Under the pieces are notes generated by a model. It was not told the origin of the DNA. It was given only the letters and a program-made list of their open reading frames with translations, and did no database searches. From an uncultured Ignavibacteria bacterium (lineage in GTDB: Bacteria; Zixibacteria; MSB-5A5; SM1-73): 64,000 nt of DNA. The stretch spans positions 649 through 64,648 of the forward strand of contig CAYGCR010000009.1 in NCBI GenBank assembly GCA_964348415.1, in the 5' to 3' direction. A program made the position numbers and the translations under genes. Of this stretch, positions 1 to 64,000 are shown piece after piece. Positions within the stretch are counted from its first letter, which is position 1, and each line of letters opens with the position of its first letter.

Positions 1-138
1 AAGGATTCAATCGACTTCGTGCTTTCAGATCAAAGGTTAGCTTCTTCTCTTAGAAAGAAAGGGTTACAAAGAGCCGCTCTCTTTACCTGGGAGAAGACCG
101 CGGAAAAAACACTTGCAGTCTATCGAAAGCTTTTATGA
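1..138 (+). CDS. glycosyltransferase, C-terminal fragment (5' end outside window)
   Basis: Frame-1 translation KDSIDFVLSDQRLASSLRKKGLQRAALFTWEKTAEKTLAVYRKLL* matches the C-terminal tail of GT4-type glycosyltransferases. Stop TGA at 136-138. Tandem with the next GT. Confidence 0.5.
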   Translation, partial: KDSIDFVLSDQRLASSLRKKGLQRAALFTWEKTAEKTLAVYRKLL

Positions 139-160
139 AGCCAGCCACGGCAGGAAAAAA

Positions 161-1273
161 ATGAGAATCGGGATTGACGTGAGGAAAATCAAGGATTTTG
201 GCATCGGGGTTTACATAGAGAATCTGGTTAAAAACCTTCTTCTCCTGGACCAGCAGAACGAATACCTTCTGTTCTTTCGTCCCCAAGACGCAGATGATTT
301 CGCCTTTCCTGAAGACAGGGTTCAAAAAGTCATAAACCGCTCGGGCAAATATTCCTTAAGTGAGCATCTTACGCTATCCTGGCAATCCAGAAGAAAGGGA
401 ATCGATGTCTTCTTCTCCCCACACTACGTTATGCCTCTTTTCTTAACCTGCAAGAAGGTGGTCACCATCCATGATCTAATTCACCTCAAATTTCCTCAGT
501 TTTTTCCTCGTCCGGGGGCAGGCTTGTATGCCAAGTTTATGTTTCAGCAGACTGTGAAACATGCTGACAAAATCATTGCTGACTCTGAGAATACCAAAAA
601 GGACATCTGCCGAATACTTGGAGTCGACCCGGCAAAAATCGAGGTCATCTACCCTGCCGTGGACGAAGAATTTTCCCGGTTTCAAGATGGCGAGAGGGTC
701 AGAGAATTCAGAAGCAGATACAGAATCGAGACCGATTACATTCTTTACGTAGGTTCCGAGAAACCGCACAAGAACCTGAAAAACACGCTTCTGGCCTTTT
801 CGATTGTGGCACACAGAACTGATTTGAATCTGGTGATTCGCGGGGCGAGTTTGAAAAAAAACGAGGAACTTTGGCAAACATTCTGTGACCTAAAACTCCA
901 AGACAGAACTATTGTTCTGGATTTCATTCCGAAGGAAGAACTTCCCCTGTTGTATGCCGGAGCGGAGCTTTTGGTTTTCCCCTCGCTGTATGAAGGATTC
1001 GGCTTCCCGGTTCTGGAGGCCTTCTCCTGCGGAACACCGGTGGTCACCTCGAATCGTTCCTCAATTCCTGAGGTGGCGGGCGACGCCGCTTTTCTGGTTG
1101 ATCCCCAGGACGTGGACGCCATAGCAGAAGGGATTCTTACCGTGCTGCACGACCCCCAGTTAAAAGGTAGTTTGATTGAAAAGGCCAGAAACAGAGCCGA
1201 ACTCTTTTCCTGGAAGGCTTCTGCAGAAAAGACCTTAGAAGTGTTTGGGGACATTGTGGAAGGAAACAGATAG
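161..1273 (+). CDS. glycosyltransferase family 4 (GT-B fold)
   Basis: Conserved GT4 C-terminal core EGFGFPVLEAFSCGTPVVTSNRSSIPEVAGDAAFLVDP. ATG at 161 preceded by aggaaaaaa. The ORF-track start at 113 is probably too far upstream. Confidence 0.8.
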   Translation: MRIGIDVRKIKDFGIGVYIENLVKNLLLLDQQNEYLLFFRPQDADDFAFPEDRVQKVINRSGKYSLSEHLTLSWQSRRKGIDVFFSPHYVMPLFLTCKKVVTIHDLIHLKFPQFFPRPGAGLYAKFMFQQTVKHADKIIADSENTKKDICRILGVDPAKIEVIYPAVDEEFSRFQDGERVREFRSRYRIETDYILYVGSEKPHKNLKNTLLAFSIVAHRTDLNLVIRGASLKKNEELWQTFCDLKLQDRTIVLDFIPKEELPLLYAGAELLVFPSLYEGFGFPVLEAFSCGTPVVTSNRSSIPEVAGDAAFLVDPQDVDAIAEGILTVLHDPQLKGSLIEKARNRAELFSWKASAEKTLEVFGDIVEGNR

Positions 1274-1515
1274 GCCTCCCGAAAGATTCCTCCTAACAGC
1301 GTTAGCCAGCCGAGTTCATCCCCATCAAGTCTTAACTCGGGCACACCCTGGCAAGTTGGTGTACCATAGTCAAATGGGGCAACAAACTCCTTGAGCGCGG
1401 GTCAGAGAGGCGAGAGCGATCCCATGGGCATACCTCTGGGATAAAGCGAGAGTTGGGAAGAAGAGCCTTGGGTGGGGTGAGGGGTGCAAAAGGGCAGCGC
1501 GAAGGCAAAGAAATG

Positions 1516-1544
1516 TTGACAAAGTGCGTCTATTGTGTGATATT
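1516..1544 (+). promoter_or_regulatory. sigma70-like promoter (TTGACA-17-GATATT with TGn extension) upstream of the EF-G paralog
   Basis: ttgaca at 1516-1521, a 17-nt spacer, then tgtGATATT at 1536-1544. Located about 50 nt upstream of the GTG start. Confidence 0.5.
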
Positions 1545-1595
1545 GGACATTTGTGTGCAGAACGTTATCGTCAATCTTTGTTCCAGGAGGTCAAT

Positions 1596-3680
1596 GTGAA
1601 GGAGTTTAGAATCGACCAAATCAGAAACGTGGGAGTGGTTGGCCATGGGGGTGTAGGCAAAACCTCCCTGGTGGAAGCCATGCTTTTTGACGCCAAGGTT
1701 ACCAAGAGGCTGGGCAGTGTGGACGACGGAACCAGCTTATCAGATTACACCGATGATGAGATCGAAAGAAAGGTATCGATTGGTGCCTCCCTCCTTCATC
1801 TGGAGTGGAGAAACCACAAAGTGAACATTGTGGACATGCCCGGCTACCAGGACTTCATCGGGGAGGTGGTAGGAGGTTTAAGGGTTACGGAAACCGCCCT
1901 GATCCTGCTTTCCGCTCAGGCCGGCGTGGAGGTGGGAACCGAGCAGGTGTGGGGCATTGCCGACAAGTACAACCTGGCACGGATGTTCTTTGTAAACAAA
2001 ATGGAAAAAGAGCACGCCGACTTCGAGAAGGTGCTTAGCCAGACCAAGGAAAGCTTTGGTCATAAGGTGGTTGCCATCCAGATCCCTATCGGGGAAGGAC
2101 CCAATTTCAAAGGGGTGGTGGATTTAGTCAAGATGAAGGCTTTATATTTCGAAAAGAATGGAAAGTCGAAAGAGGATAAAATTCCCGACGAGCTGGAGGC
2201 AAAAGCCAAAGAGTACCAGGAGAAACTAATAGAAGCCGCAGCGGAGACCGATGATGCGCTCCTGGAGAAGTTTTTTGATAAGGGCGGACTGTCCGACGAG
2301 GAGACAAGGACCGGACTGCGTAAAGGAATTGCAGAAAGGTCGGTCTTTCCTCTTCTCTGCGGATCGGCGTTGGAGAACGCGGGAACAACCAGTCTTCTGG
2401 ACTGTATAGCCTCATATCTCCCCTCACCCGCGGATTTCGGCCAGGTCGAGGCAAGGGTGCCAGGCACAGACAAAGAGAAGATGGCAAAGATAAGCCCAAA
2501 TGGATCTTTATGTGCCTTTGCCTTCAAGACCGTGTCCGAGCCCCACGTGGGAGAGTTAACATTTCTGAAAGTCTATTCAGGAAAACTGCGATCAGGAACG
2601 GATGTGTATAATTCGACGCAAGAGGCTTCGGAGAGGATAGGACAGATTTACGCCTTGAACGGCAGGGAGAGAAAGGAGATCGGCATCGTCAGCGCGGGCG
2701 ACCTGGCCGCCTTAGTCAAGTTAAAGAGCACAAAAACTGGGGATACCTTCTGTGACCAAAAAGATCAGCTGATATTGCCTCCAACCGAATTCCCCACGCC
2801 GGTGATCAACATGGGCATCAGACCCAAAAGCCGGGGAGACGAGGAGAAGATCGCCAACGGATTTGCCAAACTACATGACGAGGACCCTACCTTCATCATG
2901 GAGGTGGATGCTGACATAAGGCAAACCATAATCTACGGTCAGGGTGAGCTCCACCTGGACGTAATGGTGGACAGACTGAGAAGAAGGTTCGGCGTGGAAG
3001 CCGAGCTGCAGAAACCCCGTATACCCTACAGAGAGACGATTACAGCCAAAGCGGAAGCACAAGGGAAGTACAAGAGACAGTCGGGTGGGCGAGGGCAATA
3101 TGGCGATGTCTGGCTCAAGCTGGAACCGCTGCCCCGCGGAGAAGGGTTTCAGTTCGTAAATGAGATAGTAGGGGGAGTTGTTCCGTCCAAGTATATACCT
3201 GCAGTGGAGAAAGGCGTGGTGGAAGCCATGAATGACGGATTCTTAGCAGGCTATAAGGTTGTAGACGCAATGGTCACGCTGTACGATGGTTCATTCCATG
3301 AGGTAGACTCATCAGACCTAGCCTTCAAGATCGCGGGCTCCATGGGTTTCAAAAATGCTGCTACAAAGGCAAAGCCAGTGATGCTGGAGCCGATCTATAA
3401 CGTGGAGGTGATCGTTCCGGAGGACTTCATGGGCGACGTGATGGGCGACCTCTCCAGCCGACGCGGCAAGATCCTGGGAATGGAACAGGAGGCAAGCTTC
3501 CAGAAGATAAGGGCACAGGTCCCGCTGGCAGAATTGTATAAATACTCAACCTCTTTGCGGTCTTTAACCCAGGGAAGAGGGCTTCACACCCGGCAGTTTT
3601 CTCATTATGAAGAGACACCCAGAGACATTGCAGAAAAGCTTATCAAGGAAGCCCAGCAGGCAAAGGAGGCAGAGAAGTAA
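1596..3680 (+). CDS. elongation factor G paralog (EF-G2-like translational GTPase)
   Basis: G1 motif VGHGGVGKTS (as in T. thermophilus EF-G2, not the canonical AHIDAGKTT). DMPGYQDF G3 motif, NKMEK G4 motif, full EF-G domains II-V. GTG start at 1596 preceded by ccaggagg. Confidence 0.85.
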   Translation: MKEFRIDQIRNVGVVGHGGVGKTSLVEAMLFDAKVTKRLGSVDDGTSLSDYTDDEIERKVSIGASLLHLEWRNHKVNIVDMPGYQDFIGEVVGGLRVTETALILLSAQAGVEVGTEQVWGIADKYNLARMFFVNKMEKEHADFEKVLSQTKESFGHKVVAIQIPIGEGPNFKGVVDLVKMKALYFEKNGKSKEDKIPDELEAKAKEYQEKLIEAAAETDDALLEKFFDKGGLSDEETRTGLRKGIAERSVFPLLCGSALENAGTTSLLDCIASYLPSPADFGQVEARVPGTDKEKMAKISPNGSLCAFAFKTVSEPHVGELTFLKVYSGKLRSGTDVYNSTQEASERIGQIYALNGRERKEIGIVSAGDLAALVKLKSTKTGDTFCDQKDQLILPPTEFPTPVINMGIRPKSRGDEEKIANGFAKLHDEDPTFIMEVDADIRQTIIYGQGELHLDVMVDRLRRRFGVEAELQKPRIPYRETITAKAEAQGKYKRQSGGRGQYGDVWLKLEPLPRGEGFQFVNEIVGGVVPSKYIPAVEKGVVEAMNDGFLAGYKVVDAMVTLYDGSFHEVDSSDLAFKIAGSMGFKNAATKAKPVMLEPIYNVEVIVPEDFMGDVMGDLSSRRGKILGMEQEASFQKIRAQVPLAELYKYSTSLRSLTQGRGLHTRQFSHYEETPRDIAEKLIKEAQQAKEAEK

Positions 3681-3790
3681 TTATTCGTTTTCCCCTCTGT
3701 TTCCTCACTCGAAAAATCGGAGAGGATAACAAAGAGGTGAGGCTTGATAGCTGCGGACGACGGACGGTCGTCTGCGGACATGATTTTGAC

Positions 3791-3862
3791 GCCGATGTAG
3801 CTCAACGGTAGAGCAACTGATTTGTAATCAGTTGGTTGGAGGTTCGATTCCTCTCATCGGCT
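3791..3862 (+). tRNA. tRNA-Thr (anticodon TGT)
   Basis: Cloverleaf GCCGATG / D-arm GCTCAACGGTAGAGC / anticodon stem ACTGA-loop TTTGTAA-TCAGT / T-arm GGAGGTTCGATTCCTCT / CATCGGC. No CCA encoded. Confidence 0.8.
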
Positions 3863-3875
3863 GAATACGCAAAAA

Positions 3876-3908
3876 AGGTGGACGATCAGGTGACGTCCAC
3901 CTTTTTCT
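3876..3908 (+). terminator. rho-independent terminator after tRNA-Thr
   Basis: aggtggacg-atcaggtga-cgtccacct hairpin followed by TTTTTCT. Confidence 0.7.
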
Positions 3909-4308
3909 ATTGAATCTTCAAATTCGTAGAGCTGTCGTGCCGGCCCACTGGATCAAGCGCCGGACTCGCATTTCCATCGGATCGGCAGAACATGTGACCT
4001 TCTTCTCTATGCCGGGTCCGATGAATCGGGCGTCTGGCCAAGACTCCAGGCCAAGCTGGCGACCCCGCCCAGGGATCCCAGCAGAGTCCCGGTGATACTG
4101 ATCCGGTTCAATATCTCCACACCAGCCGAAGGTGCCTCGGTTCTCCCCTGTGGGAGATATTCAGCAAGCTGTTGAATTATCCCCACACCTCTTGGCTATG
4201 GGTAGACCTCCCACTGGACCTAAAAGGAATTCCCAGCATGCTCTCAAGCCAAGCTAAGCCGTTAACCCTTTGATGGTTAGCGTTCTTCCCCGGCTGTGGC
4301 TGCCCGGT

Positions 4309-4324
4309 TGGCACAAAGGTTGCT
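4309..4324 (+). promoter_or_regulatory. sigma54 (RpoN) -24/-12 promoter element TGGCAC-N5-TTGC
   Basis: tTGGCACaaaggTTGCtg is a perfect match to the GG-N10-GC sigma54 consensus. About 385 nt upstream of the first pilin gene. A sigma54 EBP is encoded at 16868. Confidence 0.55.
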
Positions 4325-4708
4325 GTGGTTATAGACAAATTCCAGACAAAACTCGGCGCGAAAGGGGGGCCGGTTTCGCCGTAAACATTTCTTAAGGTTT
4401 AAGATAAACTAACCGATAAGTGTTAGGAACGAGAGTGATTGGGGGACGAGCGGATAAAGCCATATCCTGATCTGCTCGTCCGCAAACACTTGCGAGAAAC
4501 TGACGCGACCGCAAAAAGGGGGGAAACTCGCTTTCCTATTTGCCATTCAATCTCAAGCAGAAGCCATTGGAGATACAAGAGGAGTGTTGCTGCACTCCTC
4601 CGGATCGGCCCAGACACTCATCCCGTGTTTGGACTGACCTGAAGTTGCAAAGCAGGGGCATAAGGGAGCCGACTAACCTTAGAGCAGAACGAAAGGGGGT
4701 GAACAGGA

Positions 4709-5224
4709 ATGAAGGCAATGCGCAAGCTCTTTTCGAGCCAGGCCGGTTTTACCTTAGTCGAGCTGGCTATCGGACTGGTGATCATCGGTCTTTTGATCGG
4801 AGCCATTCTGGGAGGCGCCCAGATGATCAAGAACGCCAAGATCAAAAGGCAGGTGTCGGACCTCCGCGGTCTTTACGGAGCAGTATACACTTACTTCGAC
4901 AGATACCTGCAGCTGCCGGGCGACAATGACGCTGATGGTTATTTCGATGCCGACTCTGCGGTGTGGGCTGACATAGAGAACGATGAGTTAGCTTACGAGA
5001 ACAAGCGGAGTCCTTTTGGAGCCAAGTACTTTTTTGGTGCCGACACCTTAGGCACTCCGGTTGCCTACAGGAATGGAAACTACATCAGGGTCAGTTTGCC
5101 ACCGGATGTGGCGGAAAACGTCGATAAGCAGCTTGACGACGGGGTAGACAGCACCGGCTTTATCACAGCAGCTTCGCCTTACACCGGTACAGCGAAGATC
5201 AATGTCTATTACTTCGTGGACTAA
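4709..5224 (+). CDS. type IV pilin / pseudopilin (prepilin-type N-terminal cleavage/methylation domain)
   Basis: MKAMRKLFSSQAG|FTLVELAIGLVIIGLLIGAILGG is a classic G|FTLxE prepilin leader plus hydrophobic alpha1. RBS aaaggggg. Confidence 0.85.
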   Translation: MKAMRKLFSSQAGFTLVELAIGLVIIGLLIGAILGGAQMIKNAKIKRQVSDLRGLYGAVYTYFDRYLQLPGDNDADGYFDADSAVWADIENDELAYENKRSPFGAKYFFGADTLGTPVAYRNGNYIRVSLPPDVAENVDKQLDDGVDSTGFITAASPYTGTAKINVYYFVD

Positions 5225-5409
5225 GGGATAACAATCGGTGGGGAGGGGGGACTGGTGAAAACAGTCTCCCCTCCCCACCGAGTTCCCTTTTGCAGATCCT
5301 CCGATTTGTTTTCTCAGCAGGAGCAAGTTAGGATAACGCCGGTTAGGGTATCCTTCTCTGGAGATTCTGCTTGTGAGTTTTAGGGCACCGCTTTCACATA
5401 GAAGAATAG

Positions 5410-6261
5410 ATGAAACTCTCATTTTATCGGATGGATGAGAAAAGATCAGGCCAGGGATTCACCCTTCTGGAGTTGGCCATTACCATGGCCATAATTGGCC
5501 TGCTCATGGTTTCAGGGGTGGGCCTTTATGCCGCATTGGCCAAGAGGCAAAGGGAGGTTAAGACCAGGGAGGAAATGGAGGGCATCAGACAAGCGATTCT
5601 GGGCTACTATGAGAACTGCCTGGTGCTGCCATCTCCCGATTCCGGGTATCTTGTTCCCATTGAGGACCTTGAGCTTTCTCCCAACGCGCAGACCGACGAG
5701 CTCTATACCGGAAAATACTATGCTTATGTGACCACCAACGACGGATCGCCTTTTCCCGACCTGAAAGTGGACGGACAGTCCATAGGCAGTACGGCTATGG
5801 TTTTGATATCCAGCGGCACAAACTTGAAGTTCGACGAAAGTAATAACGACCTGACCGACGGCCAATACAGCCAGGACGGGACTACTGATGATTTCGATGA
5901 CATACTCCTGTATCTTTCAGCCAACGAACTGTCATCATCAACCGCCTGGAAAAGGGAGATAGAAGAGGAGGTGGCGGTTCTGAATAAGGCCGCAACAATC
6001 CTGGCTGAAAACGATGACGACGGAGACGGGTTCGTAGACGAGGATTCCACCGACGCGCCGGGCAATTCCGATAGCATGACCGACTGGAATTTGGTGACCG
6101 GAACACAGTCTCTGGTCAATGCAGGGCTTTTGTGGAATCCAGACCATCTGGTGGACCCGTGGGGCACCGAGTACTGCTGGAATTCGTTTGGTTATGAATT
6201 TTACTCTGCCGGTCCCAACAAAACCGATGAGGGCTGTGGCGGTGACGATATATGTCCTTAA
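5410..6261 (+). CDS. type IV pilin-like protein with acidic (Ca-binding-like) C-terminal region
   Basis: GQG|FTLLELAITMAIIGLLMVSG prepilin motif (alternative start ATG 5431). D/E-rich segments DDDGDGFVDEDSTDAPGNSDS. C-terminal Cys pair. Confidence 0.75.
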   Translation: MKLSFYRMDEKRSGQGFTLLELAITMAIIGLLMVSGVGLYAALAKRQREVKTREEMEGIRQAILGYYENCLVLPSPDSGYLVPIEDLELSPNAQTDELYTGKYYAYVTTNDGSPFPDLKVDGQSIGSTAMVLISSGTNLKFDESNNDLTDGQYSQDGTTDDFDDILLYLSANELSSSTAWKREIEEEVAVLNKAATILAENDDDGDGFVDEDSTDAPGNSDSMTDWNLVTGTQSLVNAGLLWNPDHLVDPWGTEYCWNSFGYEFYSAGPNKTDEGCGGDDICP

Positions 6262-6276
6262 GCGGAGCGGAAGCAA

Positions 6277-7665
6277 ATGATCCTGTGCGTGGACTTTGCA
6301 GGTCGAAAAGTCAACATAATGTGCTTGGAGAACAGAAAGGGGCCAGCCAGATCCTCCAAAGGCGGACGGAACCCCGAACTTCGGGTGACGGAATCGCTTG
6401 AACTTAACGTTTCCGATGCCCCAGACTATCTCCGAAGCAAATCCGGAATGATCGAGAGCACAAGGGTCTCGGCACCTTTAGAAAAAACGTTCCACAAGAT
6501 TCTCACTCTGCCCGATTTGAAGCCAAAGATGCTCAAATCGGCCGTCGAAGCGGAGGTGACAAAGGCCTTCGGAAACGAGTATCAATTTCGCTACCAAAAC
6601 CTTGGGGAGGTGCTCGGTCCAGGCAACCAGGTAAACAGAAAGATAATGGCCGCGGGAACGAACAAGGAGACCCTGGAAGAACTCTCACAGATTTTTTCCC
6701 GATCGCCAGTCAGACCCAGAATGTATACAACCTATCCTACCGCCGTGCGGGCGCTACTGAGGAAGCTGGGAATCCTGGGCGAAGAGCCCATAGCCTTTAT
6801 GGAGCTCAGTCGTCCGACAAACCGGATCGTCATCTTCAAAGGGAATGAGGTGCGACTAACCCGAGAGGTCAGCTCAGCGGAAGACGCTAAGGACCCTGGC
6901 CGCTCGGGCCTGGCAAAGGACGTTTTCCGGACCGTTCTTTTCTATAACGAGACCTACCCGGACGAGAGAGTGGGCAAACTTGTATTTGCGGGAAACTCCA
7001 ACACCTCGGAGATGCGGCACAGTTTAAGCCAGAAGATCGGAGCAGAGCTTATTCCCTTTGTGCCTGAGACCCTTCTCTGGGGAAGCGAACAGATGCACCA
7101 CCTCCATCCGGGATGTCTGGGGTTGGCTCTGCTGAACTCTGGTTCGCGCAGCTTTGGGTTCGTGCCCATCTCGGTGCAGGAAAAAAACAAGCTCAGAAAG
7201 ATATTGGTCTTATCCTCCTCCGTGTGCCTTGCCGTTCTTCTGACATTTGCCGTGATCATCTCTCGATTCTCTTTCGATCTGAGCAACCTGAATGCTTTTC
7301 ATGGGGGGATAAAGGGCGAAATCAAGATGAAAGAGGACAGGTTAAAGGAGATGCCACTGGAATTTATTGACCAAACCATAGAAAGCTCTCAGCCGCCCTG
7401 GTCTGACATTCTCCTGGAAGTGGCAGCGGTGGTGCCAGAGGGAGTGGCTCTTAAGACCTTCACCCTGAAAAACGCAAAAAGAATATGGCGAGGGGAAATC
7501 ACCGCCGTCGCAAATGGATCAGACGAGATTAACTCGCTGCTCCAAGTAGAAGAGACGCAAAATAATTTCGTGAAGTCACCCTTATTCAAAGGGGTTAGGT
7601 TGACCAACAGAGAATTACAGGGCAAGCAAGCCTCATTTAAGATAACCTATCAGTTGGATATCTAA
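6277..7665 (+). CDS. PilM-like actin-fold domain fused to a PilN-like TM/coiled-coil domain (MshI-like)
   Basis: N-terminal about 300 aa resemble PilM (ILCVDFAGRKVNIMCLE ... TLPDLKPKMLKSAVEAEVTKAFGNEYQFRYQNLGE). Single TM ILVLSSSVCLAVLLTFAVII, then a periplasmic domain. This matches the MshI architecture. Confidence 0.55.
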   Translation: MILCVDFAGRKVNIMCLENRKGPARSSKGGRNPELRVTESLELNVSDAPDYLRSKSGMIESTRVSAPLEKTFHKILTLPDLKPKMLKSAVEAEVTKAFGNEYQFRYQNLGEVLGPGNQVNRKIMAAGTNKETLEELSQIFSRSPVRPRMYTTYPTAVRALLRKLGILGEEPIAFMELSRPTNRIVIFKGNEVRLTREVSSAEDAKDPGRSGLAKDVFRTVLFYNETYPDERVGKLVFAGNSNTSEMRHSLSQKIGAELIPFVPETLLWGSEQMHHLHPGCLGLALLNSGSRSFGFVPISVQEKNKLRKILVLSSSVCLAVLLTFAVIISRFSFDLSNLNAFHGGIKGEIKMKEDRLKEMPLEFIDQTIESSQPPWSDILLEVAAVVPEGVALKTFTLKNAKRIWRGEITAVANGSDEINSLLQVEETQNNFVKSPLFKGVRLTNRELQGKQASFKITYQLDI

Positions 7666-7666
7666 G

Positions 7667-8203
7667 ATGGGCAGAGAAAAGATCATCATCATCGGTTTCG
7701 GTTGTCTGATTTTCTTGATTGCGTTCTTTGGGCTAAAAAGAATCAAATCACTTAACCGGCAGATCAGAGAACAGAAGGAAAACGTGGCCAAATCAAGCCA
7801 GCGGTTGGATTACGTCAAAAACCTGGGCGAGTCCTTGGAATTGAGAAGGATGAGCGGCAAGGTACTGTTCGAAATTCCTCGAGCACAGGATCCTATTGCA
7901 AACAAAATTCTGATGGAAAAGTTCATCAAGTCTCTCTTGTCGCGATTGGGGCTCGAGGCCGAGGTGAAAATCGAGAATGAACGCAAAAGCAGGGATTTCC
8001 CCGATGTGATCACGGTAAACGAGGTGCCTTTGAAGATCGGCATAAAGAATTACTCCTCCTATCACCAAGTGATAAAGATGTTAAAGGAATTCGGGAATTT
8101 GCCCTTTGTGGTGGAAATACTGACCATCGGGGGCACGGATGTGGCTGTCCCTGGTAATTTGAGGGTTCAGCTCAAATACTATGTCTTGCCCAGAGGCTCC
8201 TAA
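7667..8203 (+). CDS. PilO/MshJ-like pilus assembly protein (TM + coiled coil)
   Basis: N-terminal TM IIIIGFGCLIFLIAFFGL followed by a coiled-coil-rich periplasmic region. Position matches MshJ/PilO. Confidence 0.5.
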   Translation: MGREKIIIIGFGCLIFLIAFFGLKRIKSLNRQIREQKENVAKSSQRLDYVKNLGESLELRRMSGKVLFEIPRAQDPIANKILMEKFIKSLLSRLGLEAEVKIENERKSRDFPDVITVNEVPLKIGIKNYSSYHQVIKMLKEFGNLPFVVEILTIGGTDVAVPGNLRVQLKYYVLPRGS

Positions 8204-8204
8204 A

Positions 8205-8876
8205 ATGGAATTTCTTCAAAGCCCCAAATCCAAGAAGCTGGTCCTCCTGGGGGCGGGACTGGTGGTGGTGATTCTGGTCGGATTCTTCCTTTTGAAGTTC
8301 ATGACCTCAGGAGGAGCCGATGTGGTCCCGGAGAAACCCCGGTCCACCCAGCGGAGCGTAAAGAAGATCTCTAAACCTAAAGCGGAGGAGCCGAAGAAGT
8401 CTCCCCTTTATGAGGCTATGAAAGCCCTTAAGGATCCGTTCCGGGCTGAGGACCCCAGAGCTGCAGAATTGCAGGATAAGCTCAGCCTGACTCAAAAAGA
8501 AGTGGAATACTTAAGGGCAATCTTGGAGGAAAAAAAACTCCGGCACGAGATAAAGGTAATAGAGAGGTCCATAGCCGAAGCTGACCGGGCAAGCTCACCC
8601 TGCGAACAGGCAGCCGCGTCATCCTCCCAAGCAGGAAAAGCAGAGGCCAGCTCCAAAAAGCAACGGGTGCTGGTCAAGGCAATACTGATCACTGATGAAG
8701 AGAAAAGTGCTCTGTTGGTCTCCGGGAGCAAGAAGACTTGGGTTCACGAAGGAGAGAATTTCGACGGTTGGGACATAAAAGAGATCAGAAGGGAAAGTGT
8801 CGTCCTCTCCAAGGAGGGGAAGACAATCGTTTTCTTTTATGATCGTCCCGGCATTTTTCGGGAAGGAGAATCATGA
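8205..8876 (+). CDS. PilP/MshK-like pilus assembly protein
   Basis: TM LVLLGAGLVVVILVGFFLL, low-complexity linker, C-terminal beta domain VLVKAILITDEEKSALLVSGSKKTWVHEGENFDGWDIKEI typical of PilP. Start taken at ATG 8205, just after the upstream stop. Confidence 0.5.
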   Translation: MEFLQSPKSKKLVLLGAGLVVVILVGFFLLKFMTSGGADVVPEKPRSTQRSVKKISKPKAEEPKKSPLYEAMKALKDPFRAEDPRAAELQDKLSLTQKEVEYLRAILEEKKLRHEIKVIERSIAEADRASSPCEQAAASSSQAGKAEASSKKQRVLVKAILITDEEKSALLVSGSKKTWVHEGENFDGWDIKEIRRESVVLSKEGKTIVFFYDRPGIFREGES

Positions 8877-10342
8877 GAAGGTTCGGTTCCACCAGGGGGG
8901 TGCTTGCACTGCTTTCTGTATTGCTTTTTCTTTGCGGCTGCGCGTCAAATCTATCCCAGCAGGACGTGACCAAGGCCATATCGCAGACCGAAGAGGACCA
9001 CGACACTCCGCCGCCGCTGCCTCCCGAGTTAGGCCTGTCTCCCCTGCTCGATCTTCCGCCGGAGAAGGAAAAACTCTTTTCCTTCTCCGCCATAGAGGTC
9101 GCTCTGGAGGATGTGCTGCTTCCTTTATCAAAAGAGGCCGGGCTTAATATCATGTGGGATAAGGATGTTGATCCAAAGGCCCGCCTCAGCGTGAGTTTCG
9201 AAGATCTGACGCTGCTGGAAGCTTTAGAAGCCATATTTGCCCGGACCGAATACATGTATTGCATAAACAGTCCTACACTTCAGGTCAAACTTGTAGATAC
9301 CCGCACGTTTGAGTTAGGGCATGTTCCGACTAAGACCCAATCTCGGATGCAGGTGGGAGGGGACGTGCTGGGATCCATTCCCAATGTGGGAGGGGTGAGC
9401 GGTCAGTTCCAAATCACCGGGTCGACCGACGATGAGGCGCTTGATCTCTGGAAGCAGGTGAAGGAAGGGCTGGAGAACATAGTCTCACCAGAAGGGAAAT
9501 TCTTTGTAAACAAGCTTGCCGGAATGGTGACGGTGACCGACCGAAAGAGAAACCTTAAGCTGGCAGAAGAGTTTATCCAAAAGTTGAGAGCTACTTTGGA
9601 AAGACAGGTGCTGATTGAAGCCGAGGTAGTTGAAGTCACTCTGGAGCAAGCCCAAAGTTGGGGGGTGGATTGGTCGGCGATTCACTCCTTCTTGGTGGAT
9701 AACAAGACCATAGAACTGACAGGTACTCAGACGTTAGGCCTGCCTGGCTCCGTGGTAGAATTGACCGCCTCCCGGCATGATGCTGCCGTTATTCTGGACA
9801 TCCTGGGTCAGTTCGGTGAGGTTCACGTGCTGTCCAAACCCAGAATCAACGTGATGAACGGTCAGACTGCAATGATCAACGTGGGGCGGGTGATAAGCTA
9901 CTGGGAGTTGACCGGACTTTCCGCCGGAGCAGAGGTGGGGCAGCCAATTGTCTTTCCCGAGCAGAAGACGGTGCTTCTGGGCCTGACCATGGGCGTGACC
10001 CCTTATATCTCAGCAGACGGTTACGTTACCCTGCAGGTGGTTCCAATTGTGAGCGATGCCAGCACCTTCTCCGAGTTTCAATTTGAGAGTCAAATGCTCA
10101 AAGCTCCCAACATAGACATCCGCGAGACCAGCACTCAGGTGCGGATAAAAAATGGCGAGACCGTGGTAATCGGCGGTCTTATCACCTCCAGGAAAACGGA
10201 CACAGAACACAAAGTGCCCTTGCTGGGCGATCTCCCCCTGTTGGGCTACTTCTTTAAGCGAAAGGAAAAGACCGAGCAAAGAGCAGAGCTGGTGATCCTT
10301 CTAACTCCCCGAATTGCACGGATGGACAGAGAGGAAGGCTGA
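8873..10342 (+). CDS. type IV pilus / type II secretion secretin (PilQ/MshL/GspD family), lipoprotein
   Basis: Lipobox LLFLCGCASN. Secretin domain VLSKPRINVMNGQTAMINVG ... and C-terminal signature VPLLGDLPLLGYFFKRKEKTEQRAELVILLTPRI. Confidence 0.85.
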   Translation: MRRFGSTRGVLALLSVLLFLCGCASNLSQQDVTKAISQTEEDHDTPPPLPPELGLSPLLDLPPEKEKLFSFSAIEVALEDVLLPLSKEAGLNIMWDKDVDPKARLSVSFEDLTLLEALEAIFARTEYMYCINSPTLQVKLVDTRTFELGHVPTKTQSRMQVGGDVLGSIPNVGGVSGQFQITGSTDDEALDLWKQVKEGLENIVSPEGKFFVNKLAGMVTVTDRKRNLKLAEEFIQKLRATLERQVLIEAEVVEVTLEQAQSWGVDWSAIHSFLVDNKTIELTGTQTLGLPGSVVELTASRHDAAVILDILGQFGEVHVLSKPRINVMNGQTAMINVGRVISYWELTGLSAGAEVGQPIVFPEQKTVLLGLTMGVTPYISADGYVTLQVVPIVSDASTFSEFQFESQMLKAPNIDIRETSTQVRIKNGETVVIGGLITSRKTDTEHKVPLLGDLPLLGYFFKRKEKTEQRAELVILLTPRIARMDREEG

Positions 10343-10343
10343 A

Positions 10344-11312
10344 ATGAGATTGATATTCAAGTCCTCCAGAGACAAAGACGACGTGATTCAATTGCCTTCC
10401 GACCGCAGAGTGGTGTCTTCATTCCCGGACCGGGAAGGAAGGCGGTCTCTTTTGCGGGTTGACCTTCCGGACTCCTATAAGGACTTCTTCAAGTTCAAAG
10501 AATCGCCCTTCTGCATTACGCCTGACCCGAAGTTCTTCTTCTTTTCCCGTTCGGCATCTGAAGGGTTAAACCATCTGCGTTATGGCATCTACGAGGGGTT
10601 GGGGTTCACCATGATAACCGGGGAGCCCGGAACGGGCAAGACCGTCCTTTCGCGATACTTCTCCAGCAAGGCAGGAGACGATTTGCAGATAACGCGAATA
10701 TCCGATCCCCATCTGTCCAACAAAGAGCTTCGGCTGGCAGTTCTCGAAAACCTCGGTGGATCAAGATACCTGCAGGAGGATCTGAGTGAAAGACAATTGA
10801 CCCGACTGCTTCACGACCTTCTTATCTGGGCCAACCGCCAGTCAAAGAGGGTAGTCATATTCTTGGACGAGGCCCAGGGGCTGGGCTTCGAGTTGTTAGA
10901 GGGCCTAAGGCTTCTTTCCAATCTGGAAACGGAGAGCAAGAAACTGACTCAGATTGTTCTTTTCGGTCAGACCGAGTTAGAGGAGATGCTGCGGGAGAAA
11001 AGACTGAGACAGCTTGATCAGCGTATCCTGGTAAGGTATCGTCTGCTTCCGCTGGAGCCAGATGAGATCCAGCCTTATATCCAACATCAACTTGCCGTAG
11101 CCAAGGCGGACAGGTACGTGGAGTTTGCCGACGAAGCAGTCACCAAAATCTACCAGATCTCCAGAGGATTGCCCCGGATGGTGAATGTTCTTTGCGAGCG
11201 TGCCATGATGTCAACCTTCGTTCAGAATAGCAGGAAGATCACGGTACAGAGTGTATTGGAGGGTTGGGAAAGTTTGAATGGGATAGGGATACTGGAAGCA
11301 AGAAATTTTTAA
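10344..11312 (+). CDS. ExeA/GspA/MshM-like AAA+ ATPase
   Basis: Walker A ITGEPGTGKTVLSRYF and Walker B VIFLDEAQ (AAA_22/ExeA family). ATG 10344 with RBS gaggaagg. Adjacent to the secretin as in msh/exeAB systems. Confidence 0.7.
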   Translation: MRLIFKSSRDKDDVIQLPSDRRVVSSFPDREGRRSLLRVDLPDSYKDFFKFKESPFCITPDPKFFFFSRSASEGLNHLRYGIYEGLGFTMITGEPGTGKTVLSRYFSSKAGDDLQITRISDPHLSNKELRLAVLENLGGSRYLQEDLSERQLTRLLHDLLIWANRQSKRVVIFLDEAQGLGFELLEGLRLLSNLETESKKLTQIVLFGQTELEEMLREKRLRQLDQRILVRYRLLPLEPDEIQPYIQHQLAVAKADRYVEFADEAVTKIYQISRGLPRMVNVLCERAMMSTFVQNSRKITVQSVLEGWESLNGIGILEARNF

Positions 11313-11346
11313 GGAGGAACGGACAGCAGCCATTCAGGGGGCAAAG

Positions 11347-12687
11347 GTGGGGCTAATAACAAAAGCCATAGACAAGGTGGACAAGGATCAAAGTCCACCT
11401 GCTCAGGAAGAGACGGCATCTCCACCCAAAAGAAAACGCAAAATTCTGCTGGCAGCTGTGACGCTCCTTTTGGCTGGCACGTGTTTGGGTTTGGGCTATC
11501 TGTTCTTACTTCAACGGACGGCGGAGGTTCCGCCCAGGGTCGCCCGTCGCTCCATGAGCGTCAAAAAGAGCCCGCCGAAGCGCGCGCCAAAACAGGCCGA
11601 GGTGAAGGGGACCGCAGGCCTGAAAGGCCGGGAGATGATAGAGGAGAAGACTGCTTCTGAAGAGACACCGAAGGAAACACTTCCCCAAAAGCACCCAGAC
11701 AAAGAGAGTGCTACAGCCGGAAAGGAGATGAAGCCAGCAGCGCCTGAGGAGGAATCGTCCGGCCGGACCGCTCTCGACCGGACTTCGGGGGTGCAGAGTG
11801 TGCCGGAACCTACGAAATCGTCGATTGAAATCATCCAAGAAGAGCCAGAGCAAGAGCCGGAGATTGCAGAATCCCCGGTTGACAAGCTTGAGGAACCAGA
11901 GGACCCCTCAGCTGCGGAAAAAGAGGAAAACATCCCCGCAGGTGTCGCAGCATCGGACGACATAGAGGAGACTCCCGGCGAGCTGTCTGGTAAAGCGGTT
12001 CCCGCCCTCCCCGAGCAAATCCCTTCGGAAGAAGTGTCTCCGTCATATCTCGAAGAACCAGAAAGGGAGTGGACGCAGAAGCAGCTGGCTGTAACCGAAA
12101 GATCTGACTCCAGAGCGAAAAGATACTACAAGAAGGGAGTATCTTATCACCAACAGGGAGAACTCAATCGAGCTATCGATTCATACAGGGAGGCACTGGT
12201 TTGTGATCCCGATCATCTGCCGGCTCACAAGAATCTGGCTACAGCTTACCTGCAGACAGGTAGGTTTTGGGAAGCCGAGCAGGAGTTGGTCTATCTCTAC
12301 GCGTTAAGGCCAAGGGATCCCAGGACACTTTTCAACTTCGGATTGCTTCTATACCGGATCGGTGAGCACGTTTCGGCTGAGATTAAGCTGAGAAGGCTTT
12401 TGGAGTTGGAGCCCCTTCACTTGGAGGCTAACCTTCTTCTGGGCAGCATCTATGAGAAAAAAGGAGACACAGACCAAGCGCTTGAGTTTTGCATAAGAGC
12501 CTATCAGATCAATTCGGCCGATCCGCGTGTCCTTTATCGGTTAGGAAGAGCCTGGGACATGGCGGGCGAACCGGCAAAGGCGGTAAAATACTACCAGTTA
12601 TTTATCAAAACTCATTCGCCCAAGGAAGACGAACTGGAACCAGCGGTGCGTGATAGATTGAAGTATCTGATCAACAGAAAGGAGTAG
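11347..12687 (+). CDS. membrane-anchored TPR-repeat protein (MshN-like)
   Basis: GTG start. TM LLAAVTLLLAGTCLGLGYLFLL, acidic low-complexity linker, C-terminal TPR repeats (YYKKGVSYHQQGELNRAIDSYREAL...). Position between the ExeA-like and MshE-like genes as in msh operons. Confidence 0.55.
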   Translation: MGLITKAIDKVDKDQSPPAQEETASPPKRKRKILLAAVTLLLAGTCLGLGYLFLLQRTAEVPPRVARRSMSVKKSPPKRAPKQAEVKGTAGLKGREMIEEKTASEETPKETLPQKHPDKESATAGKEMKPAAPEEESSGRTALDRTSGVQSVPEPTKSSIEIIQEEPEQEPEIAESPVDKLEEPEDPSAAEKEENIPAGVAASDDIEETPGELSGKAVPALPEQIPSEEVSPSYLEEPEREWTQKQLAVTERSDSRAKRYYKKGVSYHQQGELNRAIDSYREALVCDPDHLPAHKNLATAYLQTGRFWEAEQELVYLYALRPRDPRTLFNFGLLLYRIGEHVSAEIKLRRLLELEPLHLEANLLLGSIYEKKGDTDQALEFCIRAYQINSADPRVLYRLGRAWDMAGEPAKAVKYYQLFIKTHSPKEDELEPAVRDRLKYLINRKE

Positions 12688-12689
12688 AG

Positions 12690-14333
12690 ATGCCTGAGTC
12701 ATTGGGAGATATGCTACTGGAGAGCGGGAGAATAACCAAGAGCCAGTTTGAATTGGCCCAGATAGAGAAGAACCGCACCGGTGCCAAGTTTGGGGAGATA
12801 TTGGAGAGGCTGGGCTTTGTAAGTCACGAAGAAGTGCTTGAGCTGGTGGGGCAGCAGTGGGAAGCGCCTTACCTGGACTTCTCCCACACGCCGGTGGATC
12901 CCGAAGTAGTCAAGCTGATCCCGGAAGAGATTGCCAGATCGTCAAAGCTGATACCGGTGGAGATAAAAGAGGGGGGTATATTGACGGTTGCCATGGCTAA
13001 TCCCAATGATATCAACGCAATAGACCGGCTGGGGGAGCTCACCAAGCTGACCATTGAGCCCAGAATAGCTGATGAGGATACCATCTTAAGCTACATAGAT
13101 GAGCTCTATGGGATGACCATTTCCCCGGAGAAGGTATTGGAAGAGAGCTTGAACCAAGCATTGAGCCTGGACCAAGTGGAAGAGGAGACTCCTCCTTTGA
13201 TCAGACTGGTCGACTCCTTGATTGCTCGGGGGATAAAGGAAAGGGCCACGGACATTCACGTAGAGGTCGACGAAAGCGTGGGGCGTGTGCGGTACAGGAT
13301 AGACGGCGTGCTTCAGACCGCCTTTATCCTCTCCAAGAAAATCTATCGCCCCGTGGTAAGCAGGATAAAGATCATGGCGAGTCTGGACATAACCGAGAGC
13401 AGGATCCCGCAGGATGGAAGTCTCCGCTTCACCTACAATACTCAGGAGATCGATGTCCGGGTATCCACCATGCCCGTCTTTTACGGTGAGAGCGTGGTCC
13501 TGAGGATACTGCAGAAGCCCAAGTTTCTCATGAGCTTAGCCGACCTCGGCTACTGGGGTGAGAATCTGGAGAGGTTCAAGAAACTGGTGCAGAAGCCCTA
13601 CGGCATGATTGTGATCACCGGTCCCACCGGCTCAGGTAAGTCCACCACTCTTTACGCAGCGCTCACCACCATGAACAGCTTGGAGAAGAACGTAATCACG
13701 CTGGAAGATCCGGTGGAGTATCAGCTTCCCATGAGCAAGCAGTCTCCCATTCACGAGAAGGCGGGGTATACCTTTGCCAAAGGACTGCGCTCCATCCTCC
13801 GTCACGACCCGGATATAATTCTCCTGGGAGAGATGAGGGATGAGGAGACCGCGGAGATGGCGTTTCGAGCATCCATGACCGGTCATTTGGTCTTCACCAC
13901 GCTGCACGCCAATAGCGCGGCTGCCGCTGTGGCGCGCCTTCTGGATATGAATGTGGAGCCTTTTGTGGTATCCACCTCCTTGCTGGCGGTAATAGCTCAG
14001 CGACTGGCTCGAAGGATTTGCGTCAAGTGCAAGGAAAGTTATGCCCCGTCTGACGAGGAGCTCAACTGTTATCCGCAGCTTAGAGGCAGGAAAGACATCA
14101 CTCTCTATCGGGGGAAGGGGTGCGAAAGATGCAAGCATACCGGCTATCGGGGAAGAATAGGAATATTTGAGGTGCTGGAAGCAAACGAAGAGATAAATCA
14201 ACTGATCCTTAACAAAGTCCTTTCCTCCGAGCTGGAAAAGGCCGCCAACATGAAGAGCATGTTAGATGACGGAATAGAGAAGGTATTGAAAGGGATAACC
14301 ACTTTGGACGAAATTCGAAGGGTCATCGGATAA
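12690..14333 (+). CDS. type IV pilus assembly ATPase (GspE/PilB/MshE family) with N-terminal c-di-GMP-binding MshEN-type motifs
   Basis: Walker A GPTGSGKST. Asp/His boxes. Tetra-Cys Zn motif CVKCKE...CERCKH. The N-terminus carries two tandem 24-aa motifs (LGDMLLESGRITKSQFELAQ / KFGEILERLGFVSHEEVLELVGQQ) matching the MshEN c-di-GMP-binding consensus. Confidence 0.9.
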   Translation: MPESLGDMLLESGRITKSQFELAQIEKNRTGAKFGEILERLGFVSHEEVLELVGQQWEAPYLDFSHTPVDPEVVKLIPEEIARSSKLIPVEIKEGGILTVAMANPNDINAIDRLGELTKLTIEPRIADEDTILSYIDELYGMTISPEKVLEESLNQALSLDQVEEETPPLIRLVDSLIARGIKERATDIHVEVDESVGRVRYRIDGVLQTAFILSKKIYRPVVSRIKIMASLDITESRIPQDGSLRFTYNTQEIDVRVSTMPVFYGESVVLRILQKPKFLMSLADLGYWGENLERFKKLVQKPYGMIVITGPTGSGKSTTLYAALTTMNSLEKNVITLEDPVEYQLPMSKQSPIHEKAGYTFAKGLRSILRHDPDIILLGEMRDEETAEMAFRASMTGHLVFTTLHANSAAAAVARLLDMNVEPFVVSTSLLAVIAQRLARRICVKCKESYAPSDEELNCYPQLRGRKDITLYRGKGCERCKHTGYRGRIGIFEVLEANEEINQLILNKVLSSELEKAANMKSMLDDGIEKVLKGITTLDEIRRVIG

Positions 14334-15532
14334 TGCCCCAGTACAGCTATCAGGCAGTAGACAGCAAGAACAAACGGGTAAGGGGTGTTCTTCCCGCCTC
14401 AGGTCTGGAGGATGCAGAAGCTCAACTGCGGGAGATGGGCCTCTACCCCATCTCGGTGCAGACCAAGGCCGTGCGCCAGAGTCGTGGCTTCGGGTCCCGA
14501 AGGATCAACACAAAAGACGTCCTCTCCTTCACCATTCAGCTCCATCTGATGTTTACTGCAGGGCTGCCTCTTTTAAAAGCTCTGGAGAACATTGCTGAAC
14601 AGGAGAAAAACCCCGCATTCCAGGAAGTGATCACAGACGTGTGTAAGAAGATAGAAACCACAGGTAGTTTCTCTGAAGCCATTGCCGCTCACCCCAAGGT
14701 ATTTCCTCCCTTTTATCTGGGGGCAATAAGAGCGGGCGAATCCGGAGGTACTCTTCCCGAGATCCTGGAAGAGCTGGCCGGCTCTCTGGAAAAGCAGGAT
14801 GAACTGCAGGCGGAACTCAAACAGGCTTTGATGTATCCTGTCATGATCATGTGCGTGATGTCGGCGGTCACGGGCTTTTATGCCTTTTATCTAATGCCCA
14901 AGATGATGCAATTGGTCGAGGAACTGGGGGCCCCCATTCCCTTTTATACCAGAGCCATACAGTTTATCATCAACAGCATTATGGGCCTGTGGTTGCCCAT
15001 TATAGTTCTCTTCATCCTGGGGATCGTCGGCTTCCTCGCGTACCGAAAGACCGAAGGTGGAGCTTACACCTTAAGCTACCTGAAGATGAAGTTTCCTCTC
15101 TTTGGGTTGGTTATTCAGAAGAGCGTTCTGTGTACCTTCTCCCATTATCTGTCACTTCTGCTCCGCTCCGGCTTTGGGCTGCTTCCCTCTCTGGATCTGG
15201 TCAAGGGAACCATCGGAAATAAGAGTATTGTGAGATCTATAGAGATCATTGAAGAAAGGATTAAACGAGGTGAGTCCTTTGCTGACTCCATGAAGGGTCT
15301 GCCATTCCCCGGCTTCATGATCACCATGATTGCACTGGGGGAACAGACCGGCAAGGTGGCAGAACAGCTGGCCATGATTAACGCATACTTCGAGAAAGAC
15401 GTGCAGAGAACCACCAAGAAGGTGCTAACGGTGATGGAACCCCTGATCCTGGTCACATTCGGCGGAATTTCGGCTGTAATACTCCTCTCCACATTCTTCC
15501 CACTTTATAATGCCATGGGGCAGGTGAAATAA
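14333..15532 (+). CDS. type IV pilus / T2SS inner-membrane platform protein (GspF/PilC/MshG family)
   Basis: Two T2SSF repeats, 3 TM segments, ATGA overlap with the upstream ATPase gene. Confidence 0.9.
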   Translation: MPQYSYQAVDSKNKRVRGVLPASGLEDAEAQLREMGLYPISVQTKAVRQSRGFGSRRINTKDVLSFTIQLHLMFTAGLPLLKALENIAEQEKNPAFQEVITDVCKKIETTGSFSEAIAAHPKVFPPFYLGAIRAGESGGTLPEILEELAGSLEKQDELQAELKQALMYPVMIMCVMSAVTGFYAFYLMPKMMQLVEELGAPIPFYTRAIQFIINSIMGLWLPIIVLFILGIVGFLAYRKTEGGAYTLSYLKMKFPLFGLVIQKSVLCTFSHYLSLLLRSGFGLLPSLDLVKGTIGNKSIVRSIEIIEERIKRGESFADSMKGLPFPGFMITMIALGEQTGKVAEQLAMINAYFEKDVQRTTKKVLTVMEPLILVTFGGISAVILLSTFFPLYNAMGQVK

Positions 15533-15686
15533 GGATCCCTTTTAGGTTTACCTGCCCGCCGAACCTTAGAGGTCTTATCTGCCCTGATTAAGATTCGCAC
15601 AAAACTCGCGATGAAATGTTTCTCGCTTTTGGACGGATTAGATTAAGCAGAGACAGGTAGTCGCGGTGGCGGAGGGGGCTGCAGTC

Positions 15687-16004
15687 TTAGACTTCGGTTC
15701 GGGGTTGAACCTTCTCCGGATCGGCTATATCTCCCAGCTGACGTGGCACGTCAGGACTCTCTTTTGCCTCTCCGTTTATGAGATAATGTCTTAAACACCT
15801 TACCATCAGAAAGACAGAGAAGCCCACAGCCGCACCCGCCAAGAAAGCTCCAAAGGTAAACTTCCCCAGCCACACCAGCCAGACGATTAGTGTAAGCGTC
15901 AAGCAAACTGCAACAACTCTCAGCACGCGGGCAAAGACCAGACGGATAAAAGCGCTAAATCCTAAATGTCCTTTTACCAATCCTTCCAGTATCTCTTGTC
16001 TCAC
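15687..16004 (-). CDS. hypothetical small membrane protein
   Basis: 105-aa ORF with 2 predicted TM helices. 4-nt overlap with the upstream 78-aa ORF suggests a two-gene operon. No recognisable family. Confidence 0.35.
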   Translation of the reverse strand: MRQEILEGLVKGHLGFSAFIRLVFARVLRVVAVCLTLTLIVWLVWLGKFTFGAFLAGAAVGFSVFLMVRCLRHYLINGEAKESPDVPRQLGDIADPEKVQPRTEV

Positions 16005-16237
16005 GGTCTTCCTCTCGTTTCAGCGGACACATATTCGCAAAGATCGAAGATCATGTAGGCGGCATAGAAAAACATGACTACGATGTATGAGTGAATGGAA
16101 AATATTTTGGCCACTCCGCTTTCCGGACCGACAGAGAATCTAATCCCCAGGAGGAGCAGACTTAAACCCGCCCAGGAGACCAGCATCACCAGAGTGTTCA
16201 GCACGAAAATCAAGAGCAATTTTTTTATCGTGTCCAT
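16001..16237 (-). CDS. hypothetical small membrane protein
   Basis: 78-aa ORF with two hydrophobic helices, translationally coupled to the downstream ORF. Confidence 0.3.
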   Translation of the reverse strand: MDTIKKLLLIFVLNTLVMLVSWAGLSLLLLGIRFSVGPESGVAKIFSIHSYIVVMFFYAAYMIFDLCEYVSAETRGRP

Positions 16238-16589
16238 GTCGATCTATTTGGTTCAGAGGCCTTGCGGCGATTCCAAAAGACTTACTCTTAATCTTTCTTC
16301 CTTGCTCAAAGATACGCCCTGTAAACAGAACAGTTACACAGAAAAAAGATAGAAAAGAAACACAGCGACCCAGCCTAGCCGGAGGTCGAGTTCCTGATAC
16401 TGCCGGGAATCGCGGTTAATCTTTCTTGCCACCAGAGCAATTGTGTCTCTGCTTACAGTATCGGCCTGCGATAACGCGTTGGCAAGCCAAATCGCAAGTT
16501 TTTTGGTAAACTAGCAAAGTTAACCGTGGAGGGGAAATAAGAATGCAAATAGGTATGCTATCCAGAAGGATGCTGAAACGTTTATTTAG

Positions 16590-16663
16590 TGGGCCCAGCA
16601 GGACTCGAACCTGCGACCCACTGATTATGAGTCAGTTGCTCTAACCAACTGAGCTATGGGCCC
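16590..16663 (-). tRNA. tRNA with CAT anticodon (Met elongator or Ile2-lysidine type)
   Basis: Reverse complement GGGCCCATAGCTCAGTTGGTTAGAGCAACTGACTCATAATCAGTGGGTCGCAGGTTCGAGTCCTGCTGGGCCCA. Anticodon loop CTCATAA. Resembles ileX-type tRNAs. Confidence 0.85.
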
Positions 16664-16867
16664 TGCATGAGAACCAATTATATATTACGTCACAAACTTC
16701 TTCAAGTCAACATTTTTTTCTGTAAGGTATTTCGGAGGAGAACCACCACTTCCTTGCTTGCCCTTCAGTTTTGTTGTAGAAAAATTTTTTCGGATTTACA
16801 TCCTTTTGTTATCAACGCAAACAGATTTTAGTTGACAAATCCTGAGTTGAAATTCATATTGAAAAAT

Positions 16868-18718
16868 ATGAAGAAGCGGAAAACAAAACCTACCTTAGAC
16901 AAAGTCGAGGAGAGCGTCCAAACCCTCAGACTGAGTGGCTCGAGGAATCTCAAGTCCATCTTCAGAGAACTTTCCAGTCTCAAAGAGAGTTTTCTTAACC
17001 TCAGTTCCGCAAGTCCTGTCGACAAATCGAAAGAGGTAATTGAGGCAGCCTCATCATCTCTGGACAACATTGAGAGGAAAGCTTCCACCCTGGAGAACTC
17101 TCTTAGCGACAACATCCAGAGGCTCAACTCCGAATATGAGCGACGTAAATCCGAGTCCAAGGAGTTGGAAGACGAAAGAAGAACCTTCAAAACCTTGTAT
17201 GAGCTTTCCGACATCATCTATTCTGAAAGGGATGTGAATGCGCTGTTGGAAGAGGTGGTGGATTCGATAATAGAGATTACCTCCTGTGAGCGCTGCTTCC
17301 TGAAAATATTTGATGAGGGCAAAAACGTAAAGCTTTCTATTGCCAAGGACACCGACAAAAAGGAAATCGACGAAGACAGCGAGAACATAAACGAGAAGAT
17401 AACCGAAGCGGCAGCGGAGAGTGGCAATGGAATATGTATTACTCAACTCTTAGCTTCAGAAGTCGATGAAGAAAAAGAAGGTGGTCCTTTTGAGACGATC
17501 TCCATATTGTGCGTCCCCTTGAAGTCGAAGGACAAGGTTCTGGGCATCATCTACCTGGATGACGCCAAGACCGACTCTTACTTCACCCCGGACGATGCTC
17601 TGCTTTTGACGTCGTTGGGTGAGAGAGTGGGAGTAGCTTTGGAGAATAATTTCCTTTTCACCGAACTCAAAGAATCTCAGGAGAAGCTTCTGCAGGACCT
17701 GCGGGGAAGATTCAACTTCGATGAGATTTTGGGAAACAGCCCTCAGATGGTAGAGGTCTTAAAAACTGTAGCGGACGTGGCGGATACCGATGCTACTGTC
17801 TTGATTGAAGGCGAATCTGGAACCGGCAAAGAGCTTTTGGCCCGGGCAATCCACTTCAACAGCGGTCGTTCCAAAAAGCCGTTTGTTCCCATCAACTGTG
17901 CTGCCATCCCCGAGACCCTTCTGGAAAGCGAGCTTTTCGGATACGAAAAAGGCGCCTTCACCGGAGCGGAGCAGAGAAAGCAGGGGAAGTTTGAGAAAGC
18001 AAACGGTGGAACCATCTTCTTGGATGAGATCGGCGAGATGAGCCCGCTTTTGCAGGTGAAGATCTTGAGATTTCTCCAGTCGCGCCAGTTCGAGCCGTTA
18101 GGTTCTAACAGAATAAAAAAGTCCGATGTCCGCATCATCGCCGCCACCAACAAAGACCTTCTCTCACAGGTCAAGGAAAATGAATTCAGAGAGGATTTGT
18201 TTTATCGAATAAACGTGATCAACATAAAGCTTCCACCTTTGAGGGAAAGAAAGTTGGACATCGCACCCTTGGCAGAGTCTTTCGCCATCAAGTTCGGGAA
18301 GAAGAACGGAAAGAAGATCAAGGGGGTTGATCCCGAAGCTTTGAATGTCCTGAGTCGTTATAGTTTTCCCGGCAATATAAGGGAGCTGGAGAATATTATC
18401 GAAAGATCCGTGATCTTAGCACAGAACGACTGGATCACCAGAGAGGATCTTCCCAAAACCCTGTTCGAGGAGAATGATTTCGACTACAAGATCAAAATCC
18501 CTCAGAATTACGGTGAGCTGAAGGCTCTAAAAAAGAAAGCCATCGAGGAGATAGAGAAATCTTTCTTGAATCACATACTGACAATGAGCAACAACGTTGT
18601 CTCCAAAGCTGCAGAAGAAGCCAGAATGCACCGGGTGGAGCTGCACCGATTGATCAACAAATACAAAGAAGATTTCAAAGAATCGAGAAAAGCTAAATCC
18701 GAAGTTTCCCACCAGTAA
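16868..18718 (+). CDS. sigma54-dependent transcriptional activator (NtrC-family EBP) with N-terminal coiled-coil and GAF sensor domain
   Basis: AAA+ sigma54-interaction domain with GESGTGKE Walker A and GAFTGA motif ([10 protein letters not shown]). C-terminal Fis-type HTH. GAF-like region at about aa 130-270. First ATG at 16868 (the ORF track uses TTG at 16832). Confidence 0.9.
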
Positions 18719-18843
18719 ACCATCTAATTCCTGTTCTGTCGGATCTCGCCCGCTCTGGCGGGCGTGACCCAACAGCCGATTAATTCCGAGTCAGGTCACT
18801 CTTGCGGCAAGACATAAGCAAGACCTGAAACAACCTCCGTATC

Positions 18844-18950
18844 GTCATCGCGGGAAGTCCCGTCAGAGGCGGGACGAGGGGGCGATCTGTGTCCAAATGA
18901 ACGATAGGCTGTCAAGGGATTGCCACGCTCGCTGCGGGCTGGTCTTACGC
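18844..18950 (+). repeat. about 105-bp repeat element, copy A (upstream of flavin reductase gene), contains conserved hairpin
   Basis: gtcatcgcgggaagtcccgtcagaggcgggacgagggggcgatctg... aligns at about 75-80% identity with 19690-19795. Hairpin gtcccg/cgggac. Confidence 0.6.
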
Positions 18951-19092
18951 GTTTTTTCGAGTCTTGTCCTACGCGTGTGATCTAACATAGTGGTCCATCA
19001 CTATTCCCAGAAAATACTCTGCCCCGTGCAACCGAGCTTTGCTCTTCTCCGTTACTTAACTTAGAGACATCCAACCTCTAAAAGGAGGAATA

Positions 19093-19617
19093 ATGAAACA
19101 GGAATTCAAGGAAAATCTGTTGAGTCCGCTGCCAGTGGTTTTGGTTGGAGCGATGGTGAACGGCCGTCCAAACTACCTTGTGATCGGATACATCTGTCCT
19201 TTTAACTTCGGAAAACATATTTTCTTCAGCTTGTACAAGAAGCGGTATACAAGTCTTGGAATTCATGAGAGCAAGACCTTCAGCGTAAACATCCCTTCGG
19301 TGGATCTGTTGGCTGAAACGAACATCTGTGGAAGCAAGTCCGGTCGAGATGTCGACAAGGCAAAGCTCTTCGACAACTTTCACGGCGAGCTGAAAACCGC
19401 ACCGATGATTCGCCAATGTCCGATAAACATCGAGTGTGAAGTTGCCCAGATCGTCGACTATGATCCCAACGAAGGGATAATTGGCAGAGTAGTCAAATCA
19501 TATGCAAACCCGGAATGCTTCACAGATGGCAAGCTGGACTGGAGGAAAGTTCATCCCATTATCTGGGCTACCGGCGGTGATTTCAACTACTACCGACTTG
19601 GGGAACGGATCAGCTAG
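19093..19617 (+). CDS. flavin reductase-like FMN-binding split-barrel protein
   Basis: LLSPLPVVLVGAMVNGRPNYLVIGYICPFNF... typical of the Flavin_Reduct (PF01613) family. RBS aaaggagg. Confidence 0.7.
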   Translation: MKQEFKENLLSPLPVVLVGAMVNGRPNYLVIGYICPFNFGKHIFFSLYKKRYTSLGIHESKTFSVNIPSVDLLAETNICGSKSGRDVDKAKLFDNFHGELKTAPMIRQCPINIECEVAQIVDYDPNEGIIGRVVKSYANPECFTDGKLDWRKVHPIIWATGGDFNYYRLGERIS

Positions 19618-19689
19618 GAGGAGTCGGAGCGTAGGTCTTGAGTTCTGTCGGGTCACACTCACCGCAAGGCCCGACACAAACTTCAAATG

Positions 19690-19795
19690 GTCATCGCGAG
19701 GAGCCCCGGCAGAGGCGGGGCTACCCAGCGATCTGCTTCTAAGTAAGCGATTGCTTGGCGAGAGATTGCCGCGCTCCCTGCGGTCGCTCGCAATG
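19690..19795 (+). repeat. about 105-bp repeat element, copy B (downstream of flavin reductase gene)
   Basis: gtcatcgcgaggagccccggcagaggcggggctacccagcgatctg... Hairpin agcccc/ggggct shows compensatory changes relative to copy A. Confidence 0.6.
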
Positions 19796-19981
19796 ACTGC
19801 CTTGCGCATTGGCTTCTCCTCAACTTTTTTCTTGCATTTACCCGTCAAGGTTCGATATTAGTATTGGGCCGCTGGGCGGCCTGTCGACCGTCCACTGTCC
19901 ACCACTAAGGCATCGCGATGGTGGTTGGAGTCGGCGCTGAGTGGTGTTAGCTGCGGACAGTCGACGGTGGACGCATTCTGC

Positions 19982-20068
19982 GGAGGGTTAGTCCTAACTG
20001 GTAAGGCAGTGGACTTGAAATCCACCGGCCGCAAGGCCTTGCGGGTTCGAATCCTGCACCCTCCGCCA
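19982..20068 (+). tRNA. tRNA-Ser (anticodon TGA), long variable arm, CCA encoded
   Basis: GGAGGGT acceptor, anticodon stem-loop GTGGA-CTTGAAA-TCCAC, variable arm CGGCCGCAAGGCCTTGCG, T-arm GCGGGTTCGAATCCTGC, ACCCTCC-G-CCA. Confidence 0.85.
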
Positions 20069-20129
20069 TTTCTTATCCGGATCAAGCTGCTGTTTCGAAA
20101 AGCAAGACCACATTAAGCTCAAACTTTGA

Positions 20130-20636
20130 ATGCCCAAACAAAAGGAGACACAGGTGCAAGTTTTAGTGATGTACTATTCGAGAACCGGAAATACGAAAAA
20201 GCTAGCTGAGGAGATAGCCAAGGGCGTGCGGCAGGTTGAAGGTGTTGATTGTCTGGTGAAGTCGGTCTCCGAAGTGACAGAAGACGATTTCGTCAAATCC
20301 GATGGAATAATAGCCGGCTCGCCCGTGTATTTCGGAACCATGGCCCATCCCATGAAAGAGGTTCTGGACAAGTTTGTTGGCATACGCGGTGAGATGGAAG
20401 ACAAAGTGGGTGCGGCCTTTGCAACCTCCGCAGATCCGTCCGGCGGAAAGGAAACCACCATCTTTTCCATCTTTCAGGCCATGCTGATTTACGGTATGGT
20501 CATCGTGGGAGACCCTTTGAATGCCACCGGTCACTATGGCGTTTCATGTGTCGGTGCACCTGACAGGCAGACTGCCTCCAATGCCGCAAAGCTAGGAAAG
20601 AGGGTGGCGACATTGGTCAAGAAATTGAGGAGTTAG
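20130..20636 (+). CDS. flavodoxin-like fold NAD(P)H-dependent FMN reductase (WrbA/NADPH-dependent FMN reductase family)
   Basis: VLVMYYSRTGNTKKLAEEIAKG ... AGSPVYFGTMAHPMKEVLDKF flavodoxin-like motifs. Confidence 0.7.
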   Translation: MPKQKETQVQVLVMYYSRTGNTKKLAEEIAKGVRQVEGVDCLVKSVSEVTEDDFVKSDGIIAGSPVYFGTMAHPMKEVLDKFVGIRGEMEDKVGAAFATSADPSGGKETTIFSIFQAMLIYGMVIVGDPLNATGHYGVSCVGAPDRQTASNAAKLGKRVATLVKKLRS

Positions 20637-20761
20637 GCAGCGACGAATGAGAAAGGTTGCGTCTATCCCTGAAGGTTACCTTCCGTGAAAACGAAAGGGG
20701 AGGACTGGTTGTCGTCCCCTGCGGACCCACATCATCTCATTATGGTCGAGGCAGGATTACC

Positions 20762-21559
20762 CTAAGCGGCGCCTGTTTTGTAAAGATTCTGGATGTATGC
20801 GATGTCGATCTTCTGGAACAAGCGAATGGGCGGAAAGGGTGAATACAGCACGTCGATGTTATTCTGCTGATGTCGGAATACCCGGCGAAGATCGGCAATG
20901 GAGCAATCGTCGATACTTTTGCCCAGATCGATCATCAACAACAATGGGATTCCCGCCTTGGGCATGCCGTCGAAATAGACCTCTCCCGCAGGCTGGGAGG
21001 GTGCGTAGATTACGAAGTCCGACTTCACCGGCTCCTTTTTGATGGATCCCTCCGACCTGGTCTCCACATCGTAATAGCAGCGCTGACACAAGACGTCACG
21101 CAGGTTGCCGATCCGCTCAGTGGGCTCATCCTGGAAGATCAAACAGAGCTTTTTTACGCGCACCGTGTTGCGGTAAGTGTCCCGGAAGGTCAAAGGATGA
21201 GCACGGCATTCCTCTCGTATTGCGGTTTTCTGCTTCTCGCAGACTTCCTCCAGCCCTCGGTTGAACAGGCTGGTTCTCTCACATAAATCCTTACACTCAG
21301 CTTCCTTTAATGCAGCCACCATTTGTGAGAGCTTTTGCCGCTCGTCAGGAGGCAGGGCTTCCATCTCCGAGAGGACATTCAGCATTCTTGATAAGCAGTC
21401 CAAGTGAGAGTCAAACTCTTCTTTGACCTTCGCAGGCATTTCCGGCAAAGCGCCCTCTCCGGTGACACCCTGAACACTTGCAAAAATCGTAGGCAGCGGA
21501 CGAAGCAGCTGAAATGGCACCACCGACGCCCTCAAGGTGAACATAATTGGCTGAAACAT
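20762..21559 (-). CDS. hypothetical Cys-rich protein, divergent from LysR regulator
   Basis: 265-aa ORF with good coding texture. Multiple Cys (CERTSLF...CEKQ...CRAHP...CQRCYY). No family recognised. Shares a 300-bp divergent promoter region with the LysR gene. Confidence 0.4.
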   Translation of the reverse strand: MFQPIMFTLRASVVPFQLLRPLPTIFASVQGVTGEGALPEMPAKVKEEFDSHLDCLSRMLNVLSEMEALPPDERQKLSQMVAALKEAECKDLCERTSLFNRGLEEVCEKQKTAIREECRAHPLTFRDTYRNTVRVKKLCLIFQDEPTERIGNLRDVLCQRCYYDVETRSEGSIKKEPVKSDFVIYAPSQPAGEVYFDGMPKAGIPLLLMIDLGKSIDDCSIADLRRVFRHQQNNIDVLYSPFPPIRLFQKIDIAYIQNLYKTGAA

Positions 21560-21860
21560 CTTTGCCTCCTGGTTTTAACATCCTGGCAGACCAGAACCGA
21601 AACGAAGTCAGGTTCCGCTCGGGTCTCGCCAGGTGTATAAAGGAAAGTTCCCTTATGGAAGAGAACTCGACTTTTAGCGACCTTGCTTCTTTTCTCCAAT
21701 TATAAAATATCGGTTGACAACCATGAAGAAAAGTATTATTTTGAAACGAGATAGTATATATGTTCATATATCGTCCCGGTCGTTCATATATAGCGTTTGT
21801 ATCTTAGAGGGTACGACTGATACCCGGGTAGGTGCAAATCTTTACGTTGATGGAGGCAAT

Positions 21861-22769
21861 ATGGAACTACAGGCTTTACGGGGCTTTTACTGGGCTGGCG
21901 CCCACGGTAGTTTTTCAAAAGCAGGCAAGATATTGAACGTAGGGCAGTCGGCGGTGAGTCATCAGGTCAAGGCTCTGGAGGAGGAGCTCAGAGTGAAGCT
22001 TTACGAAAGGGCGGGTCGCGGCATCCACCTGACCGCGGCGGGCAAAGTCCTTATGGCTTATGCGGATATCATCCTGCAGACCCTGGATAACATAGAAACC
22101 CACTTCGCAGAGCTGGCTGGTTCTCCCGAGGGCACAGTCACCATGGCTGCCTATCGCGGAATAATGCAATACAAGCTGCCTCAGATCGTGCAGAGTTTCA
22201 AGAAGAAGAATCCGGAGATTAGATTGGTGATCTTGAATAAGCCGTTGGACACGGAGATTTTGGATATCGTCTCTGGCGGCGATGCGGATTTTGGCATCAC
22301 TTCCTCTTGGAATGATTTCATGGACCTTTCCTTTTATGAAGTGTGGTCTTACGACATGTTTCTCTGCGTTCCCGCCAATCATCACTTGGCTGGTCGGCGG
22401 ACAGTAGGCTTAAAGGAGATAACTCGAGAGCCCTTGATATTGTATGAGCCAGAGAACTCCATCCGCAGAAGGACGGAGGAGATTTTTAGAAAGAATAACC
22501 TCGCTTATAGTTTCGTGATCGAGACGGGCGGAGCCACCGTGATTCAGGAATACGTGAAGATCGGGCAGGGTATATCTATAGTCTCGGGGTTGGTGACGCA
22601 AGCCACGGAGGATCCAGCTTTGTCATACATACCCATCACCGAGCATTTAGGCAAGTTAGGATATGGTGTTGTACTAAAGAAACGCAAGTATCTTTCGCTC
22701 CCAGTGAGAAAGTTCCTGCAGGAATTGGGGTTGGGAGCAACTCTGTCTAATCGGAATTGGGAGATCTAA
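21861..22769 (+). CDS. LysR-family transcriptional regulator
   Basis: N-terminal HTH LQALRGFYWAGAHGSFSKAGKILNVGQSAVSHQVKALEEEL. LysR substrate-binding domain. ATG 21861 with RBS ggagg. Confidence 0.85.
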   Translation: MELQALRGFYWAGAHGSFSKAGKILNVGQSAVSHQVKALEEELRVKLYERAGRGIHLTAAGKVLMAYADIILQTLDNIETHFAELAGSPEGTVTMAAYRGIMQYKLPQIVQSFKKKNPEIRLVILNKPLDTEILDIVSGGDADFGITSSWNDFMDLSFYEVWSYDMFLCVPANHHLAGRRTVGLKEITREPLILYEPENSIRRRTEEIFRKNNLAYSFVIETGGATVIQEYVKIGQGISIVSGLVTQATEDPALSYIPITEHLGKLGYGVVLKKRKYLSLPVRKFLQELGLGATLSNRNWEI

Positions 22770-23399
22770 TTGTCGGGCAGGATCTCATACGTTCGGCTCA
22801 ATGCACGAATCCGTGACTCTTGTCGCAAGTTAGTACGGTTGCTGAACTACGAACATGGTTTTCCCCCTCGGAACTCCGAATCATCTGCCGTTTTAGCGCC
22901 CCTCAACCTGCGGTCGGCCTTGGGTCTAGATCACTTCTGAATCTCTCCGGTTTGCTTCGGTCACCCATCCCGACAGTATGCTAACTCGCGCGGTCCCCTA
23001 CTTCTCGTCCAACACAGCTCTTTTCTTGCATGGCCCGATCACATTGCGCTGCGAGAATCACGTTGACTGCCTGAATCATAGCATGAGCTTATCGGGTAGA
23101 GGCATCCTTCAGGTGGAACTGCTACCGGGGTTTTGATTGAATCCAAGAAGCAGGCAGGGGGAGGAACTTTAGAAGGGCTTTGGCAAAGGACAATACGAAT
23201 GGCAAGAATAACTTGAGGCTTTTCTTTGGACAACCAGCTTAGAAAGCGCTGTTTAATTTAAGATGTTATCAAACGTTACAGGAAAGTATGTGGATAACTG
23301 CATCCCGATGGTGCTAAGTGTGGCGAGTTAAGCTGTTAATAGAAAACAAATTAACAAATTTTCCACAAACTCCCGGCAGTTACCAACATCAGTAGTCTC

Positions 23400-23804
23400 T
23401 CAAGGTTTGCTAGGTATGTCTACCTCGTCTGACTCCTCGCGAGGGACAGCCATGGGAACGGATTCTTTCATATTACACATCCCGTGAAACACCGCGCCTT
23501 CCTCGACGATCAGGTTTTTGGTGGTGATGTCCCCCTCCACCATTCCCTTAGACTGAAGCTCAATTCTCTCCTTTGCCAGAATGTTTCCGGCCACCTTGCC
23601 GCCAATCACCACAATTTTGGCGATCAAATCAGCTTCAATGCTGCCGGTGTCGCCCACGGCAAGAGACTCCGTGACCGAGACTCTTCCTCTTACTTTGCCG
23701 TCGACACGAAGCCCGCCGTTGACCTGGACAGTCCCTTCTATTATGGAGTCCTTTCCAATAACGGTATTCAACCCACTCACTCCTGTGTCTTTTTTGTTTT
23801 TCAT
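23400..23804 (-). CDS. bactofilin (DUF583) cytoskeletal protein
   Basis: Repeating beta-helix motif VIGKDSIIEGTVQVNGGLRVDGKVRGRVSVTESLAVGDTGSIEADLIAKIVVIGGKVAGNI. Start chosen at MKNKKD (23804), just downstream of the M23 gene stop. The longer ORF to 23954 overlaps that gene. Confidence 0.75.
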   Translation of the reverse strand: MKNKKDTGVSGLNTVIGKDSIIEGTVQVNGGLRVDGKVRGRVSVTESLAVGDTGSIEADLIAKIVVIGGKVAGNILAKERIELQSKGMVEGDITTKNLIVEEGAVFHGMCNMKESVPMAVPREESDEVDIPSKP

Positions 23805-23814
23805 TTTGTCGATT

Positions 23815-24645
23815 TCAACGTTGGGTTTGGAAATTCTCGGGATTGACAGGAACATCGTTTTCTCTGATCTCGTAGTGTAGATGGGGAGCCGAACTTCTTC
23901 CGGTGTTACCGGAAAGGGCGATCGCTTGGCCTCTGATGACAGCATCGCCGACATTGACCAGATTCGTCGAATTGTGCCCGTAGTAGGTCATGTAGCCACT
24001 TCCGTGATCGATTGCCACCAGAAATCCATAGGTATCATCCCAGCCAGCAAAGGCCACTTTGCCGTCCGCCGTCGCCCTCACTTCTGTTCCTATCTTTGCA
24101 GCGAAATCCACGCCGGGATGCTCGCGTCCGAACCCGGGAATACTCATGGAGAAGCCTTGAGTGATCCATCCCTCCACAGGGACTCCCGCCGGAATGTGTC
24201 TCAACGAGTCGGACGCCTCCATGATTGAGTCCAAAGCATAGAGACTGGCTTCCTGCCCTTTAAGCAGATTATCAGCCACCAACGCATCCTCCGACTCCAT
24301 AGCCTGAGTGTAGCTGGCAAGCCCTGCTGTTGTCTGTCCGGAATACTCGGCCCCGGCCAGCTGGGCTACTCTCTGAACAAAGCTCTGGTACTCTCTGAGC
24401 TCCTTTTCCAGCTCCATCACTTTGGCACTGTATCTTTTCAGCCTTTCGTTTTCCTGCTTCAGCGACTTGCCGAGGATCACCTCGTAAAGCAGTTTTCCGT
24501 GAAGGATAGACAGAACAAGCACGAAAACCACAAGCAATCCTGCTACACTTGCTATCGCCCGGGTGGTGAGGAAAGACAACTTGAACTTCAGGCTCTTCGG
24601 GCTTCCCTCCGGAACTATTAAGAAGTTGACGTATCTTTTCGCCAT
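23815..24645 (-). CDS. M23 family metallopeptidase (LytM/EnvC-like) with N-terminal TM and coiled coil
   Basis: HPGVDFAA...DHG...HLHYE M23 signature (HxxxD, HxH). N-terminal TM LVVFVLVLSILHG plus coiled coil. Confidence 0.85.
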   Translation of the reverse strand: MAKRYVNFLIVPEGSPKSLKFKLSFLTTRAIASVAGLLVVFVLVLSILHGKLLYEVILGKSLKQENERLKRYSAKVMELEKELREYQSFVQRVAQLAGAEYSGQTTAGLASYTQAMESEDALVADNLLKGQEASLYALDSIMEASDSLRHIPAGVPVEGWITQGFSMSIPGFGREHPGVDFAAKIGTEVRATADGKVAFAGWDDTYGFLVAIDHGSGYMTYYGHNSTNLVNVGDAVIRGQAIALSGNTGRSSAPHLHYEIRENDVPVNPENFQTQR

Positions 24646-24711
24646 ACCGCTTTTTCGTTCCCTTTAAAGCAAAAAAGAGAACTGAAAAACTCCAGAATCA
24701 GAAAGCCGCCC

Positions 24712-25596
24712 TTATAGAGTTATCGACAACAATTCCAATATCCTGGATAGGTCTTCCTCTGAATAAAACTCTATCTGGACCTTCCCTCCTTTGCCTTTCG
24801 CCAGAACCTTGACTGACGTTCCGAAAAACTCTTTCAACTTCTCCTCCACTTCAAAAAACGCCGGGGAAGTCTTCTTCTTGGGTCTGGAGCCAGGAGTCTT
24901 CTTCTTTCCGTACGCTAAATCTTCGGTGCTTCGCACAGAAAGCCCCTCTTTGACCACTCGTCTGGACAAGGCTACTTGTTCTCTTTCACTGGATAGCGAA
25001 AGTATAGCCCGAGCGTGTCCCTCCGATAGCTTTCCGCTTGACATCAGCTTCTGTACCTCCTCGGGCAAGCTTAAAATTCTCAGGGTGTTGGCAACCGAGG
25101 AGCGGTCCTTCCCTATTCTTTGCGCCACCTGTGTCTGAGTGAGGAGGCACTCCTCTAAAAGCCTCTTGTAGCCTCTGGCGGTATCAATTGGATTCAAATC
25201 CTCCCTTTGAAGATTCTCGACCAAGGAGAGTTCCAGCATCTGTTCTTTGGAGAGCTTTCCCGCTATCACCGCCGGAACTGTCTCCAAGCCCAGCTTTTTT
25301 GCCGCCATAAGTCGTCTTTCCCCAGCAACCAATTCAAATTCATCTCCCACCTGTCTGACCACCACCGGTTGTATGAGTCCCTTTTCCTTTATGGAGGCAG
25401 CAAGCTCGGAGAGCTTGCCCTCGTCGATTCTGGTGCGGGGTTGATAGCGGCTTGACTTGATCTTATCGATCTTCAGATTCACCAGCCCTGTCTCCGCCTG
25501 CTTCTCTGCCTTCAGCAGCGCTTGAGGACGTTCAGGGATCAGAGCCTCCAGACCTTTTCCCAGAGCGTTTCTACTCATTGGGGACCTCTCCAACAT
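24712..25596 (-). CDS. parB: chromosome partitioning protein ParB (Spo0J)
   Basis: ParB box [33 protein letters not shown]. Overlaps the upstream parA. Confidence 0.9.
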
Positions 25597-26461
25597 AGAC
25601 TGTTTCTAAAACCTCTGCGCTATGATTTAGCATCTCCTCTGCCAGACTCAAATAGTTCTCGGCTCCGACTGAGGTTATATCGTAAAGTATTATTGGCTTG
25701 CCAAAGCCGGGAGCCTCGGAAAGCCTCACGTTTCTGTTTATGACCGTCTTGAAAACCTTGTCCAAAAAATATTTCCTGGTCTCATCCGCCACCTGTCTGG
25801 ATAGATTCAGTCTTCCATCGTACATGGTAAGGAGAACGCCTTCAATCCTGAGATCGGGATTCAAGTTATCCTGTACCAGTTTGATGGTATTTAAAAGCAG
25901 GCTCAATCCTTCCAGAGCATAGTATTCGCACTGGATGGGTATCAGGATGGAGTCTGCGGCGGTAAGAGTGTTGATGGTCAAAAGTCCCAGCGACGGAGGT
26001 GAATCAATTAAGATGAAATCATACTTCTCTCTTACCGGTTCGAGCGCAATGCGGAGCTTGGTCTCCCGGGCTAAGGCGCTCACCAACTCCACCTCGGCAC
26101 CTACCAGGCGAAGCTGAGAAGGGATCAAATCCAGAAAAGAAAGCTCCGTCTTCCGAATCACCGTTTCTGCGGGCACATCCCCGATCAGCACCTCGTAAAT
26201 ACTCCTCTCCAGCTTGTTCTTATCAACTCCCAATCCAGAGGTGGAGGTGGCCTGGGGGTCGATGTCCACGAGCAGGGTCTTTTTCTCAGCCACGGCCAAG
26301 CAGGCTGACAGGTTAACTGCCGTGGTGGTTTTTCCAACGCCGCCCTTCTGATTGGCAACAGCGATTATCCTTCCCAAAGTCTTGTCCCCTCCTCCAAACT
26401 GACGGTCAGCGAACAAATCCCATGTTTTTCTATACATAACGGTTTTTCCCCAAAAAAGCAA
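25571..26461 (-). CDS. parA: chromosome partitioning ATPase ParA (Soj)
   Basis: Deviant Walker [19 protein letters not shown]. True start possibly at MYRK (26437). Confidence 0.9.
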
Positions 26462-27493
26462 GAGATTTTAACAGAAAAATCTCCGGCGCAAGTCCATTGC
26501 TCGCCAACAGGCGAAAGGTCCGCCACTTGACGCACCGAATTTTCTTCACATCCAACTCACAACGTTGGCAATTGTCGTTTACGAAAAACACTCCCGGCCC
26601 AAATCCTAGTGGTCGATTTGGTGGCCCAGCGTTGTTTTTTTTGAGATAGCCAGGAAGAAAGTGAAGGCCAGCGGCGCGACTCTTAGATGTGAACCCGTTT
26701 CTGACGGGATTGAGGGTGATGCAGGTGAACTCTCTCGAAACTTTAACAAGAGAGTGCACGAAGATCTCGTAGACGCGGATCGCCTTGCGAAAGCGGGGAC
26801 AGTCGCTGGGGATGATGCCGAGAAACCTTGACACTTGCAGATACTATCTCCAGTTACTCGGGTTTGGGGACTATTTGTTCTCATATTTCACCGACGCAGA
26901 AAAAATGTAACGCTTAGCCGTAGCCAGGAATAAATCATCCAAAATTCGTGTCGTCCGCGTCGCCTGACAGCGTCTGGTACCTTGCCTCAACTCAGGATGG
27001 CCAGTTTAACCTTTTTCCGCAACGGGACGTAAGGTGATGACAGCGGCAGGCATACTTGGCACCACTGCGAGTTGAAGAAACAAACCCTTGCCTTCCACCG
27101 CTGCAAGTCCAGTTTTGAGGCTAACGGGAAGAAGTAATGCTGCCGATCGATCATAAGATTCCCGTGGTTAGACCAAAAGAGGCGGACAGACTGACTGTAT
27201 CGGAGCCCATCGATTATCCCTTTTTCTGCTTAGAAGAATCAAGGTTGCGCCCGGTTCTTACTTTTGCTTCCTTCGGGCGGAAATCCTAGTTTAGAAGCCC
27301 CCCTTTCTCACTCCTGCGATGGTTCTTGTCACGAAAAACAACAGGGCTTAGGAGAAAGAAAGGCAGCTTTGCGATCGAAGTTATTGGCTGCGTGAGAGAT
27401 CGAGCGTTTCGGCCACCCCAACTGGATGTTTGTAACCATCTGAACTTGGGATTCAACAGTCTGTAAAAAATCCATTAATATCAAAAAAATCAC

Positions 27494-27522
27494 TTGACAC
27501 AGGGACCACAATTAGGTAATAT
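27494..27522 (+). promoter_or_regulatory. strong sigma70-like promoter TTGACA-17-TAATAT with about 170-nt leader
   Basis: ttgaca at 27494-27499, a 17-nt spacer, taatat at 27517-22. Followed by a 170-nt 5'UTR and RBS aaggaggg before ATG 27698. Confidence 0.5.
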
Positions 27523-27697
27523 AGGTTCTGTCGAGGGAGCACGCAAAACCCTTTCTTCTGGTATACGGGAGGCATAATGCCACCATTATGGTATGGCGCA
27601 GGATAATAGACTCGCCGGCTCGCTCATTGGTGGTTCAACGGTTTTGAGTTCCGAAGCGATTGTTTTGATTCCTGCTGGTTAAAGCAAGGAGGGTGTC

Positions 27698-28663
27698 ATG
27701 GCAAAGGCAATAGAGCAGTCGGAATCCGGTCTGACAGTAGGCCATTTTGGCCTCGGTTCCCGGGGTGGCACGGTGGGAAGCATCCGGCACCAAGTGCACG
27801 ATGGAGACACCATCAGTGTCCGTGCTCTTGGCAATTTTGGCATTCGTTTCCTTGGAGTAGATGCCCCCGAAATCAGTTTCAGACTCCCAGACGAGACCGC
27901 GTTCAGCGGGCTTGGGCACGAGAGATGGGAAGCTTTCTTAACGGATCCGTTTGCACAGGGCTTACGACCGTTTGACCCCCCTATCGCTCCGGGATTGCGC
28001 AACTACCTGCTACAGCAGTTAGGGCCGGGCGTCGCAACGAACCAGCACAATCATGCCGAGGCTGCCGAAGATGTCCTGGAGCAAGAGGTGGTCAAAGACG
28101 TGCGGGCACTTGGCCAGTCAGAAGATGACTTCAAGTTCTTCCTTGCCTTCGCTCACGAAATCGTGGATAGATACGGCCGTCTTCTCTGCTTTATCAACCG
28201 CCACCAACCTGACCCCGCTGTTCCAGAGAAACGGCGGCCGCTTTCGTACAATGAGCGATTATTGAAAGAGGGTAAAGTTGCCCCCTATTTCATATTTCCC
28301 AATTTAGATCCATTCAGGAGCAAGGAATCCATCACCGAGGCTGTCATTCCTGCGGGCACCGCCGCTAATCTGGCCAGTGGGGACAATGCGCTGGGTCTTG
28401 CAAGAAAGTGGGTCCGCGACGCCAGAACAAGAAGCGGCGGAATATTCGATGGGAACGATCCATTGAAACTGCAGCCTTTTGAGGTAAGATTCCTGGCCAG
28501 GAGAAAGCCACCAGATCGCTGGGTCATTGACCTGGGCAAGAACGATAATGCCCTCATGCGGCCGCAGAAATACTACAGCGTACCCAGGGTGGAGGACCGC
28601 CTGTACATCCCCAGCCAGTTCGTACCCTTATTCGTGGAAGCAGGATGGCAAAAGCAGAATTAG
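27698..28663 (+). CDS. staphylococcal nuclease (SNase/thermonuclease)-fold protein with internal insertion and C-terminal extension
   Basis: VHDGDTISVRALGNFGIRFLGVDAPE (Ca-site DGDT plus catalytic GVDAPE). Later DRYGRLLCFI and SYNERLLKEGKVAPYFIFPN match SNase DKYGRGLAYIY / [21 protein letters not shown]. No signal peptide. Confidence 0.7.
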   Translation: MAKAIEQSESGLTVGHFGLGSRGGTVGSIRHQVHDGDTISVRALGNFGIRFLGVDAPEISFRLPDETAFSGLGHERWEAFLTDPFAQGLRPFDPPIAPGLRNYLLQQLGPGVATNQHNHAEAAEDVLEQEVVKDVRALGQSEDDFKFFLAFAHEIVDRYGRLLCFINRHQPDPAVPEKRRPLSYNERLLKEGKVAPYFIFPNLDPFRSKESITEAVIPAGTAANLASGDNALGLARKWVRDARTRSGGIFDGNDPLKLQPFEVRFLARRKPPDRWVIDLGKNDNALMRPQKYYSVPRVEDRLYIPSQFVPLFVEAGWQKQN

Positions 28664-29200
28664 TCTCGGCTTTCAACCGGAGGTAAAAGGACCGGAAGCT
28701 CGTGCACATGCGAGCAATCTCCGTCGTAAAGACTCCGGTCCGGCTACTGGTGGTTTCGCCTTCGAGACCGAGCCTCTTGCGTTGGCACGGCAACCTGTCA
28801 GCTTTTGTGTACAGACAAAAATAGAATAGACTGAAACAAAAAGGTATAGACTCCCACGTAATCTGGATGTCTCGGGAGAAGGATCTTGGGGATAAGCCGC
28901 TGAAACGAGTGCGGCAAGCAGAGTGTCATCAAGCCACCTGAGCCCTCTTTGGATGGTTCATGTGGTCAGGTCGGCGGTGAACGTTCTCGGACCCCAACAG
29001 CTGCGAGACAGACCAAGGCATTTGCATCTGGTGTGAGCAGATTTGACCGTCCAAGCAGGTTTTCTTAACATTCCAACGCACATGGAGGTGCAGTACTCGC
29101 CTCATCTTTTCGAGGATCGACCCTTCTTCGTTCGCTGCAAAAAGGCCAGCGGGCTGGATATAGTACAAGGCATGCGTCAGCATGAGAAAGGAGGTGTACC

Positions 29201-29662
29201 ATGAGGCGTATCACACTCGTGCTTGTTGCGGGATTGGCTTTGATCCTTGCCGGTTCCGCCATATACGCACTGAACTGCAATGTCTCCTTCAGCTCGGTGC
29301 TCAGGATGGATGCTAGCGGCTATTGCCAGGCTAATGACTGGGTCATCGACAATCAGACTGACTTTTGCAGCTTCTGGAACCAGGCCAATGTTATCAGGCT
29401 TCCCCCTCCACCATGTCCGGAGATCGACTTTTCAACCTATGTGGTTATTGTGACCGCTATGGGGACCAGGCCCAATGGCTGCTACGGCACGGAAATCTAC
29501 TGCATTGAGGAGGACCAAAAGGGCAACTATACCGTCTATGTGAAGGATTACTATCCTAGAAAGGGATGGTTCTGCACTCAAATGATAGTCTGCCCGCTTC
29601 ATGCAGTCAAGGCACCAATTCCGAGGGGGACGGTAACGTTCCAGCATGAAATAGGTCAGTAG
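29201..29662 (+). CDS. secreted PrcB_C-domain protein
   Basis: Signal peptide MRRITLVLVAGLALILAGSAIYA. PEIDFSTYVVIVTAMGTRPNGCYGTEIYCIEEDQKGNYTVYVKDYYP...CPLHAVKAP fits the PrcB C-terminal domain pattern. Confidence 0.55.
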   Translation: MRRITLVLVAGLALILAGSAIYALNCNVSFSSVLRMDASGYCQANDWVIDNQTDFCSFWNQANVIRLPPPPCPEIDFSTYVVIVTAMGTRPNGCYGTEIYCIEEDQKGNYTVYVKDYYPRKGWFCTQMIVCPLHAVKAPIPRGTVTFQHEIGQ

Positions 29663-29738
29663 ATCGTTTGGTGCGAGTAGCAGGTGATGTTCCGGCCCGC
29701 TGGCTTTAGCTACAGCCCCAAAGACTATCGATTCTTAC

Positions 29739-30413
29739 TTAAAAACCCGGTCGCAGCTTCTCCGCGATAACCAGCCACCTGAAAAGCCGGAATGAAGGCG
29801 TTTCGATTTTCACTATATCTACAATTCGGCAGTTTTCACTGCAGTTTATCTCTCGAACTTCCCTGTAAGCGCCTTTCCCCTTATACGCCACCAATAATCC
29901 GTCTGCTTTCAGGAAAGGCATGCCGAGTCTGACCATATCTCTGAGTTTCCCCACTGCCTTGGCAGTAACCAGATCGAATCTTTCTCTCAAGCCAGTCTGA
30001 TCTGAGAGTCCCTCGGCTCGCTGGTCGAGTACCGATATGTTCTCAAGCTTCAGAACATCACTCAGTTTCCGCAGAAATAGCGTCTTCTTATGAATCGATT
30101 CCACCAGTGTCATTTTGACATCATCTCTGACGATTTTGATGGGGATAGCCGGAAAGCCTGGTCCAGATCCAAGATCCAAAAGCTCTGCCTGATTCGGCAG
30201 GTTGACAGCCTTGAAGATCGAGAGTGAATCGACGAAGTGTCTCATGATGCGGTCGTCTGTAGCATCCTTTTTGGAAACAAGATGAATTCTCTGATTCCAT
30301 TCCAGAAGCAGGCCTACGTAATCTTGGAAACTCTCTATCATCTTCTCAGAGAGGCTTACTCGGAATGAGGAGCAGATTCCTTTGAATTGGCTTATTTGAT
30401 GAGGGGAGAGCAT
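29739..30413 (-). CDS. rsmG: 16S rRNA (guanine527-N7)-methyltransferase RsmG (GidB)
   Basis: SAM motif LLDLGSGPGFPAIPIKI. Typical length. Downstream of mnmG. Confidence 0.9.
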   Translation of the reverse strand: MLSPHQISQFKGICSSFRVSLSEKMIESFQDYVGLLLEWNQRIHLVSKKDATDDRIMRHFVDSLSIFKAVNLPNQAELLDLGSGPGFPAIPIKIVRDDVKMTLVESIHKKTLFLRKLSDVLKLENISVLDQRAEGLSDQTGLRERFDLVTAKAVGKLRDMVRLGMPFLKADGLLVAYKGKGAYREVREINCSENCRIVDIVKIETPSFRLFRWLVIAEKLRPGF

Positions 30414-30444
30414 TTGATATGATCAGATTGGGCAAGAGTCAGGC

Positions 30445-30460
30445 TGTTTCACGTGAAACA
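30445..30460. promoter_or_regulatory. perfect 16-bp palindrome TGTTTCACGTGAAACA (candidate operator), between mnmG stop and rsmG start
   Basis: Exact inverted repeat with CACGTG core, 32 nt upstream of the rsmG ATG. A second copy sits directly upstream of mnmG. Confidence 0.5.
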
Positions 30461-30470
30461 TCAGAAGCTG

Positions 30471-32381
30471 TCAACGGATTGAGCGGACATCATCCGTTCT
30501 ATCCGTTTGATCCGTTGACCGTTTTGCTCCGAACTGCTTGAGATAAACCATCAAGATAGCTACGTCCCCGGGTGACACACCAGAGATGCGGGAAGCTTGT
30601 CCGACTGAGACCGGCTTGACTCTTTTCAGTTTCTCCAGAGCCTCCCGTTTGAAGCCCTTGAGGCCATCGTAGCTGAAGTTTTCCGGTATCCGCATCGACT
30701 CCAGCCTCTTGGACTTCTCGATCTCCTTATTCTGCCTTCGAATATAGCCCTCGTATTTGATCTCCAGCTCCACCTGGTCAGAAACCTCTGGCGCTACCTC
30801 CTGCGCTTCCCAGTCCACCTTTCTAACATCCTGGTAGGTGATCTGCGGCATCCTCAATATCTTTGCCAGAGACATCTTTCGACTATTCTCCATTTCCCCC
30901 AGAAGATGAGGAAAAGAGGACAGAGAAACGAACACTCGTTTCAGCCGAGCTTTCTCCTTCTCCACCCCTTCCCTCTTTTCTCGATACTTGACGTAGATCT
31001 CGTCTGAGACCAGTCCGTATGTGTGTCCGTATTCGAGCAGCCTCTGGTCCGCGTTGTCTTCTCTCAGCACCAGCCGGTATTCGGCTCGCGAGGTGAACAT
31101 GCGATAAGGCTCCTCCGTACCTTTGGTGACCAGGTCATCAATTAAGACTCCAACGTAGGCCTCGCTCCTTTCCAGCACGAAGGGTGGGGCCCCCTTTAGC
31201 TTCAAAACTGCGTTTATCCCCGCCATAATTCCCTGAGCTGCCGCCTCTTCGTACCCGGACGTCCCGTTGATTTGCCCGGCAAAATAGAGATTCTCCACCA
31301 GCTTTGTCTCCAGCGTATGCTTCAGCTGTATCGGAGGGAAGTAATCATATTCTATCGCGTAGCCGGTTCGCATCATCCTGGCATTCTCAAGACCGGGGAC
31401 GGTTCTGAGAGCTCTGAACTGAACATCTTCGGGCAGGCTGGTGGCAAAGCCATTCACGTAGTACTCGGCAGTCCCCAGTCCTTCCGGCTCAAGGAATAGC
31501 TGGTGTCTGGGCTTCTCTCGGAACTTGACCACCTTATCCTCGATGGAAGGACAGTACCGGGGTCCAATCCCCTGGATCTTGCCACTGTAGAGGGGCGATC
31601 TGTCCAGATTATTCAGGATTACCTCATGGGTGCCTGAGTTGGTGTAAGTCAAATAGCAGAGGGCTCTGTTCCGGGGCGGGTTCTTTGTCCGAAGAGAAAA
31701 CGGCTTGGGGTGCTCATCCCCGTGCTGAGGAATAGTCTTTGAGAAATCGATGGTTCTTCCGTCCAGCCGGGGAGGTGTCCCGGTCTTCAAACGTCCTGAG
31801 CGAAAACCGAGCTTGACCAGATTCTCAGTGAGACCGCGGGCTGGGAATTCTCCTGCTCTGCCCGCCGAGAACTGCTCTAATCCTATGTGAATCAAACCAT
31901 TGAGAAACGTGCCGCAGGTCAGGATGACAGCATTTGAGTAATAAGCCATCCCCGTTCCTGTGACCACTCCGTAAGCTTTTCCGCTCTTCACCAGGACTTC
32001 GATAACCATATCCTGTTTTATAAAAAGGCGGTCTTGATTCTCGATAGATTCGCGCATTGCCAGACGATACAACGACCTGTCGTTCTGGGTACGCGTGGAC
32101 CAAACCGCCGGGCCTTTCTTCAGATTCAGCGTCTTGATCTGGATGGCTGTCTTATCTGCTATGAAGCCTATCTCCCCCCCCAAGGCATCGATTTCTTTAA
32201 CCAATTGCCCTTTAGCCTGACCGCCTACTGCCGGATTGCATGACATCTGGGCGATGGTCTCCTTGTTCATGGTAAAAAGGAGGGTCCTCTGCCCCATCCT
32301 GGCGGCAGCCAGTGCTGCCTCACATCCGGCGTGCCCGGCACCTACAACGATTATGTCGAATTCCTCTTCGTACGTCGGCAT
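30471..32381 (-). CDS. mnmG: tRNA uridine 5-carboxymethylaminomethyl modification enzyme MnmG (GidA)
   Basis: FAD motif [20 protein letters not shown]. Full-length 636 aa. Confidence 0.95.
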
Positions 32382-32383
32382 AC

Positions 32384-32398
32384 TGTTTCACGTGAAAC
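32384..32398. promoter_or_regulatory. second copy of palindrome TGTTTCACGTGAAAC immediately 5' of the mnmG start codon
   Basis: 15/16 match to the 30445 copy. Ends 3 nt from the mnmG ATG on the coding strand. Confidence 0.5.
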
Positions 32399-32481
32399 GG
32401 GTTCGTATCGGTCGCATTCATGCGACCACAGAACAGCGTAGCCGGAGCCATGCGGTTTTCAAGAATCTACGCATCTGCGGC

Positions 32482-33063
32482 TCAAGCTTTTTGCGTGTTT
32501 CTCTCAATCCTGCTCAAGACCTCCAGCATCTCCCTCAAGAGCTCCTCTTGACCGCGCTCTCTTGGTTTATCTTCTGTTGTCAGAGCGTCGGACTTCACCA
32601 AGCGCACCTTCTGCATTATCTCTTCCTTGATCCTATCGAAATCATCCAGACCTACCAGCTTCCCTTCAGGTGACGTGTTGGCACCATGGCCGGCAGTCTG
32701 GACATTCAAGTGCCCTAAATCAAAACGTCTTTCCAAAGGTCCCTGAAGCGTGTTCAGGTTGGTTATCTTGTGGAAGGGAATCACCTTTCTCTTTTTCCAG
32801 AAGACACCGCTCTCCAGTCGCAGATCCTGCGACGAGAGCTCATATCTCAGCGTCTTGATATATGCGAGTAAATACAGCTGAAGCAGAATAAATGTGATGA
32901 CTCCCAGAATTCCTATGACCAGAGACCACAAATCGTAGAGATAGCGGGGCCTCTGTCTCAGGATCTGAAGCACAACCACTGGCAACGGACAATAAAGGAC
33001 GAATACGAGGGAATTGATCAGCGTGTACAAATTCTTGATTTTGGGGGCCGGCTTGATTTCCAT
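32482..33063 (-). CDS. membrane protein with bacterial PH (bPH_2 / YdbS-like) domain
   Basis: Two N-terminal TM helices then KVIPFHKITNLNTLQGPLERRFDLGHLNVQTAG, typical of the bPH_2 membrane-flanked domain. Confidence 0.55.
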   Translation of the reverse strand: MEIKPAPKIKNLYTLINSLVFVLYCPLPVVVLQILRQRPRYLYDLWSLVIGILGVITFILLQLYLLAYIKTLRYELSSQDLRLESGVFWKKRKVIPFHKITNLNTLQGPLERRFDLGHLNVQTAGHGANTSPEGKLVGLDDFDRIKEEIMQKVRLVKSDALTTEDKPRERGQEELLREMLEVLSRIERNTQKA

Positions 33064-33152
33064 GATATTTTCTCCTTTACTGGCATCTTTGCTGTTTCAT
33101 ATTCGGTCGGGGCCGCATCCGTGCGGCCTGTCGGGTTCGATGAACCGAACCC

Positions 33153-33685
33153 CTACGATTCCCCGTAGCGCTCCCAGTGCAGAACTTCAGACAGCGCCTT
33201 CTTCGGCGGAGGCTTGGACCATTGAACCGGTTCACCTAGAGCAATCAGCAACAGGATTCTCCTGTCTTTGGGCACCGCTAGCAGTTCCTTGAATTTCTCT
33301 TCATGCGGACGCATCTGACCTTCAATCCAGCAGCTTCCCCAACCTAAGTCTCTGGCTGTCAATAAGATATTCTGTGTGGCCGCTGATCCATCCTCTCCCC
33401 AGTATTCATGCGACCCATCAAGGACAACTGCAATTATGGCAGATGTTCCGTCAAACTTACCGTCATCCTGTGTGCTAAACTTCCTTCTGGTTCTAAAATG
33501 ACTGGTGATTTGCTTTAGCACACCTCTCCCTGTGTCACAATGATGAAATCCCATCTCTGTTCATTCCTGGCTGAGGGAGCAAGTCTACCTGCATCCACCA
33601 TCTTCTCTAAATCGCTTTTAGGAATCTTCTTTCCGGTAAACGTTCTGATGGCTCTTCTGATCTCAATCGCTTCCCAAACATCCAT
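33153..33685 (-). pseudogene. nitroreductase family gene disrupted by a frameshift
   Basis: N-terminal part MDVWEAIEIRRAIRTFTGKKIPKSDLEKMVDAGRLAPSARNEQRWDFIIVTQGEVC* (33685-33515) is the canonical nitroreductase N-terminus. The C-terminal part (QNILLTARDLGWGSCWI) continues in the +1 frame (ORF 33153-33554). Single-nt indel near cagggagaggtgtgctaaag, no homopolymer. Confidence 0.65.
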
Positions 33686-33755
33686 TACACTTTCCTTCCA
33701 AGTCTATTGTATTCGAATCTTGTCACAGTATCGAATAAGCTGGAAGACTAAATGG

Positions 33756-36095
33756 CTACTTGTTTTTGACCTCACACAAAACCGCATGAAACGGATTCAA
33801 AATCACCTGTCGGGGCTCCAGAGGTGCTTTGGGCAATTCATACTTATTGTGAGGCTTGTCCACCCACAACCGCAGCACCGCATACATATCCCCGCCGAAA
33901 TCCAAAAGCACCGGAACCCACATCTTGAAATCCTCCGGAACCTTTTCCTGGGTAATCTCACAGGTCACGACGTATTTGTCGGCCACTTGCTCGATGTCGT
34001 AAGAGAATATGTAAGTTGGGATATCAACGCCGTAAACCCATTGATCGAAGAACCAGTCCATATCCTCGCCCATGTGCTTCTCCACAATCTCCTTGAAATC
34101 CTCGGTGCAGGCGTTCTTTCCCCGGTAAGTTTCGGCGAAATCCCTCATCATCTCTTTGAACCGATCATCGCTTTTGGTGTCAAAGTCCATCATTATGTTT
34201 CTGAGCATGTGCACCACGTATGCGCCCTTTTCGTAGACCAAGATGCCATAGTCCTGGGACTTTGATGAATTGAGGCGCCGTCCCAACCATATAGGTCCCA
34301 CTTTTGAACCCTCAGCCCATTTGTACCCCTTTCCCGTGATGTCCTTTCGCCATTCCTCAAGCTCTTCGAAGAAAGCCTCATTGTCCTGCATAGACATCTG
34401 GGCATACCAAACTCCGGAGTATTCGGCAAAACCCTCACAGAGCCACTGATCATGGTACCTCTCCCATCCCACAACGTTTCCCCACCATTGGTGAGAGACT
34501 TCGTGCGCGCGAAACGACTCGGTCCGAAACCTCGTCTCCTGGATTGCCTCATCTACTGCAAATGTTCCCCAAGACAGCCGCAGCAGTCCCGGCAGGCCCT
34601 GACCATAGAAAGAGGGAATCTCAGTGGCTGCGATCTTGGAAAAAGGGCAATCGCCGTAGATGGTCTGAAAGAAATTCAAGCTGTTAACAACGTCTGCTGC
34701 TACGCTTTCCTTGGATTTCTTATATTTCGTCATCATTTTTCTGTGACTTTTCTCCAAATGGTAAACGCAGACCGGAGGTATCCCCTCCATATCTACCTCG
34801 TAAGTCTCGAATTTCCCGTAGTTGAATGATGCCACAGAAACGGGGATGTCCTCAATCCATCGAGTACACAGAGAGTCGCCCTCAACCCACTCCTCTGCTT
34901 TCTGTCCTATCGAGATCAGCTGGTATCCCTCAGGACACTTGAAAGTCAGATCATAGGTGGCTCTCTTGAGATAACCATATTGGGGATACCAAAAGGTAGA
35001 AGACCTGATATAGAGGTCTCCGAGCCAGTCCTGCAAGATTATCTGTTTGGCAGAATACTTGAAGGTCAACTTGCGCTCCTCGCCTGACCTGGTTGGGCGG
35101 GAAAGGAACACAGAAACTCCATATTGCTCATCCCTCTCCTTGACGAAGAAAAGCGAATCGCCCTCATCGTCTGCAATTCGCTCGATTTCCAGGTCTCCGT
35201 GCAGATCAAAATCGATCACCTTAACACCATCCACTAAACTCTCAAAATCCATCTCTACAGCTGCGGATAGTTCTTCCTTGATGTTAATGCTCACCTCCAT
35301 CTTGTAGTAGGTCACTTTGATCTCATCCTTGTCTTCATGGGGAATAGGAGTGTATTTCTCAAGCGGGTTCTTAAGGTAATCTTCTGCTCTGTGAAAGGAG
35401 CAAACCAAGTCGCGCGCATCTATTCCGGGCCTGGGATCGGGCTTTTCCAGGCTCACCTCTTCCACCTGTTTCGGATCGAAGGTGAAAAAAAGGCGGCCTA
35501 AGTCTTTTGTTTCGATGTCCGCGTAGAAGAAACCGTTCGCTCGATCGGGGTGGCTGGTCAGGTATGATGAATCAGCCAGAATGTCGGACAGAACGCGAAC
35601 CCAGAGGTTTCCGCCGGTCTCTTTCAAGAACCGTCTCGGGGCATCTTTCCTCAGGAACTCGGGGGCTGTCATCATTTCTGCCTTAGAGAAACTCAGCATG
35701 CGTTCCAATTCCCTATCGGTCGAGTCAGAAAACAACATATACAGCTTCTCAAACTCTTCCGATAGAGTCCCCTGCTTCGTGAACCGCCTCAACTGATATC
35801 GCTCGATCTCCGTGGGTGGTGAGAACTCAAAAACTCCCTCTCCCACAAAAACCGCTCCGATGCTTCTCCCCTGCACCGGCTCGAACGCGTGTATCCTTCC
35901 CTGATTGAGCCTGAAAACTGCCACGTCCCTTTTCAAGACCAAGCTCTCCACTCTGGCCACCATGTTCTCGTCGAACGAGATGTTCTTGATCTGGTCATAA
36001 AGATTCGCCCATTGATCGAGCTCTTGTCCGAATGAAATCCCAGCCGCTGCAAGACCAATGACTATCAACAGTGAAATCATCTTGAGGGCTCTCAT
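33756..36095 (-). CDS. secreted M1-family zinc aminopeptidase (aminopeptidase N-like)
   Basis: HEVSHQWWGN...x18...EGFAEY zinc motif (HExxHx18E). Signal peptide MRALKMISLLIVIGLAAAGISFG. Start ATG 36095 with RBS gggggtgagg (the ORF track extends to 36263). Confidence 0.85.
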   Translation of the reverse strand: MRALKMISLLIVIGLAAAGISFGQELDQWANLYDQIKNISFDENMVARVESLVLKRDVAVFRLNQGRIHAFEPVQGRSIGAVFVGEGVFEFSPPTEIERYQLRRFTKQGTLSEEFEKLYMLFSDSTDRELERMLSFSKAEMMTAPEFLRKDAPRRFLKETGGNLWVRVLSDILADSSYLTSHPDRANGFFYADIETKDLGRLFFTFDPKQVEEVSLEKPDPRPGIDARDLVCSFHRAEDYLKNPLEKYTPIPHEDKDEIKVTYYKMEVSINIKEELSAAVEMDFESLVDGVKVIDFDLHGDLEIERIADDEGDSLFFVKERDEQYGVSVFLSRPTRSGEERKLTFKYSAKQIILQDWLGDLYIRSSTFWYPQYGYLKRATYDLTFKCPEGYQLISIGQKAEEWVEGDSLCTRWIEDIPVSVASFNYGKFETYEVDMEGIPPVCVYHLEKSHRKMMTKYKKSKESVAADVVNSLNFFQTIYGDCPFSKIAATEIPSFYGQGLPGLLRLSWGTFAVDEAIQETRFRTESFRAHEVSHQWWGNVVGWERYHDQWLCEGFAEYSGVWYAQMSMQDNEAFFEELEEWRKDITGKGYKWAEGSKVGPIWLGRRLNSSKSQDYGILVYEKGAYVVHMLRNIMMDFDTKSDDRFKEMMRDFAETYRGKNACTEDFKEIVEKHMGEDMDWFFDQWVYGVDIPTYIFSYDIEQVADKYVVTCEITQEKVPEDFKMWVPVLLDFGGDMYAVLRLWVDKPHNKYELPKAPLEPRQVILNPFHAVLCEVKNK

Positions 36096-36314
36096 AACCT
36101 CACCCCCTGAGTTCTGTCGGCTTGTCGTTTCAATGAAGTTACCCGTGAAAAAGGTAACTATACCCAACCAGATTAATATAGGCGGAGACTGTATAAATGT
36201 AAAGCAACTTTTGTTTCCGTCCTTAAGAGTGGCCTGGGCCGAGACGATAAACAAATTTGTCAAGCTGGGTAGATTATCTGTTCTTTAAAATAAATCGCAA
36301 AAGGAGGGGCATCC

Positions 36315-36884
36315 ATGAACGGAGCCATGTTCAACAGTCTGGCTCGCTTCATCGATAAGAATTATCCCCAGGTTTCCTTCACCGATCTTTGTCAGAAGGC
36401 AGCTTTGAAAACCAATATCTTCGCTGAATTAACCTGGTATCCAGATAAAGATTTTTCAAACCTCGTGCAGGCTTTAAGCGACCAGACAGACATACAGGTC
36501 TCTGCACTCTGGAGAGAGTTGGGAAGAGAAACTTTCACCTACTTTGCTGACATCTTCGGCGACTATATGAACCAGGTCAAAAGCTTTCCCGATATGATCA
36601 CAGCAGTAAACAGGATTCACCATGACATAAAGCACGATGGGCTGGGAACTCCTACCCGTCTGGAATTCAGAAAAGCCTCGCAGGACCAGTTTGAAATCAG
36701 ATACTCCTCAGATAGAAGTTTCAACGATTTCTTCTTGGGAATGTTAGAGGGCGCCGCCAGGCATTTTCAATCGGAGGTGAAGATCCTCGGAAGAAAGGAA
36801 AGAGGAAAACTCATCGTTACCATCAAGCTCAAAGAACCTGAGATGGCGATAGTCAAGCTAAGGGCATCCAGTCTTGTTCGATAA
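36315..36884 (+). CDS. stand-alone H-NOX (haem nitric oxide/oxygen binding) domain protein
   Basis: Aligns along its length with Tt H-NOX: MNGAMFNSL..., proximal His in NRIHHD, Y-x-S-x-R haem-propionate motif in EIRYSSDRS, and GMLEGAARHFQSE ~ GLIEGSSKFFKEE. Distal-pocket Tyr replaced by Phe (FNDFFLG). Confidence 0.8.
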   Translation: MNGAMFNSLARFIDKNYPQVSFTDLCQKAALKTNIFAELTWYPDKDFSNLVQALSDQTDIQVSALWRELGRETFTYFADIFGDYMNQVKSFPDMITAVNRIHHDIKHDGLGTPTRLEFRKASQDQFEIRYSSDRSFNDFFLGMLEGAARHFQSEVKILGRKERGKLIVTIKLKEPEMAIVKLRASSLVR

Positions 36885-36997
36885 GTCCTCCTTGCATGGG
36901 TAAACGGCGGAGTTTGCCGGAACCTCTTCGAAAAGTAAGGGTGGAGCCTCAGCTCCACCCTTTTTCGCGGGGTCGTCCCGACTCTTCTTGCGGAGAG

Positions 36998-38404
36998 TCA
37001 TTTTCCAATACAGAATTCAGAAAATATCTTATTCAAGATGTCATCGGTGACCGTTTTCCCGATCACCTCGCCGATTGCATCCAGCCCAGCTCTCACATCC
37101 AGCGCCACAAACTCCGGACTCATACCCTTCTTCAAGCTGCCTCTTGCCAAAAACAGGCTTCTTTTTGCTCTGGTGATAGCATCTTTATGCCTTAAGCTTG
37201 AGATGATCACGCTTTGAGTCCGGTCCTTCTGTAGGACGCGGGAGGTCGATACGATCGTCTCCTTTAGCCGCTCGAGACCTTCTCCTGTCAGAGCAGAGAC
37301 CTTGACTATCGACCCCTCCGTAAGCCTTTCCTGGTTTTTTGCTATCAAATCGGGCAGAGCTATGTCAATTTTGTTGAATACGGTCAGGTATTTCACCTCT
37401 TTCATTTGCCCTTGTAGATCCAGATCCTCTTGGTCGACCTTAATGGAGGTGTCGATGACCAGAAGGAGTAAATCCGCCTCACTCATCTCGATCTTTGTTC
37501 TCCTGATCCCTTCCAGTTCGATGGTATCTCCGGAGATGCGGTAGCCCGCCGTGTCCACCAATCTCACCGGGATTCCCTGTAAGTTGGCGTATTCTGAGAT
37601 GACGTCCCTGGTGGTTCCGGGGATGGGTGTCACAATCGCTCGATCCTCCTTAAGAAGAGCGTTCAGCAGGCTGGACTTGCCCACGTTGGGCTTGCCCACG
37701 ATGACGACGTTCAAGCCTTCTTTGAGAATCTTGCCCTCCCCATACGTGGCAAGCAGATTCTGCAGCTCCTTTTCGATTGATTCAATCTCCTCAAGAGTCT
37801 TGTTCCTATCCAGAGGCTCCACATCTTCCTCTGAAAAATCTATTTCCACCTCAAGCCTGGCCAGCATGTCGATTAATCGGTCTCGATAGGAGTTGATCTT
37901 CTCTGAAACATCGCCTTTCAAGTGTTTCAGAGCCAGTTTAAGTCCCAGATCGGTCTTAGCCCTGATTAGCTCTGCCACAGCTTCCGCCTGGGAGAGATCT
38001 ATTCGCCCGTTGATGAAGGCTCTCAGGGTGAATTCGCCTGGCTCCGCCAATCTGGCGCCGCATTTTAGCGCCTGCTCCAGCACTCTTGTCAAAACCAGCT
38101 GCCCTCCATGACAGCTTATCTCAACCAAGTTTTCCGCAGTATAGCTTTTGGGAGCAGCGAAGACGGTAAGGAGAACCTCATCCACAACTTCGTTAGTCTC
38201 AGAATCAACTATTTCGCCATAACTGACCCGGTGTGAAGAAAGCTGGTCAACTGACCTTTCTCCTTTAAAGATTTTTCCGGCGATTTTGATGGAGTCCTTG
38301 CCGGAGATGCGAACTACGCCTATCCCTCCCTCACCCAACGGGGTGGAGATTGCAGCTATTGTGTCCTCAAGCCCTGAAGCGGTATCTCTTCCCTTCTTTG
38401 CCAT
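36998..38404 (-). CDS. mnmE: tRNA modification GTPase MnmE (TrmE)
   Basis: G-domain NVVIVGKPNVGKSSLLNALL. C-terminal CIGK motif. 468 aa. Confidence 0.95.
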   Translation of the reverse strand: MAKKGRDTASGLEDTIAAISTPLGEGGIGVVRISGKDSIKIAGKIFKGERSVDQLSSHRVSYGEIVDSETNEVVDEVLLTVFAAPKSYTAENLVEISCHGGQLVLTRVLEQALKCGARLAEPGEFTLRAFINGRIDLSQAEAVAELIRAKTDLGLKLALKHLKGDVSEKINSYRDRLIDMLARLEVEIDFSEEDVEPLDRNKTLEEIESIEKELQNLLATYGEGKILKEGLNVVIVGKPNVGKSSLLNALLKEDRAIVTPIPGTTRDVISEYANLQGIPVRLVDTAGYRISGDTIELEGIRRTKIEMSEADLLLLVIDTSIKVDQEDLDLQGQMKEVKYLTVFNKIDIALPDLIAKNQERLTEGSIVKVSALTGEGLERLKETIVSTSRVLQKDRTQSVIISSLRHKDAITRAKRSLFLARGSLKKGMSPEFVALDVRAGLDAIGEVIGKTVTDDILNKIFSEFCIGK

Positions 38405-38462
38405 GTGGCAAATATACCTGTTTTAACATCCAATGTAAAGTCGCCCTCAAGCAAAGAAAACA

Positions 38463-38485
38463 GGGGCGGGATGAATTCCCGCCCC
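38463..38485. repeat. palindromic hairpin repeat GGGGCGGG-ATGAATTC-CCGCCCC (copy 1), terminator-like
   Basis: 8-bp GC stem with EcoRI-site loop. On the minus strand it is followed by a U-rich tract, downstream of the 38623-40176 gene. Confidence 0.6.
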
Positions 38486-38622
38486 TATTAACTTCGCAGT
38501 TTCAGCACGGCTCGCATCCATGCGATCTGGACGGGTCCGATGAGCGGACGCCCTACAGGCCTGCAGGGGCCGTCCGCCTTCGTCCGTCTGGGTGAATCGA
38601 ACCCCCACGCCTCACTCCCTCA

Positions 38623-40176
38623 TCAGTCGCAAGGCGGTGAGCCTCCTCTAAACAAGTAGCTTATTACATAGACCACATCACCGGATTGAACTACACCGTC
38701 ACAGTTAGCGTCCCCAGCCTGCAAGATCGGGAGCGGCGGGGTCCCACCTCTGAACAAATAGCTTATCAGATAGACCACATCTCCAGCCTCAACGGCCCCG
38801 CTTTGATTGACATCTCCGCGCCAGAATTGAGCATATCTAATGGTGGTACAATCCTTCACAGTCAAGATCCCATCACTGAACCCGTTGACGTACACATTGC
38901 CAACGCTGTCCACTGCCAGGTCACGCCCGCCGTCAAAGCCAGCAACCGGTCCACCGTATGGTCCATCGTATCTTTCCACCCAGACCTCGTTACCTGAAGG
39001 ATCGTACTTGATGGTGGCGTAGTCGGGGTCTCCTTCTGTGCCAGGAGTTTGCCCGGTGACATAGACGTTTCCGGAATCATCTACTGCCAAAGCAAAAGCG
39101 CAATCGAAGGCACCCTCTACACCGTACAGCCTTACCCAAAGCTCATCACCCGAGGCATCATAAACTATGGTGCCATAGTCCTTGCAGTCGTATCACCCGC
39201 CCTCCATGTGGCTGGCCCCTGTCACATAAACTCGGCCCTCATGATCCACGGCTATGGCTTTGGGTACATCCGGCCCGTCTCCAGGACCGTTGTACCTTCT
39301 TACCCAGGCGGTGTCACCATTCGGATAGTACTTTATCGTGACGTAGTCGTCGTCTGAATCAGTGCTGTAACTTGTCCCGGTTACGTAGACATTGCCGGAA
39401 GCGTCCACAGCGACGGCTCTACCCGCATCCGCTCCGTTTCCCGGACCGTTGTACCTGCCCACCCAGGCGGTATCTCCGTCAGGATAGTACTTTATGGTTG
39501 CGCAGTCCGTGGCTGTCTCACTGGCGTAACTTTCTCCGGTTACGTAAGCAAAACCGAAATCATCTATGGCCAAGGCGTGAGCGCAATCAAGTTGATTTCC
39601 GGGTCCGTCGTAAGTCCTCAGCCAGGCTGTATCGCCGTTTGGATAGTACTTTATGAGGACATAGTCCTCATTTGTTTCCTCGTCGAGACTTTGTCCAGTG
39701 ACATATGCATTGCCGGAAGCGTCCAGCTCTACGGCCGTGGCAAAATCCTCGCCGTTGCCAGATCCATTATGCCGCCATACCCAGACCTCGCTGCCGGAAG
39801 AATCATACTTTATGGTGGCAATGTCTGAGTCCGTCCCCACTCCAAAGCTCCATCCGGTCACGTAAACGTTACCCGAGCCATCCACAGCTATGTCCTCAGT
39901 CACGTCATTCGAGCCGGCCGGTCCGTCGTAGCTTCCAACCCATTTAGCAATTCCATCTTTCGAGTACTTTATGGTAAGATAGTCGGTCGTGATGATATCA
40001 GAGACGTAACTGTTACCTGCAACGTAGAGATAGCCGGAAGCATCTAAAGCTAAGGCACCGCCTTCGACGATTGCCGGTCCGGCGTATCTCCTCACCCAGG
40101 CGGTATCGACGGACTGGGCAGCGGCAGACGCGCTAGCCAAAAGCAAAATCGCCAATATACAGAACTTTCTGGTCAT
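38623..40176 (-). CDS. secreted SBBP beta-propeller-repeat protein with C-terminal double dockerin-like module, containing an in-frame TGA (39193-39195). Candidate selenoprotein or disrupted gene.
   Basis: Signal peptide MTRKFCILAILLLASASAAAQ. About 8 repeats SGNVYVTG.S....DY.TIKY..G...W. The reading frame continues uninterrupted through TGA (…VTGASHMEGG-TGA-YDCKDYGTIVYDASG…) into ORF 38623-39090, which ends with two dockerin-like Ca loops (GDVNQSGAVEAGD / GDANCDGVVQSGD). Confidence 0.55.
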
Positions 40177-40197
40177 ACTCCGACTCCTACCTTAGGT

Positions 40198-40530
40198 TTA
40201 GGGGTTAGCCTTGCTCTCATGTGGCTTCTGGCAGAACTGTTTCGTCTCCTTGTATTTGCCGATGAACTCCTGATGTGACATGAACCCGTAATAGGTCTCC
40301 GGTTTGTCCGGCTCAAGTTCGTAAGCTTTATGAAGTACAGAGACGTCCTTCACGCCGTAGTGATTCCAGAATCTGAGAGGGTAGTACTCATAAGTGCCGG
40401 GGCTTCTCCGGCTTGCCGTCTAGGGACTGACTGCGCACGCGTAATCGAAGCACAGGAGCAGGAAAAAGAATATCCACAGTGCGTGGTGAAATCGTCTGGT
40501 GATTCTGATCCTCCTCATCTTGAGATTCAT
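40198..40530 (-). pseudogene. small secreted protein ORF interrupted by an in-frame TAG (40420-40422)
   Basis: Strong RBS aaggagg-ATG. MNLKMRRIRITRRFHHALWIFFFLLLCFDYACAVSP-TAG-TASRRSPGTYEYYPLRFWNHYGVKDVSVLHKAYELEPDKPETYYGFMSHQEFIGKYKETKQFCQKPHESKANP*. Signal-peptide-like N-terminus. Not in the ORF track because of the amber codon. Confidence 0.3.
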
Positions 40531-40843
40531 GCCTCCTTTGGCAGTGGCATCTCACCCTTTAATACGCACCACGTTCAGATGGGTTCAGAGTTTTTTCCAG
40601 AAGCCGGCTTCAGCCAACAGCGTCGGATAGGCCTTGCGACCATATCCGACCTAACTTTCTAACGAGAGCCACTGCGCAAGCCGATTTCCACAATATCATT
40701 TACAATGGCCTCACTTGCAGAAGGTCGGTGTTGGCACTTTGTTTCTGCAAACTCGTACTTATCCTTTGTGACTCTAATTGGCTGCCTCTTTCCCGCTACC
40801 ATGATGTGCGACTTGCTTTTATCTAGTGTTATCTGCAATGATA

Positions 40844-40865
40844 GGGGCGGGATGAATTCCCGCCC
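40844..40865. repeat. palindromic hairpin repeat GGGGCGGG-ATGAATTC-CCGCCC (copy 2)
   Basis: Identical core to copy 1. Located 3' of the 40977-42815 gene on the minus strand. Confidence 0.6.
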
Positions 40866-40976
40866 TTATCAGATCCACGATTTACTTGTTGGGGTCGCAC
40901 TCATGCGGCCGGTGGGCCTCCGTCCTTCGACAGGCTCAGGATGGTCAGTTTAAGGTCAGACTCATCTGCCTGAAGC

Positions 40977-42815
40977 TTAACCACAGCCTGGCGGGTCACC
41001 GTTTCTGAAAAGGTAGTTGACCAGAAAGACCACGTCACCGGGTTCAACCGCGCCGTCACAGTTGGCATCTCCGGCCCACAGAGGATAGGGAGGAGAATCA
41101 CCTCTGAAAAAGTAGTTTATCATATAGACTATATCCGAAGGGTCAACCACCCCGTCTGCGTTAGCGTCGCCCCGCAAGAAGACCTGGAAGGTCCAAGTTT
41201 CGGTTGACCAGGTTTCTGCATACTCATCATAAGCTCTCACCTTCCAGTAGTAGGTCCCCAGATCAAAGGCAGCCGTGTAACCGCTAGTCAAGAGGCCTCC
41301 GCAGACAGCCGTGGAGTCCGGATGGAAGGAAGGAGAATGACTGACATACAGGTCATATCTCACTTCGTCCAGGGGATCGGGGTCTATGGCATCTTCCCAT
41401 TCGAAGATCACAATGAAACTCAAAAGAGAGCTGTCCGGGGGCATAAGGAGGGAAAACGCATCAGGAGGGGAGTTCTCCACATACTTTATGGTGGCGTAGT
41501 CGTATCCTGTGGCACCACCTTCACTATAACCGGTCACGTAGACGTTGCCGGAATCGTCCAAAGCTATGTCACGCCCCCCGTGCCAGCCCTCTGCCTGCCC
41601 GTGGTACCTTTGTATCCAAGCCACGCTCCCCAAAGAATCATACTTAATGGTGGCATAGTCCACGTACGGTGACATATCCATACTCTCTCCGGTTACGTAG
41701 ACATTGCCGGAATCGTCTACTGCCAGAGCATAAGGTCGATCAGAGTCGAAAGGTCCGTAGTACGTTGCTTCCCAAAGGACATTACCCGAGGCACCATAAA
41801 CTATGGTGCCGAAACAGCTGCAGGACGCTCACCCGGTCGAGGTTCGGAGGGCTCCTGTCACGCAGACTCGACCCCCGGCATCAACCGCCAAATCATACGG
41901 TCTATCCGGTCCGTTCACCGGACCATTATATCGTCTTGTCCAGGCAGTATCTCCATTTGGGTAGTACATTACCGTGAGGTAATCCTTGTCAGTGCTCTCT
42001 AAGTAACTCTGACCTGTCACATATACGTTACCCTGTGGGTCTACAGCTATGGCAAGAGCTGCATCCCAGGCGGCACCCGGACTGGTGAATCGCCGCACCC
42101 ACGCGGTGTCACCGTTTGGATGGTATTTTACGGTGGCATAGTCGAAGCCCGTCGCCGCGGTCAGGCTTTGTCCGGTCACCAGGATGTAACCAGACTCGTC
42201 CAAGGCCACCGCCGTAGCGTAATCGTAGTCGTTGTCCGGGCCGTCGTATCTCCTCAGCCACAGGGTGTCTCCGGCAGGGCCATACTTTATTGTGACATAG
42301 TCCCTGTTTGTGTCCTCATACAGGCCTTGGCCGGTCACATAGACATTCCCCAAATCGTCCGCGGCTACCCCCGTGGCAAAATCCTCACCGTTAGACGTTC
42401 CGTTATACCTCCTGACCCAAAGCTCGTTTCCGGAGCCATCATACTTCACGGTGGCCCAATCCACCCCTGTTTCAGAGCCGGTGCTCCAGCCGCTCACGTA
42501 CACATTTCCAGAAGCGTCCACTGCTATCACGTTGGCCACGTCATCGAGGCCGGCCGGTCCGTCGTATCTTCTGACCCAGGCGGTGTCTCCATCTGGAAGA
42601 TACTTTATGGTGAGATAGTCCCACCATGTCCCACTGCCGGTACTGTATCCGGTGACGTACGCGTTGCCTGATCCATCAACTGCTATAGCCAGAGCCTTGT
42701 CCCAGGCGCTTGCCGGCCCGTCGTATCTGCTTACCCAAGCGGCTCCCATGTTCTGAGCTACTACCGGCGTACTTGCCAAAAGCAAGATCACAAAAACGAA
42801 AAACGTTCTGGTCAT
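40977..42815 (-). CDS. secreted SBBP beta-propeller-repeat / dockerin paralog with in-frame TGA (41829-41831) at the position homologous to the neighbouring gene. Candidate selenoprotein.
   Basis: Signal peptide MTRTFFVFVILLLASTPVVAQ (ATG 42815). Frame continues …VTGALRTSTG-TGA-ASCSCFGTIVYGASG… into ORF 40977-41681. C-terminal dockerin-like loops (GDANADGVVDPSD / GDANCDGAVEPGD). 33 nt downstream of the TGA are nearly identical to the paralog. Confidence 0.55.
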
Positions 42816-43096
42816 GCGGCGACTCCGTTTTGAAGGTGAGGAGCAGAATAGATGTCTTCTCTTGTATGAAGGTGTTCCACCACTACTATAACTCAAAAAT
42901 CCGAAAAATCAAGAAAAATCTTTCCCTGCGAACGCATACCTTGTCCCCTTCCCAGATCGCAGGTGTTAGGCAACAGTGACACGTTGACTCACAGTGTGCA
43001 TTGGGCCTTTCCTTAGTGCTCCCCATCAAGCGGATGAGAACAGATCAGTAGTAGGGGTCGCATTTATGTGACCCGCGGGTTCTATGAATTGAACCC

Positions 43097-43723
43097 CTAC
43101 AGATCCCATCTGTCTTGAATCCTGTATATCTCCTGCGGGGTCACGATGATGTCTACTCTGGCGTCATGCTCAACGTGGGGCACGGAATCGACCAATTGCA
43201 GAGCATGAACGGTGGTAACAACGGGGATTTCGCCGAATTTGTCTCTAATCGTCTGGACTTCGATGTCACCGTAGCCCCCTCCTTTACCCAATCTCCAGCC
43301 CGACCGGTCCACAGCTACGCAGCTGGTAATAATCAAATCCGGCCTGGGAATTTCTCTAACCGGCTTGCCATACTTGAACGCACCCCTAATGCTGGACGCC
43401 TCTTGCTCCCTGCCTTTCACATTCTGAGGATCGATCTGCAGACACCCGTGTTTCAGTCGTGGAGATGCCATTATCAAAGTCTTCCCATCTTTCAAAGCGA
43501 ATTCTCTGATCCTCTTCTGCGGCGAATCCGGGTTAGCGAAAACAACCCTGGCTTTTTTCCATTCCGGCAGCGTTCGCACCAAGTCGGCGGCCTTGTCGCT
43601 CCCGATGAAATTGGGAATTCGACCTCTGATCGGGAGTGGAAAGACAGCAACATTCTTTTGCTCCAGAAGCTGCCAGATTTCGTTTCTTAACCGTTCTTTT
43701 TCCTCGGAGATTTTATTTTTCAT
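43097..43723 (-). CDS. 5-formyltetrahydrofolate cyclo-ligase family protein
   Basis: GKGGGYGD motif (5-FTHF cyclo-ligase GxGGGYYD signature). 208 aa. Confidence 0.65.
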   Translation of the reverse strand: MKNKISEEKERLRNEIWQLLEQKNVAVFPLPIRGRIPNFIGSDKAADLVRTLPEWKKARVVFANPDSPQKRIREFALKDGKTLIMASPRLKHGCLQIDPQNVKGREQEASSIRGAFKYGKPVREIPRPDLIITSCVAVDRSGWRLGKGGGYGDIEVQTIRDKFGEIPVVTTVHALQLVDSVPHVEHDARVDIIVTPQEIYRIQDRWDL

Positions 43724-43813
43724 AACAGATAATCATGCACAAGAAGCTCGTGTTCTAGCTCCCCCTGTGTCGCCCTCTCCATTTCGTGCAGAGGGGGATT
43801 AAGGGGGGAGAGG

Positions 43814-44062
43814 TCAAAATAGCTTGCTCATCACCCACATCAGGATTACTATGGATATAAGCGCATCGATCACTACCAAAACTGAGTATCTCACATCCCG
43901 CCAGGTCACATCGGCAGAAAATGGCGACTTGGTCAGAAGGAATTTGAACTTCTCGCCTGTCCGTGAAACCGCCACCTTTTGCCACCCCTTCAAGAGAAGC
44001 CTGAGCACTAAAACAAACAAAAGAACCAGTATTGCTATCTTGAGTCCATCTAAATCTCGCAT
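43814..44062 (-). CDS. hypothetical small membrane protein
   Basis: 82-aa ORF with two hydrophobic helices. Followed on the minus strand by a CCCTCT/AGAGGG hairpin. Confidence 0.3.
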   Translation of the reverse strand: MRDLDGLKIAILVLLFVLVLRLLLKGWQKVAVSRTGEKFKFLLTKSPFSADVTWRDVRYSVLVVIDALISIVILMWVMSKLF

Positions 44063-44199
44063 CTCAGTAGAATAATCTAAAGAGTGTGAAGGCCTGTAAG
44101 GCGTCCCTCATACTTTCTAAAGCGTGAAAACGAGAACCAGCACCCAACTTCAGTTAAGTGCTGGTCTCCAGCCACAACCATGAGCGTCTTCACAAACGA

Positions 44200-46683
44200 T
44201 TAAGTTTCCGGTGCGGATGCCTCTTGATTTGCATTTTCATTCGCCTCGCCTTTCACCACCCTGGCCACATCCACCACCCTGTCTCCTGCGGTCAGGTTTA
44301 TCAATCTCACCCCCTGGGTAGCTCGCCCAATCACGCTTATCTGCTTGACCGGCTGCCTGATAATGATCCCCTTCTGGGTGATGAGCATCAGCTCGTCATC
44401 GGTCACCACTTCTTTGATATCTACCACTCTTCCGTTCTTGTCGGTGATCTTGATGTTGATTATCCCTTTGCCGCCACGATTGGTCACACGATAGTCAGAA
44501 ATGTTGGTGCGCTTGCCGTAGCCCTTTTCAGTGACTGAGAGTAAGGTAGCGTCCCTTTTGACCACCACCATGCCGATCACCACGTCTTTCTTCCCCAAGG
44601 TGATTCCCTTCACGCCGTAAGCTGCTCTTCCCATATCTCGAACCTTGTCCTCGTGGAATCGAATAGCCTGCCCATCCCTGGTCGCCAGGACTGCGTCACA
44701 TGTGCCGTCCGTGATTTTGGCCTCGATCAGATTGTCTTTCTCCGGGATGTTCATGGCGTTGATTCCGCCTCTTCGGGGATTGCTGAAGGCAGAAAGCACC
44801 GTTTTTTTGATTACCCCGTTCTGGCTCGCCATAACCACAAAATGCTTGTCGTCAAACTCTCTCACCGGCAGAAAGGCAGCGATCTTTTCCTCCTCCCCCA
44901 CGTCCAACATGTTCACAATAGGCTTGCCCTTAGCCAGCCTCCCGCCCACCGGAATCTCGTGCACCTTGATCCAGTGACATCTTCCCCTGGGCGTGAAGAA
45001 AAGGATGTAGTTATGGGTGGAGGCGATGAACAGATGCTCGACAAAATCCTCCTGCTTGGTCTCAATGCCGATCACTCCCCTTCCGCCCCGGCTCTGCCTC
45101 CTGTATGAGGTGATGGAGAGCCTCTTGATGTATCCGGAATGGGTGATGGTGATAACCATGTCCTCTTCTGCGATCAGATCCTCGATGGTGAACTCCTCTT
45201 CCTCCTCCTCCCGTATCTCAGTTCTGCGCTCGTCCCCGTATTTTTTCTTAAGCTCGAGAAGTTCCTCTTTGATTATGCTCATCCTCTTGGGCTTGCTTGC
45301 CAGGATCCCTTTGAGCTTCTCGATCAGTTTGATCGTATCCAGATATTCCTGCTCAACTTTTTCCCTCTCCAGACCGGTGAGCCTCTGAAGCCGCATATCC
45401 AGAATAGCCTGAGCTTGAATTTCAGACAGCTTGAATTTCTCCATCAGACCATTCCGGGCATCCTCTACGGTCTTGGATGCTCTGATAAGCTTTATCACTG
45501 CATCAATGTGATCTAAGGCGATCTTTAGCCCTTCAAGGATGTGGGCTCGATGCTCTGCTTTTTTGAGCTCGAACTGAGTCCTGCGGGTAACGACCTCGTG
45601 CCGGTGCTCCAGGAAGAGAGTTAGCAGCTCTTTTAAGTTCAAAACCTTCGGTTCACCGTCCACCAGCGCCAGCATGATCACCCCGAAGGTGGTCTGCATC
45701 TGGGTGTGCTTGAAGAGCTGATTCAGAACCACATCCGTCTGCGCATCCCGCTTGAGCTCCACCACGATCCTCATGCCGTCCCGGTCCGATTCGTCTCTTA
45801 AATCAGAGATTCCTTCAATAAGCTTGTCCCGCACCAGGTGAGCGATCCTCTCCAGAAGGTTGGACTTGTTTATCTGGTACGGTATCTCGGTGATGACTAT
45901 GCTCTCCTTGCCGCTCTTATGCTTTTCCACATTGACCCTGGCTTTTAGTATAACCCTCCCCCGTCCGGTCCTATAAGCCTCCACGATGCCCTTTTTACCC
46001 TGAACGATTCCTCCGGTAGGAAAATCCGGGCCCGGAACATACTCCAAGACCTTTTCATCCTCCAACTCGGGCTCGTCAATGAGAGCCACCAGGGCATCCA
46101 CCACTTCGGTTATGTTATGGGTGGGGATATTGGTTGCCATCCCCACGGCAATGCCGGACGCACCGTTGCAGACCAGATTGGGGAACTTGCTGGGCAGCAC
46201 GACTGGCTCCTGTCGGGTCTCATCGTAATTGGGCTGGAAGCCGACGGTCTCTTTCTCCAAATCCTGCAACATCTCCGTCGCCAGGGGAGCAAGTCTTGCC
46301 TCGGTATACCTCATGGCTGCCGGGGCATCGCCATCAATGGAGCCGAAGTTGCCCTGTCCGTCAACCAAAACGTACCGCATATTGAAATCCTGCGCCATCC
46401 GCACCAGGGTGGGATAGACCACCTGCTCTCCGTGGGGATGATAGTTACCTGAGGTGTCGCCGGCAATCTTGGCGCATTTCCTATGGGGCCTTCCCGGAGC
46501 CAGATTGAGATCATTCATCGCCACCAGAATGCGACGGTTGGAGGGCTTCAGCCCGTCCCTGACGTCGGGTAAGGCGCGGGCAGTGATCACCGACATGGAG
46601 TAGTCGATGTAAGAGGACTTCATCTCCTCTTCAATGTATACCGGAACGATCTTTTCTCTTTCCATAGCCATATTAAACCTCAC
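44200..46683 (-). CDS. gyrA: DNA gyrase subunit A
   Basis: [36 protein letters not shown], active-site Tyr region, C-terminal beta-pinwheel repeats. True start probably MAMERE/MEREK a few codons in. Confidence 0.95.
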
Positions 46684-46963
46684 GTGATCAGAAAATTCCT
46701 TTTCCTCTCATAGAGTTAGGAGTAGAAATGCGAAGGATTCAAAGTTCAAAATGCAAAAACCAAAATTACGATTCAAAATCCAAAATTAAAAATCTCTTGG
46801 GGCAGGGTAATTTTGAATTTTGCTCTTTGCATTTTCAATTCGTCTAACCTCTCCGCCTGTTTCCCCTTCTCCACTCTGTGGAGAGGGGAACTGAGGGGTG
46901 AGGTAAATATATGCTTTTTCTTACATTTACGCAACACCCAGGCTGGATAAAAACCACATTTTT

Positions 46964-46987
46964 GCGGGGTGATGAATTCCCGACCCT
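46964..46987. repeat. degenerate copy of the GAATTC-loop hairpin repeat (copy 3)
   Basis: gcggggtgATGAATTCCCGaccc shares the 12-nt core gATGAATTCCCG. Arms are partly decayed. Confidence 0.4.
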
Positions 46988-47013
46988 ATGCTGTAGAGGC
47001 CACATTTCTGTGG

Positions 47014-47036
47014 TAGGCAGATCCGCCTACGGCGGA
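47014..47036. repeat. 23-bp direct repeat TAGGCAGATCCGCCTACGGCGGA (copy 1; internal palindrome TCCGCC-TAC-GGCGGA)
   Basis: 22/23 identical to 47190-47212. Lies in the 550-bp gyrA upstream region. Confidence 0.55.
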
Positions 47037-47189
47037 CATGCGGCCCGCGGGCTCGATGAGTCGAACCTCTACGTCCCTTCCGTAGAGCAGGGCATTCAGC
47101 CCTGCCAGCTCGTATCCGTGAACGTATTGAAGGGAAAACGTGGTAGCCGCCCCGCCTTTGGCGGGGCGCCCTCTCGCACCCTATCTGCC

Positions 47190-47212
47190 CTAGGCAGATC
47201 CGCCTCCGGCGG
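47190..47212. repeat. 23-bp direct repeat TAGGCAGATCCGCCTCCGGCGGA (copy 2)
   Basis: See copy 1. Flanked by the GGTGGTAGCCGC ... GCGGCTACCACC long-range inverted repeat. Confidence 0.55.
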
Positions 47213-47238
47213 AAAGGGTGCGGCTACCACCCTTTCCC

Positions 47239-48519
47239 CTAAAATAAGCCCAATTGCTCGGTCGGCTGTTTCTCCTTCTCCGCGAAAATCTGTATCTTGC
47301 CATAGACCCCGTCATGCCCCGGAGTTATTTGCAGATTTCCCTCTCTGACTCTCCTAATTCCCTCAAGGATCTTGGGCGGCGTGGATTTTTCCAATTCCTC
47401 CAAAGGAAGATCAAGAAGTATCCTGAACTCGGAGCCGAACGTGGAGACCAGCCTCAGATACTCGCTTTCCACCCCTTTGGTATCCACACCTTGATTTAAG
47501 GCCTCTGCGATGATCTCCTGCAGGGGTATCAGATGCTTGCAGGGAATGGCTCCTTCCGGTTTGAATCCCTCCGGCCGATCAGACAGTGTCTCAACTCGAT
47601 GCATCACGCCGACAGTGAGCTTGCGCCCGCATACCGGGCAGATGTTTTTGTGTTTTCTGGATTCGGCTGGTGAGAAGAGTACCCCACAGTTCCGGTGCCC
47701 GTCGAAGTGGTACTTCCCTTCCTCCGGGAAGAACTCAATGCTGAAAAGAAATTTGTTTTTGTCTCTGGTTTTGATCGCTTTTACTATATCCTTGAAGCTC
47801 ATCTCGCAGTTGAAAGCATTCGCCTCCCGACCTATGCGATTCGGGGAATGCGCGTCGGAGTTGGAGATTAAGGCTATCTTGTCCAATGCAGACCAACGCC
47901 AGTTCATCTCCGGATCAGAAGATAGGCCGGTCTCAATGCAGGAGATGTGTTTTAACTGCTCCTCAAAACAGTCCTCCAGGCAATCAAAACCGGAATTGGC
48001 TCCGAACACGGAAAACCAGGGTGTCCAGGCATGAGCCGGCACTATGAAACACTGGTCCGTGATGTCTGCGATTATCTCCACCAGCTCCTTGGTGGGAAAT
48101 CCGAAGATGGGCCTGCCGTCCGACCCCAATTTGCCGTACTGGGAGAGTTCCTCGTTTATCTTTTCCACCACCTCAAAGCTGGGTGCAAAGATCATGGTGT
48201 GAATTCTTCTGCCCGATCCACCTTGCTGAAACATGTTGCTCACCTCGGTGGTAAGCATGAAATGAACTTCTTTCTGGGAACCGTTATCTACGATTCCTGC
48301 AGACCTTTTGAACTCCCTTTTCAGCGTAAAAAGTCCGAAGCCGGTGGGCTGTAGCTTCTGCTTCAGTTCTGCAAAGTAGAAGGGATGGGTAAAGTCCCCC
48401 GTCCCAAGTAGACCTAAGCCCTTGAGGTTCGCCCACCGAGCCATATTCTCCACATCCATCTCTTTGGAAGTAGCCCGACTGTACTTGGAGTGCACGTGAA
48501 AATCGGCTATGAATTTCAT
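47239..48519 (-). CDS. PHP-domain endonuclease Q (EndoQ)-like protein
   Basis: MKFIADFHVHSKYSRATSK ... GLGLLGTGDFTHP ... VPAHAWTPWFSVF parallel the P. furiosus EndoQ DLHIHSHYSKAVSK / GLNLVGTGD / GPAHAFTPWTSLY. C-terminal Zn-finger CPVCGRK. ATG 48519 with RBS ggag. Confidence 0.7.
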   Translation of the reverse strand: MKFIADFHVHSKYSRATSKEMDVENMARWANLKGLGLLGTGDFTHPFYFAELKQKLQPTGFGLFTLKREFKRSAGIVDNGSQKEVHFMLTTEVSNMFQQGGSGRRIHTMIFAPSFEVVEKINEELSQYGKLGSDGRPIFGFPTKELVEIIADITDQCFIVPAHAWTPWFSVFGANSGFDCLEDCFEEQLKHISCIETGLSSDPEMNWRWSALDKIALISNSDAHSPNRIGREANAFNCEMSFKDIVKAIKTRDKNKFLFSIEFFPEEGKYHFDGHRNCGVLFSPAESRKHKNICPVCGRKLTVGVMHRVETLSDRPEGFKPEGAIPCKHLIPLQEIIAEALNQGVDTKGVESEYLRLVSTFGSEFRILLDLPLEELEKSTPPKILEGIRRVREGNLQITPGHDGVYGKIQIFAEKEKQPTEQLGLF

Positions 48520-48756
48520 TTTTATCTCCAGGTGAGGGAAAAATCCATTCTGTTTATGCAATAATTATACTCACCCAACACCCGCTTGTCAACCTAAACT
48601 TCTCGGGACAGCCCTTGGATCTCTTGCTCCTGCCGCGCAAGCTGAAGCCTGCGTCCATTCACCCCTTACTTACTCCGAATTGCTTTGTAGCAGGGAACAG
48701 GGATAAAATCCCGCTGAAAAACGATAGAACTCTGACAAAGAAAAACCAAGCCTGCT

Positions 48757-50031
48757 TCAGTCACTCTGAAACGAATTCAAGAATTCACCTACCGTGTAGT
48801 GCGAGCCGGTTAAGCAGATAATGTCGTCAGCCTTGGCTCCCTTCAGAGCGAAAAGGTAAGCTTGCGTGACTTGGGGCACGATTTCGACCGGTATATCTTT
48901 TTTTGCGATTGCTTTTTTCAAATCCTCTGGATCGGCCGCCCTCTTGTAATCCGGCTTGGTGAGAATCAGAAATTCTGCTTTCCTACAAATCTCCTTTAGC
49001 ATCGCCTGGTGGTCTTTGTCTTCCATGACTCCGAAAACAAAGATGATTCGCTTCCCGGGGAAGAGTTGATCCAGAGAGTGAATCAAAGCTGTCATTCCCG
49101 GCGGATTGTGAGCTACATCCAACAAGACCAAAGGCTCCTTCCTAAAGACTTCCAGCCTTGCCCGCCAGTTTACTTGCTTTAGACCTCTCCTGATTGCGGG
49201 TTCATCAACTTTCCAGCCCAATTCCCTCAGCTTTTGAGCCGCGGTCAGAGAAGTCAAGGCGTTTCGAAGCTGATGCTCGCCTGCCAAGTTCAATTCGAGG
49301 TTTTGGTAGTCAACAGAATTCGAGGAAAAATTGAATGTCCAACCATAAATGGAGGAGTCTGACATCTCGCAGTTTGATCCGTCCTGAACGCGGATAAGCT
49401 CTGATTTTCTCTGCGCACAAACAGCTCTGATCGCATCCAGGGCTTCCGCCTGATCCACCGCGGTGATGGTAGGGACGCCACGCTTAACGATTCCTGCTTT
49501 TTCGTTGGCTATCTGGGGAATGGCATCTCCCAGATGTTTGGTGTGTTCCCGCCCTATATTCGTGATGATCGAGAGCAGCGGCGTTACCATATTGGTGGCA
49601 TCCAATCTGCCGCCCAGACCTGTTTCCACAACCGCTACATCCGCCTGCTTCTGAGCAAAATACTGAAACGCCAGGGCGGTGGTCACTTCGAAGAAGGTAT
49701 AGCCTTTTTGTTCGATCTCATCCTTGAGCTTGTGGACAAAATCTAAAATGAAATCTTTGTCCACCAACTCATATCCGATCTTGACTCTCTCCCGAAAATC
49801 CACCAGGTGGGGAGAGGTATACAGCCCCGCTTTGTATCCAGACTCGCAGAGAATCGAATGGAGAATCGCCGCAACCGAGCCTTTGCCATTGGTTCCGGCA
49901 ATATGGATGGAGGGAAACCTATCGTGTGGATTCCCCAGTCTTCGCAGGATTCCGGTGATGTTTGACAGATCTAGCTTTATCCCAAACCGCTCGAGATTAT
50001 ACAGGTAAGAAATCGTCTCTTGATAACTCAT
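48757..50031 (-). CDS. folC: bifunctional folylpolyglutamate synthase / dihydrofolate synthase
   Basis: Mur-ligase P-loop HIAGTNGKGSV, FolC-type middle and C-terminal domains. ATG 50031 with RBS aaagggga. Confidence 0.85.
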   Translation of the reverse strand: MSYQETISYLYNLERFGIKLDLSNITGILRRLGNPHDRFPSIHIAGTNGKGSVAAILHSILCESGYKAGLYTSPHLVDFRERVKIGYELVDKDFILDFVHKLKDEIEQKGYTFFEVTTALAFQYFAQKQADVAVVETGLGGRLDATNMVTPLLSIITNIGREHTKHLGDAIPQIANEKAGIVKRGVPTITAVDQAEALDAIRAVCAQRKSELIRVQDGSNCEMSDSSIYGWTFNFSSNSVDYQNLELNLAGEHQLRNALTSLTAAQKLRELGWKVDEPAIRRGLKQVNWRARLEVFRKEPLVLLDVAHNPPGMTALIHSLDQLFPGKRIIFVFGVMEDKDHQAMLKEICRKAEFLILTKPDYKRAADPEDLKKAIAKKDIPVEIVPQVTQAYLFALKGAKADDIICLTGSHYTVGEFLNSFQSD

Positions 50032-50094
50032 GGACAACCCATCCCCTTTATCCATTCCATCCGTTGACTCATCCTTTCGGTCCGTGAAATCCGC

Positions 50095-50823
50095 TCAATC
50101 CGCTGGCCAGCTTATCAGCAGCCCCACCCAGAATTCATTTTCATCATTTATAGTTTCATTAGGCACGATCACATAGTTGATGCTGGGACTCAGAGTAATT
50201 CCTTTCAGACCAAAATCGGTGGAAATCCCAAGACAGATATCCGAGAAGCCCGGATCGACTCCGATGCCACGATACTGCTCGGTATATCCTACTAGGATAT
50301 TCGAACAAAGAACTTTGCCTACCACATGAAAATCACGACTCAACGATATCGTAGTATAAATTCCGTCTCCCAGGTTGAAATCATAATACAGACTTACAGA
50401 CGGCGACATGGGAATAGAGTTTGCAGTCACCCCCGCATATACCTCGGGCGTAGCCGAATTATTGTCCGGATAACCCGATATGGTGGGAAAGGTGAAATAG
50501 CCGAATCCAGCTGAAACACTCATGTGTTCGGAGAGGGGCCTATCATAACCTAAAACCAAGTCCAGTTCTACAAAATCGGTGTCGGCTAATGCCACCGCGG
50601 ACCAGAGATTGAACCACACTCCACTCTTGCCGAAACCGAACGTGACCGAGGGCTGTATGGCGGGACGATCGTCAACAATGGTATCAAATCCTCTCCATAT
50701 GTATTTCGAGACGACAGCCAGGTCGGAACGAAAACCGATTCTTGCCGGGCTGGTTTGGGGAAGCAAGAGAAGAGTCAGAATCGCAAAGCTTAAAACGGAG
50801 ATGCTTCTACTGGCGATTTTCAT
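50095..50823 (-). CDS. putative outer-membrane beta-barrel protein
   Basis: Signal peptide MKIASRSISVLSFAILTLLLLPQTSPA. Alternating hydrophobic beta-strand pattern rich in G/Y/F. No family assigned. Confidence 0.4.
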   Translation of the reverse strand: MKIASRSISVLSFAILTLLLLPQTSPARIGFRSDLAVVSKYIWRGFDTIVDDRPAIQPSVTFGFGKSGVWFNLWSAVALADTDFVELDLVLGYDRPLSEHMSVSAGFGYFTFPTISGYPDNNSATPEVYAGVTANSIPMSPSVSLYYDFNLGDGIYTTISLSRDFHVVGKVLCSNILVGYTEQYRGIGVDPGFSDICLGISTDFGLKGITLSPSINYVIVPNETINDENEFWVGLLISWPAD

Positions 50824-51050
50824 CTAACGCGCAGACTCCGGCTTTCTGTGAGTACTTTGAAGCCGTTGGCAATTTAAGCTTAGGGGCAGGAAGTGTCAAG
50901 GGATTTTGGAAGATGTGTAGATACAGGAAATTCGTTGACAAATAGGAACTTGGTATTACATTATATTTAGGCTAAGCTTGAAGCTGAAGACGGGTTTTTC
51001 CTGAGCGGACTTGAAGATCCGCTTTTCCATCCCTTATCAGGAGGTCTCTT

Positions 51051-53285
51051 GTGAAGCGAATTTTAGATGTATTTGCTTTAGCTCTGCTTCTATTCATTTC
51101 TGTAGCTCCGGTTCAGACCGCGTGCGCCGGGGATTCAGATGATCCACCAAAGGGATTCATATTTACCGACCAGAATACGACTCCTCGTCAATACCATCGG
51201 ATGCTGGCCGAGATGAAACAGAAAAGGCTGAATCAACTGCTCCAGTCAGGGAGATCCATACCCACCAAGGGGACTCTGGCTCAGAGTCATTACGACGTCA
51301 AGTATTACCGGCTGGATGTGAACCTGAACGACACCACCGAGATCATATCCGGCTCTGTTTACATGTATGCTCAGGCCTTAATTGACGGCTTCAACACAGT
51401 GGAACTCAACTTCTTCGAGAATCCCCAGATGTATATAGACTCCGTCAAGAGTGGCGGTGTGCCTCTCTCCTTCACCTGGAGCAATGACATTGTCACCATA
51501 ACGCTGAACGACACTTACAATCAGGAACCATTCAACCTGATCGTCTACTATCACGGGCACCCTCTGGAGGGAGGCCTTCAATCCTTTAGCTGGGGATATC
51601 ACGGGAGTCCTCCGATGCCGATGATCTGTACGGTCAGCTGTCCCTATTTTGCCCAGGCCTGGTGGCCCTGCAAGGACCTTCCCAGGGATAAGGCGGATTC
51701 GGCAGATATCAGCATAACCGTCCGTTCAGACTTGTATGTCGCATCGAACGGGCTTCTCAGAGACATAGTTGATCAGGGGTCGACGAAAACATACAAGTGG
51801 CATGAGGGATACCCCATAACCACCTATTTGATCTTCGTTTCAGCGACAGACTACTCCATTTTTTCAAACTGGTATCATCCCCTTCAAGGAGATTCCATGC
51901 AGGTCATCTACTACGTTTACCCCGAACGCCTTTCCCAGGCTCAGGCTCTTTACCCTATGACTCCCTCCGCGATTGAGTTTTATGCCGGCTTATTTGGGGA
52001 GTATCCCTTTTTGGAGGAAAGGTACGGGATGGCTCATTTCACCTGGGGTGGCTGCATGGAACATCAAACCTGCGCCAGCATGTCCTCTTCCTGGTACTCG
52101 CAATGGGTTCTGGTACACGAGTTGGCCCACCAGTGGTGGGGGGACTACATCACCTGCCACAACTGGCACCACACCTGGTTAAATGAAGGATTTGCAACCT
52201 ACTGCGAGGCTCTTTGGGCGGAGCACACCTATGGCGAAGATTATTATCACTCCTACATGGACGGTATCGACTACTTCCTTGGGGGAAGCATCTTTGTGCA
52301 AGACACCACCGATGTCTATAGTGTGTTCGGAACGATAGTGTATGACAAAGGAGCTTGGGTATTGCATATGCTGCGCCACGTTGTCGGAGATTCGGCGTTT
52401 TTTGAGATTCTCAGAACATACTATTCGGATCCGCGTTTCGCTTACGGAGTTGCAGAAACTCAGGATTTCCAGGATATCTGCGAAACTGTCTCCGGCATCG
52501 ATTTGGACTATTTCTTCGACCAATGGATCTACGGAACCTATTATCCCCGCTATCAATATTCGTACACCTGGGAATCAGTAGGGGGAGGTTACTACGACGT
52601 GTTCATTCATATTGGGCAGACTCAATCCACTGAACCTACCCACTTCACCATGCCGGTTGACATAACCGTTAGCACGTACTCTATGGATACCTTGGTAACG
52701 GTTTTCAATGATCCCAGACACAAAGATTTCATAGTCCGTGTTCTCTCCGCGGGTATCAACGTGGATGTGGACCCGGACAGGTGGATTTTAAGATCGGTCT
52801 CTTCCACCTCTTATGGGATGAACATAATCACCACCGATTTGCCCCCGGACTCCCAGTTCTACGCTTACGCGGAGACGCTTGTGGTCAAAGGTGGAACTGC
52901 TCCCTATACCTGGGAGGTGGAAAGCGGCAGCCTGCCGGACGGACTGGAGTTGGACTCTGTAACTGGGGTCATCTCCGGTGTCCCAACGGTTTCGGATAGC
53001 TTCGATTTCACCATCAAGGTTACCGACTCAAGCTCACCCGGCAAAACTGATACCCAGGAGCTCTACGTCGTGGTAACGGAGACTCCATTTATGCATGGGG
53101 ATGCCAATCACGACTTTGTGATAGACGGGGCAGATGTAATATACATCATCAACTATCTCTACCGGAGTGGCCCCGAGCCCTTTCCCTGGGATGCCGGGGA
53201 TGTCGACTGTGACGGAATAGTAGGCCCGGGAGATGTGGTCTATCTGCTCAATTACCTTTTCAGAAACGGCCCCCCTCCCTGCTAA
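51051..53285 (+). CDS. secreted M1-family metallopeptidase with C-terminal double dockerin-like module (paralog 1)
   Basis: GTG start. Signal peptide. HELAHQWWGDYITCHNWHHTWLNEGFATY (HExxHx18E). C-terminus GDANHDFVIDGAD...GDVDCDGIVGPGDVVYLLNYLFRNGPPPC. Confidence 0.8.
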   Translation: MKRILDVFALALLLFISVAPVQTACAGDSDDPPKGFIFTDQNTTPRQYHRMLAEMKQKRLNQLLQSGRSIPTKGTLAQSHYDVKYYRLDVNLNDTTEIISGSVYMYAQALIDGFNTVELNFFENPQMYIDSVKSGGVPLSFTWSNDIVTITLNDTYNQEPFNLIVYYHGHPLEGGLQSFSWGYHGSPPMPMICTVSCPYFAQAWWPCKDLPRDKADSADISITVRSDLYVASNGLLRDIVDQGSTKTYKWHEGYPITTYLIFVSATDYSIFSNWYHPLQGDSMQVIYYVYPERLSQAQALYPMTPSAIEFYAGLFGEYPFLEERYGMAHFTWGGCMEHQTCASMSSSWYSQWVLVHELAHQWWGDYITCHNWHHTWLNEGFATYCEALWAEHTYGEDYYHSYMDGIDYFLGGSIFVQDTTDVYSVFGTIVYDKGAWVLHMLRHVVGDSAFFEILRTYYSDPRFAYGVAETQDFQDICETVSGIDLDYFFDQWIYGTYYPRYQYSYTWESVGGGYYDVFIHIGQTQSTEPTHFTMPVDITVSTYSMDTLVTVFNDPRHKDFIVRVLSAGINVDVDPDRWILRSVSSTSYGMNIITTDLPPDSQFYAYAETLVVKGGTAPYTWEVESGSLPDGLELDSVTGVISGVPTVSDSFDFTIKVTDSSSPGKTDTQELYVVVTETPFMHGDANHDFVIDGADVIYIINYLYRSGPEPFPWDAGDVDCDGIVGPGDVVYLLNYLFRNGPPPC

Positions 53286-53776
53286 GGGGAGTAGTTCGGT
53301 TGAAGCTGACCAATATCGCCTCCGTCGGTGAGAAGCTACCGGGGCTCTCTTTCTGTGCTTGATTTGTTAGAATCATATGCTTGGTACGAAATCACCCGTT
53401 CTAATCTTAGATCAGATTGCACCCTCAGAGATCCGATCGGGACATGTTTGCCGGAAGTTCTTCTGCTGCAGATGAGAGAGAACTGCGTTTTGGCTGATCG
53501 GGTCCGTAGAATTTACAGCTATTGCCCACGCCTTTCTGGAAGCTTAATCAGATTTGATTCGACTTTATCGTCTCATCAGTCGTATTTAGATGTTAGCCTC
53601 TGAGGCCTTGACCACCGAGAGCGTGGATCATGTCAAAAGAGCAGAAAATTGTTGACAAAAGTGGACATTGTATTAAATTAAAATTAGGCTAAACTGATAA
53701 GGTAAGTCGGGTTTAGCTTTTTTGTTGGGCTGTTTTGCTCCGGTCATCAATTGTGATCCTTCTCAGGAGGTTTTCC

Positions 53777-55999
53777 ATGAAATGCCTTGTAAATGTTTTT
53801 GCTTATAGTTTTGCTGTCCTGGTCGCTGTCTTTTGGAGCCAGAATCTTCCGGCCCAGCAATCAGGTCAACGGTCCGGTGAGGTTTTGTTCACCGACGAGA
53901 ACACAACTCCGAGTCAGTTCCACCAGATGCTGGCAGAGATGAAGCAGAAAAGGTTGAACCGGCTACGTGAGCTGGGGAAAACTACTCCCATCAAGGAGAC
54001 TGCAGCTCAGGCTCACTACGACGCCAAATACTACCGTTTGGACTTGACCTTGAATGACACCACCCAGATCGTCTCCGGATCAGTCTACATGTATGCGGAA
54101 GCCTTGATCAACGGATTCAACGTGTTGGAGCTTAACTTCTTCGATAATCCCCAGATGTATGTTGATTCGATCAAAAGCAACGATGCTTTTCTATCCTTTC
54201 TCTGGAGCGATGACATCATCCGAATCTTCTTGAACCAGATTTATAATCACGAGCCTTTCGACGTCACCGTCTACTATCACGGGCATCCTTTGGAGGGTGG
54301 CCTTCAATCGTTTGATTGGGGCTATCACGGAAGTCCTCCCAAGCCGATTATGTGCACCCTAAGCGAGCCGTATTTTGCCCAAGCCTGGTGGCCTTGCAAG
54401 GATCTTCCCAGGGACAAGGCGGATTCGGCAGACATTAATGTAACCGTGCGGTCGGATCTATATGTGGGCTCCAATGGGCTTTTGCGAGAGATCGTGGACC
54501 ACGGCTCAACCAAGACCTACAAGTGGCACGAGAGATATCCCATTACCACCTATTTGATCTCTATCGCGGCCACCAACTACACTATCTTCTCCAATTGGTA
54601 TGAATCCTTGAGCGGAGACTCCATGGAGGTCATATACTATGTGTATCCGGAGAAGCTGTCCCAAGCACAGGCGCTGTGGCCCATCACCCCCTCCATGATC
54701 GAGTGCTACGCCACGCTGTTTGGAGAGTATCCCTTCCTGCAGGAGAAATACGGGATGGCGCATTTCACCTGGGGTGGTGCCATGGAGCATCAGACCAACA
54801 CCAGCTTTTCCTCCACCTGGTACTCCGAATGGGTGGTGGCGCATGAGCTGGCACACCAATGGTGGGGGGACTATATCACCTGTCACAATTGGCACGACAT
54901 CTGGCTCAATGAGGGGTTTGCCGTTTACTGCGAGGCGCTCTGGGCGGAATGGGAATATGGAAAAAGCTACTATCACACCTACATGAACAGCTTCGCCTAT
55001 TGGGGGGGAGGAACCATATTTGTCGAGGACACAACCGACGCCTGGAATATCTTCGCCCCCATAGTGTATGACAAAGGGGGATGGGTTCATCACATGCTGA
55101 GGCACGTGGTGGGGGACTCTACCTATTTTGATATCATGAGAGCTTATTACTACGATCCCCGATTCGCCCACGGTGTGGCGGAAATCGAAGATTTCCAGGA
55201 GGTGTGCGAGACGGTCTCCAGCATGGATTTAGACTATTTCTTCGACCAATGGATCTACGGAACCTACTATCCCAAGTATAAGTATTCAACTTTTTCGGAA
55301 CCTGTTGGGGATAACCAATATGACGTTTACGTTCACATAGATCAAAGCCAGACCACAGACCCCACCTATTTCACCATGCCCATTGACATTCGCATAGTCA
55401 CCTATGACATGGATACAATTGCGGTGGTGTTCAACGATCCCCGACATCAGGATTTCGTTTTCCGGGTTAACTGGGGCATTGCTGGTCTTGAATTGGACCC
55501 GGACAGATGGATACTGCGAACGTCCAACACGGACATCTATGGCCTCAATATAGTCACCACCGATCTACCCCCTTCCAGGTTGGGCTCTGCTTACGCAGAA
55601 ACTCTTCTGGCCAAGGGAGGCACAGCCCCCTATGGGTGGGCAGTGTCGAGTGGCGATGTGCCGGACGGACTGGAGTTGGATTCGGTAGCCGGAGTCATCT
55701 CCGGCATCCCTACGGTAGTAGACAGCTTCGATTTCACCATCATGGTCATCGACGATGACCTAAATACCGACACGCAAGGATTCCACATCATGGTGAGGGA
55801 GTTCATGCGAGGGGATGCCAACAACGACTCGATGGTTGATGCCGGAGATATCGTCTACCTAATCACCTATCTGTACCGCAATGGGCCTGAGCCTGTTCCA
55901 TATGAGGTTGGCGACGTTAACTGCGATGGAGAAGTCAATGCGGCGGACGTAGTTTATCTGATCAATTACCTTTTCAGAAACGGGCCACCGCCGTGCTAG
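53777..55999 (+). CDS. secreted M1-family metallopeptidase with C-terminal dockerin-like module (paralog 2, tandem duplicate)
   Basis: About 70% identical to 51051-53285. HELAHQWWGDYITCHNWHDIWLNEGFAVY. C-terminus GDANNDSMVDAGD...GDVNCDGEVNAADVVYLINYLFRNGPPPC. ATG 53777 with RBS caggagg. Promoter-like TTGACA at 53653. Confidence 0.8.
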   Translation: MKCLVNVFAYSFAVLVAVFWSQNLPAQQSGQRSGEVLFTDENTTPSQFHQMLAEMKQKRLNRLRELGKTTPIKETAAQAHYDAKYYRLDLTLNDTTQIVSGSVYMYAEALINGFNVLELNFFDNPQMYVDSIKSNDAFLSFLWSDDIIRIFLNQIYNHEPFDVTVYYHGHPLEGGLQSFDWGYHGSPPKPIMCTLSEPYFAQAWWPCKDLPRDKADSADINVTVRSDLYVGSNGLLREIVDHGSTKTYKWHERYPITTYLISIAATNYTIFSNWYESLSGDSMEVIYYVYPEKLSQAQALWPITPSMIECYATLFGEYPFLQEKYGMAHFTWGGAMEHQTNTSFSSTWYSEWVVAHELAHQWWGDYITCHNWHDIWLNEGFAVYCEALWAEWEYGKSYYHTYMNSFAYWGGGTIFVEDTTDAWNIFAPIVYDKGGWVHHMLRHVVGDSTYFDIMRAYYYDPRFAHGVAEIEDFQEVCETVSSMDLDYFFDQWIYGTYYPKYKYSTFSEPVGDNQYDVYVHIDQSQTTDPTYFTMPIDIRIVTYDMDTIAVVFNDPRHQDFVFRVNWGIAGLELDPDRWILRTSNTDIYGLNIVTTDLPPSRLGSAYAETLLAKGGTAPYGWAVSSGDVPDGLELDSVAGVISGIPTVVDSFDFTIMVIDDDLNTDTQGFHIMVREFMRGDANNDSMVDAGDIVYLITYLYRNGPEPVPYEVGDVNCDGEVNAADVVYLINYLFRNGPPPC

Positions 56000-56075
56000 A
56001 TGCGGCTTTTGGGGGAGACGGAGATGGGCCCATGAATCATGGACTGTAAACTATAGAGTATCCTAAGGGGAGCAA

Positions 56076-56125
56076 CCGAGCCCCGGTCTCCTAAGTGAGA
56101 TCGGGGCTATTTTGTCTATCTTTCC
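56076..56125 (+). terminator. rho-independent terminator after M1 peptidase paralog 2
   Basis: agccccggtctc-ctaagt-gagatcggggct 12-bp stem followed by a T-rich tract. Confidence 0.55.
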
Positions 56126-56350
56126 TCTGAAGAGGCCAATTCCAGTCGATTTCTACCTTATCTTCAGGAGTTTCGCTACATTTGCAACCAACACAGGGAA
56201 AGGCACGTGGAAGGCTGGCCTTATCCGCCCAAGATAAGGATCCCTGAAGAAGGTACTTTGCCCGCCTTAAGGGGATTGTGTCAAACATTCGTAACAAAAA
56301 AGCCCCGCCGCGCTGGCGAGGCTTGTAAAGGCACACTTTCGCTTTTCTCT

Positions 56351-57016
56351 TTACTCTGTCTTCTCGTACACCTTGGTCATTATGACTTTCTCTAAGGGCA
56401 TGTCTCTGTCATCGGTTTTAACCTGAGCGATCTTGTCCACCACGTCCATGCCTTTGACAACCTTGCCGAAAACGACGTAGTTTCCGTCAAGATTGGGAAG
56501 TGCCTTCAAGCAGATATAGAACTGACTGCCCCCTGAATTCAGATCCTGAGAACGGGCCATGCCTAAAGACCCCCGCAGATGCTTGGTGTCTGCCTTTTCG
56601 AAGTCTATTGTATACCCCGGGCCTCCGGTTCCGGTACCCAGAGGGTCGCCCCCTTGAATCACGAAGTCCGGTACTACGCGATGGAAGGTAAGGCTGTCGT
56701 AAAATTCGCTGATGACCAATCGCAGGAAATTCTCTGCGGTCTTGGGGGTCTTGTCCCAGAACAGCTCAAGCTCGATTGGGCCAAAGTTTGTCTCCACCAC
56801 CACGACGGGGTTCTTCTCCCTTTCAATCGCCTCCTGGGTTATGGGCTTGGTCATTTCTTCTTCTGCCTCGGCAACCTGTTCCGGCTGCTCCTGGGGCGCC
56901 TCACCTTTTGGCTCCTCCTGCTTTCCACAACCAAACAGAAAGAAAACCAGCAAAACCGATAGAATAAGGACTTTTTTCATCCCTTCCTCCTTGAAATTGA
57001 AACGTCCTAAAGTCAT
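56351..57016 (-). CDS. cyclophilin-type peptidyl-prolyl cis-trans isomerase, lipoprotein
   Basis: Lipobox LVFFLFGCGKQ. Cyclophilin core FHRVVPDFVIQGGDPLGTGTGGPGYT. Confidence 0.9.
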   Translation of the reverse strand: MTLGRFNFKEEGMKKVLILSVLLVFFLFGCGKQEEPKGEAPQEQPEQVAEAEEEMTKPITQEAIEREKNPVVVVETNFGPIELELFWDKTPKTAENFLRLVISEFYDSLTFHRVVPDFVIQGGDPLGTGTGGPGYTIDFEKADTKHLRGSLGMARSQDLNSGGSQFYICLKALPNLDGNYVVFGKVVKGMDVVDKIAQVKTDDRDMPLEKVIMTKVYEKTE

Positions 57017-57194
57017 TGTCTAAGAACAAAGGCGAATTCTCTTTATCACCTCCTGACCGGATAGGGTTTACTTTCTTTCAGATCGTGCCGAAAATACCAA
57101 ACCACGTATCTGTTGTCAAGACAATTATGTGCTCGGGCGCAAAAAAGTACTTTTGGAGGGTGTACGATTTGATTCTCTTTGTCTCAATTGAAAA

Positions 57195-57215
57195 GGGCGG
57201 GATGAATTCCCGCTC
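57195..57215. repeat. palindromic hairpin repeat GGGCGGG-ATGAATTC-CCGC (copy 4), nested in a larger inverted repeat CTCAATTGA...TCAATTGAG
   Basis: Downstream of gdhA on the minus strand. Followed by CTTTTC. Confidence 0.55.
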
Positions 57216-57259
57216 TTGTGTCAATTGAGAAGGTCTCAGAAGCTTCGTAAGAATCGAAA

Positions 57260-58540
57260 TTACGGAAAGATTCCGCGCTCCTTGTAGACCGTTTCCAGCC
57301 GGGAGAGAGCTACAATGTAAGCGGCCGTCCGCCAATCCGTATCGTATTTTTTCGCTGTATCGCGCACCCGGCCGTAGGCGTTGACGATCCTCTTGTGCAG
57401 TTTGCTGTCTACTTCCTCTAAATCCCAGAATTCGCTTCGTTTGTTCTGCAACCACTCAAAGTAGCTAACTATCACTCCACCTGAGTTGCACAAGATGTCG
57501 GGAATGAGATCAATCCCTCTCTCTTGCAGGATCTCATCGCCGTCCGGATCGGTGGGACCGTTGGCGCCTTCGGCTACAACTTTCACGCTCAGAAGTGGAG
57601 CCGTCTCCGCTGTTATCTGGTTTTCCAGTGCGGCCGGAATGAATATGTCTGCCCTGGTCTCAAACAAGGCCTCGTGATCAATGGGCTTAGCCCTGGGATA
57701 GCCAGCGATCAGATTCTTGTTCTCCTTGGCATAGGCCAGCAGATCCTCCGGGTCGATACTATCAGAGTTAGCCACAGCACCGCTGGCGTCTTCCGCTGCC
57801 ATTAGCTTTGACCCGTGCTGTTTCAGTAGCAGGGAAGCCCAAGAGCCCACGTTTCCGAACCCCTGAACTATGTAAGTGGCTCCGTTTAGGTCGAAGCCTT
57901 TGTCCTTTGCCCATTCCTCGAGGGTGAACACCACCCCCTGGCCGGTGGCCTTATCCCGCCCCAAACTGCCGCCGGACTCAACCGGCTTTCCTGTAACCAC
58001 GTGAATGTTCGCCTGCCGTTCATGAGGTGGCTGGGTAGAAACGAACGTGTCGACGATCCAGGCCATGATCTGGGCGTTGGTGTTTACGTCCGGAGCCGGG
58101 ATATCGTACTCTGGCCCGATATTGCAACCGAGGGCGAAGGTAAAGCGGCGGGTTATCCTCTCCATCTCGCCGCACGTGCACTCGGAAGGGTCGAACTGAA
58201 TTCCTCCCTTGGCGCCGCCAAAGGGTATGTTGGTCAGGGCTCCCTTCCAGGTCATCCAGGTGGCCAGCGCACGCACCTCGTCGATGTCAACCGCCGGATG
58301 AAAGCGCAGCCCACCCTTATAAGGACCCAGCGCATTGTTATGCTGCACCCGGTAGCCGGTGAACATATCGATCCCACCATCGTCCATCTTCACCGGGAAA
58401 TTAACTATTATCTCGTTCTGAGTTCTGGCCAAGATCTGCCGGACGTCCGGATCCAGTTTCATCAGATCCGCTGCCTTGTTGAACTGCTTGGTTACATTAT
58501 CGTAGACACTCGGCTTTTTGTTCTCGGGTACGTCGCTCAC
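57260..58540 (-). CDS. gdhA: glutamate dehydrogenase (NADP-type, GdhA family)
   Basis: GGAKGG, catalytic Lys region, NAD(P) Rossmann fold GFGNVGSWA. 426 aa. Confidence 0.9.
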   Translation of the reverse strand: MSDVPENKKPSVYDNVTKQFNKAADLMKLDPDVRQILARTQNEIIVNFPVKMDDGGIDMFTGYRVQHNNALGPYKGGLRFHPAVDIDEVRALATWMTWKGALTNIPFGGAKGGIQFDPSECTCGEMERITRRFTFALGCNIGPEYDIPAPDVNTNAQIMAWIVDTFVSTQPPHERQANIHVVTGKPVESGGSLGRDKATGQGVVFTLEEWAKDKGFDLNGATYIVQGFGNVGSWASLLLKQHGSKLMAAEDASGAVANSDSIDPEDLLAYAKENKNLIAGYPRAKPIDHEALFETRADIFIPAALENQITAETAPLLSVKVVAEGANGPTDPDGDEILQERGIDLIPDILCNSGGVIVSYFEWLQNKRSEFWDLEEVDSKLHKRIVNAYGRVRDTAKKYDTDWRTAAYIVALSRLETVYKERGIFP

Positions 58541-58833
58541 ACTTTCCTCCTTGATAAAAGACAGATGATTTGTCTGAACATAAAAAAGATCAGCCAGCAG
58601 CCGCCGTCATACGCCCCCTTTTGAAGGATAGCTTGGCCAGCTGAGCACCTGACTTGGTGCTATATAGGCTGTAGAAACTTATTGCGTCGCTGATGCCCTT
58701 TTCACTCTTGGAGCACAAGATGTGATCTGCGGCCACCGAGAAATGGTATCTCTTCCCAGGCAGATCCGCGAGACGACCGGATCAATCTGTGCGTGGAAAA
58801 GCTGTGGTACTGGAAGTCAAGCCTGAGTATCGG

Positions 58834-60417
58834 TCATGAGTCCAGTATCTTCTCAGCTTCCTCTTTATCGACATCCATCACATACGGTATGCCGCTTATT
58901 TCTGCGGCCTCCCTGGTGATGGCGGCTATGTCATCTCTGGCAATGTATTCTAAAGCGAATTTACGGTTTCCTGTCATTATCTGGCGCAATCCTTGAGAAA
59001 GTCTTGCCACATAGGTATACACGCCCATGGCTCCCGGCGGAATTTTCTCGAAGTCGCTTCCGAACTTGGCCCGCAACTCGGGTGCAGTAACGAATATCTC
59101 CTCCGGGTGAGTCCCGAACCTCTCCACATAGACGGGGATTTGCCCTTCTTGGATGCGCTTTCCAATGGTTTTTCCGACCATAGCTGCAGTCAAGGGAGCC
59201 CTTGCCATGCCTATTAGCTTGAAATACGGTGCCCCCAGGGCAAGACCCTTGAATATCTGATCCTCCAGGGCGAACCCGCCAGCAATGGCGATGTCCGGAA
59301 CGTACATTTCCTTCTTGGCCAGCCTATCCACGTACTGGTACAACAGAGACCACAGTTCCACGCCCGGGACGCCCCACTCGTTCATCATCCTCCAGGGGCT
59401 CATTCCCGTTCCGCCCCCGGCCGCATCTACGGTCAGCAGATCGATCTTGGCCAAAGACGAGTATTTGACCGCTCTTGCCAGATCCTGGGGTCTAAATGCA
59501 CCCGTCTTCAAGAAGACATACTTCGCCCCGGCCTGGCGCAGTTCCTCTGCTCTTTGCACGAAGCTTTCCTCCGAGACCATGCCGATCCTGGAATGCCGCT
59601 CGAACTCCCTAAACGATCCGTGCTCAAAGGCCTTGATAACATCAGGATTGGTGGGGTCGGGAAGAACCACGTAGCCTCTCTGTTTTAAGGTCTGTGCTCT
59701 TTTCAAGTCTTTGATCTTAACCTCTCCGCCGATGTCCTTGGCTCCCTGTCCCCATTTTAGTTCAACCACCTCCACGCCTAACTTCGAGATGACGTACTCT
59801 TGAGTTCCCAACCTGGTGTCTTCCACATTAGCCTGAACCACGATGGCGCCGTACCCGTCCTGTTGCCAGTCTTTGTAAAGTTTCACCCGCGTCTCCATGT
59901 CTTTAGAACAGACTACCCGGTCACCTTTTATTTCGGATTCAGGATCCATTGCACAAACGTTTTCTCCGATGGTAAGGGCTATGCCGGATAGTGCCGCTCC
60001 TATGGCCAGACCCTCCCAGTTGTTCTTGGCAACTGCGGTTGAGCCCAATCCGGGGACAACGATCGGGGCCTTAAGCTTTATTCGCTTGTCATGCCCGATC
60101 GCTCTTTCCAGTTTTGCATTGGGGAAGATAGCTTTATCCGGGTCGGCCTCAATCCCCTGGGCACCTACGCAGGTACCCAAGATGGTGAAATGCGACAGAT
60201 CCACTGGATAGGTTTTTTCAGCCGCCGTAGTCATTATACCGAAGGGCTGCGGATAGATCACCTCCGGCCCCCGGTAGGCGGACTTACCCACCTCGCACAT
60301 CCCTATACATCCATCCACGCAGGTGACACAAAGACCGCTGAGAGAAACGACCGAATCCTCAGTTCGGTTCTTGGTCAGCGTCGCCGCTGACGCGTTTATC
60401 CTTGACAAAGACATCAA
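58834..60417 (-). CDS. glutamate synthase FMN-binding (GltB central TIM-barrel domain) family protein with N-terminal Cys cluster
   Basis: CVTCVDGCIGMCEVG Fe-S motif. FMN barrel motifs GLGSTAVAKNNWEGLAIGA... and IAIAGGFALEDQIFKGLALGA. Confidence 0.8.
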   Translation of the reverse strand: MMSLSRINASAATLTKNRTEDSVVSLSGLCVTCVDGCIGMCEVGKSAYRGPEVIYPQPFGIMTTAAEKTYPVDLSHFTILGTCVGAQGIEADPDKAIFPNAKLERAIGHDKRIKLKAPIVVPGLGSTAVAKNNWEGLAIGAALSGIALTIGENVCAMDPESEIKGDRVVCSKDMETRVKLYKDWQQDGYGAIVVQANVEDTRLGTQEYVISKLGVEVVELKWGQGAKDIGGEVKIKDLKRAQTLKQRGYVVLPDPTNPDVIKAFEHGSFREFERHSRIGMVSEESFVQRAEELRQAGAKYVFLKTGAFRPQDLARAVKYSSLAKIDLLTVDAAGGGTGMSPWRMMNEWGVPGVELWSLLYQYVDRLAKKEMYVPDIAIAGGFALEDQIFKGLALGAPYFKLIGMARAPLTAAMVGKTIGKRIQEGQIPVYVERFGTHPEEIFVTAPELRAKFGSDFEKIPPGAMGVYTYVARLSQGLRQIMTGNRKFALEYIARDDIAAITREAAEISGIPYVMDVDKEEAEKILDS

Positions 60418-60493
60418 TCCTCCCTTGTTAAAAATCCAAACGTAATAGGCTCAAGATCTGAGCCGGCAGATAAAAGAAGAAGTTCCCGTGCGA

Positions 60494-61207
60494 TCATCGG
60501 TTGTCATTCTCCTTCTGTACTCTCTCCGGCTTTTCTTTTACACATGTTCCACAATCGCCTTTCAACCCCATGTAACACTTGTAGTCTTCATAGAAGTCCA
60601 GGCAGGTAGGTTGCACGGCATTATAGCATCTTCCGCATACGACTGACGCAGGCTCCGGGCCCTCGCACCGGAGCTGGCAGGCCGGACAGATGTAGATGCA
60701 GCCCCCACAGGTCCGGCAAACCTCAGAGGTCTTATCGAAGGGGGTGGTGATTTTAAGCTTACCCCCGCGGTCGGCAAAGCCTATTGCCTTTGCCATCATC
60801 TGCTCTTCACAAATCCTAACGCACAGCCCGCAGTACACGCAGTCCTCCCAGTCAGGCTTGAATCTGGTCCTGTCCACGCCAAATTTCGCGGCTAAGTCTT
60901 GTACAGTCTTCGACGTGGGACAACTGGCCAGCAGAAGCTCCAGCAGCACCTTTCTTGCCTGTACGACTCTCTTGCTGGCGGTCCTGACCTTGAGTCCCTC
61001 TTGAACCGGGTAAATGCAGGAGGTGGCCAGCTTTGAGCTTTCCCCCTCGCCTATCTCTACCACGCAGAGTCGGCACCCGCCCCAGGCGCTGAGCCCCTCA
61101 TCATAGCACAGGGTGGGGATCTCTAAGCCCAGGAACCGAGCAACCTCGAGAACTGTCCAGCCCTCTTCCGCTTCAAAATCAATACCATCAATCCTTATGT
61201 TAGGCAT
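60494..61207 (-). CDS. iron-sulfur subunit (N-terminal 2Fe-2S ferredoxin-like plus 4Fe-4S domains, NuoG/HydC-like)
   Basis: [18 protein letters not shown] 2Fe-2S pattern. [12 protein letters not shown] and [14 protein letters not shown] 4Fe-4S motifs. ATG 61207 overlaps the upstream stop (ATGCCTAA), with RBS gaggagg. Confidence 0.75.
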
Positions 61208-64000
61208 CCGGCACCTCCTCGGCAACTGTGGAGTCCTTTTTCAGCTCTTCCAAGAAGATCTTGCCATCCTCAGTCTCCAGATCGCAGCGTAGACAGCGTT
61301 TAGCTTCCGTAACAGCTTGTTCTTCGGTCAGACCCCTTTCCACCTCTTTGAAATTGTGCTTCCTTTCATGAGGTGAGAGCTGACGCATTAAAGGGGGCTC
61401 AGTCTCCGCCAACTCTTCCTCGGAAAGCTCCAGCGGTTCCACGTATCTTGATGGCCTGGTTAGTCGGTACTCCCTCTGTACCGGCTTGCTTGACAAGAAC
61501 TGGTTTATGGACTCCGCTGCGATCTTTCCTGAAGCTACGGCATCCACAACCGTGTTGGGCCCTGTCACCAGATCCCCGCCAGCGAAGACTTCTTTTCGTT
61601 TCGAACCAAGGGTCTCTGAGTCCACTATCAACGTTCCTCTTCGAGAGAACTCGAGGCCCGATACGTTTGAAATGAAAGCTGTGTCTGGCTGCTCGCCGAT
61701 GGCCGCTATCAAGGTGTCCAATTCTACAATGAACTCCGAACCTTCAACAGGCAGGGGTCTTCTCCTGCCCGTTTGATCCACATCACCCATCTTCATCCTT
61801 ATGAATTCGCAACCAAAGAGCCTGCCGTCGTTTGTGACTATCCTTTTGGGCGCGGTTAAATACTCGATATTTACTTCCTCCTCAAGCGCATCATCCATCT
61901 CTTCTTTATAGGCAGGCATTTCGTTGATGGTTCTTCTGTAGAAGATCGTTACACTTTCCGGCATTCCGGTGCGCAAAACCGCTCTGGCGGCATCAACGGC
62001 CGAGTTTCCGCCGCCGATCACCCCCACCCTCTTGCCGATCTCTACCTTTTCTCCAAGGTTTATGGCTGTCAGCACCTTCATGGCAGGTAGGACGCCCTCT
62101 GCGTCCTCACCAGGTAGACCCAGCTTCATTGACTTGTGGGCACCGGTAGCGACAAAAATGGCTTTGTAGCCCTGGGCAAGCAAGTCTTCCAGGGTGAGGT
62201 CCCTGCCGATGGCACAATTTGTTCGAATATCGACGCCTGCGCTTCTGATGTAGTCGATGTCGGCCTGTAATATGTCCCTGGGCAGTCTAAATGCAGGAAC
62301 CCCCACGGCCAACATGCCTCCTGCCACGGGATGCTTTTCAAATGCGGTAACATCATAGCCCTTTTGTGCCAGATAAAAAGCACAGGTAAGGCCTGCCGGT
62401 CCTGAGCCGACCACCGCAACTTTGCCCTTTCCGTTCCTGGGTGTGGCTGCCGCTTTCAACAAAAGACCATTGGCCAATCCGTAGTCGGTCACAAACCTCT
62501 TGAGGTTCCTTATTCTGATAGCCTCTCCGCCTTCGGCTGCGCGACACTTGACTTCGCAAGGATGATGGCATACCCTGGCAAGTACGGACGCAAACGGATT
62601 GTCCTTTTTTATTACCTCCAGAGCTTCTTCATATTCTCCTTGAGCAATCAGGGCAATGTAGACCGCAGCCTCGGTATCTATGGGGCAGGTATGTTGACAG
62701 GGGGAGGATATCAGCTCTTTGCATATAGCCGCCTGACATTTTTTCTTCTTTACGTGATCTTCATATTCGTTTCTGAAGTAACGCAGCGTTGCCAGCACGG
62801 GATTCGGTGCTGTCTGACCCAAACCGCACAATGAGGTATCCCTTACCACCTGGGCCAGTTCCTCCAGAGTGCCCAAGTCTTCTTCCGTCGCTTTGCCTTC
62901 GGTTACGTCCGTAACTATCTCCAGCATCTTTTGGGTACCTTTCCGACAGGGGAGACACTTACCACACGACTCGTCTTGGAGGAAGTTCAAAAAGTACCTG
63001 GCTATATCCACCATGCAGGTGCGCTCATCCATCACTATCATGCCGCCCGAGCCCATTATGGATCCTGCCTGGGTCAGGGAGTCATAGTCGACAGGCAGGC
63101 CCAGAAGCTGGCCGGGGATACAGCCTCCGGAGGGTCCTCCGGTCTGAACGGCTTTGAACTTCCTGTTCCCGGGTACCCCGCCTCCGATATCGTATACAAT
63201 CTCTCGCAGGGTGATTCCCATGGGGACTTCCACCAAGCCTGTGTTTCTGATTTTACCCACCAGCGAGAATATCTTGGTCCCTTTGCTGCCCTCCGTGCCG
63301 ATCTCCGAATACCAATCCGCTCCTTTCTTGATGATCAGAGGAACATTGGCCCACGTCTCCACGTTGTTTATGTTGGTAGGTTTACCCCAGAGACCCTTGC
63401 GCACGGGGAAAGGCGGCCGCTGTCTGGGCATTCCCCTTTTTCCTTCAATGGAAGCGATAAGCGCGGTTTCCTCGCCGCAGACGAAGGCGCCGGCACCGGT
63501 GGCAACTTTTACGTCGAAGCTGAATCCCGAGCCCAGTATGTTCTCCCCCAAAAGCCCATTCTCTCGTGCCTGTCTTAGAGCTGCTTTGATATTCTTAACT
63601 GCCAATGGATACTCGTTTCTCACATATATCCAGCCCTCTGCTGCTCCCCCAGCGTAGGCACCGATTAACATGCCCTCAATAACGGCGTGTGGATTGCCTT
63701 CCAGCAGGCTTCTGTCCATGTAGGCTCCCGGGTCCCCCTCATCCGCGTTGCAAATGAGGTACTTGATGTTCCCCTTGGCCTTCCTACAGAACTCCCATTT
63801 ATACCCCGTGGGAAATCCAGCTCCACCTCTTCCTCTCAGGCCGGACTTCTTGACTCTTTCGACCACCTCCTCGGGAGTCATCTTGCTGACGACTTCAAGA
63901 AAAGCGGTGTAGCCCCCCAGGGCAAAGTAATCGTCAATGGTGGTTGGGTCGATCACTGAATTATTCCCCAAAAGAAGCCGCAGCTGCTTTTTGTAGAAGG
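61200..64000 (-). CDS. NuoF-like (NADH/FMN/4Fe-4S) domain fused to GltD-like NAD(P)H-dependent FAD oxidoreductase. 5' end probably beyond the window.
   Basis: [13 protein letters not shown] NuoF motif, SLBB and 4Fe-4S region. C-terminal GltD/NfnB-like [21 protein letters not shown]. The ORF opens with TTG and stays open upstream to the window edge. Confidence 0.8.

Follow-up and report, generated by a model that had tools for sequence, protein, structure and literature searches.

The MSHA pilus locus of Vibrio cholerae has seven pilin-like genes, compared with two in the Zixibacteria locus described here, a difference that counts against an MSHA-like reading. This locus otherwise matches the features that Denise et al. 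2019 (PMC6668835) give for MSH systems. It is a single-locus system from which the prepilin peptidase is absent, its secretin scores best with MshL, and the secretin gene is followed by those for an AAA ATPase, a TPR protein, the extension ATPase and a platform protein. The Pul systems of Geobacter, which export OmpB, work with 2-3 pseudopilins (PMC3543383).

In the window (the whole stretch of 64 kb that was analysed), ten mostly overlapping genes lie on the + strand between 4709 and 15532, and from 6277 onward the reading frames abut or overlap. Their products, in gene order, are a pair of prepilins, a fusion of PilM with PilN, a protein of PilO size, one resembling PilP/GspC, the secretin, an ExeA-like AAA ATPase, a TPR protein, an ATPase of the GspE/PilB family and the platform protein. 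About 30 Zixibacteria loci share this order, with identities of 33-93%. Judged from sequence, the locus is a real operon that specifies a type IV filament machine of the same build as the Vibrio MSHA pilus. We give roughly two-in-three odds (0.65) that the region is a single operon encoding a filament machine with MSHA (MSH) architecture, in a member of the candidate phylum Zixibacteria. The first-pass annotation had described a type IV filament locus in MSHA gene order, and both points are borne out: all reading frames lie at the coordinates it gave, and strand and profile-search domains agree with its labels. It had also called the locus complete, which is too strong. The window lacks a prepilin peptidase, a retraction ATPase and any minor-pilin set beyond one second pilin. 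No prepilin peptidase was found in the locus or the 64-kb window, and rpoN, pilD, pilT and diguanylate cyclases are likewise absent from the window.

The assembly proteins carry most of the comparison. The PilM-PilN fusion (462 aa, 6277..7665) has an actin-like cytoplasmic domain, a transmembrane/coiled helix at residues 298-357 and a periplasmic ferredoxin-like domain. Pfam PilN matches residues 378-459 (E 4e-4), and the PilM part is recognized by structure. In an AlphaFold2 model (pLDDT 80.7), Foldseek matches the N-terminal fold to Pseudomonas aeruginosa PilM (5eou, E 3e-15) and to GspL (4pht_X, E 1.6e-7). Such a fusion is an MshI/GspL-type architecture. The next protein (178 aa, 7667..8203) occupies the PilO/GspM/MshJ position and consists of an N-terminal transmembrane helix, a coiled coil and a C-terminal domain. 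It is a putative PilO by position, size, architecture and a weak T2SSM match (E 0.0076); the profile of its orthologs has no match in Pfam or PDB. In the MshK position, a PilP/GspC-HR-like protein (8181..8876) matches TIGR03021 pilP_fam at E 1.1e-6 (29.7 bits, under the cutoff of 34.65) and GspC TIGR01713 at E 5.7e-6, and its PDB matches are weak GspC HR domains. Ortholog alignments, from which the true starts of this gene and of the AAA gene were read, place its likely start at 8205.

The secretin (489 aa, 8873..10342; Pfam Secretin 148 bits) has a probable lipoprotein signal (LFLCGC). Its best NCBIfam model is MshL TIGR02519 (227.4 bits, cutoff 250.2), compared with 163 bits for GspD (cutoff 351) and 156.6 bits for PilQ (cutoff 284). 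Following it is the ExeA/MshM-like AAA ATPase (10314..11312, likely true start 10344; AAA_22 80 bits), which contains the Walker A GEPGTGKT and Walker B VVIFLDEAQ motifs and matches TIGR03015 best among NCBIfam models (223 bits, cutoff 324.5). The membrane-anchored TPR protein in the MshN position (11347..12687; TPR_1 76.8 bits, with matches to many further TPR models) has a long acidic/proline-rich linker followed by C-terminal TPR repeats, and is the least conserved protein of the locus (43.9%). The inner-membrane platform protein of the GspF/PilC/MshG type (14333..15532) matches T2SSF over two stretches (171.5 bits) and GspF TIGR02120 at 268 bits, under the cutoff of 424. It scores slightly higher with GspF than with PilC, which counts against the MSHA-like reading. 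The layout and the best profile of the secretin favour an MSHA-like system. Formal family membership is unproven because all family-specific equivalog scores, those of MshL, PilB, GspE, GspD, GspF and PilQ, fall under their curated cutoffs.

The extension ATPase (GspE/PilB/MshE family, 547 aa, 12690..14333; T2SSE 420 bits, MshEN 70 bits) contains Walker A, Walker B and tetracysteine motifs and scores 525 bits with PilB (cutoff 676) and 524 with GspE (cutoff 630). Its N-terminal c-di-GMP-motif region spans 53 residues, 4-56 (DNA 12699-12857), and matches the N-domain of V. cholerae MshE (5HTL) at E 3.5e-16. The MshEN motif does not separate MSHA from PilB because PilB/PilF N-domains match equally with MshE. 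The first-pass annotation had reported two MshEN repeats fitting the consensus. The strings it quoted are present in the protein, the 24-5-24 spacing can be read straight from the sequence, and the c-di-GMP-motif model NF053729 is passed narrowly (40.8 bits, cutoff 38). The fit to the consensus was overstated: the motifs miss both the strict consensus and the relaxed pattern given by Wang et al. 2016 (PMC5013675), the latter at three positions in motif I and one in motif II. Binding of c-di-GMP by this domain is plausible but unproven because both patterns failed, and through it the ATPase may couple filament extension to c-di-GMP. Two consensus Arg residues are replaced by T/S and K in all orthologs. 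The equivalents of Leu29 and Arg9, positions shown to matter in V. cholerae, are Gln and Ser/Thr.

A degenerate MshEN domain in which c-di-GMP binding is lost or weak, so that assembly is not c-di-GMP-gated, is a serious alternative whose chances we place a little short of even. In motif I, Arg9 is replaced by Ser/Thr, the hydrophobic residue at position 11 by Arg, Leu29 by Gln and Gln32 by Lys; in motif II, position 7 is Glu. These substitutions are kept across the phylum. Single Leu substitutions lower the affinity of V. cholerae MshEN more than 10-fold (PMC5013675), and Thermus PilF GSPII-A, which has one degenerate motif, does not bind (PMC11731258). In the same direction, NF053729 is exceeded by only about 3 bits, and the window has no GGDEF/EAL genes. 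However, that curated domain model is passed and is matched by 16 of 18 orthologs at E<=1e-9, both Gly-containing turns and the 24-5-24 spacing are intact, and the mean identity of the domain is 81%, a conservation that argues for retained function. Moreover, the Arg at position 1 is not needed in Thermus PilF GSPII-B, which binds at 6 nM (PMC11731258).

Upstream of the pilin genes lies a sigma54-type -24/-12 element, TGGCACAAAGGTTGC (4309..4323, + strand), the only exact match to TGGCAC-N5-TTGC on either strand of the 64-kb window. About 0.14 matches are expected by chance, and at least one occurs in 13 of 100 shuffles. These statistics alone are insufficient; a chance origin is excluded because the element is conserved across loci. 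GGCA(C/T)-N5-TTGC recurs in 13 Zixibacteria loci, 245-484 nt 5' of the pilin start, with the GG, the TTGC and the spacing invariant. The perfect element reported earlier thus stands, with its end at 4323 and not 4324. A newly found imperfect palindrome (inverted repeat I2, 4149..4187) of the form TGTGGGAG-N3-TTCA...TGAA-N3-TCCCCACA, with its centre some 142 bp 5' of the -24 GG, accompanies the element in all 13 loci that carry it. Its inner arms co-vary (ATTCA/TGAAT, ATCCAA/TTGGAT, ATCAA/TTGAT), and it is a likely activator site, at which a sigma54 enhancer-binding protein would bind. These features support the prediction that, in this clade, transcription can start at 4309-4323 through an activator bound to the palindrome. 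Element and palindrome are missing from other Zixibacteria clades, a point against this reading. In a distant pilin relative (L053), an activator gene lies directly upstream of a perfect TGGCACAGAAGTTGC, which counts for the promoter reading. The proposed activator of this operon is less clear. A sigma54 enhancer-binding protein that combines a GAF domain with a GAFTGA motif is encoded downstream at 16832..18718 on the + strand, or from 16868 (Sigma54_activat 246.8 bits, GAF_3 52.3 bits), so gene and domains are as first described. The regulatory link is weak: the gene adjoins the locus in only three lineages, and two of these (L020, ortholog at 61%, and L041, at 79%) have it beside the locus yet lack the sigma54 element. 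It may be the cognate regulator of the operon.

Of all elements upstream of the pilin gene, the widest-conserved is a block, TTTCTTAAGG-N14-ACCGATAAG (4388..4420, + strand; consensus CTAAAG-N15-CCGAT(A/T)A), found both in loci that carry the sigma54 element and in loci that do not; the L025, L043 and L108 groups are among those with the block. A second promoter and an operator are both conceivable roles for it. Next is a leader hairpin (inverted repeat I1, 4430..4494, + strand) with an outer helix CGAGAGUG/CACUUGCG and an inner helix GGACGAGC/GCUCGUCC. RNAalifold recovers both helices in 13 loci, where compensatory changes are few. The structured leader of roughly 385 nt ahead of the major pilin folds as a whole (4336-4711) with z = -3.03 relative to shuffles and has no match in Rfam. 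A tentative alternative, clearly on the less probable side, is that most pilin transcription comes from the phylum-wide CTAAAG-N15-CCGATAA block, with the sigma54 element and palindrome as a clade-specific accessory or leader-only promoter. Essentially every Zixibacteria group has the block upstream of the pilin, also those without a sigma54 match (L015, L019, L025, L041, L042, L043 and L108), of which L041 and L042 keep the entire leader but neither element nor palindrome. The block keeps a constant distance of about 95-115 nt from the sigma54 element. However, it is unlike the sigma70 consensus, a promoter scan of 4300-4700 was empty, and an RNA element or operator is equally possible.

The major prepilin (171 aa, 4709..5224; N_methyl 26.3 bits) has the leader peptide MKAMRKLFSSQAG, with cleavage before FTLVE, and a mature form of 158 aa without Cys. 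Its AlphaFold2 model (pLDDT 82.4) has a pilin fold whose nearest structures are Clostridioides difficile PilA1 (E 4e-4), TcpA and CofA; GspG is not among the structure matches. Its mean identity across 12 orthologs is 81.5%, compared with 81.1% for the ATPase, which is unusual for an exposed pilus subunit and counts against the MSHA-like reading. Downstream of its stop, a GC-rich 20-bp stem-loop with a T-rich tail (5235..5281, + strand) is the top-ranked terminator-like site. A strong hairpin stands here in all 23 loci examined, with differing sequence and preserved pairing; it is a candidate terminator, attenuator or mRNA-stabilising element. The second prepilin (283 aa, 5410..6261; N_methyl 26.4 bits) contains an acidic insertion, and its C-terminus resembles that of GspG (DPWGTEY...GPNKTDEGCGGDDI), with residues 237-278 matching T2SSG (E 0.0092). 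Its TIGR01710 GspG score is 31.3 bits, under the cutoff of 88.85. This C-terminus counts against the MSHA-like reading.

These pilins bear on whether the machine is instead a secretion (pseudopilus) system like Geobacter 'Pul/OxpG', with few pseudopilins and no adhesive surface pilus, which we consider unlikely. GspG, although far under cutoff, is the best named match of both pilins, the second ends in a DPWG...DG..G..DDI motif, and a major subunit as conserved as the ATPase is expected of a non-exposed pseudopilin. The locus has only two pilin genes, as few as the 2-3 of the Geobacter systems, and no retraction ATPase in the window; GspF tops the platform scores and T2SSM is the sole match of the PilO-position protein. 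Some homologs are publicly named 'pseudopilin PulG' or 'type II secretion system protein', and distant pilin relatives (L096) lie in secretin-ATPase-platform-ExeA clusters without PilMNOP. In contrast, the structural matches of the major pilin are type IV pilins, MshL is the top-scoring secretin model, the fusion is much closer to PilM than to GspL, GspH-K homologs and a PDZ-type GspC are absent, and the post-pilin hairpin fits very high subunit output. Profile searches put the T2SS equivalogs far under cutoff (GspD 163/351, GspG 23 and 31/89, GspC 26/102), which speaks against a T2SS assignment. A canonical type IVa pilus locus (PilMNOPQ plus PilBC), contiguous by accident, is highly improbable: PilB tops the ATPase matches, PilP and PilN models match weakly and PilM is the best structural match, but PilM is fused to PilN, an ExeA-like ATPase and a TPR protein separate secretin and ATPase, the secretin scores 157 with PilQ against 227 with MshL, PilT, PilD and a minor-pilin operon are absent nearby, and T4aP genes are usually scattered over several loci (PMC6668835).

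For the MSHA-like machine, homology suggests the following steps. Both prepilins would be cleaved by a prepilin peptidase encoded elsewhere. The platform protein and a hexameric GspE/PilB-family ATPase would then polymerise them at the inner membrane, where the PilM-PilN fusion and the PilO-position and PilP-like proteins would hold the ATPase in place. The filament would exit through the probable lipoprotein secretin, whose insertion the ExeA-like ATPase and the TPR protein would help. The structured leader ahead of the major pilin gene and the conserved stem-loop after it fit abundant pilin synthesis combined with read-through to the genes for assembly. The filament may be a pilus on the cell surface or a short pseudopilus for secretion. 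Because its MSHA-pilus-like build is known and is conserved across Zixibacteria, the locus is no new system; it is an MSHA-like operon common to this uncultured phylum.

The ten open reading frames named by the first-pass annotation all lie on the + strand, as it had mapped them, at 4709-15532. Starting with the second pilin and ending with the platform protein, the reading frames abut or overlap (7665/7667, 8181-8203, 8873-8876, 10314-10342, 12687/12690, and 14333) and therefore form one translationally coupled operon. Pfam and NCBIfam models bear out the domain labels: both pilins have prepilin N-methylation motifs, the secretin matches Secretin (148 bits), the AAA protein matches AAA_22 (80 bits), the protein after it matches many TPR models, the ATPase matches T2SSE (420 bits) and MshEN (70 bits), and the platform protein matches T2SSF in two stretches (171.5 bits). 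An exact-protein lookup with the ATPase returned no identical protein on record.

The third gene encodes a 462-aa protein on which PilN is found by sequence as a sub-threshold match only. An AlphaFold2 model, built from an alignment of 36 homologs (pLDDT 80.7), begins with an actin-like domain, continues through a helix of 60 residues, and ends in an alpha/beta domain. Its best PDB matches are the PilM proteins of P. aeruginosa and Thermus (E 3e-15 to 3e-13), and FtsA and GspL rank behind them. Because the modelled fold matches PilM best, the PilM-PilN fusion is confirmed at the level of predicted structure. Among distant relatives of the fusion, the sole name returned is 'PilN domain-containing protein'. 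The labels of the next two proteins stand in part. The PilP-like protein scores 29.7 bits against TIGR03021, below the cutoff of 34.65, and also matches GspC. The PilO label is based on position, size, an N-terminal transmembrane helix with a coiled coil, and a weak T2SSM match. Ortholog profiles of these two proteins gave no significant match in the PDB or Pfam.

Homologs of the PilM-PilN fusion are nearly all from Zixibacteria metagenome-assembled genomes, and a scan of species-representative genomes and metagenomes found about 30 loci with the identical ten genes in identical order, at 33-93% identity. The flanks vary from locus to locus, and the ten genes are therefore the unit. Several Zixibacteria-type loci (L004, L008, L010-L013, L015, L025, and L109 in our numbering of related loci) are in assemblies titled 'uncultured Ignavibacteria bacterium' or 'Terriglobales bacterium'; either these labels are wrong or the bins are mixed.

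Across 12 complete loci, mean identity to the window is highest for the major pilin (81.5%), the ATPase (81.1%), and the platform protein (78.7%), followed by the second pilin (72.6%), the secretin (71.3%), the PilO-position protein (70.3%), and the AAA ATPase (65.2%). The PilP-like protein (57.6%), the PilM-PilN fusion (55.4%), and the TPR protein (43.9%) are the least conserved. It is unusual for an exposed pilus subunit to match the motor ATPase in conservation.

Some lineages depart from the common plan. In L018 and L023, the matched part of the TPR gene begins ~1.4 kb farther from the AAA gene than it does in the window, which suggests that the TPR protein of this clade has a much longer N-terminal region. 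In two 21-kb loci, L014 and L021, the PilM-PilN fusion gene was matched and no neighbour gene was; masked sequence or a rearranged locus may account for this. Extra polytopic membrane proteins are encoded within the locus in some lineages (L001/L022 7598-8981; L011 12664-13836; also L009 and L032). A TMEM260-like protein O-mannosyltransferase (173 bits) takes the major pilin's place upstream of the second pilin in the complete genome CP070839.1, and in L011 the PilP-like and secretin genes are separated by a gene for an EpsG-like protein of 390 aa (sub-threshold). Proteins of these two kinds inside the locus hint at pilin glycosylation.

MSHA-type (MSH) filament systems are encoded at one locus that has no prepilin peptidase, and they have been reported in Gammaproteobacteria, Epsilonproteobacteria, and Chrysiogenetes only (Denise et al. 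2019, PMC6668835). The Zixibacteria locus has the MSH-type layout of a PilM/N-type protein, two small bitopic proteins, a secretin, an ExeA-like AAA protein, a TPR protein, an ATPase, and a platform protein. Its ten contiguous genes form a single locus from which a prepilin peptidase is absent, and Peptidase_A24 was not found in the locus, the 64-kb window, or the flanks of related loci. The MSHA-like gene order proposed in the first pass is borne out: the best model for the secretin is MshL (TIGR02519, 227.4 bits, E 1.8e-67; equivalog cutoff 250.2), ahead of GspD (163 bits) and PilQ (156.6 bits), and the AAA and TPR proteins then occupy the MshM and MshN positions, with the ATPase and platform protein after them. 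The best named model for the AAA protein is the related TIGR03015 (223 bits, under the cutoff of 324.5). The ATPase and platform types mandatory for MSH are present, as judged by generic family models that report component type and not MSH-specific orthology. PilB (525.3 bits, cutoff 675.65) and GspE (523.7 bits, cutoff 630) are level on the ATPase, and GspF (268 bits, cutoff 424) is slightly above PilC (252 bits, cutoff 700) on the platform protein. When plasmids were searched by tblastn with the secretin, the secretins returned did not exceed 27% identity, and their mixed annotations were of no help in classifying the system. By its predicted architecture, the system is MSH-like, with the secretin, ATPase, and platform equivalogs all below cutoff.

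The V. cholerae MSHA system, with its mshIJKLMNEG secretory operon and mshBACDOPQ, shares with the Zixibacteria locus the gene order, the single locus, the lack of a prepilin peptidase in the locus, the best secretin match to MshL, and an ATPase N-domain that aligns to MshE (5HTL). The two differ in several ways. In Zixibacteria, the pilin genes are upstream rather than downstream and number just two, MshH and MshF equivalents are missing from the locus, the MshL score is below the equivalog cutoff, and neither the two Arg residues nor the Leu29 equivalent is found in the MshEN motifs. A sigma54 promoter with an upstream palindrome and an unusually conserved major pilin are further differences. 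The host also differs, since Zixibacteria is an FCB-group phylum outside the range in PMC6668835.

The filament could be either a surface pilus or a secretion pseudopilus. The C-terminus of the second pilin is GspG-like (DPWGTEY...GPNKTDEGCGGDDI; T2SSG E 0.009), both pilins give weak GspG matches, the locus has two pilin genes only, and the strong conservation of the major subunit also fits a pseudopilin. Distant pilin relatives (30-46% identity) occur in clusters with a secretin, ATPase, platform protein, and ExeA-like protein and without PilMNOP, as in L096. Against a pseudopilus, the major pilin is a prepilin with a G|FTLVE site and a pilin fold, and its model (pLDDT 82.4) is closest to C. 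difficile PilA1 (E 4e-4), with TcpA and CofA next and GspG not among the matches. If the model is right, this fold argues for a pilus. The alignment module is PilM-like rather than GspL-like, and the pilin gene carries the expression signals of a very abundant subunit. An ortholog profile of the pilin reaches V. cholerae MshA (9lab_B) at E 0.48 through the N-terminal helix only, and its matches among PDB sequences are limited to that helix. The major pilin (4709-5224) lacks cysteines; close to its C-terminus, a conserved acidic loop (VDKQLDDGVDSTG) resembles a metal-binding site. An e-pilin was considered and rejected by criteria drawn from bioRxiv 10.1101/668343: aromatics make up 13.3% of residues, but there is a 41-residue aromatic-free gap and none lies near positions 24 and 27.

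A pseudopilus would have a precedent in the Geobacter/Pelobacter 'Pul' system, an atypical T2SS whose pseudopilins are PulG/OxpG (Mehta et al. 2006, cited by PMC3543383). The distant-relative clusters (L053, L096 1-12000, L074, L085, and L086) have a different gene order and no PilMNOP, and hold a secretin, an ATPase, a platform protein, an ExeA-like AAA protein with an SH3 domain, a TPR protein, and a lytic transglycosylase. Clusters of the L096 type appear to resemble the atypical Geobacter Pul/OxpG secretion system (PMC3543383). The likenesses of the Zixibacteria operon itself to Pul are the few (2-3) pilin-like genes and the GspG-like features in a pilin, the cell-division neighbours in at least one Zixibacteria genome (ftsQ/murC beside L001), and the presence of distant homologs of its pilin in the secretin-ATPase-platform-ExeA clusters. 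Unlike Pul as described there, the Zixibacteria locus has a full PilM/N-O-P-type alignment module. A secreted substrate for a Pul-like role is not evident beside the locus.

A canonical type IVa pilus (T4aP) is improbable. The PilM fold, the PilN and PilP domains, the secretin, the PilC-like platform, the PilB-like ATPase with an MshEN-type N-domain, the sigma54-type major pilin promoter with its upstream candidate activator site, and the hairpin 3' of the pilin gene are all shared with PilMNOPQ/PilBC systems. However, PilB (525.3/675.65), PilQ (156.6/284.35), and PilC (252/700) are all below cutoff, PilM and PilN are fused in one 462-aa protein, AAA and TPR genes are added, and all genes are in one operon. 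The T4aP of Pseudomonas, Myxococcus, and Geobacter have sigma54/PilR-dependent pilA genes, whereas the activator near the Zixibacteria operon has a GAF input and no PilS/PilR two-component pair. Nor does the locus qualify as a type II secretion system, as every T2SS equivalog is below cutoff in the profile searches (GspD 163/351, GspE 523.7/630, GspF 268/424, GspG 22.6 and 31.3/88.85 for the two pilins, GspC 26.1/101.6) and GspH-K-like genes and a PDZ-type GspC are absent from the locus. The first-pass observation is real and was mostly read correctly: Zixibacteria have a type IV filament operon that is MSHA-like and well conserved.

The ATPase was also said to carry two consensus MshEN motifs and to be probably gated by c-di-GMP. 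Residues 4-27 and 33-56 form two 24-residue units with exactly five residues between them, the layout described by Wang et al. 2016 (PMC5013675). The N-domain aligns to V. cholerae MshE 5HTL (E 3.5e-16) and equally well to Geobacter and Myxococcus PilB and Thermus PilF, and therefore does not distinguish an MSHA motor from an ordinary T4aP motor. The model NF053729 ('cyclic di-GMP-binding domain, MshE-related'; cutoff 38) is passed narrowly by the whole protein (40.8 bits) and by the N-terminal 160 aa alone (43.5 bits), and 16 of 18 orthologs match it at E<=1e-9. The claimed fit to the strict pattern RLGxx(L/V/I)(L/V/I)xxG(L/V/I)(L/V/I)xxxxLxxxLxxQ did not hold. Motif I (S-L-G-xx-L-L-xx-G-R-I-xxxx-F-xxx-Q-xx-K) agrees at 6 of 11 key positions and motif II (K-F-G-xx-L-E-xx-G-F-V-xxxx-V-xxx-V-xx-Q) at 5 of 11 (10 of 11 conservatively). 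The relaxed pattern [RKPN]hGxxhhxx[GAS]hhxxxxhxxxhxx[QNKRYWST] (PMC5013675) fails at S4, R14, and Q24 in motif I and at E39 in motif II. These deviations are fixed phylum-wide, with T/S-L-G and K-F-G in all orthologs.

Known MshEN receptors (V. cholerae MshE; Thermus PilF GSPII-B/C; Myxococcus and Chloracidobacterium PilB) share with the Zixibacteria ATPase the 53-residue four-helix region followed by a T2SSE_N subdomain. They differ from it at the two Arg positions (Ser/Thr and Lys in Zixibacteria), at Leu29 (Gln), at Gln32 (Lys), and at motif II position 7 (Glu). In Thermus PilF, a GSPII-B domain that has neither arginine binds at 6 nM, while no binding is seen for GSPII-A, in which one motif is degenerate (PMC11731258). 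In V. cholerae MshE, single Leu substitutions cost more than 10-fold in affinity (PMC5013675). The MshEN domain of Zixibacteria is degenerate yet recognisable, and the odds that it binds c-di-GMP are roughly even. The Walker A, Walker B, and tetracysteine motifs of the catalytic half are intact.

Upstream of the pilin gene, the proposed sigma54 element (TGGCACAAAGGTTGC, 4309-4323) is the sole exact TGGCAC-N5-TTGC on either strand of the window. Chance alone gives this pattern somewhere in 13% of shuffled windows; the element is credible because it is conserved among relatives. GGCA(C/T)-N5-TTGC occurs in 13 loci, 245-484 nt upstream of the pilin start, with the GG, the TTGC, and the spacing invariant and the flanks variable. 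An alignment of upstream DNA revealed an imperfect palindrome, TGTGGGAG-N3-TTCA...TGAA-N3-TCCCACA, at 4149-4187, centred ~142 bp upstream of the GG. It accompanies the sigma54 element in 13/13 loci, its inner arms covary between loci, and an additional TCCCAC half-site is at 4209-4214. The position and form of the palindrome are those expected of an enhancer-binding-protein site, for which it is a candidate. Both element and palindrome are absent in L015/L016, L019/L023, L020, L025-27, L041/L042, and L108. The sigma54 module is therefore real but restricted to some Zixibacteria clades, and it may not be the principal promoter.

Of all sequences upstream of the pilin gene, CTAAAG-N15-CCGAT(A/T)A (4388-4420) is conserved most widely and occurs in nearly all Zixibacteria loci. 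This block also occurs in clades without the sigma54 element and, where both exist, is ~95-115 nt downstream of it. The block does not fit the consensus in a sigma70 scan, and it may serve as a second promoter used across the phylum, as an operator, or as an RNA element.

Between the sigma54 element and the ATG is a leader of ~385 nt (4336-4708) with conserved blocks. A two-helix hairpin (4430-4494) is common to 13 loci, with a variable loop that in L033 includes a 17-nt insertion, and the leader fold is more stable than 100/100 shuffles (z = -3.03). Compensatory changes across the 13 sequences are few, too few for an RNA structure call from covariation. Rfam searches matched no family in the leader at E<=10, and together with the window at the gathering threshold they returned three tRNAs and one chance lncRNA match only; the leader is therefore no known riboswitch. 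Leader G-runs resemble the pilin ribosome-binding site. A small conserved leader ORF was rejected, as its ATG is not conserved and its frame shifts with G-run length.

The C. difficile pilA1 leader holds a c-di-GMP-II riboswitch. Both pilA1 and the Zixibacteria gene have a long structured 5' leader before a major type IV pilin gene, but the Zixibacteria leader has no Rfam match and thin covariation support, and the evidence implies no ligand.

Directly 3' of the pilin stop codon is a GC-rich, 20-bp stem-loop (5235-5281). A counterpart follows the pilin stop in 23/23 loci examined (the window and 22 others), in which the sequence differs and the pairing is preserved. The stem-loop is likely to cause partial termination or 3' stabilisation, which would leave pilin mRNA in excess while some transcription still reads on into the assembly genes. 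A more ambitious reading, which we consider quite improbable, is that Zixibacteria have a separate phylum-wide type IV filament lineage in which purifying selection on the major subunit is unusually strong. Its expression would be set by a new cis-regulatory RNA (the conserved 250-400-nt leader with the CTAAAG-N15-CCGATAAG block and the GGGAGUGU...CCGCGG...CCGCGG...GCACUUCC hairpin) that acts as a riboswitch-like or protein-binding switch downstream of the sigma54/activator module.

The gene at 16832-18718 encodes a protein that combines a GAF domain and a sigma54-interaction domain containing GAFTGA with a helix-turn-helix at the C-terminus. The presence of such an activator gene implies that the organism has sigma54; rpoN was not found within the 64-kb window. 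The first-pass annotation had suggested this activator as the pilin regulator. It is indeed present, and it is the window's only such activator; the pilin promoter is the window's only canonical sigma54 site. However, its orthologs adjoin the locus in just two further lineages: in L020 (61%) the gene is upstream and divergent, and in L041 (79%) it is upstream and again next to the tRNA-Ser gene. The sigma54 element is absent upstream of the pilin in both. Because these closest locus-adjacent cases lack the element, it is doubtful that the GAF activator is a dedicated regulator of the pilin promoter. In L109, a PilS/PilR-like kinase and response-regulator activator are 3.5 kb from the locus. 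In L053, which has a distant pilin relative, an activator gene lies directly upstream of a perfect TGGCACAGAAGTTGC (9869-9883), which is itself 133 nt upstream of the pilin. From these two cases, sigma54 control recurs in this pilin family.

Elsewhere in the window, a stand-alone H-NOX (haem-NO-binding) protein is encoded at 36315-36884 (95 bits). H-NOX sensors often control c-di-GMP enzymes; no c-di-GMP enzyme is adjacent to this gene. SBBP beta-propeller proteins and M1 peptidases with dockerin and He_PIG Ig-like domains are encoded at 38623-42896 and 51051-55999, and their products are probably secreted or surface proteins.

The understanding of type IV filament systems is unchanged by these findings. 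What goes beyond routine annotation is the new palindrome, the phylum-wide block and structured leader, the post-pilin hairpin, and the strong conservation of the major subunit. The regulatory layout, with its sigma54 promoter and palindrome, long leader, and pilin-proximal hairpin, is testable with DNA, RNA, and purified protein alone, and the phylum-wide degenerate MshEN domain offers a way to learn which positions of the consensus c-di-GMP binding depends on. Zixibacteria are abundant in sediment and are not known to have a cultured member. The operon is a concrete candidate appendage or secretion route for them, and the taxonomic range given in PMC6668835 would be extended by an MSH-like operon conserved throughout an uncultured phylum of the FCB group.

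Follow-up and report, generated by a model that had tools for sequence, protein, structure and literature searches.

Palindromic repeats beside a flavin reductase gene in a Zixibacteria genome are probably non-autonomous copies of a small, REP/MITE-like DNA element found across phyla

We conclude that the two repeats on either side of a flavin reductase gene in a 64-kb stretch of DNA (64,000 nucleotides, hereafter the window) are, with a probability of about 0.75, non-autonomous copies of a small palindromic REP/MITE-like DNA element, lying in two neighboring intergenic spacers of a Zixibacteria genome. The hairpin module from which they are built belongs to a cross-phylum, mostly intergenic family with strong covariation between paired positions, and a GIY-YIG nuclease gene is tightly linked to modules of this family. 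At the locus itself the reading is deflationary, leaving ordinary selfish or neutral palindromic DNA and a gene that was not inserted as a cassette; the nuclease link, at the level of the family, is the more interesting lead.

RESULTS

Anatomy of the two repeats

The direct repeats reported by a first-pass annotation of the window, each with a GC hairpin, are real. A repeat search of the 64 kb returned them as a single direct-repeat family, at 18818-18937 and 19664-19783, with 73% ungapped identity (77% when the same two segments, copy A and copy B, were aligned with MAFFT), and a 30-nt degenerate core pattern matched at these two places only, with 0 matches expected in shuffles. The single 174-aa flavin reductase gene that was said to lie between them, and the tRNA-Ser that was said to follow about 190 bp later, are also where they had been placed (Table 1).

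Each repeat is an inverted pair of ~45-nt hairpin modules. Copy B (19690-19797) is complete, with the terminal inverted repeats GTCATCGCGAG...CTCGCAATGAC, and copy A (18844-18939) is truncated on its 3′ side, where the final ~17 nt are missing (a 17-nt 3′ gap in the alignment to copy B). The base before GTCAT is C in copy A (C-GTCAT) and G in copy B (G-GTCAT), and the outer stem of the copy B left module is the ATCGC/GCGAT variant. The repeated unit is longer than first described, as an extra hairpin (hairpin X) with the consensus TCTGTCGG(A/G)TC...CC(C/A)(G/A)ACA is found 5′ of both copies, at 18735 and 19644. A covariance model built from 41 foreign modules, all of them from other genomes (R1), matched exactly three intact arms in the window and nothing else. 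The 64 kb contain two elements.

The inner hairpins of the two copies had been read as the replacement of a whole stem, GTCCCG/CGGGAC by AGCCCC/GGGGCT, but when placed in register they differ by one pair (T18858-A18874 in copy A, C19704-G19720 in copy B) and by one extra closing pair in copy B, A19702-T19722. Copy B beats shuffles in folding, as RNA or DNA and on either strand (z about -2.5 to -2.7), and copy A folds no better than shuffles (z about -0.5). Two spurious ORFs of 116 and 119 aa run across 19498-19861 and contain the repeat translations ...SLRSLAMT... and ...VIASDRRERGNL...; because translated repeats yield such ORFs, we advise annotators to mask them.

Table 1. Features of the repeat locus, with positions in the window.
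Feature	Position	Strand	Content and context	Basis
Hairpin X of copy A	18735-18778	+	TCTGTCGGATC...CCCAACA enclosing CCCGC-tctg-GCGGG; 17 nt past the stop codon of the sigma-54 activator gene	Sequence
Copy A left module	18844-18889	+	Head GTCATCGCGGG, inner hairpin, tail GCGATCTG	Pattern match; R1 match at 18844-18887, 19.4 bits, E 0.075
Copy A inner hairpin	18857-18875	+	GTCCCG, loop TCAGAGG, CGGGAC	Present in predicted RNA and DNA folds
Copy A right module, truncated	18918-18939	-	GATTGCCACGCTCGCTGCGGGC; terminal ...GCTCGCAATGAC absent	Alignment with copy B
Flavin reductase gene	19093-19617	+	174 aa; bracketed resident gene, outside the element	PF01613
Hairpin X of copy B	19644-19681	+	TCTGTCGGGTC...CCCGACACAAAC; 27 nt past the flavin reductase stop codon	Sequence
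Copy B left module	19690-19735	+	GTCATCGCGAG, inner hairpin, GCGATCTG	Regex module; R1 match at 19690-19733, 29.3 bits, E 1e-3
Copy B inner hairpin	19702-19722	+	AGCCCCG, loop GCAGAGG, CGGGGCT	Sequence; RNA and DNA folds
Copy B inter-arm spacer	19736-19761		Site of the GIY-YIG gene in full-length relatives	
Copy B right module	19762-19797	-	Minus strand: GTCATTGCGAG-CGACCGCAGGGAGCGCG-GCAATCTC	R1 match at 19764-19797 (minus), 37.3 bits, E 3e-5
tRNA-Ser(tga)	19982-20068	+	184 nt 3′ of copy B; neighbor only	ARAGORN and Rfam

A module family that crosses phyla

The first-pass annotation had suggested a genome-wide REP family with further copies beyond these two. Our scans support a broader family than that: at least 119 loci, all bacterial and from at least 18 phyla, were found in a genome scan that imposed the C..G variant in one arm, four other Zixibacteria among them, and 50 phage-like contig loci with the same architecture were found in a scan of viral contigs. 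The module also occurs in two cultured isolates. For a ~45-nt module to be conserved from CPR bacteria to Proteobacteria and phages is unusual, as a REP is normally specific to one lineage.

The general form of a module is YGTCAT(T/C)GCGAG, a variable hairpin and GC(A/G)ATCTC, and pairs are arranged head-out. Its parts are the head (T/C)GTCAT(T/C)GCGAG, with the variants GTCTTTGCGAG, GTCACTGCGAG, and GTCGTTGCGAG, a 5-bp outer stem (AT(T/C)GC/GC(A/G)AT), a small internal loop, an inner hairpin, and a tail ending in ATCTC (T and then C). The inner hairpin is GC-rich, hypervariable, and always palindromic, usually with a 3-nt GNA loop, and the inserts measure 7-45 nt. The base before GTC is T in 66% and C in 26% of 607 module instances, which, like all our module counts, come from a regular expression that fixes most outer-stem bases.

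Modules occur as singletons, inverted pairs, and tandem arrays, in both orientations and alongside unrelated genes. Intergenic positions account for 109 elements and crude ORFs for 25 (~81% intergenic, compared with ~17% for random positions), with a slight enrichment between convergent genes and a depletion between divergent genes. Clustering of the neighboring proteins at the genome loci revealed no transposase, integrase, or RAYT among those that recur, only housekeeping genes and spurious ORFs spanning the repeats. The terminal inverted repeats GTCATYGCGAG/CTCGCAATGAC are present, no target-site duplication is visible in 12 elements, and a search of viral contigs for the empty sites of two phage-borne elements gave no match. 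We observed no movement of an element and obtained no clean pair of filled and empty alleles. A literature search with GTCATTGCGAG and CTCGCAATGAC returned unrelated primer matches only.

Paired positions covary, and the hairpins resemble DNA hairpins

Both stems covary strongly. Across 41 modules of the same length, 85.8% of cells are paired, compared with 66.4% in shuffles, and 102 cells carry a double change, compared with 36 in shuffles, a number that none of 500 shuffles attained; the slid controls all fall far below the true pairing. Perfect inner stems of at least 5 bp are present in 102 of the 351 inserts, as opposed to 11 for shuffled inserts. At position 6/33 of the outer stem, the two sets that are unbiased there contain T-A in 93, C-G in 6, and mixed pairs in 0 cases (viral set) and T-A in 144, C-G in 6, and T-G in 2 (GIY-selected set). 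The earlier claim that pairing is kept despite sequence change therefore stands for the family, where it is seen as covariation, but pairing alone does not show a selected RNA.

Several features of the hairpins are those of DNA. Only 12 of 246 inner-stem cells hold a G-U pair, loops of 3 nt are found in 93 of 172 hairpins and are mostly GCA, GAA, or GTA, and GCGNAGC is present in 124 of 462 unique modules, its complement in only 9. This heptamer is known as an extraordinarily stable DNA mini-hairpin (PMC13037366). The GNA triloops and the frequent GCGNAGC point to a DNA hairpin rather than an RNA one, and we infer that the hairpins act as DNA, either single-stranded or cruciform. The compensatory look of the stem changes probably comes from intrastrand templating or gene conversion, which correct quasi-palindromes, and not from selection of an RNA fold; compensatory change in a stem is the usual behavior of DNA palindromes and no evidence for an RNA motif.

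These observations make it unlikely that the repeats are a structured cis-acting RNA, as the first-pass annotation had also suggested, whether in the 3′ UTRs of the mRNAs for the sigma-54 activator and the flavin reductase or in the 5′ UTR of the latter, where it would serve as a stabilizer, terminator, or protein-binding site with its pairing kept by RNA selection. Both copies are in sense and start, with hairpin X, 17-27 nt past stop codons, E. coli REPs affect mRNA stability, and the RNA fold of copy B and the covariation across the family would agree with such a role, but the fold of copy B is just as good as DNA and on either strand, that of copy A is no better than the folds of shuffles, and a U-tract terminator is absent. 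Rfam 15 contains no matching family at any threshold, as the window yields tRNAs only and module-rich loci yield nothing. An RNA would also have to account for inverted pairs, arrays, and both orientations beside unrelated genes and in phage contigs, for loops that are hallmarks of DNA hairpins, for the rarity of G-U pairs, and for a related lineage (L052) that lacks copy A despite having the same genes. An effect of the copies on the 3′ ends of the mRNAs of upstream genes is possible. Matches to terC at 18833-18880 (17.7 bits, with a cut-off of 39.9 bits) and to CRISPR-DR28 at 18746-18769 (far below the gathering score) were treated as chance, and a K-turn-like reading of the internal loop, with four extra bases on the 3′ strand, was dropped.

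A GIY-YIG nuclease gene is linked to the modules

A stand-alone gene for a ~95-aa GIY-YIG protein (PF01541, UPF0213) adjoins the modules, most often between the two arms of an element and sometimes between two whole elements. All four GIY-YIG genes at repeat-selected loci (4/4) lie 15-40 nt from a module, and at protein-selected loci a module is found within 150 bp in 62 of 80 cases and on both sides in 39 of 80, a linkage that covers the subfamily from which the queries were taken, at repeat-selected loci, and not all UPF0213 proteins. Module density drops from 6.9 per kb in the 75 bp nearest the gene to 0.14-0.28 per kb at distances above 600 bp, an enrichment of 25- to 50-fold. The gaps between a '+' module and the '-' module that follows are bimodal, with 175 below 60 nt, 0 at 60-149 nt, and 29 at 150-600 nt. 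Short ORF-less forms of 60-110 bp and long forms of about 380-450 bp have their inverted ends in common. The layout of gene and modules is identical in the two cultured isolates, and at one locus (L179) two direct full elements enclose the GIY-YIG gene, a layout like that around the flavin reductase gene in the window. The linked proteins consist of the minimal ~95-aa domain and belong to the UPF0213/Slx1-like branch (PDB 1zg2, 1ywl). Neither the window nor ~160 kb of sequence from related Zixibacteria yielded a GIY-YIG gene, and the link is thus shown for the family, not for the source genome. A literature search for GIY-YIG or UPF0213 together with REP, REPIN, MITE, or palindromic repeats found nothing relevant; a 2006 paper on GIY-YIG phylogenomics treats stand-alone bacterial proteins as vertically inherited Slx1-like genes.

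Mobilization of the repeats as REPINs by a REP-associated tyrosine transposase (RAYT), as in Pseudomonas and E. coli, is very unlikely. Inverted pairs of short palindromes with a spacer fit the REPIN layout (PMC3116915), and a RAYT-like gene lies just downstream of the tRNA-Ser in L052 (NF047646, E 1.8e-14, below the curated cut-off), but the hairpin on the flanks of that gene is another one, GTAGGGACAA...TTGTCCC, which has the classical GTAG head in place of the YGTC head of the modules. No RAYT or IS200-like protein recurs as a neighbor at the genome loci, and the published CGTC-tagged REPs are likewise reported to lack a RAYT (PMC3733652).

The flavin reductase gene is a resident of the locus

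The order sigma-54 activator, flavin reductase, tRNA-Ser, flavodoxin, LysR is kept in four related lineages (L051, L052, and L058 among them). The flavin reductase gene is thus resident, and it is copy A that varies among relatives, L052 having the gene and copy B without copy A. Copy B is probably old, because it is orthologous in all four relatives; the sequence between it and the tRNA-Ser is conserved as well (orthologues in L051, L052, and L058). Hairpin X precedes the orthologous copies in these three lineages and is absent from the elements of other Zixibacteria. The right end of copy A is intact in its orthologues in L051 and L058 (...CTCGCAATGAC and ...CTCGCAGTGAC), and orthologous inner hairpins differ with their pairing kept (CCCCG/CGGGG, GCCCCGCC/GGCGGGGC, CCCTC/GAGGG). 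R1 matches the expected arms in the Zixibacteria relatives and finds 0 elements in a 20-kb stretch of another Zixibacteria genome. As copies A and B share hairpin X and the CAGAGG loop, they are probably related by local duplication or conversion, and copy A would be a decaying relative of copy B.

The flavin reductase protein is 100% identical to one from a Zixibacteria MAG, and its ORF stops 8 codons short of 182-aa relatives through a CAG to TAG change (C-termini compared by eye). Extra genes are present at the locus in relatives, namely a DUF4185 gene in L051, a RAYT in L052, and a radical-SAM cluster in L058. The archaeal gene lies in a different context without the repeats, and the idea that the repeats traveled with it into archaea was rejected.

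The remaining proposal, that the repeats are att-like or attC-like boundaries, or scars, of a one-gene cassette inserted at a tRNA-Ser hotspot, is highly improbable and largely refuted: a single gene between direct repeats with imperfect palindromes, a nearby tRNA, the rearrangements of the locus just listed, and a hint of horizontal transfer in the 76-94% identity of the protein between Zixibacteria, Asgard archaea, Bathyarchaeota, and Anaerolineae are set against the conserved gene order, L052 with its gene and no copy A, the position of the repeats, which is upstream of the tRNA instead of at its 3′ end, the lack of repeats beside the gene in archaea and in other Zixibacteria, and the same repeats flanking unrelated genes everywhere. 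The lack of an integrase, correctly noted before, extends to the syntenic neighborhoods.

DISCUSSION

We suggest, tentatively and with the odds somewhat against it, that GTCATTGCGAG-type modules are the ends or homing sites of an undescribed class of selfish element whose sole gene encodes a minimal ~95-aa GIY-YIG (UPF0213/Slx1-like) structure-specific nuclease, and that ORF-less inverted pairs, including both window copies, are its non-autonomous forms. In the mechanism that we infer, the nuclease of the long form would recognize or cut the hairpin structures, repair would then copy from another element by homing or gene conversion, and this copying would spread both the nuclease gene and the ORF-less pairs. 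Both window copies would be passive, because the window encodes no such nuclease. A nuclease gene merely homing into pre-existing repeats fits the linkage equally well. The link provides a testable answer to what moves RAYT-less REPs and to what UPF0213 proteins do, and experiments are feasible, as there are cultured carriers (Rhodohalobacter sp. 614A, Flavobacterium beibuense, Halomonas garicola, and Pelotomaculum propionicicum). The GIY-YIG protein has 99 aa in Rhodohalobacter sp. 614A (P0187) and 98 aa in F. beibuense (P0123).

Comparison with known systems

A tRNA-targeted genomic island combines an integrase with a direct repeat from the 3′ end of the tRNA, whereas the repeats described here end at least 184 nt upstream of the tRNA, share no sequence with it, and come without an integrase. 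Integron attC sites and gene cassettes also have imperfect palindromes with conserved ends and a variable center that conserves structure, next to single genes, but the locus has no RYYYAAC/GTTRRRY cores, IntI, or cassette array, and the flavin reductase gene is a syntenic resident there. Free-standing GIY-YIG homing endonuclease genes, such as seg of phage T4, likewise stand alone between genes beside a possible target, as the module-linked gene does, also in the phage contigs L033 and L262. Seg and I-TevI enzymes have 200-250 aa with DNA-binding domains; the module-linked proteins, in contrast, are minimal (~95 aa), and their putative target is a multicopy palindrome and not a unique site in a gene.

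With MITEs and their parent IS, the family shares short ORF-less and long forms that have the same inverted ends and bimodal sizes, but no target-site duplication is seen in the 12 elements and the long form encodes a ~95-aa hydrolytic nuclease. GIY-YIG enzymes are not known to have strand-transfer chemistry, so the long-form protein is not a known transposase. REPIN/RAYT systems and the REP/BIME elements of E. coli are similar in their two inverted short palindromes with a spacer, in occurring as singletons, dimers, and arrays, and in being intergenic; the modules differ in their YGTC rather than GTAG head, their hypervariable inner stem, the lack of a RAYT, a sequence that is kept across phyla and not within a genus, and a linked gene that encodes a GIY-YIG nuclease.

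Neisseria dRS3 and Rickettsia RPE-4 and RPE-6 are among the CGTC-tagged REPs (Di Nocera et al. 2013, PMC3733652), which are described with an unpaired CGTC (or TGTC/CCTC) at one end of the palindrome, a 3-nt tail, continuous stems of 8-9 bp starting with A-T pairs, and loops of 4-5 nt, with no dedicated enzyme reported. Compared with this described architecture, the modules have in common an unpaired CGTC/TGTC head by a stem whose first pair is A-T, a tail that is short and unpaired, an arrangement mostly as inverted dimers (the 175 '+-' pairs with gaps below 60 nt), an intergenic location, a presence in several phyla, and no tyrosine transposase nearby. They differ from it in having a 5-bp outer stem (starting A-T, T-A), an internal loop, a variable inner stem, and mostly 3-nt loops, in spanning far more phyla, and in carrying a linked GIY-YIG gene. 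If the proposed role of the nuclease is true, the missing enzyme of the CGTC/TGTC-tagged REP superfamily would have been found and UPF0213 proteins would have a function assigned to them.

Results

Repeats around the flavin reductase gene

The first-pass annotation described imperfect repeats in the same orientation on both sides of the flavin reductase gene, and these were confirmed with four corrections as the single long direct-repeat family in the region (73% ungapped identity; 77% when copy A, upstream of the gene, and copy B, downstream of it, were aligned by MAFFT). A degenerate 30-nt pattern of the shared core matched twice in 64 kb, at copies A and B, with 0 matches expected by chance. 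Both copies consist of one hairpin module present twice, inverted and head-out, with the right arm being the module on the other strand (table below). Copy B has terminal inverted repeats GTCATCGCGAG...CTCGCAATGAC, and its alignment with copy A revealed that the latter lacks the final ~17 nt. Since an additional hairpin (X), TCTGTCGG(A/G)TC...CCCGACA, lies 5′ of both copies, the repeated unit is longer than previously reported. The compensatory stem change holds for one pair in register, T-A in copy A and C-G in copy B, and is not a replacement of the whole stem; the inner hairpin of copy B has one additional closing pair. Copy B alone folds better than shuffled sequence on both strands, also with DNA parameters.

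Features of the locus, of the repeat module and of related loci
Feature	Position or sequence	Remark
X hairpin of copy A	18735	
Repeat, copy A	18818-18937	
Flavin reductase ORF (PF01613, 174 aa)	19093-19617	bracketed by copies A and B
Flavin reductase stop, TAG	19615-19617	CAG in relatives
Ancestral TGA	19639-19641	still in frame
Spurious ORFs, 116 and 119 aa	19498-19861	both strands, across copy B
X hairpin of copy B	19644	
Repeat, copy B	19664-19783	3′ end of copy at 19797
Candidate -35/-10 block	19832-19859	directly 3′ of copy B
GTCGAC-type motifs	19880-19975	conserved block to tRNA-Ser
tRNA-Ser(tga)	19982-20068	
Module head	(T/C)GTCAT(T/C)GCGAG	
Module outer stem	AT(T/C)GC / GC(A/G)AT	5 bp
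Module internal loop	GAG opposite G(A/T/C)(A/G)	
Module insert	variable, 7-45 nt	usually GC-rich hairpin
Module tail	...ATC-TC	
L051 copies		A complete, with internal insertion; B present
L051 DUF4185/DUF5005 gene	2546-3529	between sigma-54 activator and copy A
L052 copies		A absent (195-bp spacer); B present
L052 GTCGAC-type motifs	6790-7070	~three-fold expanded
L052 module-like motif	6965-6995	tRNA-Ser leader
L052 RAYT-like gene	7160-7810	inserted between tRNA-Ser and flavodoxin
L058 copies		A present, different inner hairpin; B orthologue directly 5′ of conserved tRNA-Ser upstream block
L058 right-arm remnant		after flavin reductase gene
L058 radical-SAM/PqqD cluster	7269-11088	inserted between flavin reductase and tRNA-Ser region
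L058 module-like motif	11300-11330	spacer of copy B
L022 tandem array	442-943	period 238 nt
L034 tandem array	692-842	period 41 nt
L098 tandem array (Halomonas garicola)	2441-3148	period ~125 nt

A MAG of candidate division Zixibacteria encodes a protein identical to this flavin reductase, which ends 8 codons earlier than in relatives (174 versus 182 aa). Proteins 76-94% identical to it (P0001-P0120) come from Zixibacteria and also from Promethearchaeota, Hodarchaeota, Lokiarchaeota, Bathyarchaeota, Theionarchaea and Anaerolineae MAGs, a spread suggesting recent cross-domain transfer or, in part, mis-binning. The gene lies beside nitroreductase genes in Promethearchaeota, and no modules were found around it there or in another Zixibacteria genome, both having other gene contexts.

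Covariation of the hairpin

Covariation, which the first-pass annotation had left to be checked, was found in both the outer and the inner stems across copies from other genomes. At the one position of the outer stem that is free to vary, covariation is almost perfect, with 93 T-A, 6 C-G and no mixed pairs in viral-contig loci and 144 T-A, 6 C-G and 2 T-G in loci selected by GIY-YIG protein similarity, both sets being unbiased by the search patterns at this position. In 41 same-length modules, 85.8% of cells were paired versus 66.4% in shuffles, double-change cells numbered 102 versus 36, and all six inner pairs had changes on both sides; none of 500 shuffles reached the observed value, and slid controls all fell far below it. 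Perfect inner stems of ≥5 bp were present in 102 of 351 inserts, compared with 11 in shuffled inserts. Orthologous copies in close relatives have different stems and keep the pairing (CCCCG/CGGGG, GCCCCGCC/GGCGGGGC, CCCTC/GAGGG), and the loop of L052, a related Zixibacteria locus, reads as an inversion (CCTCTGG versus GCAGAGG). Most module loops have 3 nt and belong to the GNA type, and G-U pairs are rare. GCGNAGC, a DNA mini-hairpin already known for its extraordinary stability (PMC13037366), was found in 124 of 462 unique modules and its complement in 9. The hairpin is real and looks to be of DNA type, and palindrome maintenance at the DNA level fits these data, possibly by intrastrand templating or conversion.

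Family distribution

The reading as a REP-like family was borne out by the same element in other genomes. A two-arm degenerate pattern retrieved 50 loci in IMG/VR contigs, all with the same architecture and located between phage structural genes, and a narrower pattern, whose left arm was restricted to the C..G variant that the window has, matched at least 119 stretches in GTDB species genomes. The matches listed are all bacterial and include Zixibacteria (four genomes), Chloroflexota, Bacillota, Pseudomonadota, Desulfobacterota, Bacteroidota, Ignavibacteriales, Acidobacteriota, Actinomycetota, Armatimonadota, Nitrospirota, Planctomycetota, Spirochaetota, Marinimicrobia and CPR phyla, with Halomonas garicola and Pelotomaculum propionicicum as cultured carriers. 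Single modules, head-out pairs and tandem arrays were all found, some of the arrays being regular. Elements were intergenic in 109 cases and within ORFs in 25, while ~17% of random positions are intergenic. A covariance model of 41 foreign modules found three intact arms in the 64-kb window (37.3, 29.3 and 19.4 bits) and no further significant match, and recovered the expected arms in relatives; no Rfam family matched the repeat in the window or on module-rich loci.

The translations of the spurious ORFs across copy B contain ...VIASDRRERGNL... and ...LPRSLRSLAMT...; repeat-derived peptides cluster together in other genomes also, and such ORFs can pollute protein databases.

Linkage to a GIY-YIG nuclease

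Clustering of neighbour ORFs surfaced a small GIY-YIG protein (PF01541), nearest among solved structures to the UPF0213 proteins 1zg2 and 1ywl; no transposase, REP-associated tyrosine transposase (RAYT) or integrase was found among the clustered ORFs. All 4 GIY-YIG genes in the repeat-selected data lay 15-40 nt from a module. In an independent sample of 80 metagenome loci, fetched by GIY-YIG protein similarity alone, 62 had a canonical module within 150 bp of the gene (upstream in 49, downstream in 52, on both sides in 39), and many of the remaining 18 carried variant modules, such as GTCTTTGCGAG...CGCAAAGAC or GTCACTGCGAG...GCAGTC. Up to 75 bp from the gene, modules reached a density of 6.9 per kb, which dropped to 0.14-0.28 per kb beyond 600 bp. 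Most commonly, a '+' module precedes the GIY-YIG gene by 4-60 nt and a '-' module follows it at 0-60 nt, which places the gene within the element spacer; paired arms are separated by either <60 nt or 150-600 nt, a bimodal distribution. Two cultured isolates share this arrangement, each with 14 modules per 20 kb, and at one further locus (L179) the gene lies between two direct full elements, as the flavin reductase gene does in the window. With at least 7,999 relatives at E <1e-10, this is a very large subfamily.

History of the locus

In relatives whose flavin reductase is 88-94% identical, gene order is conserved as sigma-54 activator, flavin reductase, tRNA-Ser, flavodoxin, 265-aa ORF and LysR, and no integrase was found in their syntenic neighbourhoods. 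The pattern of presence across three related Zixibacteria loci (L051, L052 and L058) indicates that copy B is old and copy A variable. A one-gene cassette is not supported, as gene order is kept and L052 has the gene without copy A. The two window copies share the X hairpin and a CAGAGG loop, suggesting that they are related by local duplication or conversion.

The DUF4185 gene, seen in one relative only, is another insertion or deletion at the locus. The RiPP-like cluster of L058 (PqqD, radical-SAM, ScmC-like, B12-radical-SAM) is flanked by the remnant right arm on one side and a full repeat copy on the other, and the repeat may mark a recombination hotspot there. The RAYT-like gene of L052 has a match to NF047646 that stays below the cut-off (E 1.8e-14); hairpins with the classical GTAG head, GTAGGGACAA(T/C)CC...GGATTGTCCC, lie on its flanks and also interrupt it.

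Directly after copy B, the block TTCTTGCATTT(A/G)CC...TTCGATATTAGTATTGGGCCGC is nearly invariant in all three relatives and reads like a candidate -35/-10 pair of tRNA-Ser (TTGCAT, 16 nt, GATATT); the promoter scan of the window did not call it. The stretch that follows has inverted and repeated GTCGAC(C/G)GT(C/G)(C/G)AC / GACGGCGGAC-like motifs. The motif GGACTTGTCCTGAGCGA(A)GTCGAAGGAC, present in L052 and L058, has a module-like design (TGTC head, GTCCT/AGGAC stem, GAGCGAAG core) and, judged by this design, could represent a further branch of the same superfamily.

Discussion

The feature at this locus is an ordinary palindromic repeat, and its reading as an RNA motif is not supported. What merits follow-up is the link, at family level, to a minimal GIY-YIG nuclease; in the literature covered, which is incomplete, no report tied UPF0213/GIY-YIG proteins to REP-like repeats. 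GIY-YIG relatives such as Slx1, UvrC and homing enzymes are hydrolytic and often structure-specific. We propose a putative mechanism in which modules would form extruded DNA hairpins or cruciforms, these would be cut by the GIY-YIG nuclease, and repair from another copy would spread the elements, the window copies being presumably passive and non-autonomous. No GIY-YIG gene was found in the window or in ~160 kb of related Zixibacteria sequence, no target-site duplication was seen in 12 elements, and empty-site searches for two phage-borne elements in viral contigs gave no matches.

Among known systems, REPIN/RAYT elements were rejected on head and on enzyme, and attC sites, genomic islands and Rfam RNAs were rejected as well. 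Comparison with MITEs gave a mixed picture: the elements have terminal inverted repeats and a long form with matching ends, this long form encodes a GIY-YIG nuclease and no known transposase, and the 12 elements inspected showed no target-site duplication. Of the kinds described so far, the CGTC/TGTC-tagged REP superfamily (PMC3733652) comes closest: the modules share its head and tail, a stem beginning with A-T and the tendency to form dimers, and like it have no linked tyrosine transposase. However, the modules fall outside the stem and loop dimensions defined for that superfamily, and the comparison is with its description rather than with consensus sequences, so we regard them as a related variant of the CGTC/TGTC-tagged REPs and not as a member.

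Follow-up and report, generated by a model that had tools for sequence, protein, structure and literature searches.

We consider it probable that the junction between rsmG and parA in the DNA analysed here, a stretch of 64,000 nucleotides from an uncultured Ignavibacteria bacterium (the window), is a variable slot in which non-essential cargo has gathered in at least two steps, which as a whole is the best explanation of the observations. In an old, first step, a secreted or membrane-anchored PrcB_C-domain protein would have been placed convergent to rsmG. Later, a self-contained module may have entered between PrcB_C and parA, made up of at least ~0.55 kb of non-coding upstream DNA, a sigma-70-like promoter, a gene for a 321-aa protein and a ~0.24-kb 3' flank; at this site it is seen only in the lineage of the window and L001 (L-numbers denote the loci or contigs compared with the window).

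The rsmG-parA junction in the window and in related genomes

The first-pass annotation had described a 3.3-kb insertion that splits a conserved mnmG-rsmG/parA-parB block. All items on its list, from coordinates and ORFs to the promoter-like site and the motifs, are present in the window. The variable region is flanked by parA (25571-26437, minus strand; Pfam AAA_31/CbiA/ParA), with a dN/dS of 0.08 between the window and L001, and by rsmG (29739-30413, minus strand; Pfam GidB, 148.5 bits). The ORF list places parB (24712-25596, Pfam ParB) and mnmG (30471-32381) next to them, both also on the minus strand. For parA, the ORF at 25571-26461 with a TTG start at 26461 exists as annotated, but translation probably starts elsewhere: N-terminal conservation with L087 extends to 26467, and by comparison with relatives ATG 26437 is the likely start codon. 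Gene callers put the start at 26377. In agreement with the proposed origin-proximal location, parS sites are found near the region.

Judging by the names of RsmG homologues, which are 61-65% identical, the DNA probably belongs to Zixibacteria. Relatives whose RsmG is 66% identical keep the gene block, and in L085/L086 and L087/L088 the same series of H-NOX, M1 peptidase, nitroreductase, bPH, mnmG, rsmG, parA, parB, M23 and bactofilin genes is seen. There, rsmG and parA are nearly contiguous, separated by 259-303 nt, so the window holds ~3.05 kb of extra DNA (approximately 26480-29530). Its homology breakpoints in blastn against the relatives lie at 26479 and 29531. On the parA side, the upstream DNA at 26438-26479 (minus strand) is common to the insert-less relatives, the homology to L085 and that to L087 both stop at 26479, and the edge of the insert is thus at 26479/26480. 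The extra DNA is present in some and absent from other related genomes at a fixed site. As L003/L004 are identical copies of the window DNA and L001/L002 are 88% identical to it, all in independent assemblies, an assembly artefact is not the cause. Other relatives carry different cargo downstream of rsmG, including, at the same junction, a pYEATS protein (L090) and a T4 gp19-like gene (L089).

The existence of extra DNA was thereby confirmed, at ~3.05 instead of 3.3 kb, while its description as one single insertion is not supported, because the PrcB_C gene predates the nuclease module and is independent of that module. This gene (29201-29662, plus strand) encodes a cysteine-rich protein of 153 aa whose N-terminus forms a signal peptide, as had been annotated, or a signal anchor; its PF14343 match (residues 82-137) is marginal, with 24.0 bits exactly at the cut-off of 24, and its dN/dS is 0.26. 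L108 has a full orthologue, 77% identical, which five other genes separate from rsmG at a distance of 6.1 kb. The blastn match between L108 and the window covers 29145-29712 and includes the last 56 nt (29145-29200) of the non-coding DNA 5' of the gene (28907-29200, plus strand), which also contains a promoter-like site at 29043-29071. Between PrcB_C and rsmG, whose 3' ends face each other, lies a spacer (29663-29738), termed slot A, which is empty here and filled with ~6 kb in L108. In the rsmG-parA spacer of L087/L088, residues 102-151 of PrcB_C are left as a truncated remnant with 74% identity. Judged from these alignments, the PrcB_C gene has long been present at the locus. The PrcB_C match and the N-terminal export signal recall dentilisin PrcB of Treponema denticola (PF14343; NF033596). 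The 153-aa protein differs from it in length, falling far short of the 176 positions of the PrcB model, in its score with the NF033596 equivalog (20.1 bits, cut-off 125) and in having the nuclease gene and rsmG as neighbours, with no protease partner (PrcA/PrtP) adjoining.

The nuclease module is common to the window and L093, where a methyltransferase gene, not PrcB_C, follows downstream. Sequence comparison thus shows a stepwise history for the extra DNA and not one event. That the whole arrangement is ancestral and the compact rsmG-parA junctions of the relatives are deletions appears unlikely. L087/L088 have clearly lost most of PrcB_C and all DNA up to 42 nt before parA, PrcB_C occurs in L108, the most distant relative examined (RsmG 61% identical), and the insert has the GC and GC3 of its host, all of which would fit such deletions. 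Against them, none of 80 other species has a member of the nuclease family in synteny with rsmG or parA, the closest nuclease beyond the L001 lineage is followed by a different gene, and no trace of the nuclease is present in L085-L092, L108 and L109; moreover, adjacency of rsmG and parA is a widespread state in bacteria. Under the preferred stepwise reading, the direction of change is ambiguous for the cargo-less relatives, and L085 could represent a clean loss.

How the DNA entered is not visible from an integrase, repeats or a tRNA. The proposed decayed mobile element found no support: an integrase, transposase or relaxase gene or remnant was absent from the gap between parA and the nuclease gene according to Pfam (ten longest stop-free segments), plasmid and phage DNA comparison and a six-frame search, the last being a weak test. 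Terminal direct or inverted repeats were limited to chance-like short two-copy repeats, none of them at the breakpoints, and the nearest tRNA is at 19982. The composition is likewise inconspicuous, with a GC of 0.549 and GC3 of 0.595 for the nuclease gene and 0.514 and 0.627 for PrcB_C, compared to means of 0.512 (sd 0.025) and 0.605 (sd 0.037) for the 44 genes of the window; hence the insert is not recent. The locus resembles integration hotspots and small genomic islets in that a fixed pair of core genes flanks differing content and gain, loss and remnants are seen. It differs from integration hotspots by the missing integrase, att-like repeats, tRNA and compositional signature, and its contents are old and ameliorated.

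ORF-free DNA and putative promoter region upstream of the nuclease gene

The region 26462-27697 contains no credible gene, as had been stated. Its drift was measured in the two informative comparisons, with L001 and with the 2.2-kb contig L093. Against L001, positions 26480-27493 diverge by 12%, with a dS of 0.07-0.23 in neighbouring genes; the substitutions have no 3-periodicity (p=0.28), and an indel in a T-run at 26633-26640 shifts the frame of the sole long ORF. The part at 27150-27493 (plus strand), non-coding DNA 5' of the nuclease gene and inherited with it, can be aligned to L093 at ~68% nucleotide identity with indels, the L093 nuclease being 87% identical. This alignment holds no conserved ORF, and its distance of ~0.42 compares to a dS of 0.55. 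The gap therefore drifts at about the neutral rate, its divergence being close to the synonymous rate. The part at 26480-27149 is lineage-specific non-coding DNA that drifts at about this rate.

The decayed coding fragments suspected here, and pseudogene remnants in general, were not supported. The ten longest stop-free segments gave no Pfam match, codon periodicity was lacking, and tblastn with all ORFs of 92 related loci against the non-coding parts returned a single, spurious match. A concatenated six-frame query of the gap against 5.8 billion proteins found nothing at E<=1, which is weak evidence because the positive control, a 95-aa ORF called on L001 with a local score of 1.9e-23, was missed as well. 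Similarity to plasmid or phage DNA was not detected, gap and leader had no match in the other 80+ nuclease loci, and a metagenome DNA-pattern scan yielded no further carriers of the non-coding flanks.

A known or structured ncRNA or riboswitch was also rejected. Rfam searches of gap and leader gave no match at the gathering cut-off or even at E<=5, and a 120-nt sliding fold scan of both strands of the gap (80 windows) was unremarkable, with a mean z of +0.18 and a minimum of -2.6. An oriC was rejected too, as the region is absent from relatives and has no DnaA-box cluster: no box with up to one mismatch was present, and six with two mismatches compare to ~4 expected. The GC is 0.49. The gap contains no parS.

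These results bear on the possibility that the ORF-free 1.2 kb are functional non-coding DNA, i.e. a large ncRNA, an extended regulatory region from which parA and the nuclease gene are transcribed divergently, or a centromere- or origin-like element. The gap has been kept in all three lineages with the nuclease at this site, with 6 gap columns in 1031 nt against L001; 50 nt (27378-27427) are 100% identical to L001, and 27354-27413 are ~78% identical to L093. In addition, parA needs a promoter on the gap side, and the region lies close to the origin, with parS sites in the vicinity. Nevertheless, a functional gap seems very unlikely, given an overall divergence at the synonymous rate, the empty Rfam search, no stretch folding beyond expectation, no DnaA-box cluster or parS, and complete absence of the region from relatives, which live without it, so that it cannot be essential. 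Short functional elements, e.g. the parA promoter or operators, could lie inside. We favour a non-functional spacer for the remaining 0.7-1 kb of ORF-free DNA, which would be under neutral drift and may be the debris of earlier cargo, decayed past recognition.

The annotated sigma-70-like motif TTGACA-17-TAATAT is found at 27494-27522 (plus strand), where 10 of 12 positions match, and is identical in L001. In L093 the -35 element is kept and a 6-nt deletion upsets the spacing. Its use as a promoter is inferred from the motif. The putative 5' leader (27523-27697, plus strand) ends with a strong Shine-Dalgarno sequence, AAGGAGG, at 27686-27692. The hairpin potential ascribed to this leader did not stand up to comparison with shuffled sequences, 59 of 200 of which fold equally well or better (z = -0.60). 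Neither this folding nor Rfam (E<=5) points to a riboswitch or structured cis-regulatory leader.

Fold and residues of the 321-aa protein

The protein encoded at 27698-28663 (plus strand) is predicted to be a divergent cytoplasmic member of the staphylococcal nuclease (SNase) superfamily. The SNase fold rests on structure prediction, which gives an OB-fold beta-barrel packed on three helices. The fold spans to approximately residue 255; the supposed 120-aa C-terminal extension thus shrinks to ~65 aa (approximately residues 257-321). In place of the annotated ~90-aa insertion, the extra sequence inside the fold amounts to ~85 aa in total, with the insertion at approximately residues 62-145. A signal peptide is absent. 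Downstream follows the 3' non-coding flank inherited with the nuclease (28664-28906, plus strand; homologous to L093 1521-1748), in which a terminator-like hairpin at 28781-28802 precedes a T-run.

Profile searches, which had placed the PrcB_C match exactly at its cut-off, left the nuclease below threshold. PF00565 (SNase) scored 14.2 bits with a cut-off of 21, and the NCBIfam models EcnA and NucI scored 23.7 and 15.3 bits with cut-offs of 180 and 250, respectively. Among 26 family members, 19 match PF00565 at E<=1, the best at 7.2e-6. In the HMMER alignment, residues D37, D55, A56, R50, E58 and R161 correspond to SNase D21, D40, T41, R35, E43 and R87. The catalytic residues have been kept, as 121 homologues show no variation at D35, D37, R50, D55, E58 and R161. 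The sole difference among the compared positions is A56 in place of T41, which is not expected to matter because T41 binds Ca2+ via its main-chain carbonyl.

The family thus shares with SNase/thermonuclease (PF00565; COG1525 'endonuclease YncB'; S. aureus Nuc) the colinear motifs DGDT, R-x4-D-x-P-E and YGR, a C-terminal helix followed by G-I-F/W, and equivalents of D19, D21, R35, D40, E43, Y85 and R87. In contrast to SNase, it has ~85 extra, mostly helical residues inside the fold and a conserved ~65-aa extension, it stays under the Pfam and NCBIfam thresholds and has Ala at position 41, and it carries no signal peptide, S. aureus Nuc being secreted. Compared with the SN domains of Tudor-SN (SND1) or extended-Tudor proteins, the 321-aa protein has no Tudor domain and no sequence similarity. 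Most of these eukaryotic SN-like domains are scaffolds without the catalytic residues, in contrast to the invariant residues found here.

By analogy, the protein probably is a functional phosphodiesterase that depends on divalent cations and has nucleic acid as its substrate. Judging by the SNase equivalents, D35, D37 and D55 would be the metal ligands, R50 and R161 would keep the scissile phosphate in place, and E58 would be the general base. The helical insertion and the C-terminal extension, both conserved and both lacking a structural match, probably control substrate access or assembly. A dN/dS of 0.12-0.35 shows that the nuclease gene is under strong purifying selection.

Family distribution and possible function

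The family comprises 661 clusters at 50% identity with a uniform architecture. Its patchy spread in bacteria and archaea at 45-67% identity suggests horizontal transfer. Many members are tagged COG1525 in JGI, and RefSeq names them 'hypothetical protein'. Seven Vibrio megaplasmids carry family members in an uninformative context, while no member turned up among 2.9 million viral contigs or in 50,697 phage entries. A partner gene is not conserved in 80 loci, all-against-all ORF clustering of 84 nuclease loci recovered synteny within lineages only, and a metagenome protein scan gave no new close relatives.

The first-pass annotation had raised a role as toxin or defence effector. As an abortive-infection or toxin effector in a defence hotspot, the cytoplasmic SNase-like protein would be restrained by its leader or by a small partner that has escaped notice. 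The patchy spread, the missing signal peptide, the conflict-type cargo of L090 and L089 at the same junction, the Vibrio megaplasmids and a weak local PADLOC match to an SNc-containing candidate (E 0.0068) would suit such an effector. We nonetheless regard it as decidedly unlikely, since the best match in PADLOC-DB 2.0 (13.6 bits, 30 residues) covers the DGDT...DAPE motif only and is not significant, and neither a conserved partner gene nor a conserved small ORF in the flanks common with L093 was found. The leader is unstructured, viral and phage sequences lack the family, and strong purifying selection with uniform architecture in all clusters differs from fast-evolving defence genes. A literature search returned nothing relevant on SNase in anti-phage defence or on EcnA.

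Taken together, the junction gives the impression of normal genome turnover, and nothing in the data points to a new kind of system. The practical yield is a corrected annotation and a variable slot in which gain, loss and gene remnants are visible. The long ORF-free stretch is a drifting spacer in which the tools used recognise no RNA, origin or pseudogene. The item of some wider value is the 320-aa family, which is very conserved, unannotated in RefSeq and uncovered by Pfam. There is a slim chance that its members are enzymes of a kind not described before, cytoplasmic, acting alone and spread by horizontal transfer, in which the invariant helical insertion and C-terminal extension give an intact SNase catalytic core a new specificity or regulation. 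If so, they might serve, for example, as defence or toxin nucleases encoded by one gene, or process RNA or DNA in a dedicated manner common to nitrifiers, Planctomycetes, Actinomycetes and archaea. With ~150 conserved residues without structural precedent, the family is a reasonable target for family definition.

The rsmG–parA interval and its relatives

Two plus-strand ORFs lie between the minus-strand genes rsmG (29739-30413; Pfam GidB) and parA (25571-26461 by longest ORF; Pfam ParA), as the first-pass annotation had described: a 321-aa ORF (27698-28663) with no significant Pfam match, and a 153-aa ORF (29201-29662) that matches PrcB_C at 24.0 bits, exactly the cut-off. In the ORF map, mnmG (30471-32381) and parB (24712-25596; Pfam ParB) are also on the minus strand. 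Strong Shine-Dalgarno sequences precede both plus-strand genes, and no credible ORF was found in the ~1.2 kb upstream of the 321-aa ORF (the gap) or in the 537 nt between the two. Identical DNA is present in an independent Logan assembly, and a version with an 88% identical gap in two others, which rules out an assembly artefact. Zixibacteria is the name carried by RsmG homologues with 61-65% identity; the organism therefore probably belongs to that phylum. The start of parA is uncertain (26377-26467): gene callers place it at 26377 (268 aa) and the first-pass annotation at a TTG at 26461. As protein-level conservation with the related metagenomic contig L087 reaches ~26467, the ATG at 26437 (288 aa) is favoured.

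Two pairs of related contigs, L085/L086 and L087/L088, encode an RsmG 66% identical to that of the window and share its gene block (H-NOX, M1 peptidase, nitroreductase, bPH, mnmG, rsmG, parA, parB, M23 peptidase, bactofilin), with only 259-303 nt between rsmG and parA. DNA homology to the window ends at 26479 on the parA side in both L085 and L087 and restarts at 29531 in L087; hence the window contains ~3.05 kb that these relatives lack. The proposed 3.3-kb insertion thus stands as extra DNA, but not as a single event, given the history of the PrcB_C gene and the behaviour of the nuclease gene.

Within the annotated rsmG–parA spacer of L087, 132 nt are 76% identical to window positions 29531-29662, the 3' end of the PrcB_C gene. 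This remnant (8811-8969; 4393-4542 in L088) consists of the final ~50 codons and shares 74% identity with window-protein residues 102-151; the opposite strand of L087 reads ...TVYVKDYDPRRGWFCPMMMVCPVHAVKAPIPTGTVTFQHAIVR*, and a stop codon directly precedes the remnant. PrcB_C was therefore formerly present there; most of it has since been deleted, as has all DNA to within 42 nt of parA. In L108, the relative furthest from the window of those examined (RsmG 61% identical), the gene is complete: its product is a 153-aa orthologue (77% identical), it is likewise convergent to rsmG, and five other genes lie in the 6.1 kb that separate the two. Other cargo follows rsmG in the relatives: a double-pYEATS protein and a 201-aa membrane protein in L090 (1694-2970), a 174-aa membrane protein in L091, T4 gp19-like, metallophosphatase and DUF362 genes in L089 (3411-9844), and a 755-aa protein without Pfam match and a Peripla_BP_6 protein in L108 (7990-14323). 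The order rsmG, slot A, PrcB_C, slot B, parA describes the locus best; in the window, slot B is occupied and slot A empty. The extra DNA is lineage-specific cargo that built up in steps at a junction of variable content, close to the partition genes near the origin.

A perfect parS (TGTTTCACGTGAAACA) is located at 30445-30460, between rsmG and mnmG, and a second copy with one mismatch at 32384-32399, just upstream of mnmG; the chance expectation for such matches in the window is only 0.19. Flanking mnmG, the pair marks the region as the ParB loading zone. A perfect DnaA box (23289, minus strand), a one-mismatch box (23359, plus strand) and two two-mismatch boxes fall within 170 nt at 23225-23390, a low-GC (0.445-0.455) gap between convergent LysR-type and bactofilin genes at which gene orientation flips. 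This arrangement may be fortuitous or may belong to an origin-related element.

Non-coding DNA around the nuclease gene

Comparison of the gap (26480-27493) with L001, which has the 88% identical version, gave 12% divergent sites without a three-base pattern (49/37/36, p=0.28). Substitutions in the flanking genes are clearly periodic, and dS there is 0.07-0.23, which indicates that the gap drifts at approximately the synonymous rate. Its only long ORF, 135 stop-free codons on the minus strand, is interrupted in L001, where the T-run at 26633-26640 differs in length by one base. The decayed coding fragments suggested earlier could not be demonstrated: Pfam found no domain in the long stop-free segments, none of the ORFs in the related loci showed similarity, and codon periodicity is absent. 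A six-frame query of a large protein database returned nothing, but as a known positive control was also missed, this negative carries little weight. Rfam gave no match over 26350-29800 even at E<=5. The leader (27523-27697), to which hairpin potential had been ascribed, is no more stably folded than shuffled sequence (z = -0.6), and a sliding fold scan of both strands of the gap gave a mean z of +0.18. The Rfam, folding, Pfam and periodicity results give no sign of a regulatory RNA or hidden gene in the gap. The gap contains neither a DnaA-box cluster nor a parS.

A decayed mobile element had also been considered. No repeat structure was seen at the insert breakpoints, no tRNA near the insert, and no similarity of the gap DNA to plasmids or phages. 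Nor is the composition distinct: GC and GC3 are 0.549 and 0.595 for the nuclease gene and 0.514 and 0.627 for PrcB_C, compared with means of 0.512 (sd 0.025) and 0.605 (sd 0.037) for the 44 genes of the window, which points to an arrival long ago. The gap DNA may be debris of earlier cargo, with which the PrcB_C remnant in L087 is consistent.

The only close copy of the nuclease outside the L001 lineage (87% amino-acid identity) is on the 2.2-kb contig L093. It shares with the window 548 nt upstream of the start codon (~68% identity with indels, up to the contig end) and ~243 nt downstream, with no conserved ORF in either flank; the upstream distance of ~0.42 against a dS of 0.55 is close to neutral. 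The next gene in L093 encodes a SAM-dependent methyltransferase, not PrcB_C. Hence, the nuclease gene moves together with the non-coding DNA on either side of it and separately from PrcB_C.

The promoter-like TTGACA-17-TAATAT noted earlier is present at 27494-27522. L093 retains the -35 hexamer, but a 6-nt deletion alters the spacing, so the promoter is imperfectly conserved. Within the upstream DNA, conservation is highest at 27354-27427, which contains GCGATCGAAG...GAGATCGAGC; positions 27378-27427 are 100% identical to L001 and 27354-27413 ~78% identical to L093. With three sequences this does not significantly exceed what neutral drift would give, but the stretch is a candidate operator of the nuclease promoter 90-140 nt downstream.

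A divergent SNase family

The 321-aa protein belongs to a compact, uniform family. A first search returned 616 homologues of ~320 aa, and a HMMER scan of 1.84 billion representatives gave 661 clusters at E<=1e-3, 179 of them at E<=1e-30. In one-genome-per-species contigs, a relative is encoded in 147 matching stretches. The 80 loci retained (44-67% identity) come from Nitrospirota, Manganitrophaceae, Planctomycetota, Chloroflexota, Actinomycetota, Cyanobacteria, Nitrosomonas, Nitrosopumilus, Methanosarcinales and Brockarchaeota, a pattern that points to horizontal spread. Among the nuclease loci from Deltaproteobacteria/Syntrophaceae MAGs, L011 has a tandem pair of SNase-like ORFs of ~320 aa, and in L008 two ORFs were likewise placed in the family.

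Sequence profiles weakly support a relationship to SNase, which provides the only PDB matches (E 0.35, three colinear segments): the Pfam SNase model scores 14.2 bits on the window protein, below the threshold of 21, and matches 19 of 26 family members at E<=1. D35, D37, R50, D55, E58, Y159 and R161 align with SNase D19, D21, R35, D40, E43, Y85 and R87; all are invariant in 121 homologues except Y159, which is nearly so. The catalytic residues are thus kept, the sole difference being Ala in place of SNase T41. An N-terminal hydrophobic segment is lacking, and dN/dS values of 0.35 against L001 and 0.12 against L093 show purifying selection. We conclude that the protein is a divergent, intracellular SNase-superfamily enzyme, and infer a putative metal-dependent nucleic-acid phosphodiesterase.

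Conflict-type cargo at the same junction in relatives would fit a defence effector or toxin, as first proposed, but this reading found no support and is unlikely. PADLOC gave only a local 13.6-bit match, and clustering of ORFs from 84 loci, with kinases, oxidoreductases, recombinases and amidases as neighbours, revealed no partner conserved beyond lineage-internal synteny. PHROGs gave weak matches to nuclease families; the family was found neither in 2.9 million viral contigs nor in phage records. Of 72,556 plasmids, only seven carry it, all Vibrio megaplasmids; there it bears the label 'hypothetical protein' and is flanked by an H-NOX/kinase pair on one side and a ricin-domain protein on the other. 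Its strong constraint and uniform architecture are also unlike typical defence genes. Overall, the observations of the first-pass annotation largely hold and its interpretation is half right: the cargo is lineage-specific, but shows no sign of a mobile element or a defence system. The only feature of wider interest at this locus is the uncharacterised SNase-derived family.

Follow-up and report, generated by a model that had tools for sequence, protein, structure and literature searches.

What are two nearly identical 16-bp palindromes doing at the two ends of mnmG in the genome of an uncultured bacterium of a Zixibacteria-like lineage? The stretch of DNA analysed here, 64 kb in length and referred to below as the window, carries one copy between mnmG and rsmG and another immediately ahead of the mnmG start codon. 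A sequence-only reading of this DNA had suggested either an operator for a dimeric transcription factor that co-regulates these two modification genes, or a leader-RNA hairpin that occludes the ribosome-binding region of mnmG. Here these suggestions are weighed against a role of the palindromes in chromosome segregation.

Position and statistics of the palindromes

The two sites and the genes around them are the following, parS being the assignment argued for below.

30445..30460: predicted parS site 1, a perfect 16-bp palindrome, TGTTTCACGTGAAACA, within the 57 nt that separate mnmG from rsmG (exact match)
32384..32399: predicted parS site 2, a 15/16 copy TGTTTCACGTGAAACG with the 14-bp core intact
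30471..32381, minus strand: mnmG (gidA), bracketed by both sites; TIGR00136 at 860 bits, above the curated cut-off
29739..30413, minus strand: rsmG (gidB), downstream of site 1; TIGR00138 at 144 bits, above the curated cut-off
36998..38404, minus strand: mnmE (trmE), upstream of mnmG; Pfam TrmE_N, MnmE_helical and MMR_HSR1
44200-46683: gyrA, in the same window

The perfect palindrome lies where the sequence-only reading had placed it, 10 nt past the mnmG stop codon on the minus strand (the ORF ends at 30471). The spacer to the rsmG ATG (30413) is also present, but it measures 31 nt and not the 32 nt claimed. The second copy is real as well, although it ends at 32399 instead of 32398; read on the gene strand, it runs as CGTTTCACGTGAAACA (32399-32384), is followed by GT and then by the mnmG ATG (32381), and thus leaves a gap of 2 nt rather than 3 nt. 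The names given to mnmG and rsmG were borne out by the TIGR00136 and TIGR00138 scores listed above. When both strands of the 64-kb window were searched with up to three mismatches allowed, the two sites at 30445-30460 and 32384-32399 were the only ones returned, against 0.19 expected, in agreement with the earlier reading, which had seen the 16-mer nowhere else in the window. None of 100 dinucleotide-preserving shuffles (0/100) contained two or more matches.

A GC-rich hairpin, GGTCGCA-TGAA-TGCGACC, with a 7-bp stem lies at 32410-32427 on the minus strand, 10 nt upstream of site 2. It occupies the spacer between a bPH_2-domain gene (32482-33063) and mnmG and is without a T-run, and is therefore no canonical terminator.

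The consensus of chromosomal parS is given as TGTTNCACGTGAAACA for "the vast majority" of bacterial chromosomes in a review, in which the parS of Hyphomonas is exactly TGTTTCACGTGAAACA (PMC7022226). The same TGTTTCACGTGAAACA served as the parS search consensus in a Hi-C study, after Livny et al. 2007 (PMC10197239). Compared with TGTTNCACGTGAAACA, site 1 matches at 16/16 positions and site 2 at 15/16, the mismatch of the latter falling outside its intact 14-bp core. The survey of Livny et al. 2007 (J Bacteriol 189:8693) is reportedly the primary one of parS distribution.

ParB and ParA encoded in the window

A pair of partition genes is encoded 4-5 kb downstream of the sites, on the same strand as mnmG.

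24712..25596, minus strand: parB, by family a CTP-dependent clamp protein; Pfam ParB_N, HTH_ParB and ParB_C above their cut-offs; TIGR00180 at 179 bits
25571..26461, minus strand: parA, a Walker-type partition ATPase gene with a 26-nt overlap with parB; Pfam AAA_31 (232 bits), CbiA and MipZ

The similarity of ParA to the NCBIfam ParA/RepA partition families is weaker and stays below their curated cut-offs. The closest solved relatives of the window ParB are M. xanthus ParB (7bnk, 1e-52), Thermus Spo0J (1vz0) and Caulobacter ParB (6t1f), and a further one is H. pylori ParB bound to parS (4umk), the PDB relatives ranging from 1e-46 to 1e-52.

In Caulobacter ParB, the contacts with parS are made by Q162, G170, K171, S172, R173, N178, G201 and R204 (Jalal et al., PMC7383237). 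According to the same study, specificity for parS resides in R173 and G201, the Noc counterparts being Q173 and R201 together with lysines at 179 and 184 (PMC7383237). In Caulobacter numbering, assigned from motif spacing and an ungapped alignment to Myxococcus and Thermus ParB rather than directly to the Caulobacter chain, the window ParB has Q162, G170, K171, D172, R173, N178, T179, S184, G201 and R204. The motif spacings Q-x7-G, G-x7-N, N-x22-G and G-x2-R match those of Caulobacter exactly, and the recognition region aligns gap-free with Myxococcus and Thermus ParB, the common motif being GKxRSxVAN...GHARA. By these residues the window ParB is predicted to be of the R173/G201 "RXXG" class, which is parS-specific, rather than of the Noc type.

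The Noc/NBS system of Firmicutes is similar, Noc being a ParB paralogue and the binding sites of both being 16-bp palindromes (NBS are of the ATTTCCCGGGAAAT type). At position 2 of the window site, however, stands the parS-type G, and the core is CACGTG where NBS is CCCGGG-type; the window ParB has R173/G201 where Noc has Q173/R201. With T179/S184 in place of K179/K184 in addition, a Noc/NBS identity was ruled out. The top NCBIfam score of the window ParB was to the Noc model, at 238 bits versus a cut-off of 315 and thus below it.

The nucleotide-binding GxxRxxA box of the window ParB reads GERRLMA (residues 92-98), which differs from the GERRxRA of model ParABS systems. The third arginine of this box II (GERRxRA) is present in Myxococcus and Thermus ParB, and its place is taken by Met in the window, Ile in L001 and Leu in L002, the last two being the closest relatives introduced below. 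As far as these proteins tell, the replacement is lineage-wide in the CTP-binding/spreading motif of Zixibacteria ParB.

Immediately downstream of parB, the minus strand encodes an M23 peptidase/LytM-type protein (23815-24645) and a bactofilin (23400-23954). Bactofilins organise ParABS in Myxococcus xanthus, whose ParB is the closest solved relative of the one studied here, and by analogy the bactofilin gene beside parB could provide a similar scaffold.

Conservation of the sites and their neighbourhood

Orthologous loci were collected by a scan for MnmG with one genome per species, which gave 80 loci (L001-L080). The closest are from Candidatus Zixiibacteriota MAGs, namely L001 (67% MnmG identity) and L002 (82%), and in both of them mnmG, rsmG, parA and parB are contiguous, with parAB in the same orientation. 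A perfect palindrome stands 0-1 nt from the mnmG ATG in L001, where a 14/16 copy follows 6 nt past the mnmG stop codon. In L002, where mnmG is truncated at its 5' end, a perfect copy stands ~32 nt before rsmG, in the same position as in the window. In the intergenic alignments of the window, L001 and L002, the palindrome is the sole long invariant block amid diverged DNA.

In the window itself ~3.3 kb (26462-29738) lie between rsmG and parA, containing plus-strand ORFs at 27698-28663 (no family) and 29201-29662 (weak PrcB_C match). Because mnmG-rsmG-parA-parB is contiguous in L001 and L002, this stretch looks like an insertion that has split an ancestral operon of the four genes.

Across all loci, the exact 14-bp core GTTNCACGTGAAAC is present in 47 of 80, and in none of the eight from Nitrospirota. 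Sixty-seven of the 91 distinct exact-core sites in the 80 loci are found within ~150 nt of an mnmG start or stop, in intervals that make up 1.75% of the bases. The density of the parS core at mnmG gene ends is thereby ~160-fold that elsewhere (binomial p ~1e-96; 80 loci). A look at orthologues had been named beforehand as one way of checking the motif, and the motif passed this check: in the 80 loci the motif is present in orthologous mnmG/rsmG regions, and it is concentrated at mnmG ends rather than scattered.

With up to two mismatches, the FCB group (Bacteroidota, Chlorobiaceae, Balneolaceae, Rhodothermales, Zixibacteria and KSB1) has a site within ~150 nt of an mnmG end in 59 of its 63 loci and at both ends in 31 of the 63. 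The 17 non-FCB loci, from Nitrospirota, Firmicutes, Planctomycetes, Spirochaetota, Desulfobacterota and Proteobacteria, have a site at one mnmG end in 9/17 and at both in 0/17 at the same threshold. The bracketing of mnmG, before its start and after its stop, is kept in Bacteroidota, Chlorobiota, Rhodothermota/Balneolales and Zixibacteria, and this steady arrangement across the FCB group is the sole point here that may be new, and then mildly so. The sequence of the orthologous sites is kept while their distance to the ATG varies (1 to ~110 nt); there are often two copies, and sites occur equally often past the stop codon.

The upstream site is often doubled in Flavobacteriia/Cytophagia (e.g. 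L003, L010, L012 and L017), the copies being ~46 nt apart. Most Bacteroidota loci have no parAB within 10 kb of mnmG.

In the commonest orthologue variant, TGTTCCACGTGAAACA, one half-site is altered and the other half has no compensating change. The TGTTCCACGTGAAAC type accounts for at least 20 of the 67 orthologous sites, and its one-sided change would leave a C.A mismatch in the sense RNA. Read across the orthologues, the asymmetry of the half-sites is the known parS degeneracy, the "N" of the consensus, and not RNA covariation.

Identity as chromosomal parS

Because the sequence equals the consensus, a cognate parA/parB pair lies nearby, the ParB has parS-type residues and the positions are conserved, we conclude that both palindromes are almost certainly chromosomal parS, the centromere-like sequences on which ParB of the ParABS segregation system loads. 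That two copies are statistically unexpected in the window at up to three mismatches (2 versus 0.19) also counts for this identity. The two palindromes flanking mnmG are thus a textbook feature, already known, and they represent no new regulatory element or mechanism.

The 16-bp palindrome is common to the window and to the B. subtilis Spo0J/parS, Caulobacter and Hyphomonas systems. As in these, a ParA/ParB pair is encoded near the sites, in the classic mnmE-mnmG-rsmG-parAB neighbourhood. There is no essential difference from known chromosomal ParABS, the host being an uncultured Zixibacteria-like lineage; compared with its closest relatives, the window has its parAB set apart from rsmG by the apparent 3.3-kb insertion. 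Plasmid systems of type Ia (P1 ParB/parS, F SopB/sopC, RK2 KorB/OB) likewise combine a helix-turn-helix ParB-family CTPase with palindromic sites, and in both cases promoters nearby may be silenced. Plasmid centromeres, however, have their own plasmid-specific sequences (PMC7022226), whereas the sites described here stand among chromosomal housekeeping genes and tRNAs. Besides its housekeeping genes, the 64-kb window contains three tRNA genes.

3791-3862, plus strand: tRNA Thr-TGT
16589-16663, minus strand: tRNA Met-CAT
19982-20068, plus strand: tRNA Ser-TGA

The tRNAs and housekeeping genes indicate that the replicon is a chromosome and not a plasmid.

Alternative explanations for the palindromes

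The operator suggested by the sequence-only reading was right in one respect, namely that the palindrome is a specific site for a dimeric helix-turn-helix protein. That protein would be ParB, however, and dedicated co-regulation of mnmG and rsmG is unsupported. A perfect palindrome adjoining two start codons does resemble an operator, to which a dedicated dimeric transcription factor other than ParB might bind, but such a factor is extremely improbable given that the sequence is identical to parS and that the cognate ParB belongs to the parS-specific class. Moreover, the 16-mer is shared by phyla whose regulons are unrelated, standing as often past the mnmG stop codon as before the start, and no candidate regulator gene is adjacent. 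Still less can be said for a chance duplicate or a REP-like dispersed repeat without specific function, which has a short palindrome in its favour and nothing more. The 0/100 shuffles with two matches, and the keeping of orthologous positions across phyla with 160-fold enrichment, leave this explanation a practically negligible probability, and it was rejected.

In the second proposal, the palindrome once transcribed would fold into a hairpin in the leader RNA and block the ribosome-binding region of mnmG. Site 2 probably lies in the 5' UTR, 2 nt from the ATG, and a short hairpin could form there. When 91 nt around the mnmG start were folded, however, the predicted stem was 5 bp rather than the 6 bp claimed, and the fold energy was ordinary (z = -1.1, with 27 of 200 shuffles folding as well). 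No relevant match to Rfam was obtained at the gathering threshold in the whole window or at E up to 1 in 30300-32600. Nor does the conserved sequence show covariation, the TGTTCCACGTGAAAC-type sites giving a C.A mismatch, and copies that lie past the stop codon or at a variable distance cannot act on a ribosome-binding site. With these results the hairpin proposal did not hold up, and we regard it as very improbable.

Proposed mechanism and possible effects on expression

If the palindromes are parS, family knowledge predicts that a ParB dimer would recognise each of them through its helix-turn-helix domains. CTP at the N-terminal GxxRxxA box would then shut the dimer into a clamp, which would leave parS and slide onto the flanking DNA, and with repeated loading of clamps a partition complex would come to cover several kb around mnmG-rsmG. 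It would stimulate the ParA ATPase and be carried along the nucleoid, and it may load the SMC condensin too, as in many species. Clamp nucleation, CTP-driven sliding, ParA movement and SMC loading have been reviewed (PMC7333895, PMC7022226). The details of the clamp and of spreading might differ in the window ParB from those of model ParBs, given the substitution in box II. By analogy with these systems, the main role of the sites is presumably chromosome segregation and not the co-regulation of mnmG and rsmG, and the expression of the two genes would be affected, if at all, as a by-product of ParB occupancy.

On type Ia plasmids, ParB silences promoters that lie close to parS. The sites could in the same manner have a cis-regulatory function as well, with ParB, bound or loaded at the mnmG 5' end, repressing or roadblocking transcription and thereby feeding back on parAB and the modification genes. 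We consider this dual role unlikely. Several observations are in its favour: site 2 is just 2 nt from the mnmG ATG, the distance being 0-1 nt in L001; parAB is directly downstream in the same orientation in L001 and L002; and the placement just before and just after mnmG is kept across the FCB group. In V. cholerae, moreover, some genes in the vicinity of parS can be repressed by chromosomal ParB (PMC4010829), and repression of this kind is reported for P. aeruginosa as well (PMC5521831). Of 20 genes reached by ParB spreading in V. cholerae, however, only 2 were silenced, and ParA1/ParB1 had no regulatory effect on the gidAB promoter (PMC4010829). Spreading and silencing are likewise uncorrelated in B. 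subtilis, per the same source (PMC4010829). Feedback at the level of the operon is inapplicable in the window because ~3.3 kb with opposite-strand genes part parAB from rsmG, and orthologous sites differ widely in how far they lie from the ATG. A promoter and terminator scan of 29600-33200 revealed no sigma-70-like promoter or terminator-like site overlapping either palindrome on the gene strand.

The bracketing of mnmG throughout the FCB group might also reflect functional coupling rather than mere ancestral retention, for example with ParB as a dosage-sensing brake on mnmG-rsmG(-parAB), or with mnmG transcription shaping the distribution of ParB clamps. This we hold to be decidedly unlikely. 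The placement of parS at mnmG is a modest lead on crosstalk between ParB and transcription, with a small chance of biological meaning.

Possible origin proximity and use of the sites

A neighbourhood of mnmE, mnmG, rsmG, parAB and gyrA is typical of origin regions. With parS and parAB, the 64-kb window may belong to the origin-proximal partition domain of this Zixibacteria-like genome. No dnaA was present among the ORFs of at least 150 aa in the window, and no DnaA-box cluster was found in the 64 kb, a single perfect box being located at 23289-23297. The GC skew turns from plus to minus at ~22-24 kb (cumulative maximum), coinciding with a switch from plus- to minus-strand genes (convergent). 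No GC-skew minimum of the origin type occurs in the 64-kb window, and the flip at ~23 kb, with a polarity opposite to the origin signature, simply follows the gene-strand switch.

The sites and parAB help to locate the origin in a MAG, although the window itself gave no direct origin evidence. In the FCB group, parS almost always hugs the ends of mnmG, and this could be a practical landmark for parS/origin regions in metagenome bins. In annotation, the two sites can be marked as the centromere sites of the chromosome.

Other features of the window

The regions 33756-36263, 38623-42896 and 51051-55999 contain three M1-family peptidase paralogues, two of them adjacent and with He_PIG, one of these having a dockerin domain in addition. 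The same regions contain two tandem pairs of ORFs with SBBP beta-propeller repeats and dockerin domains, which may be split or frameshifted larger genes.
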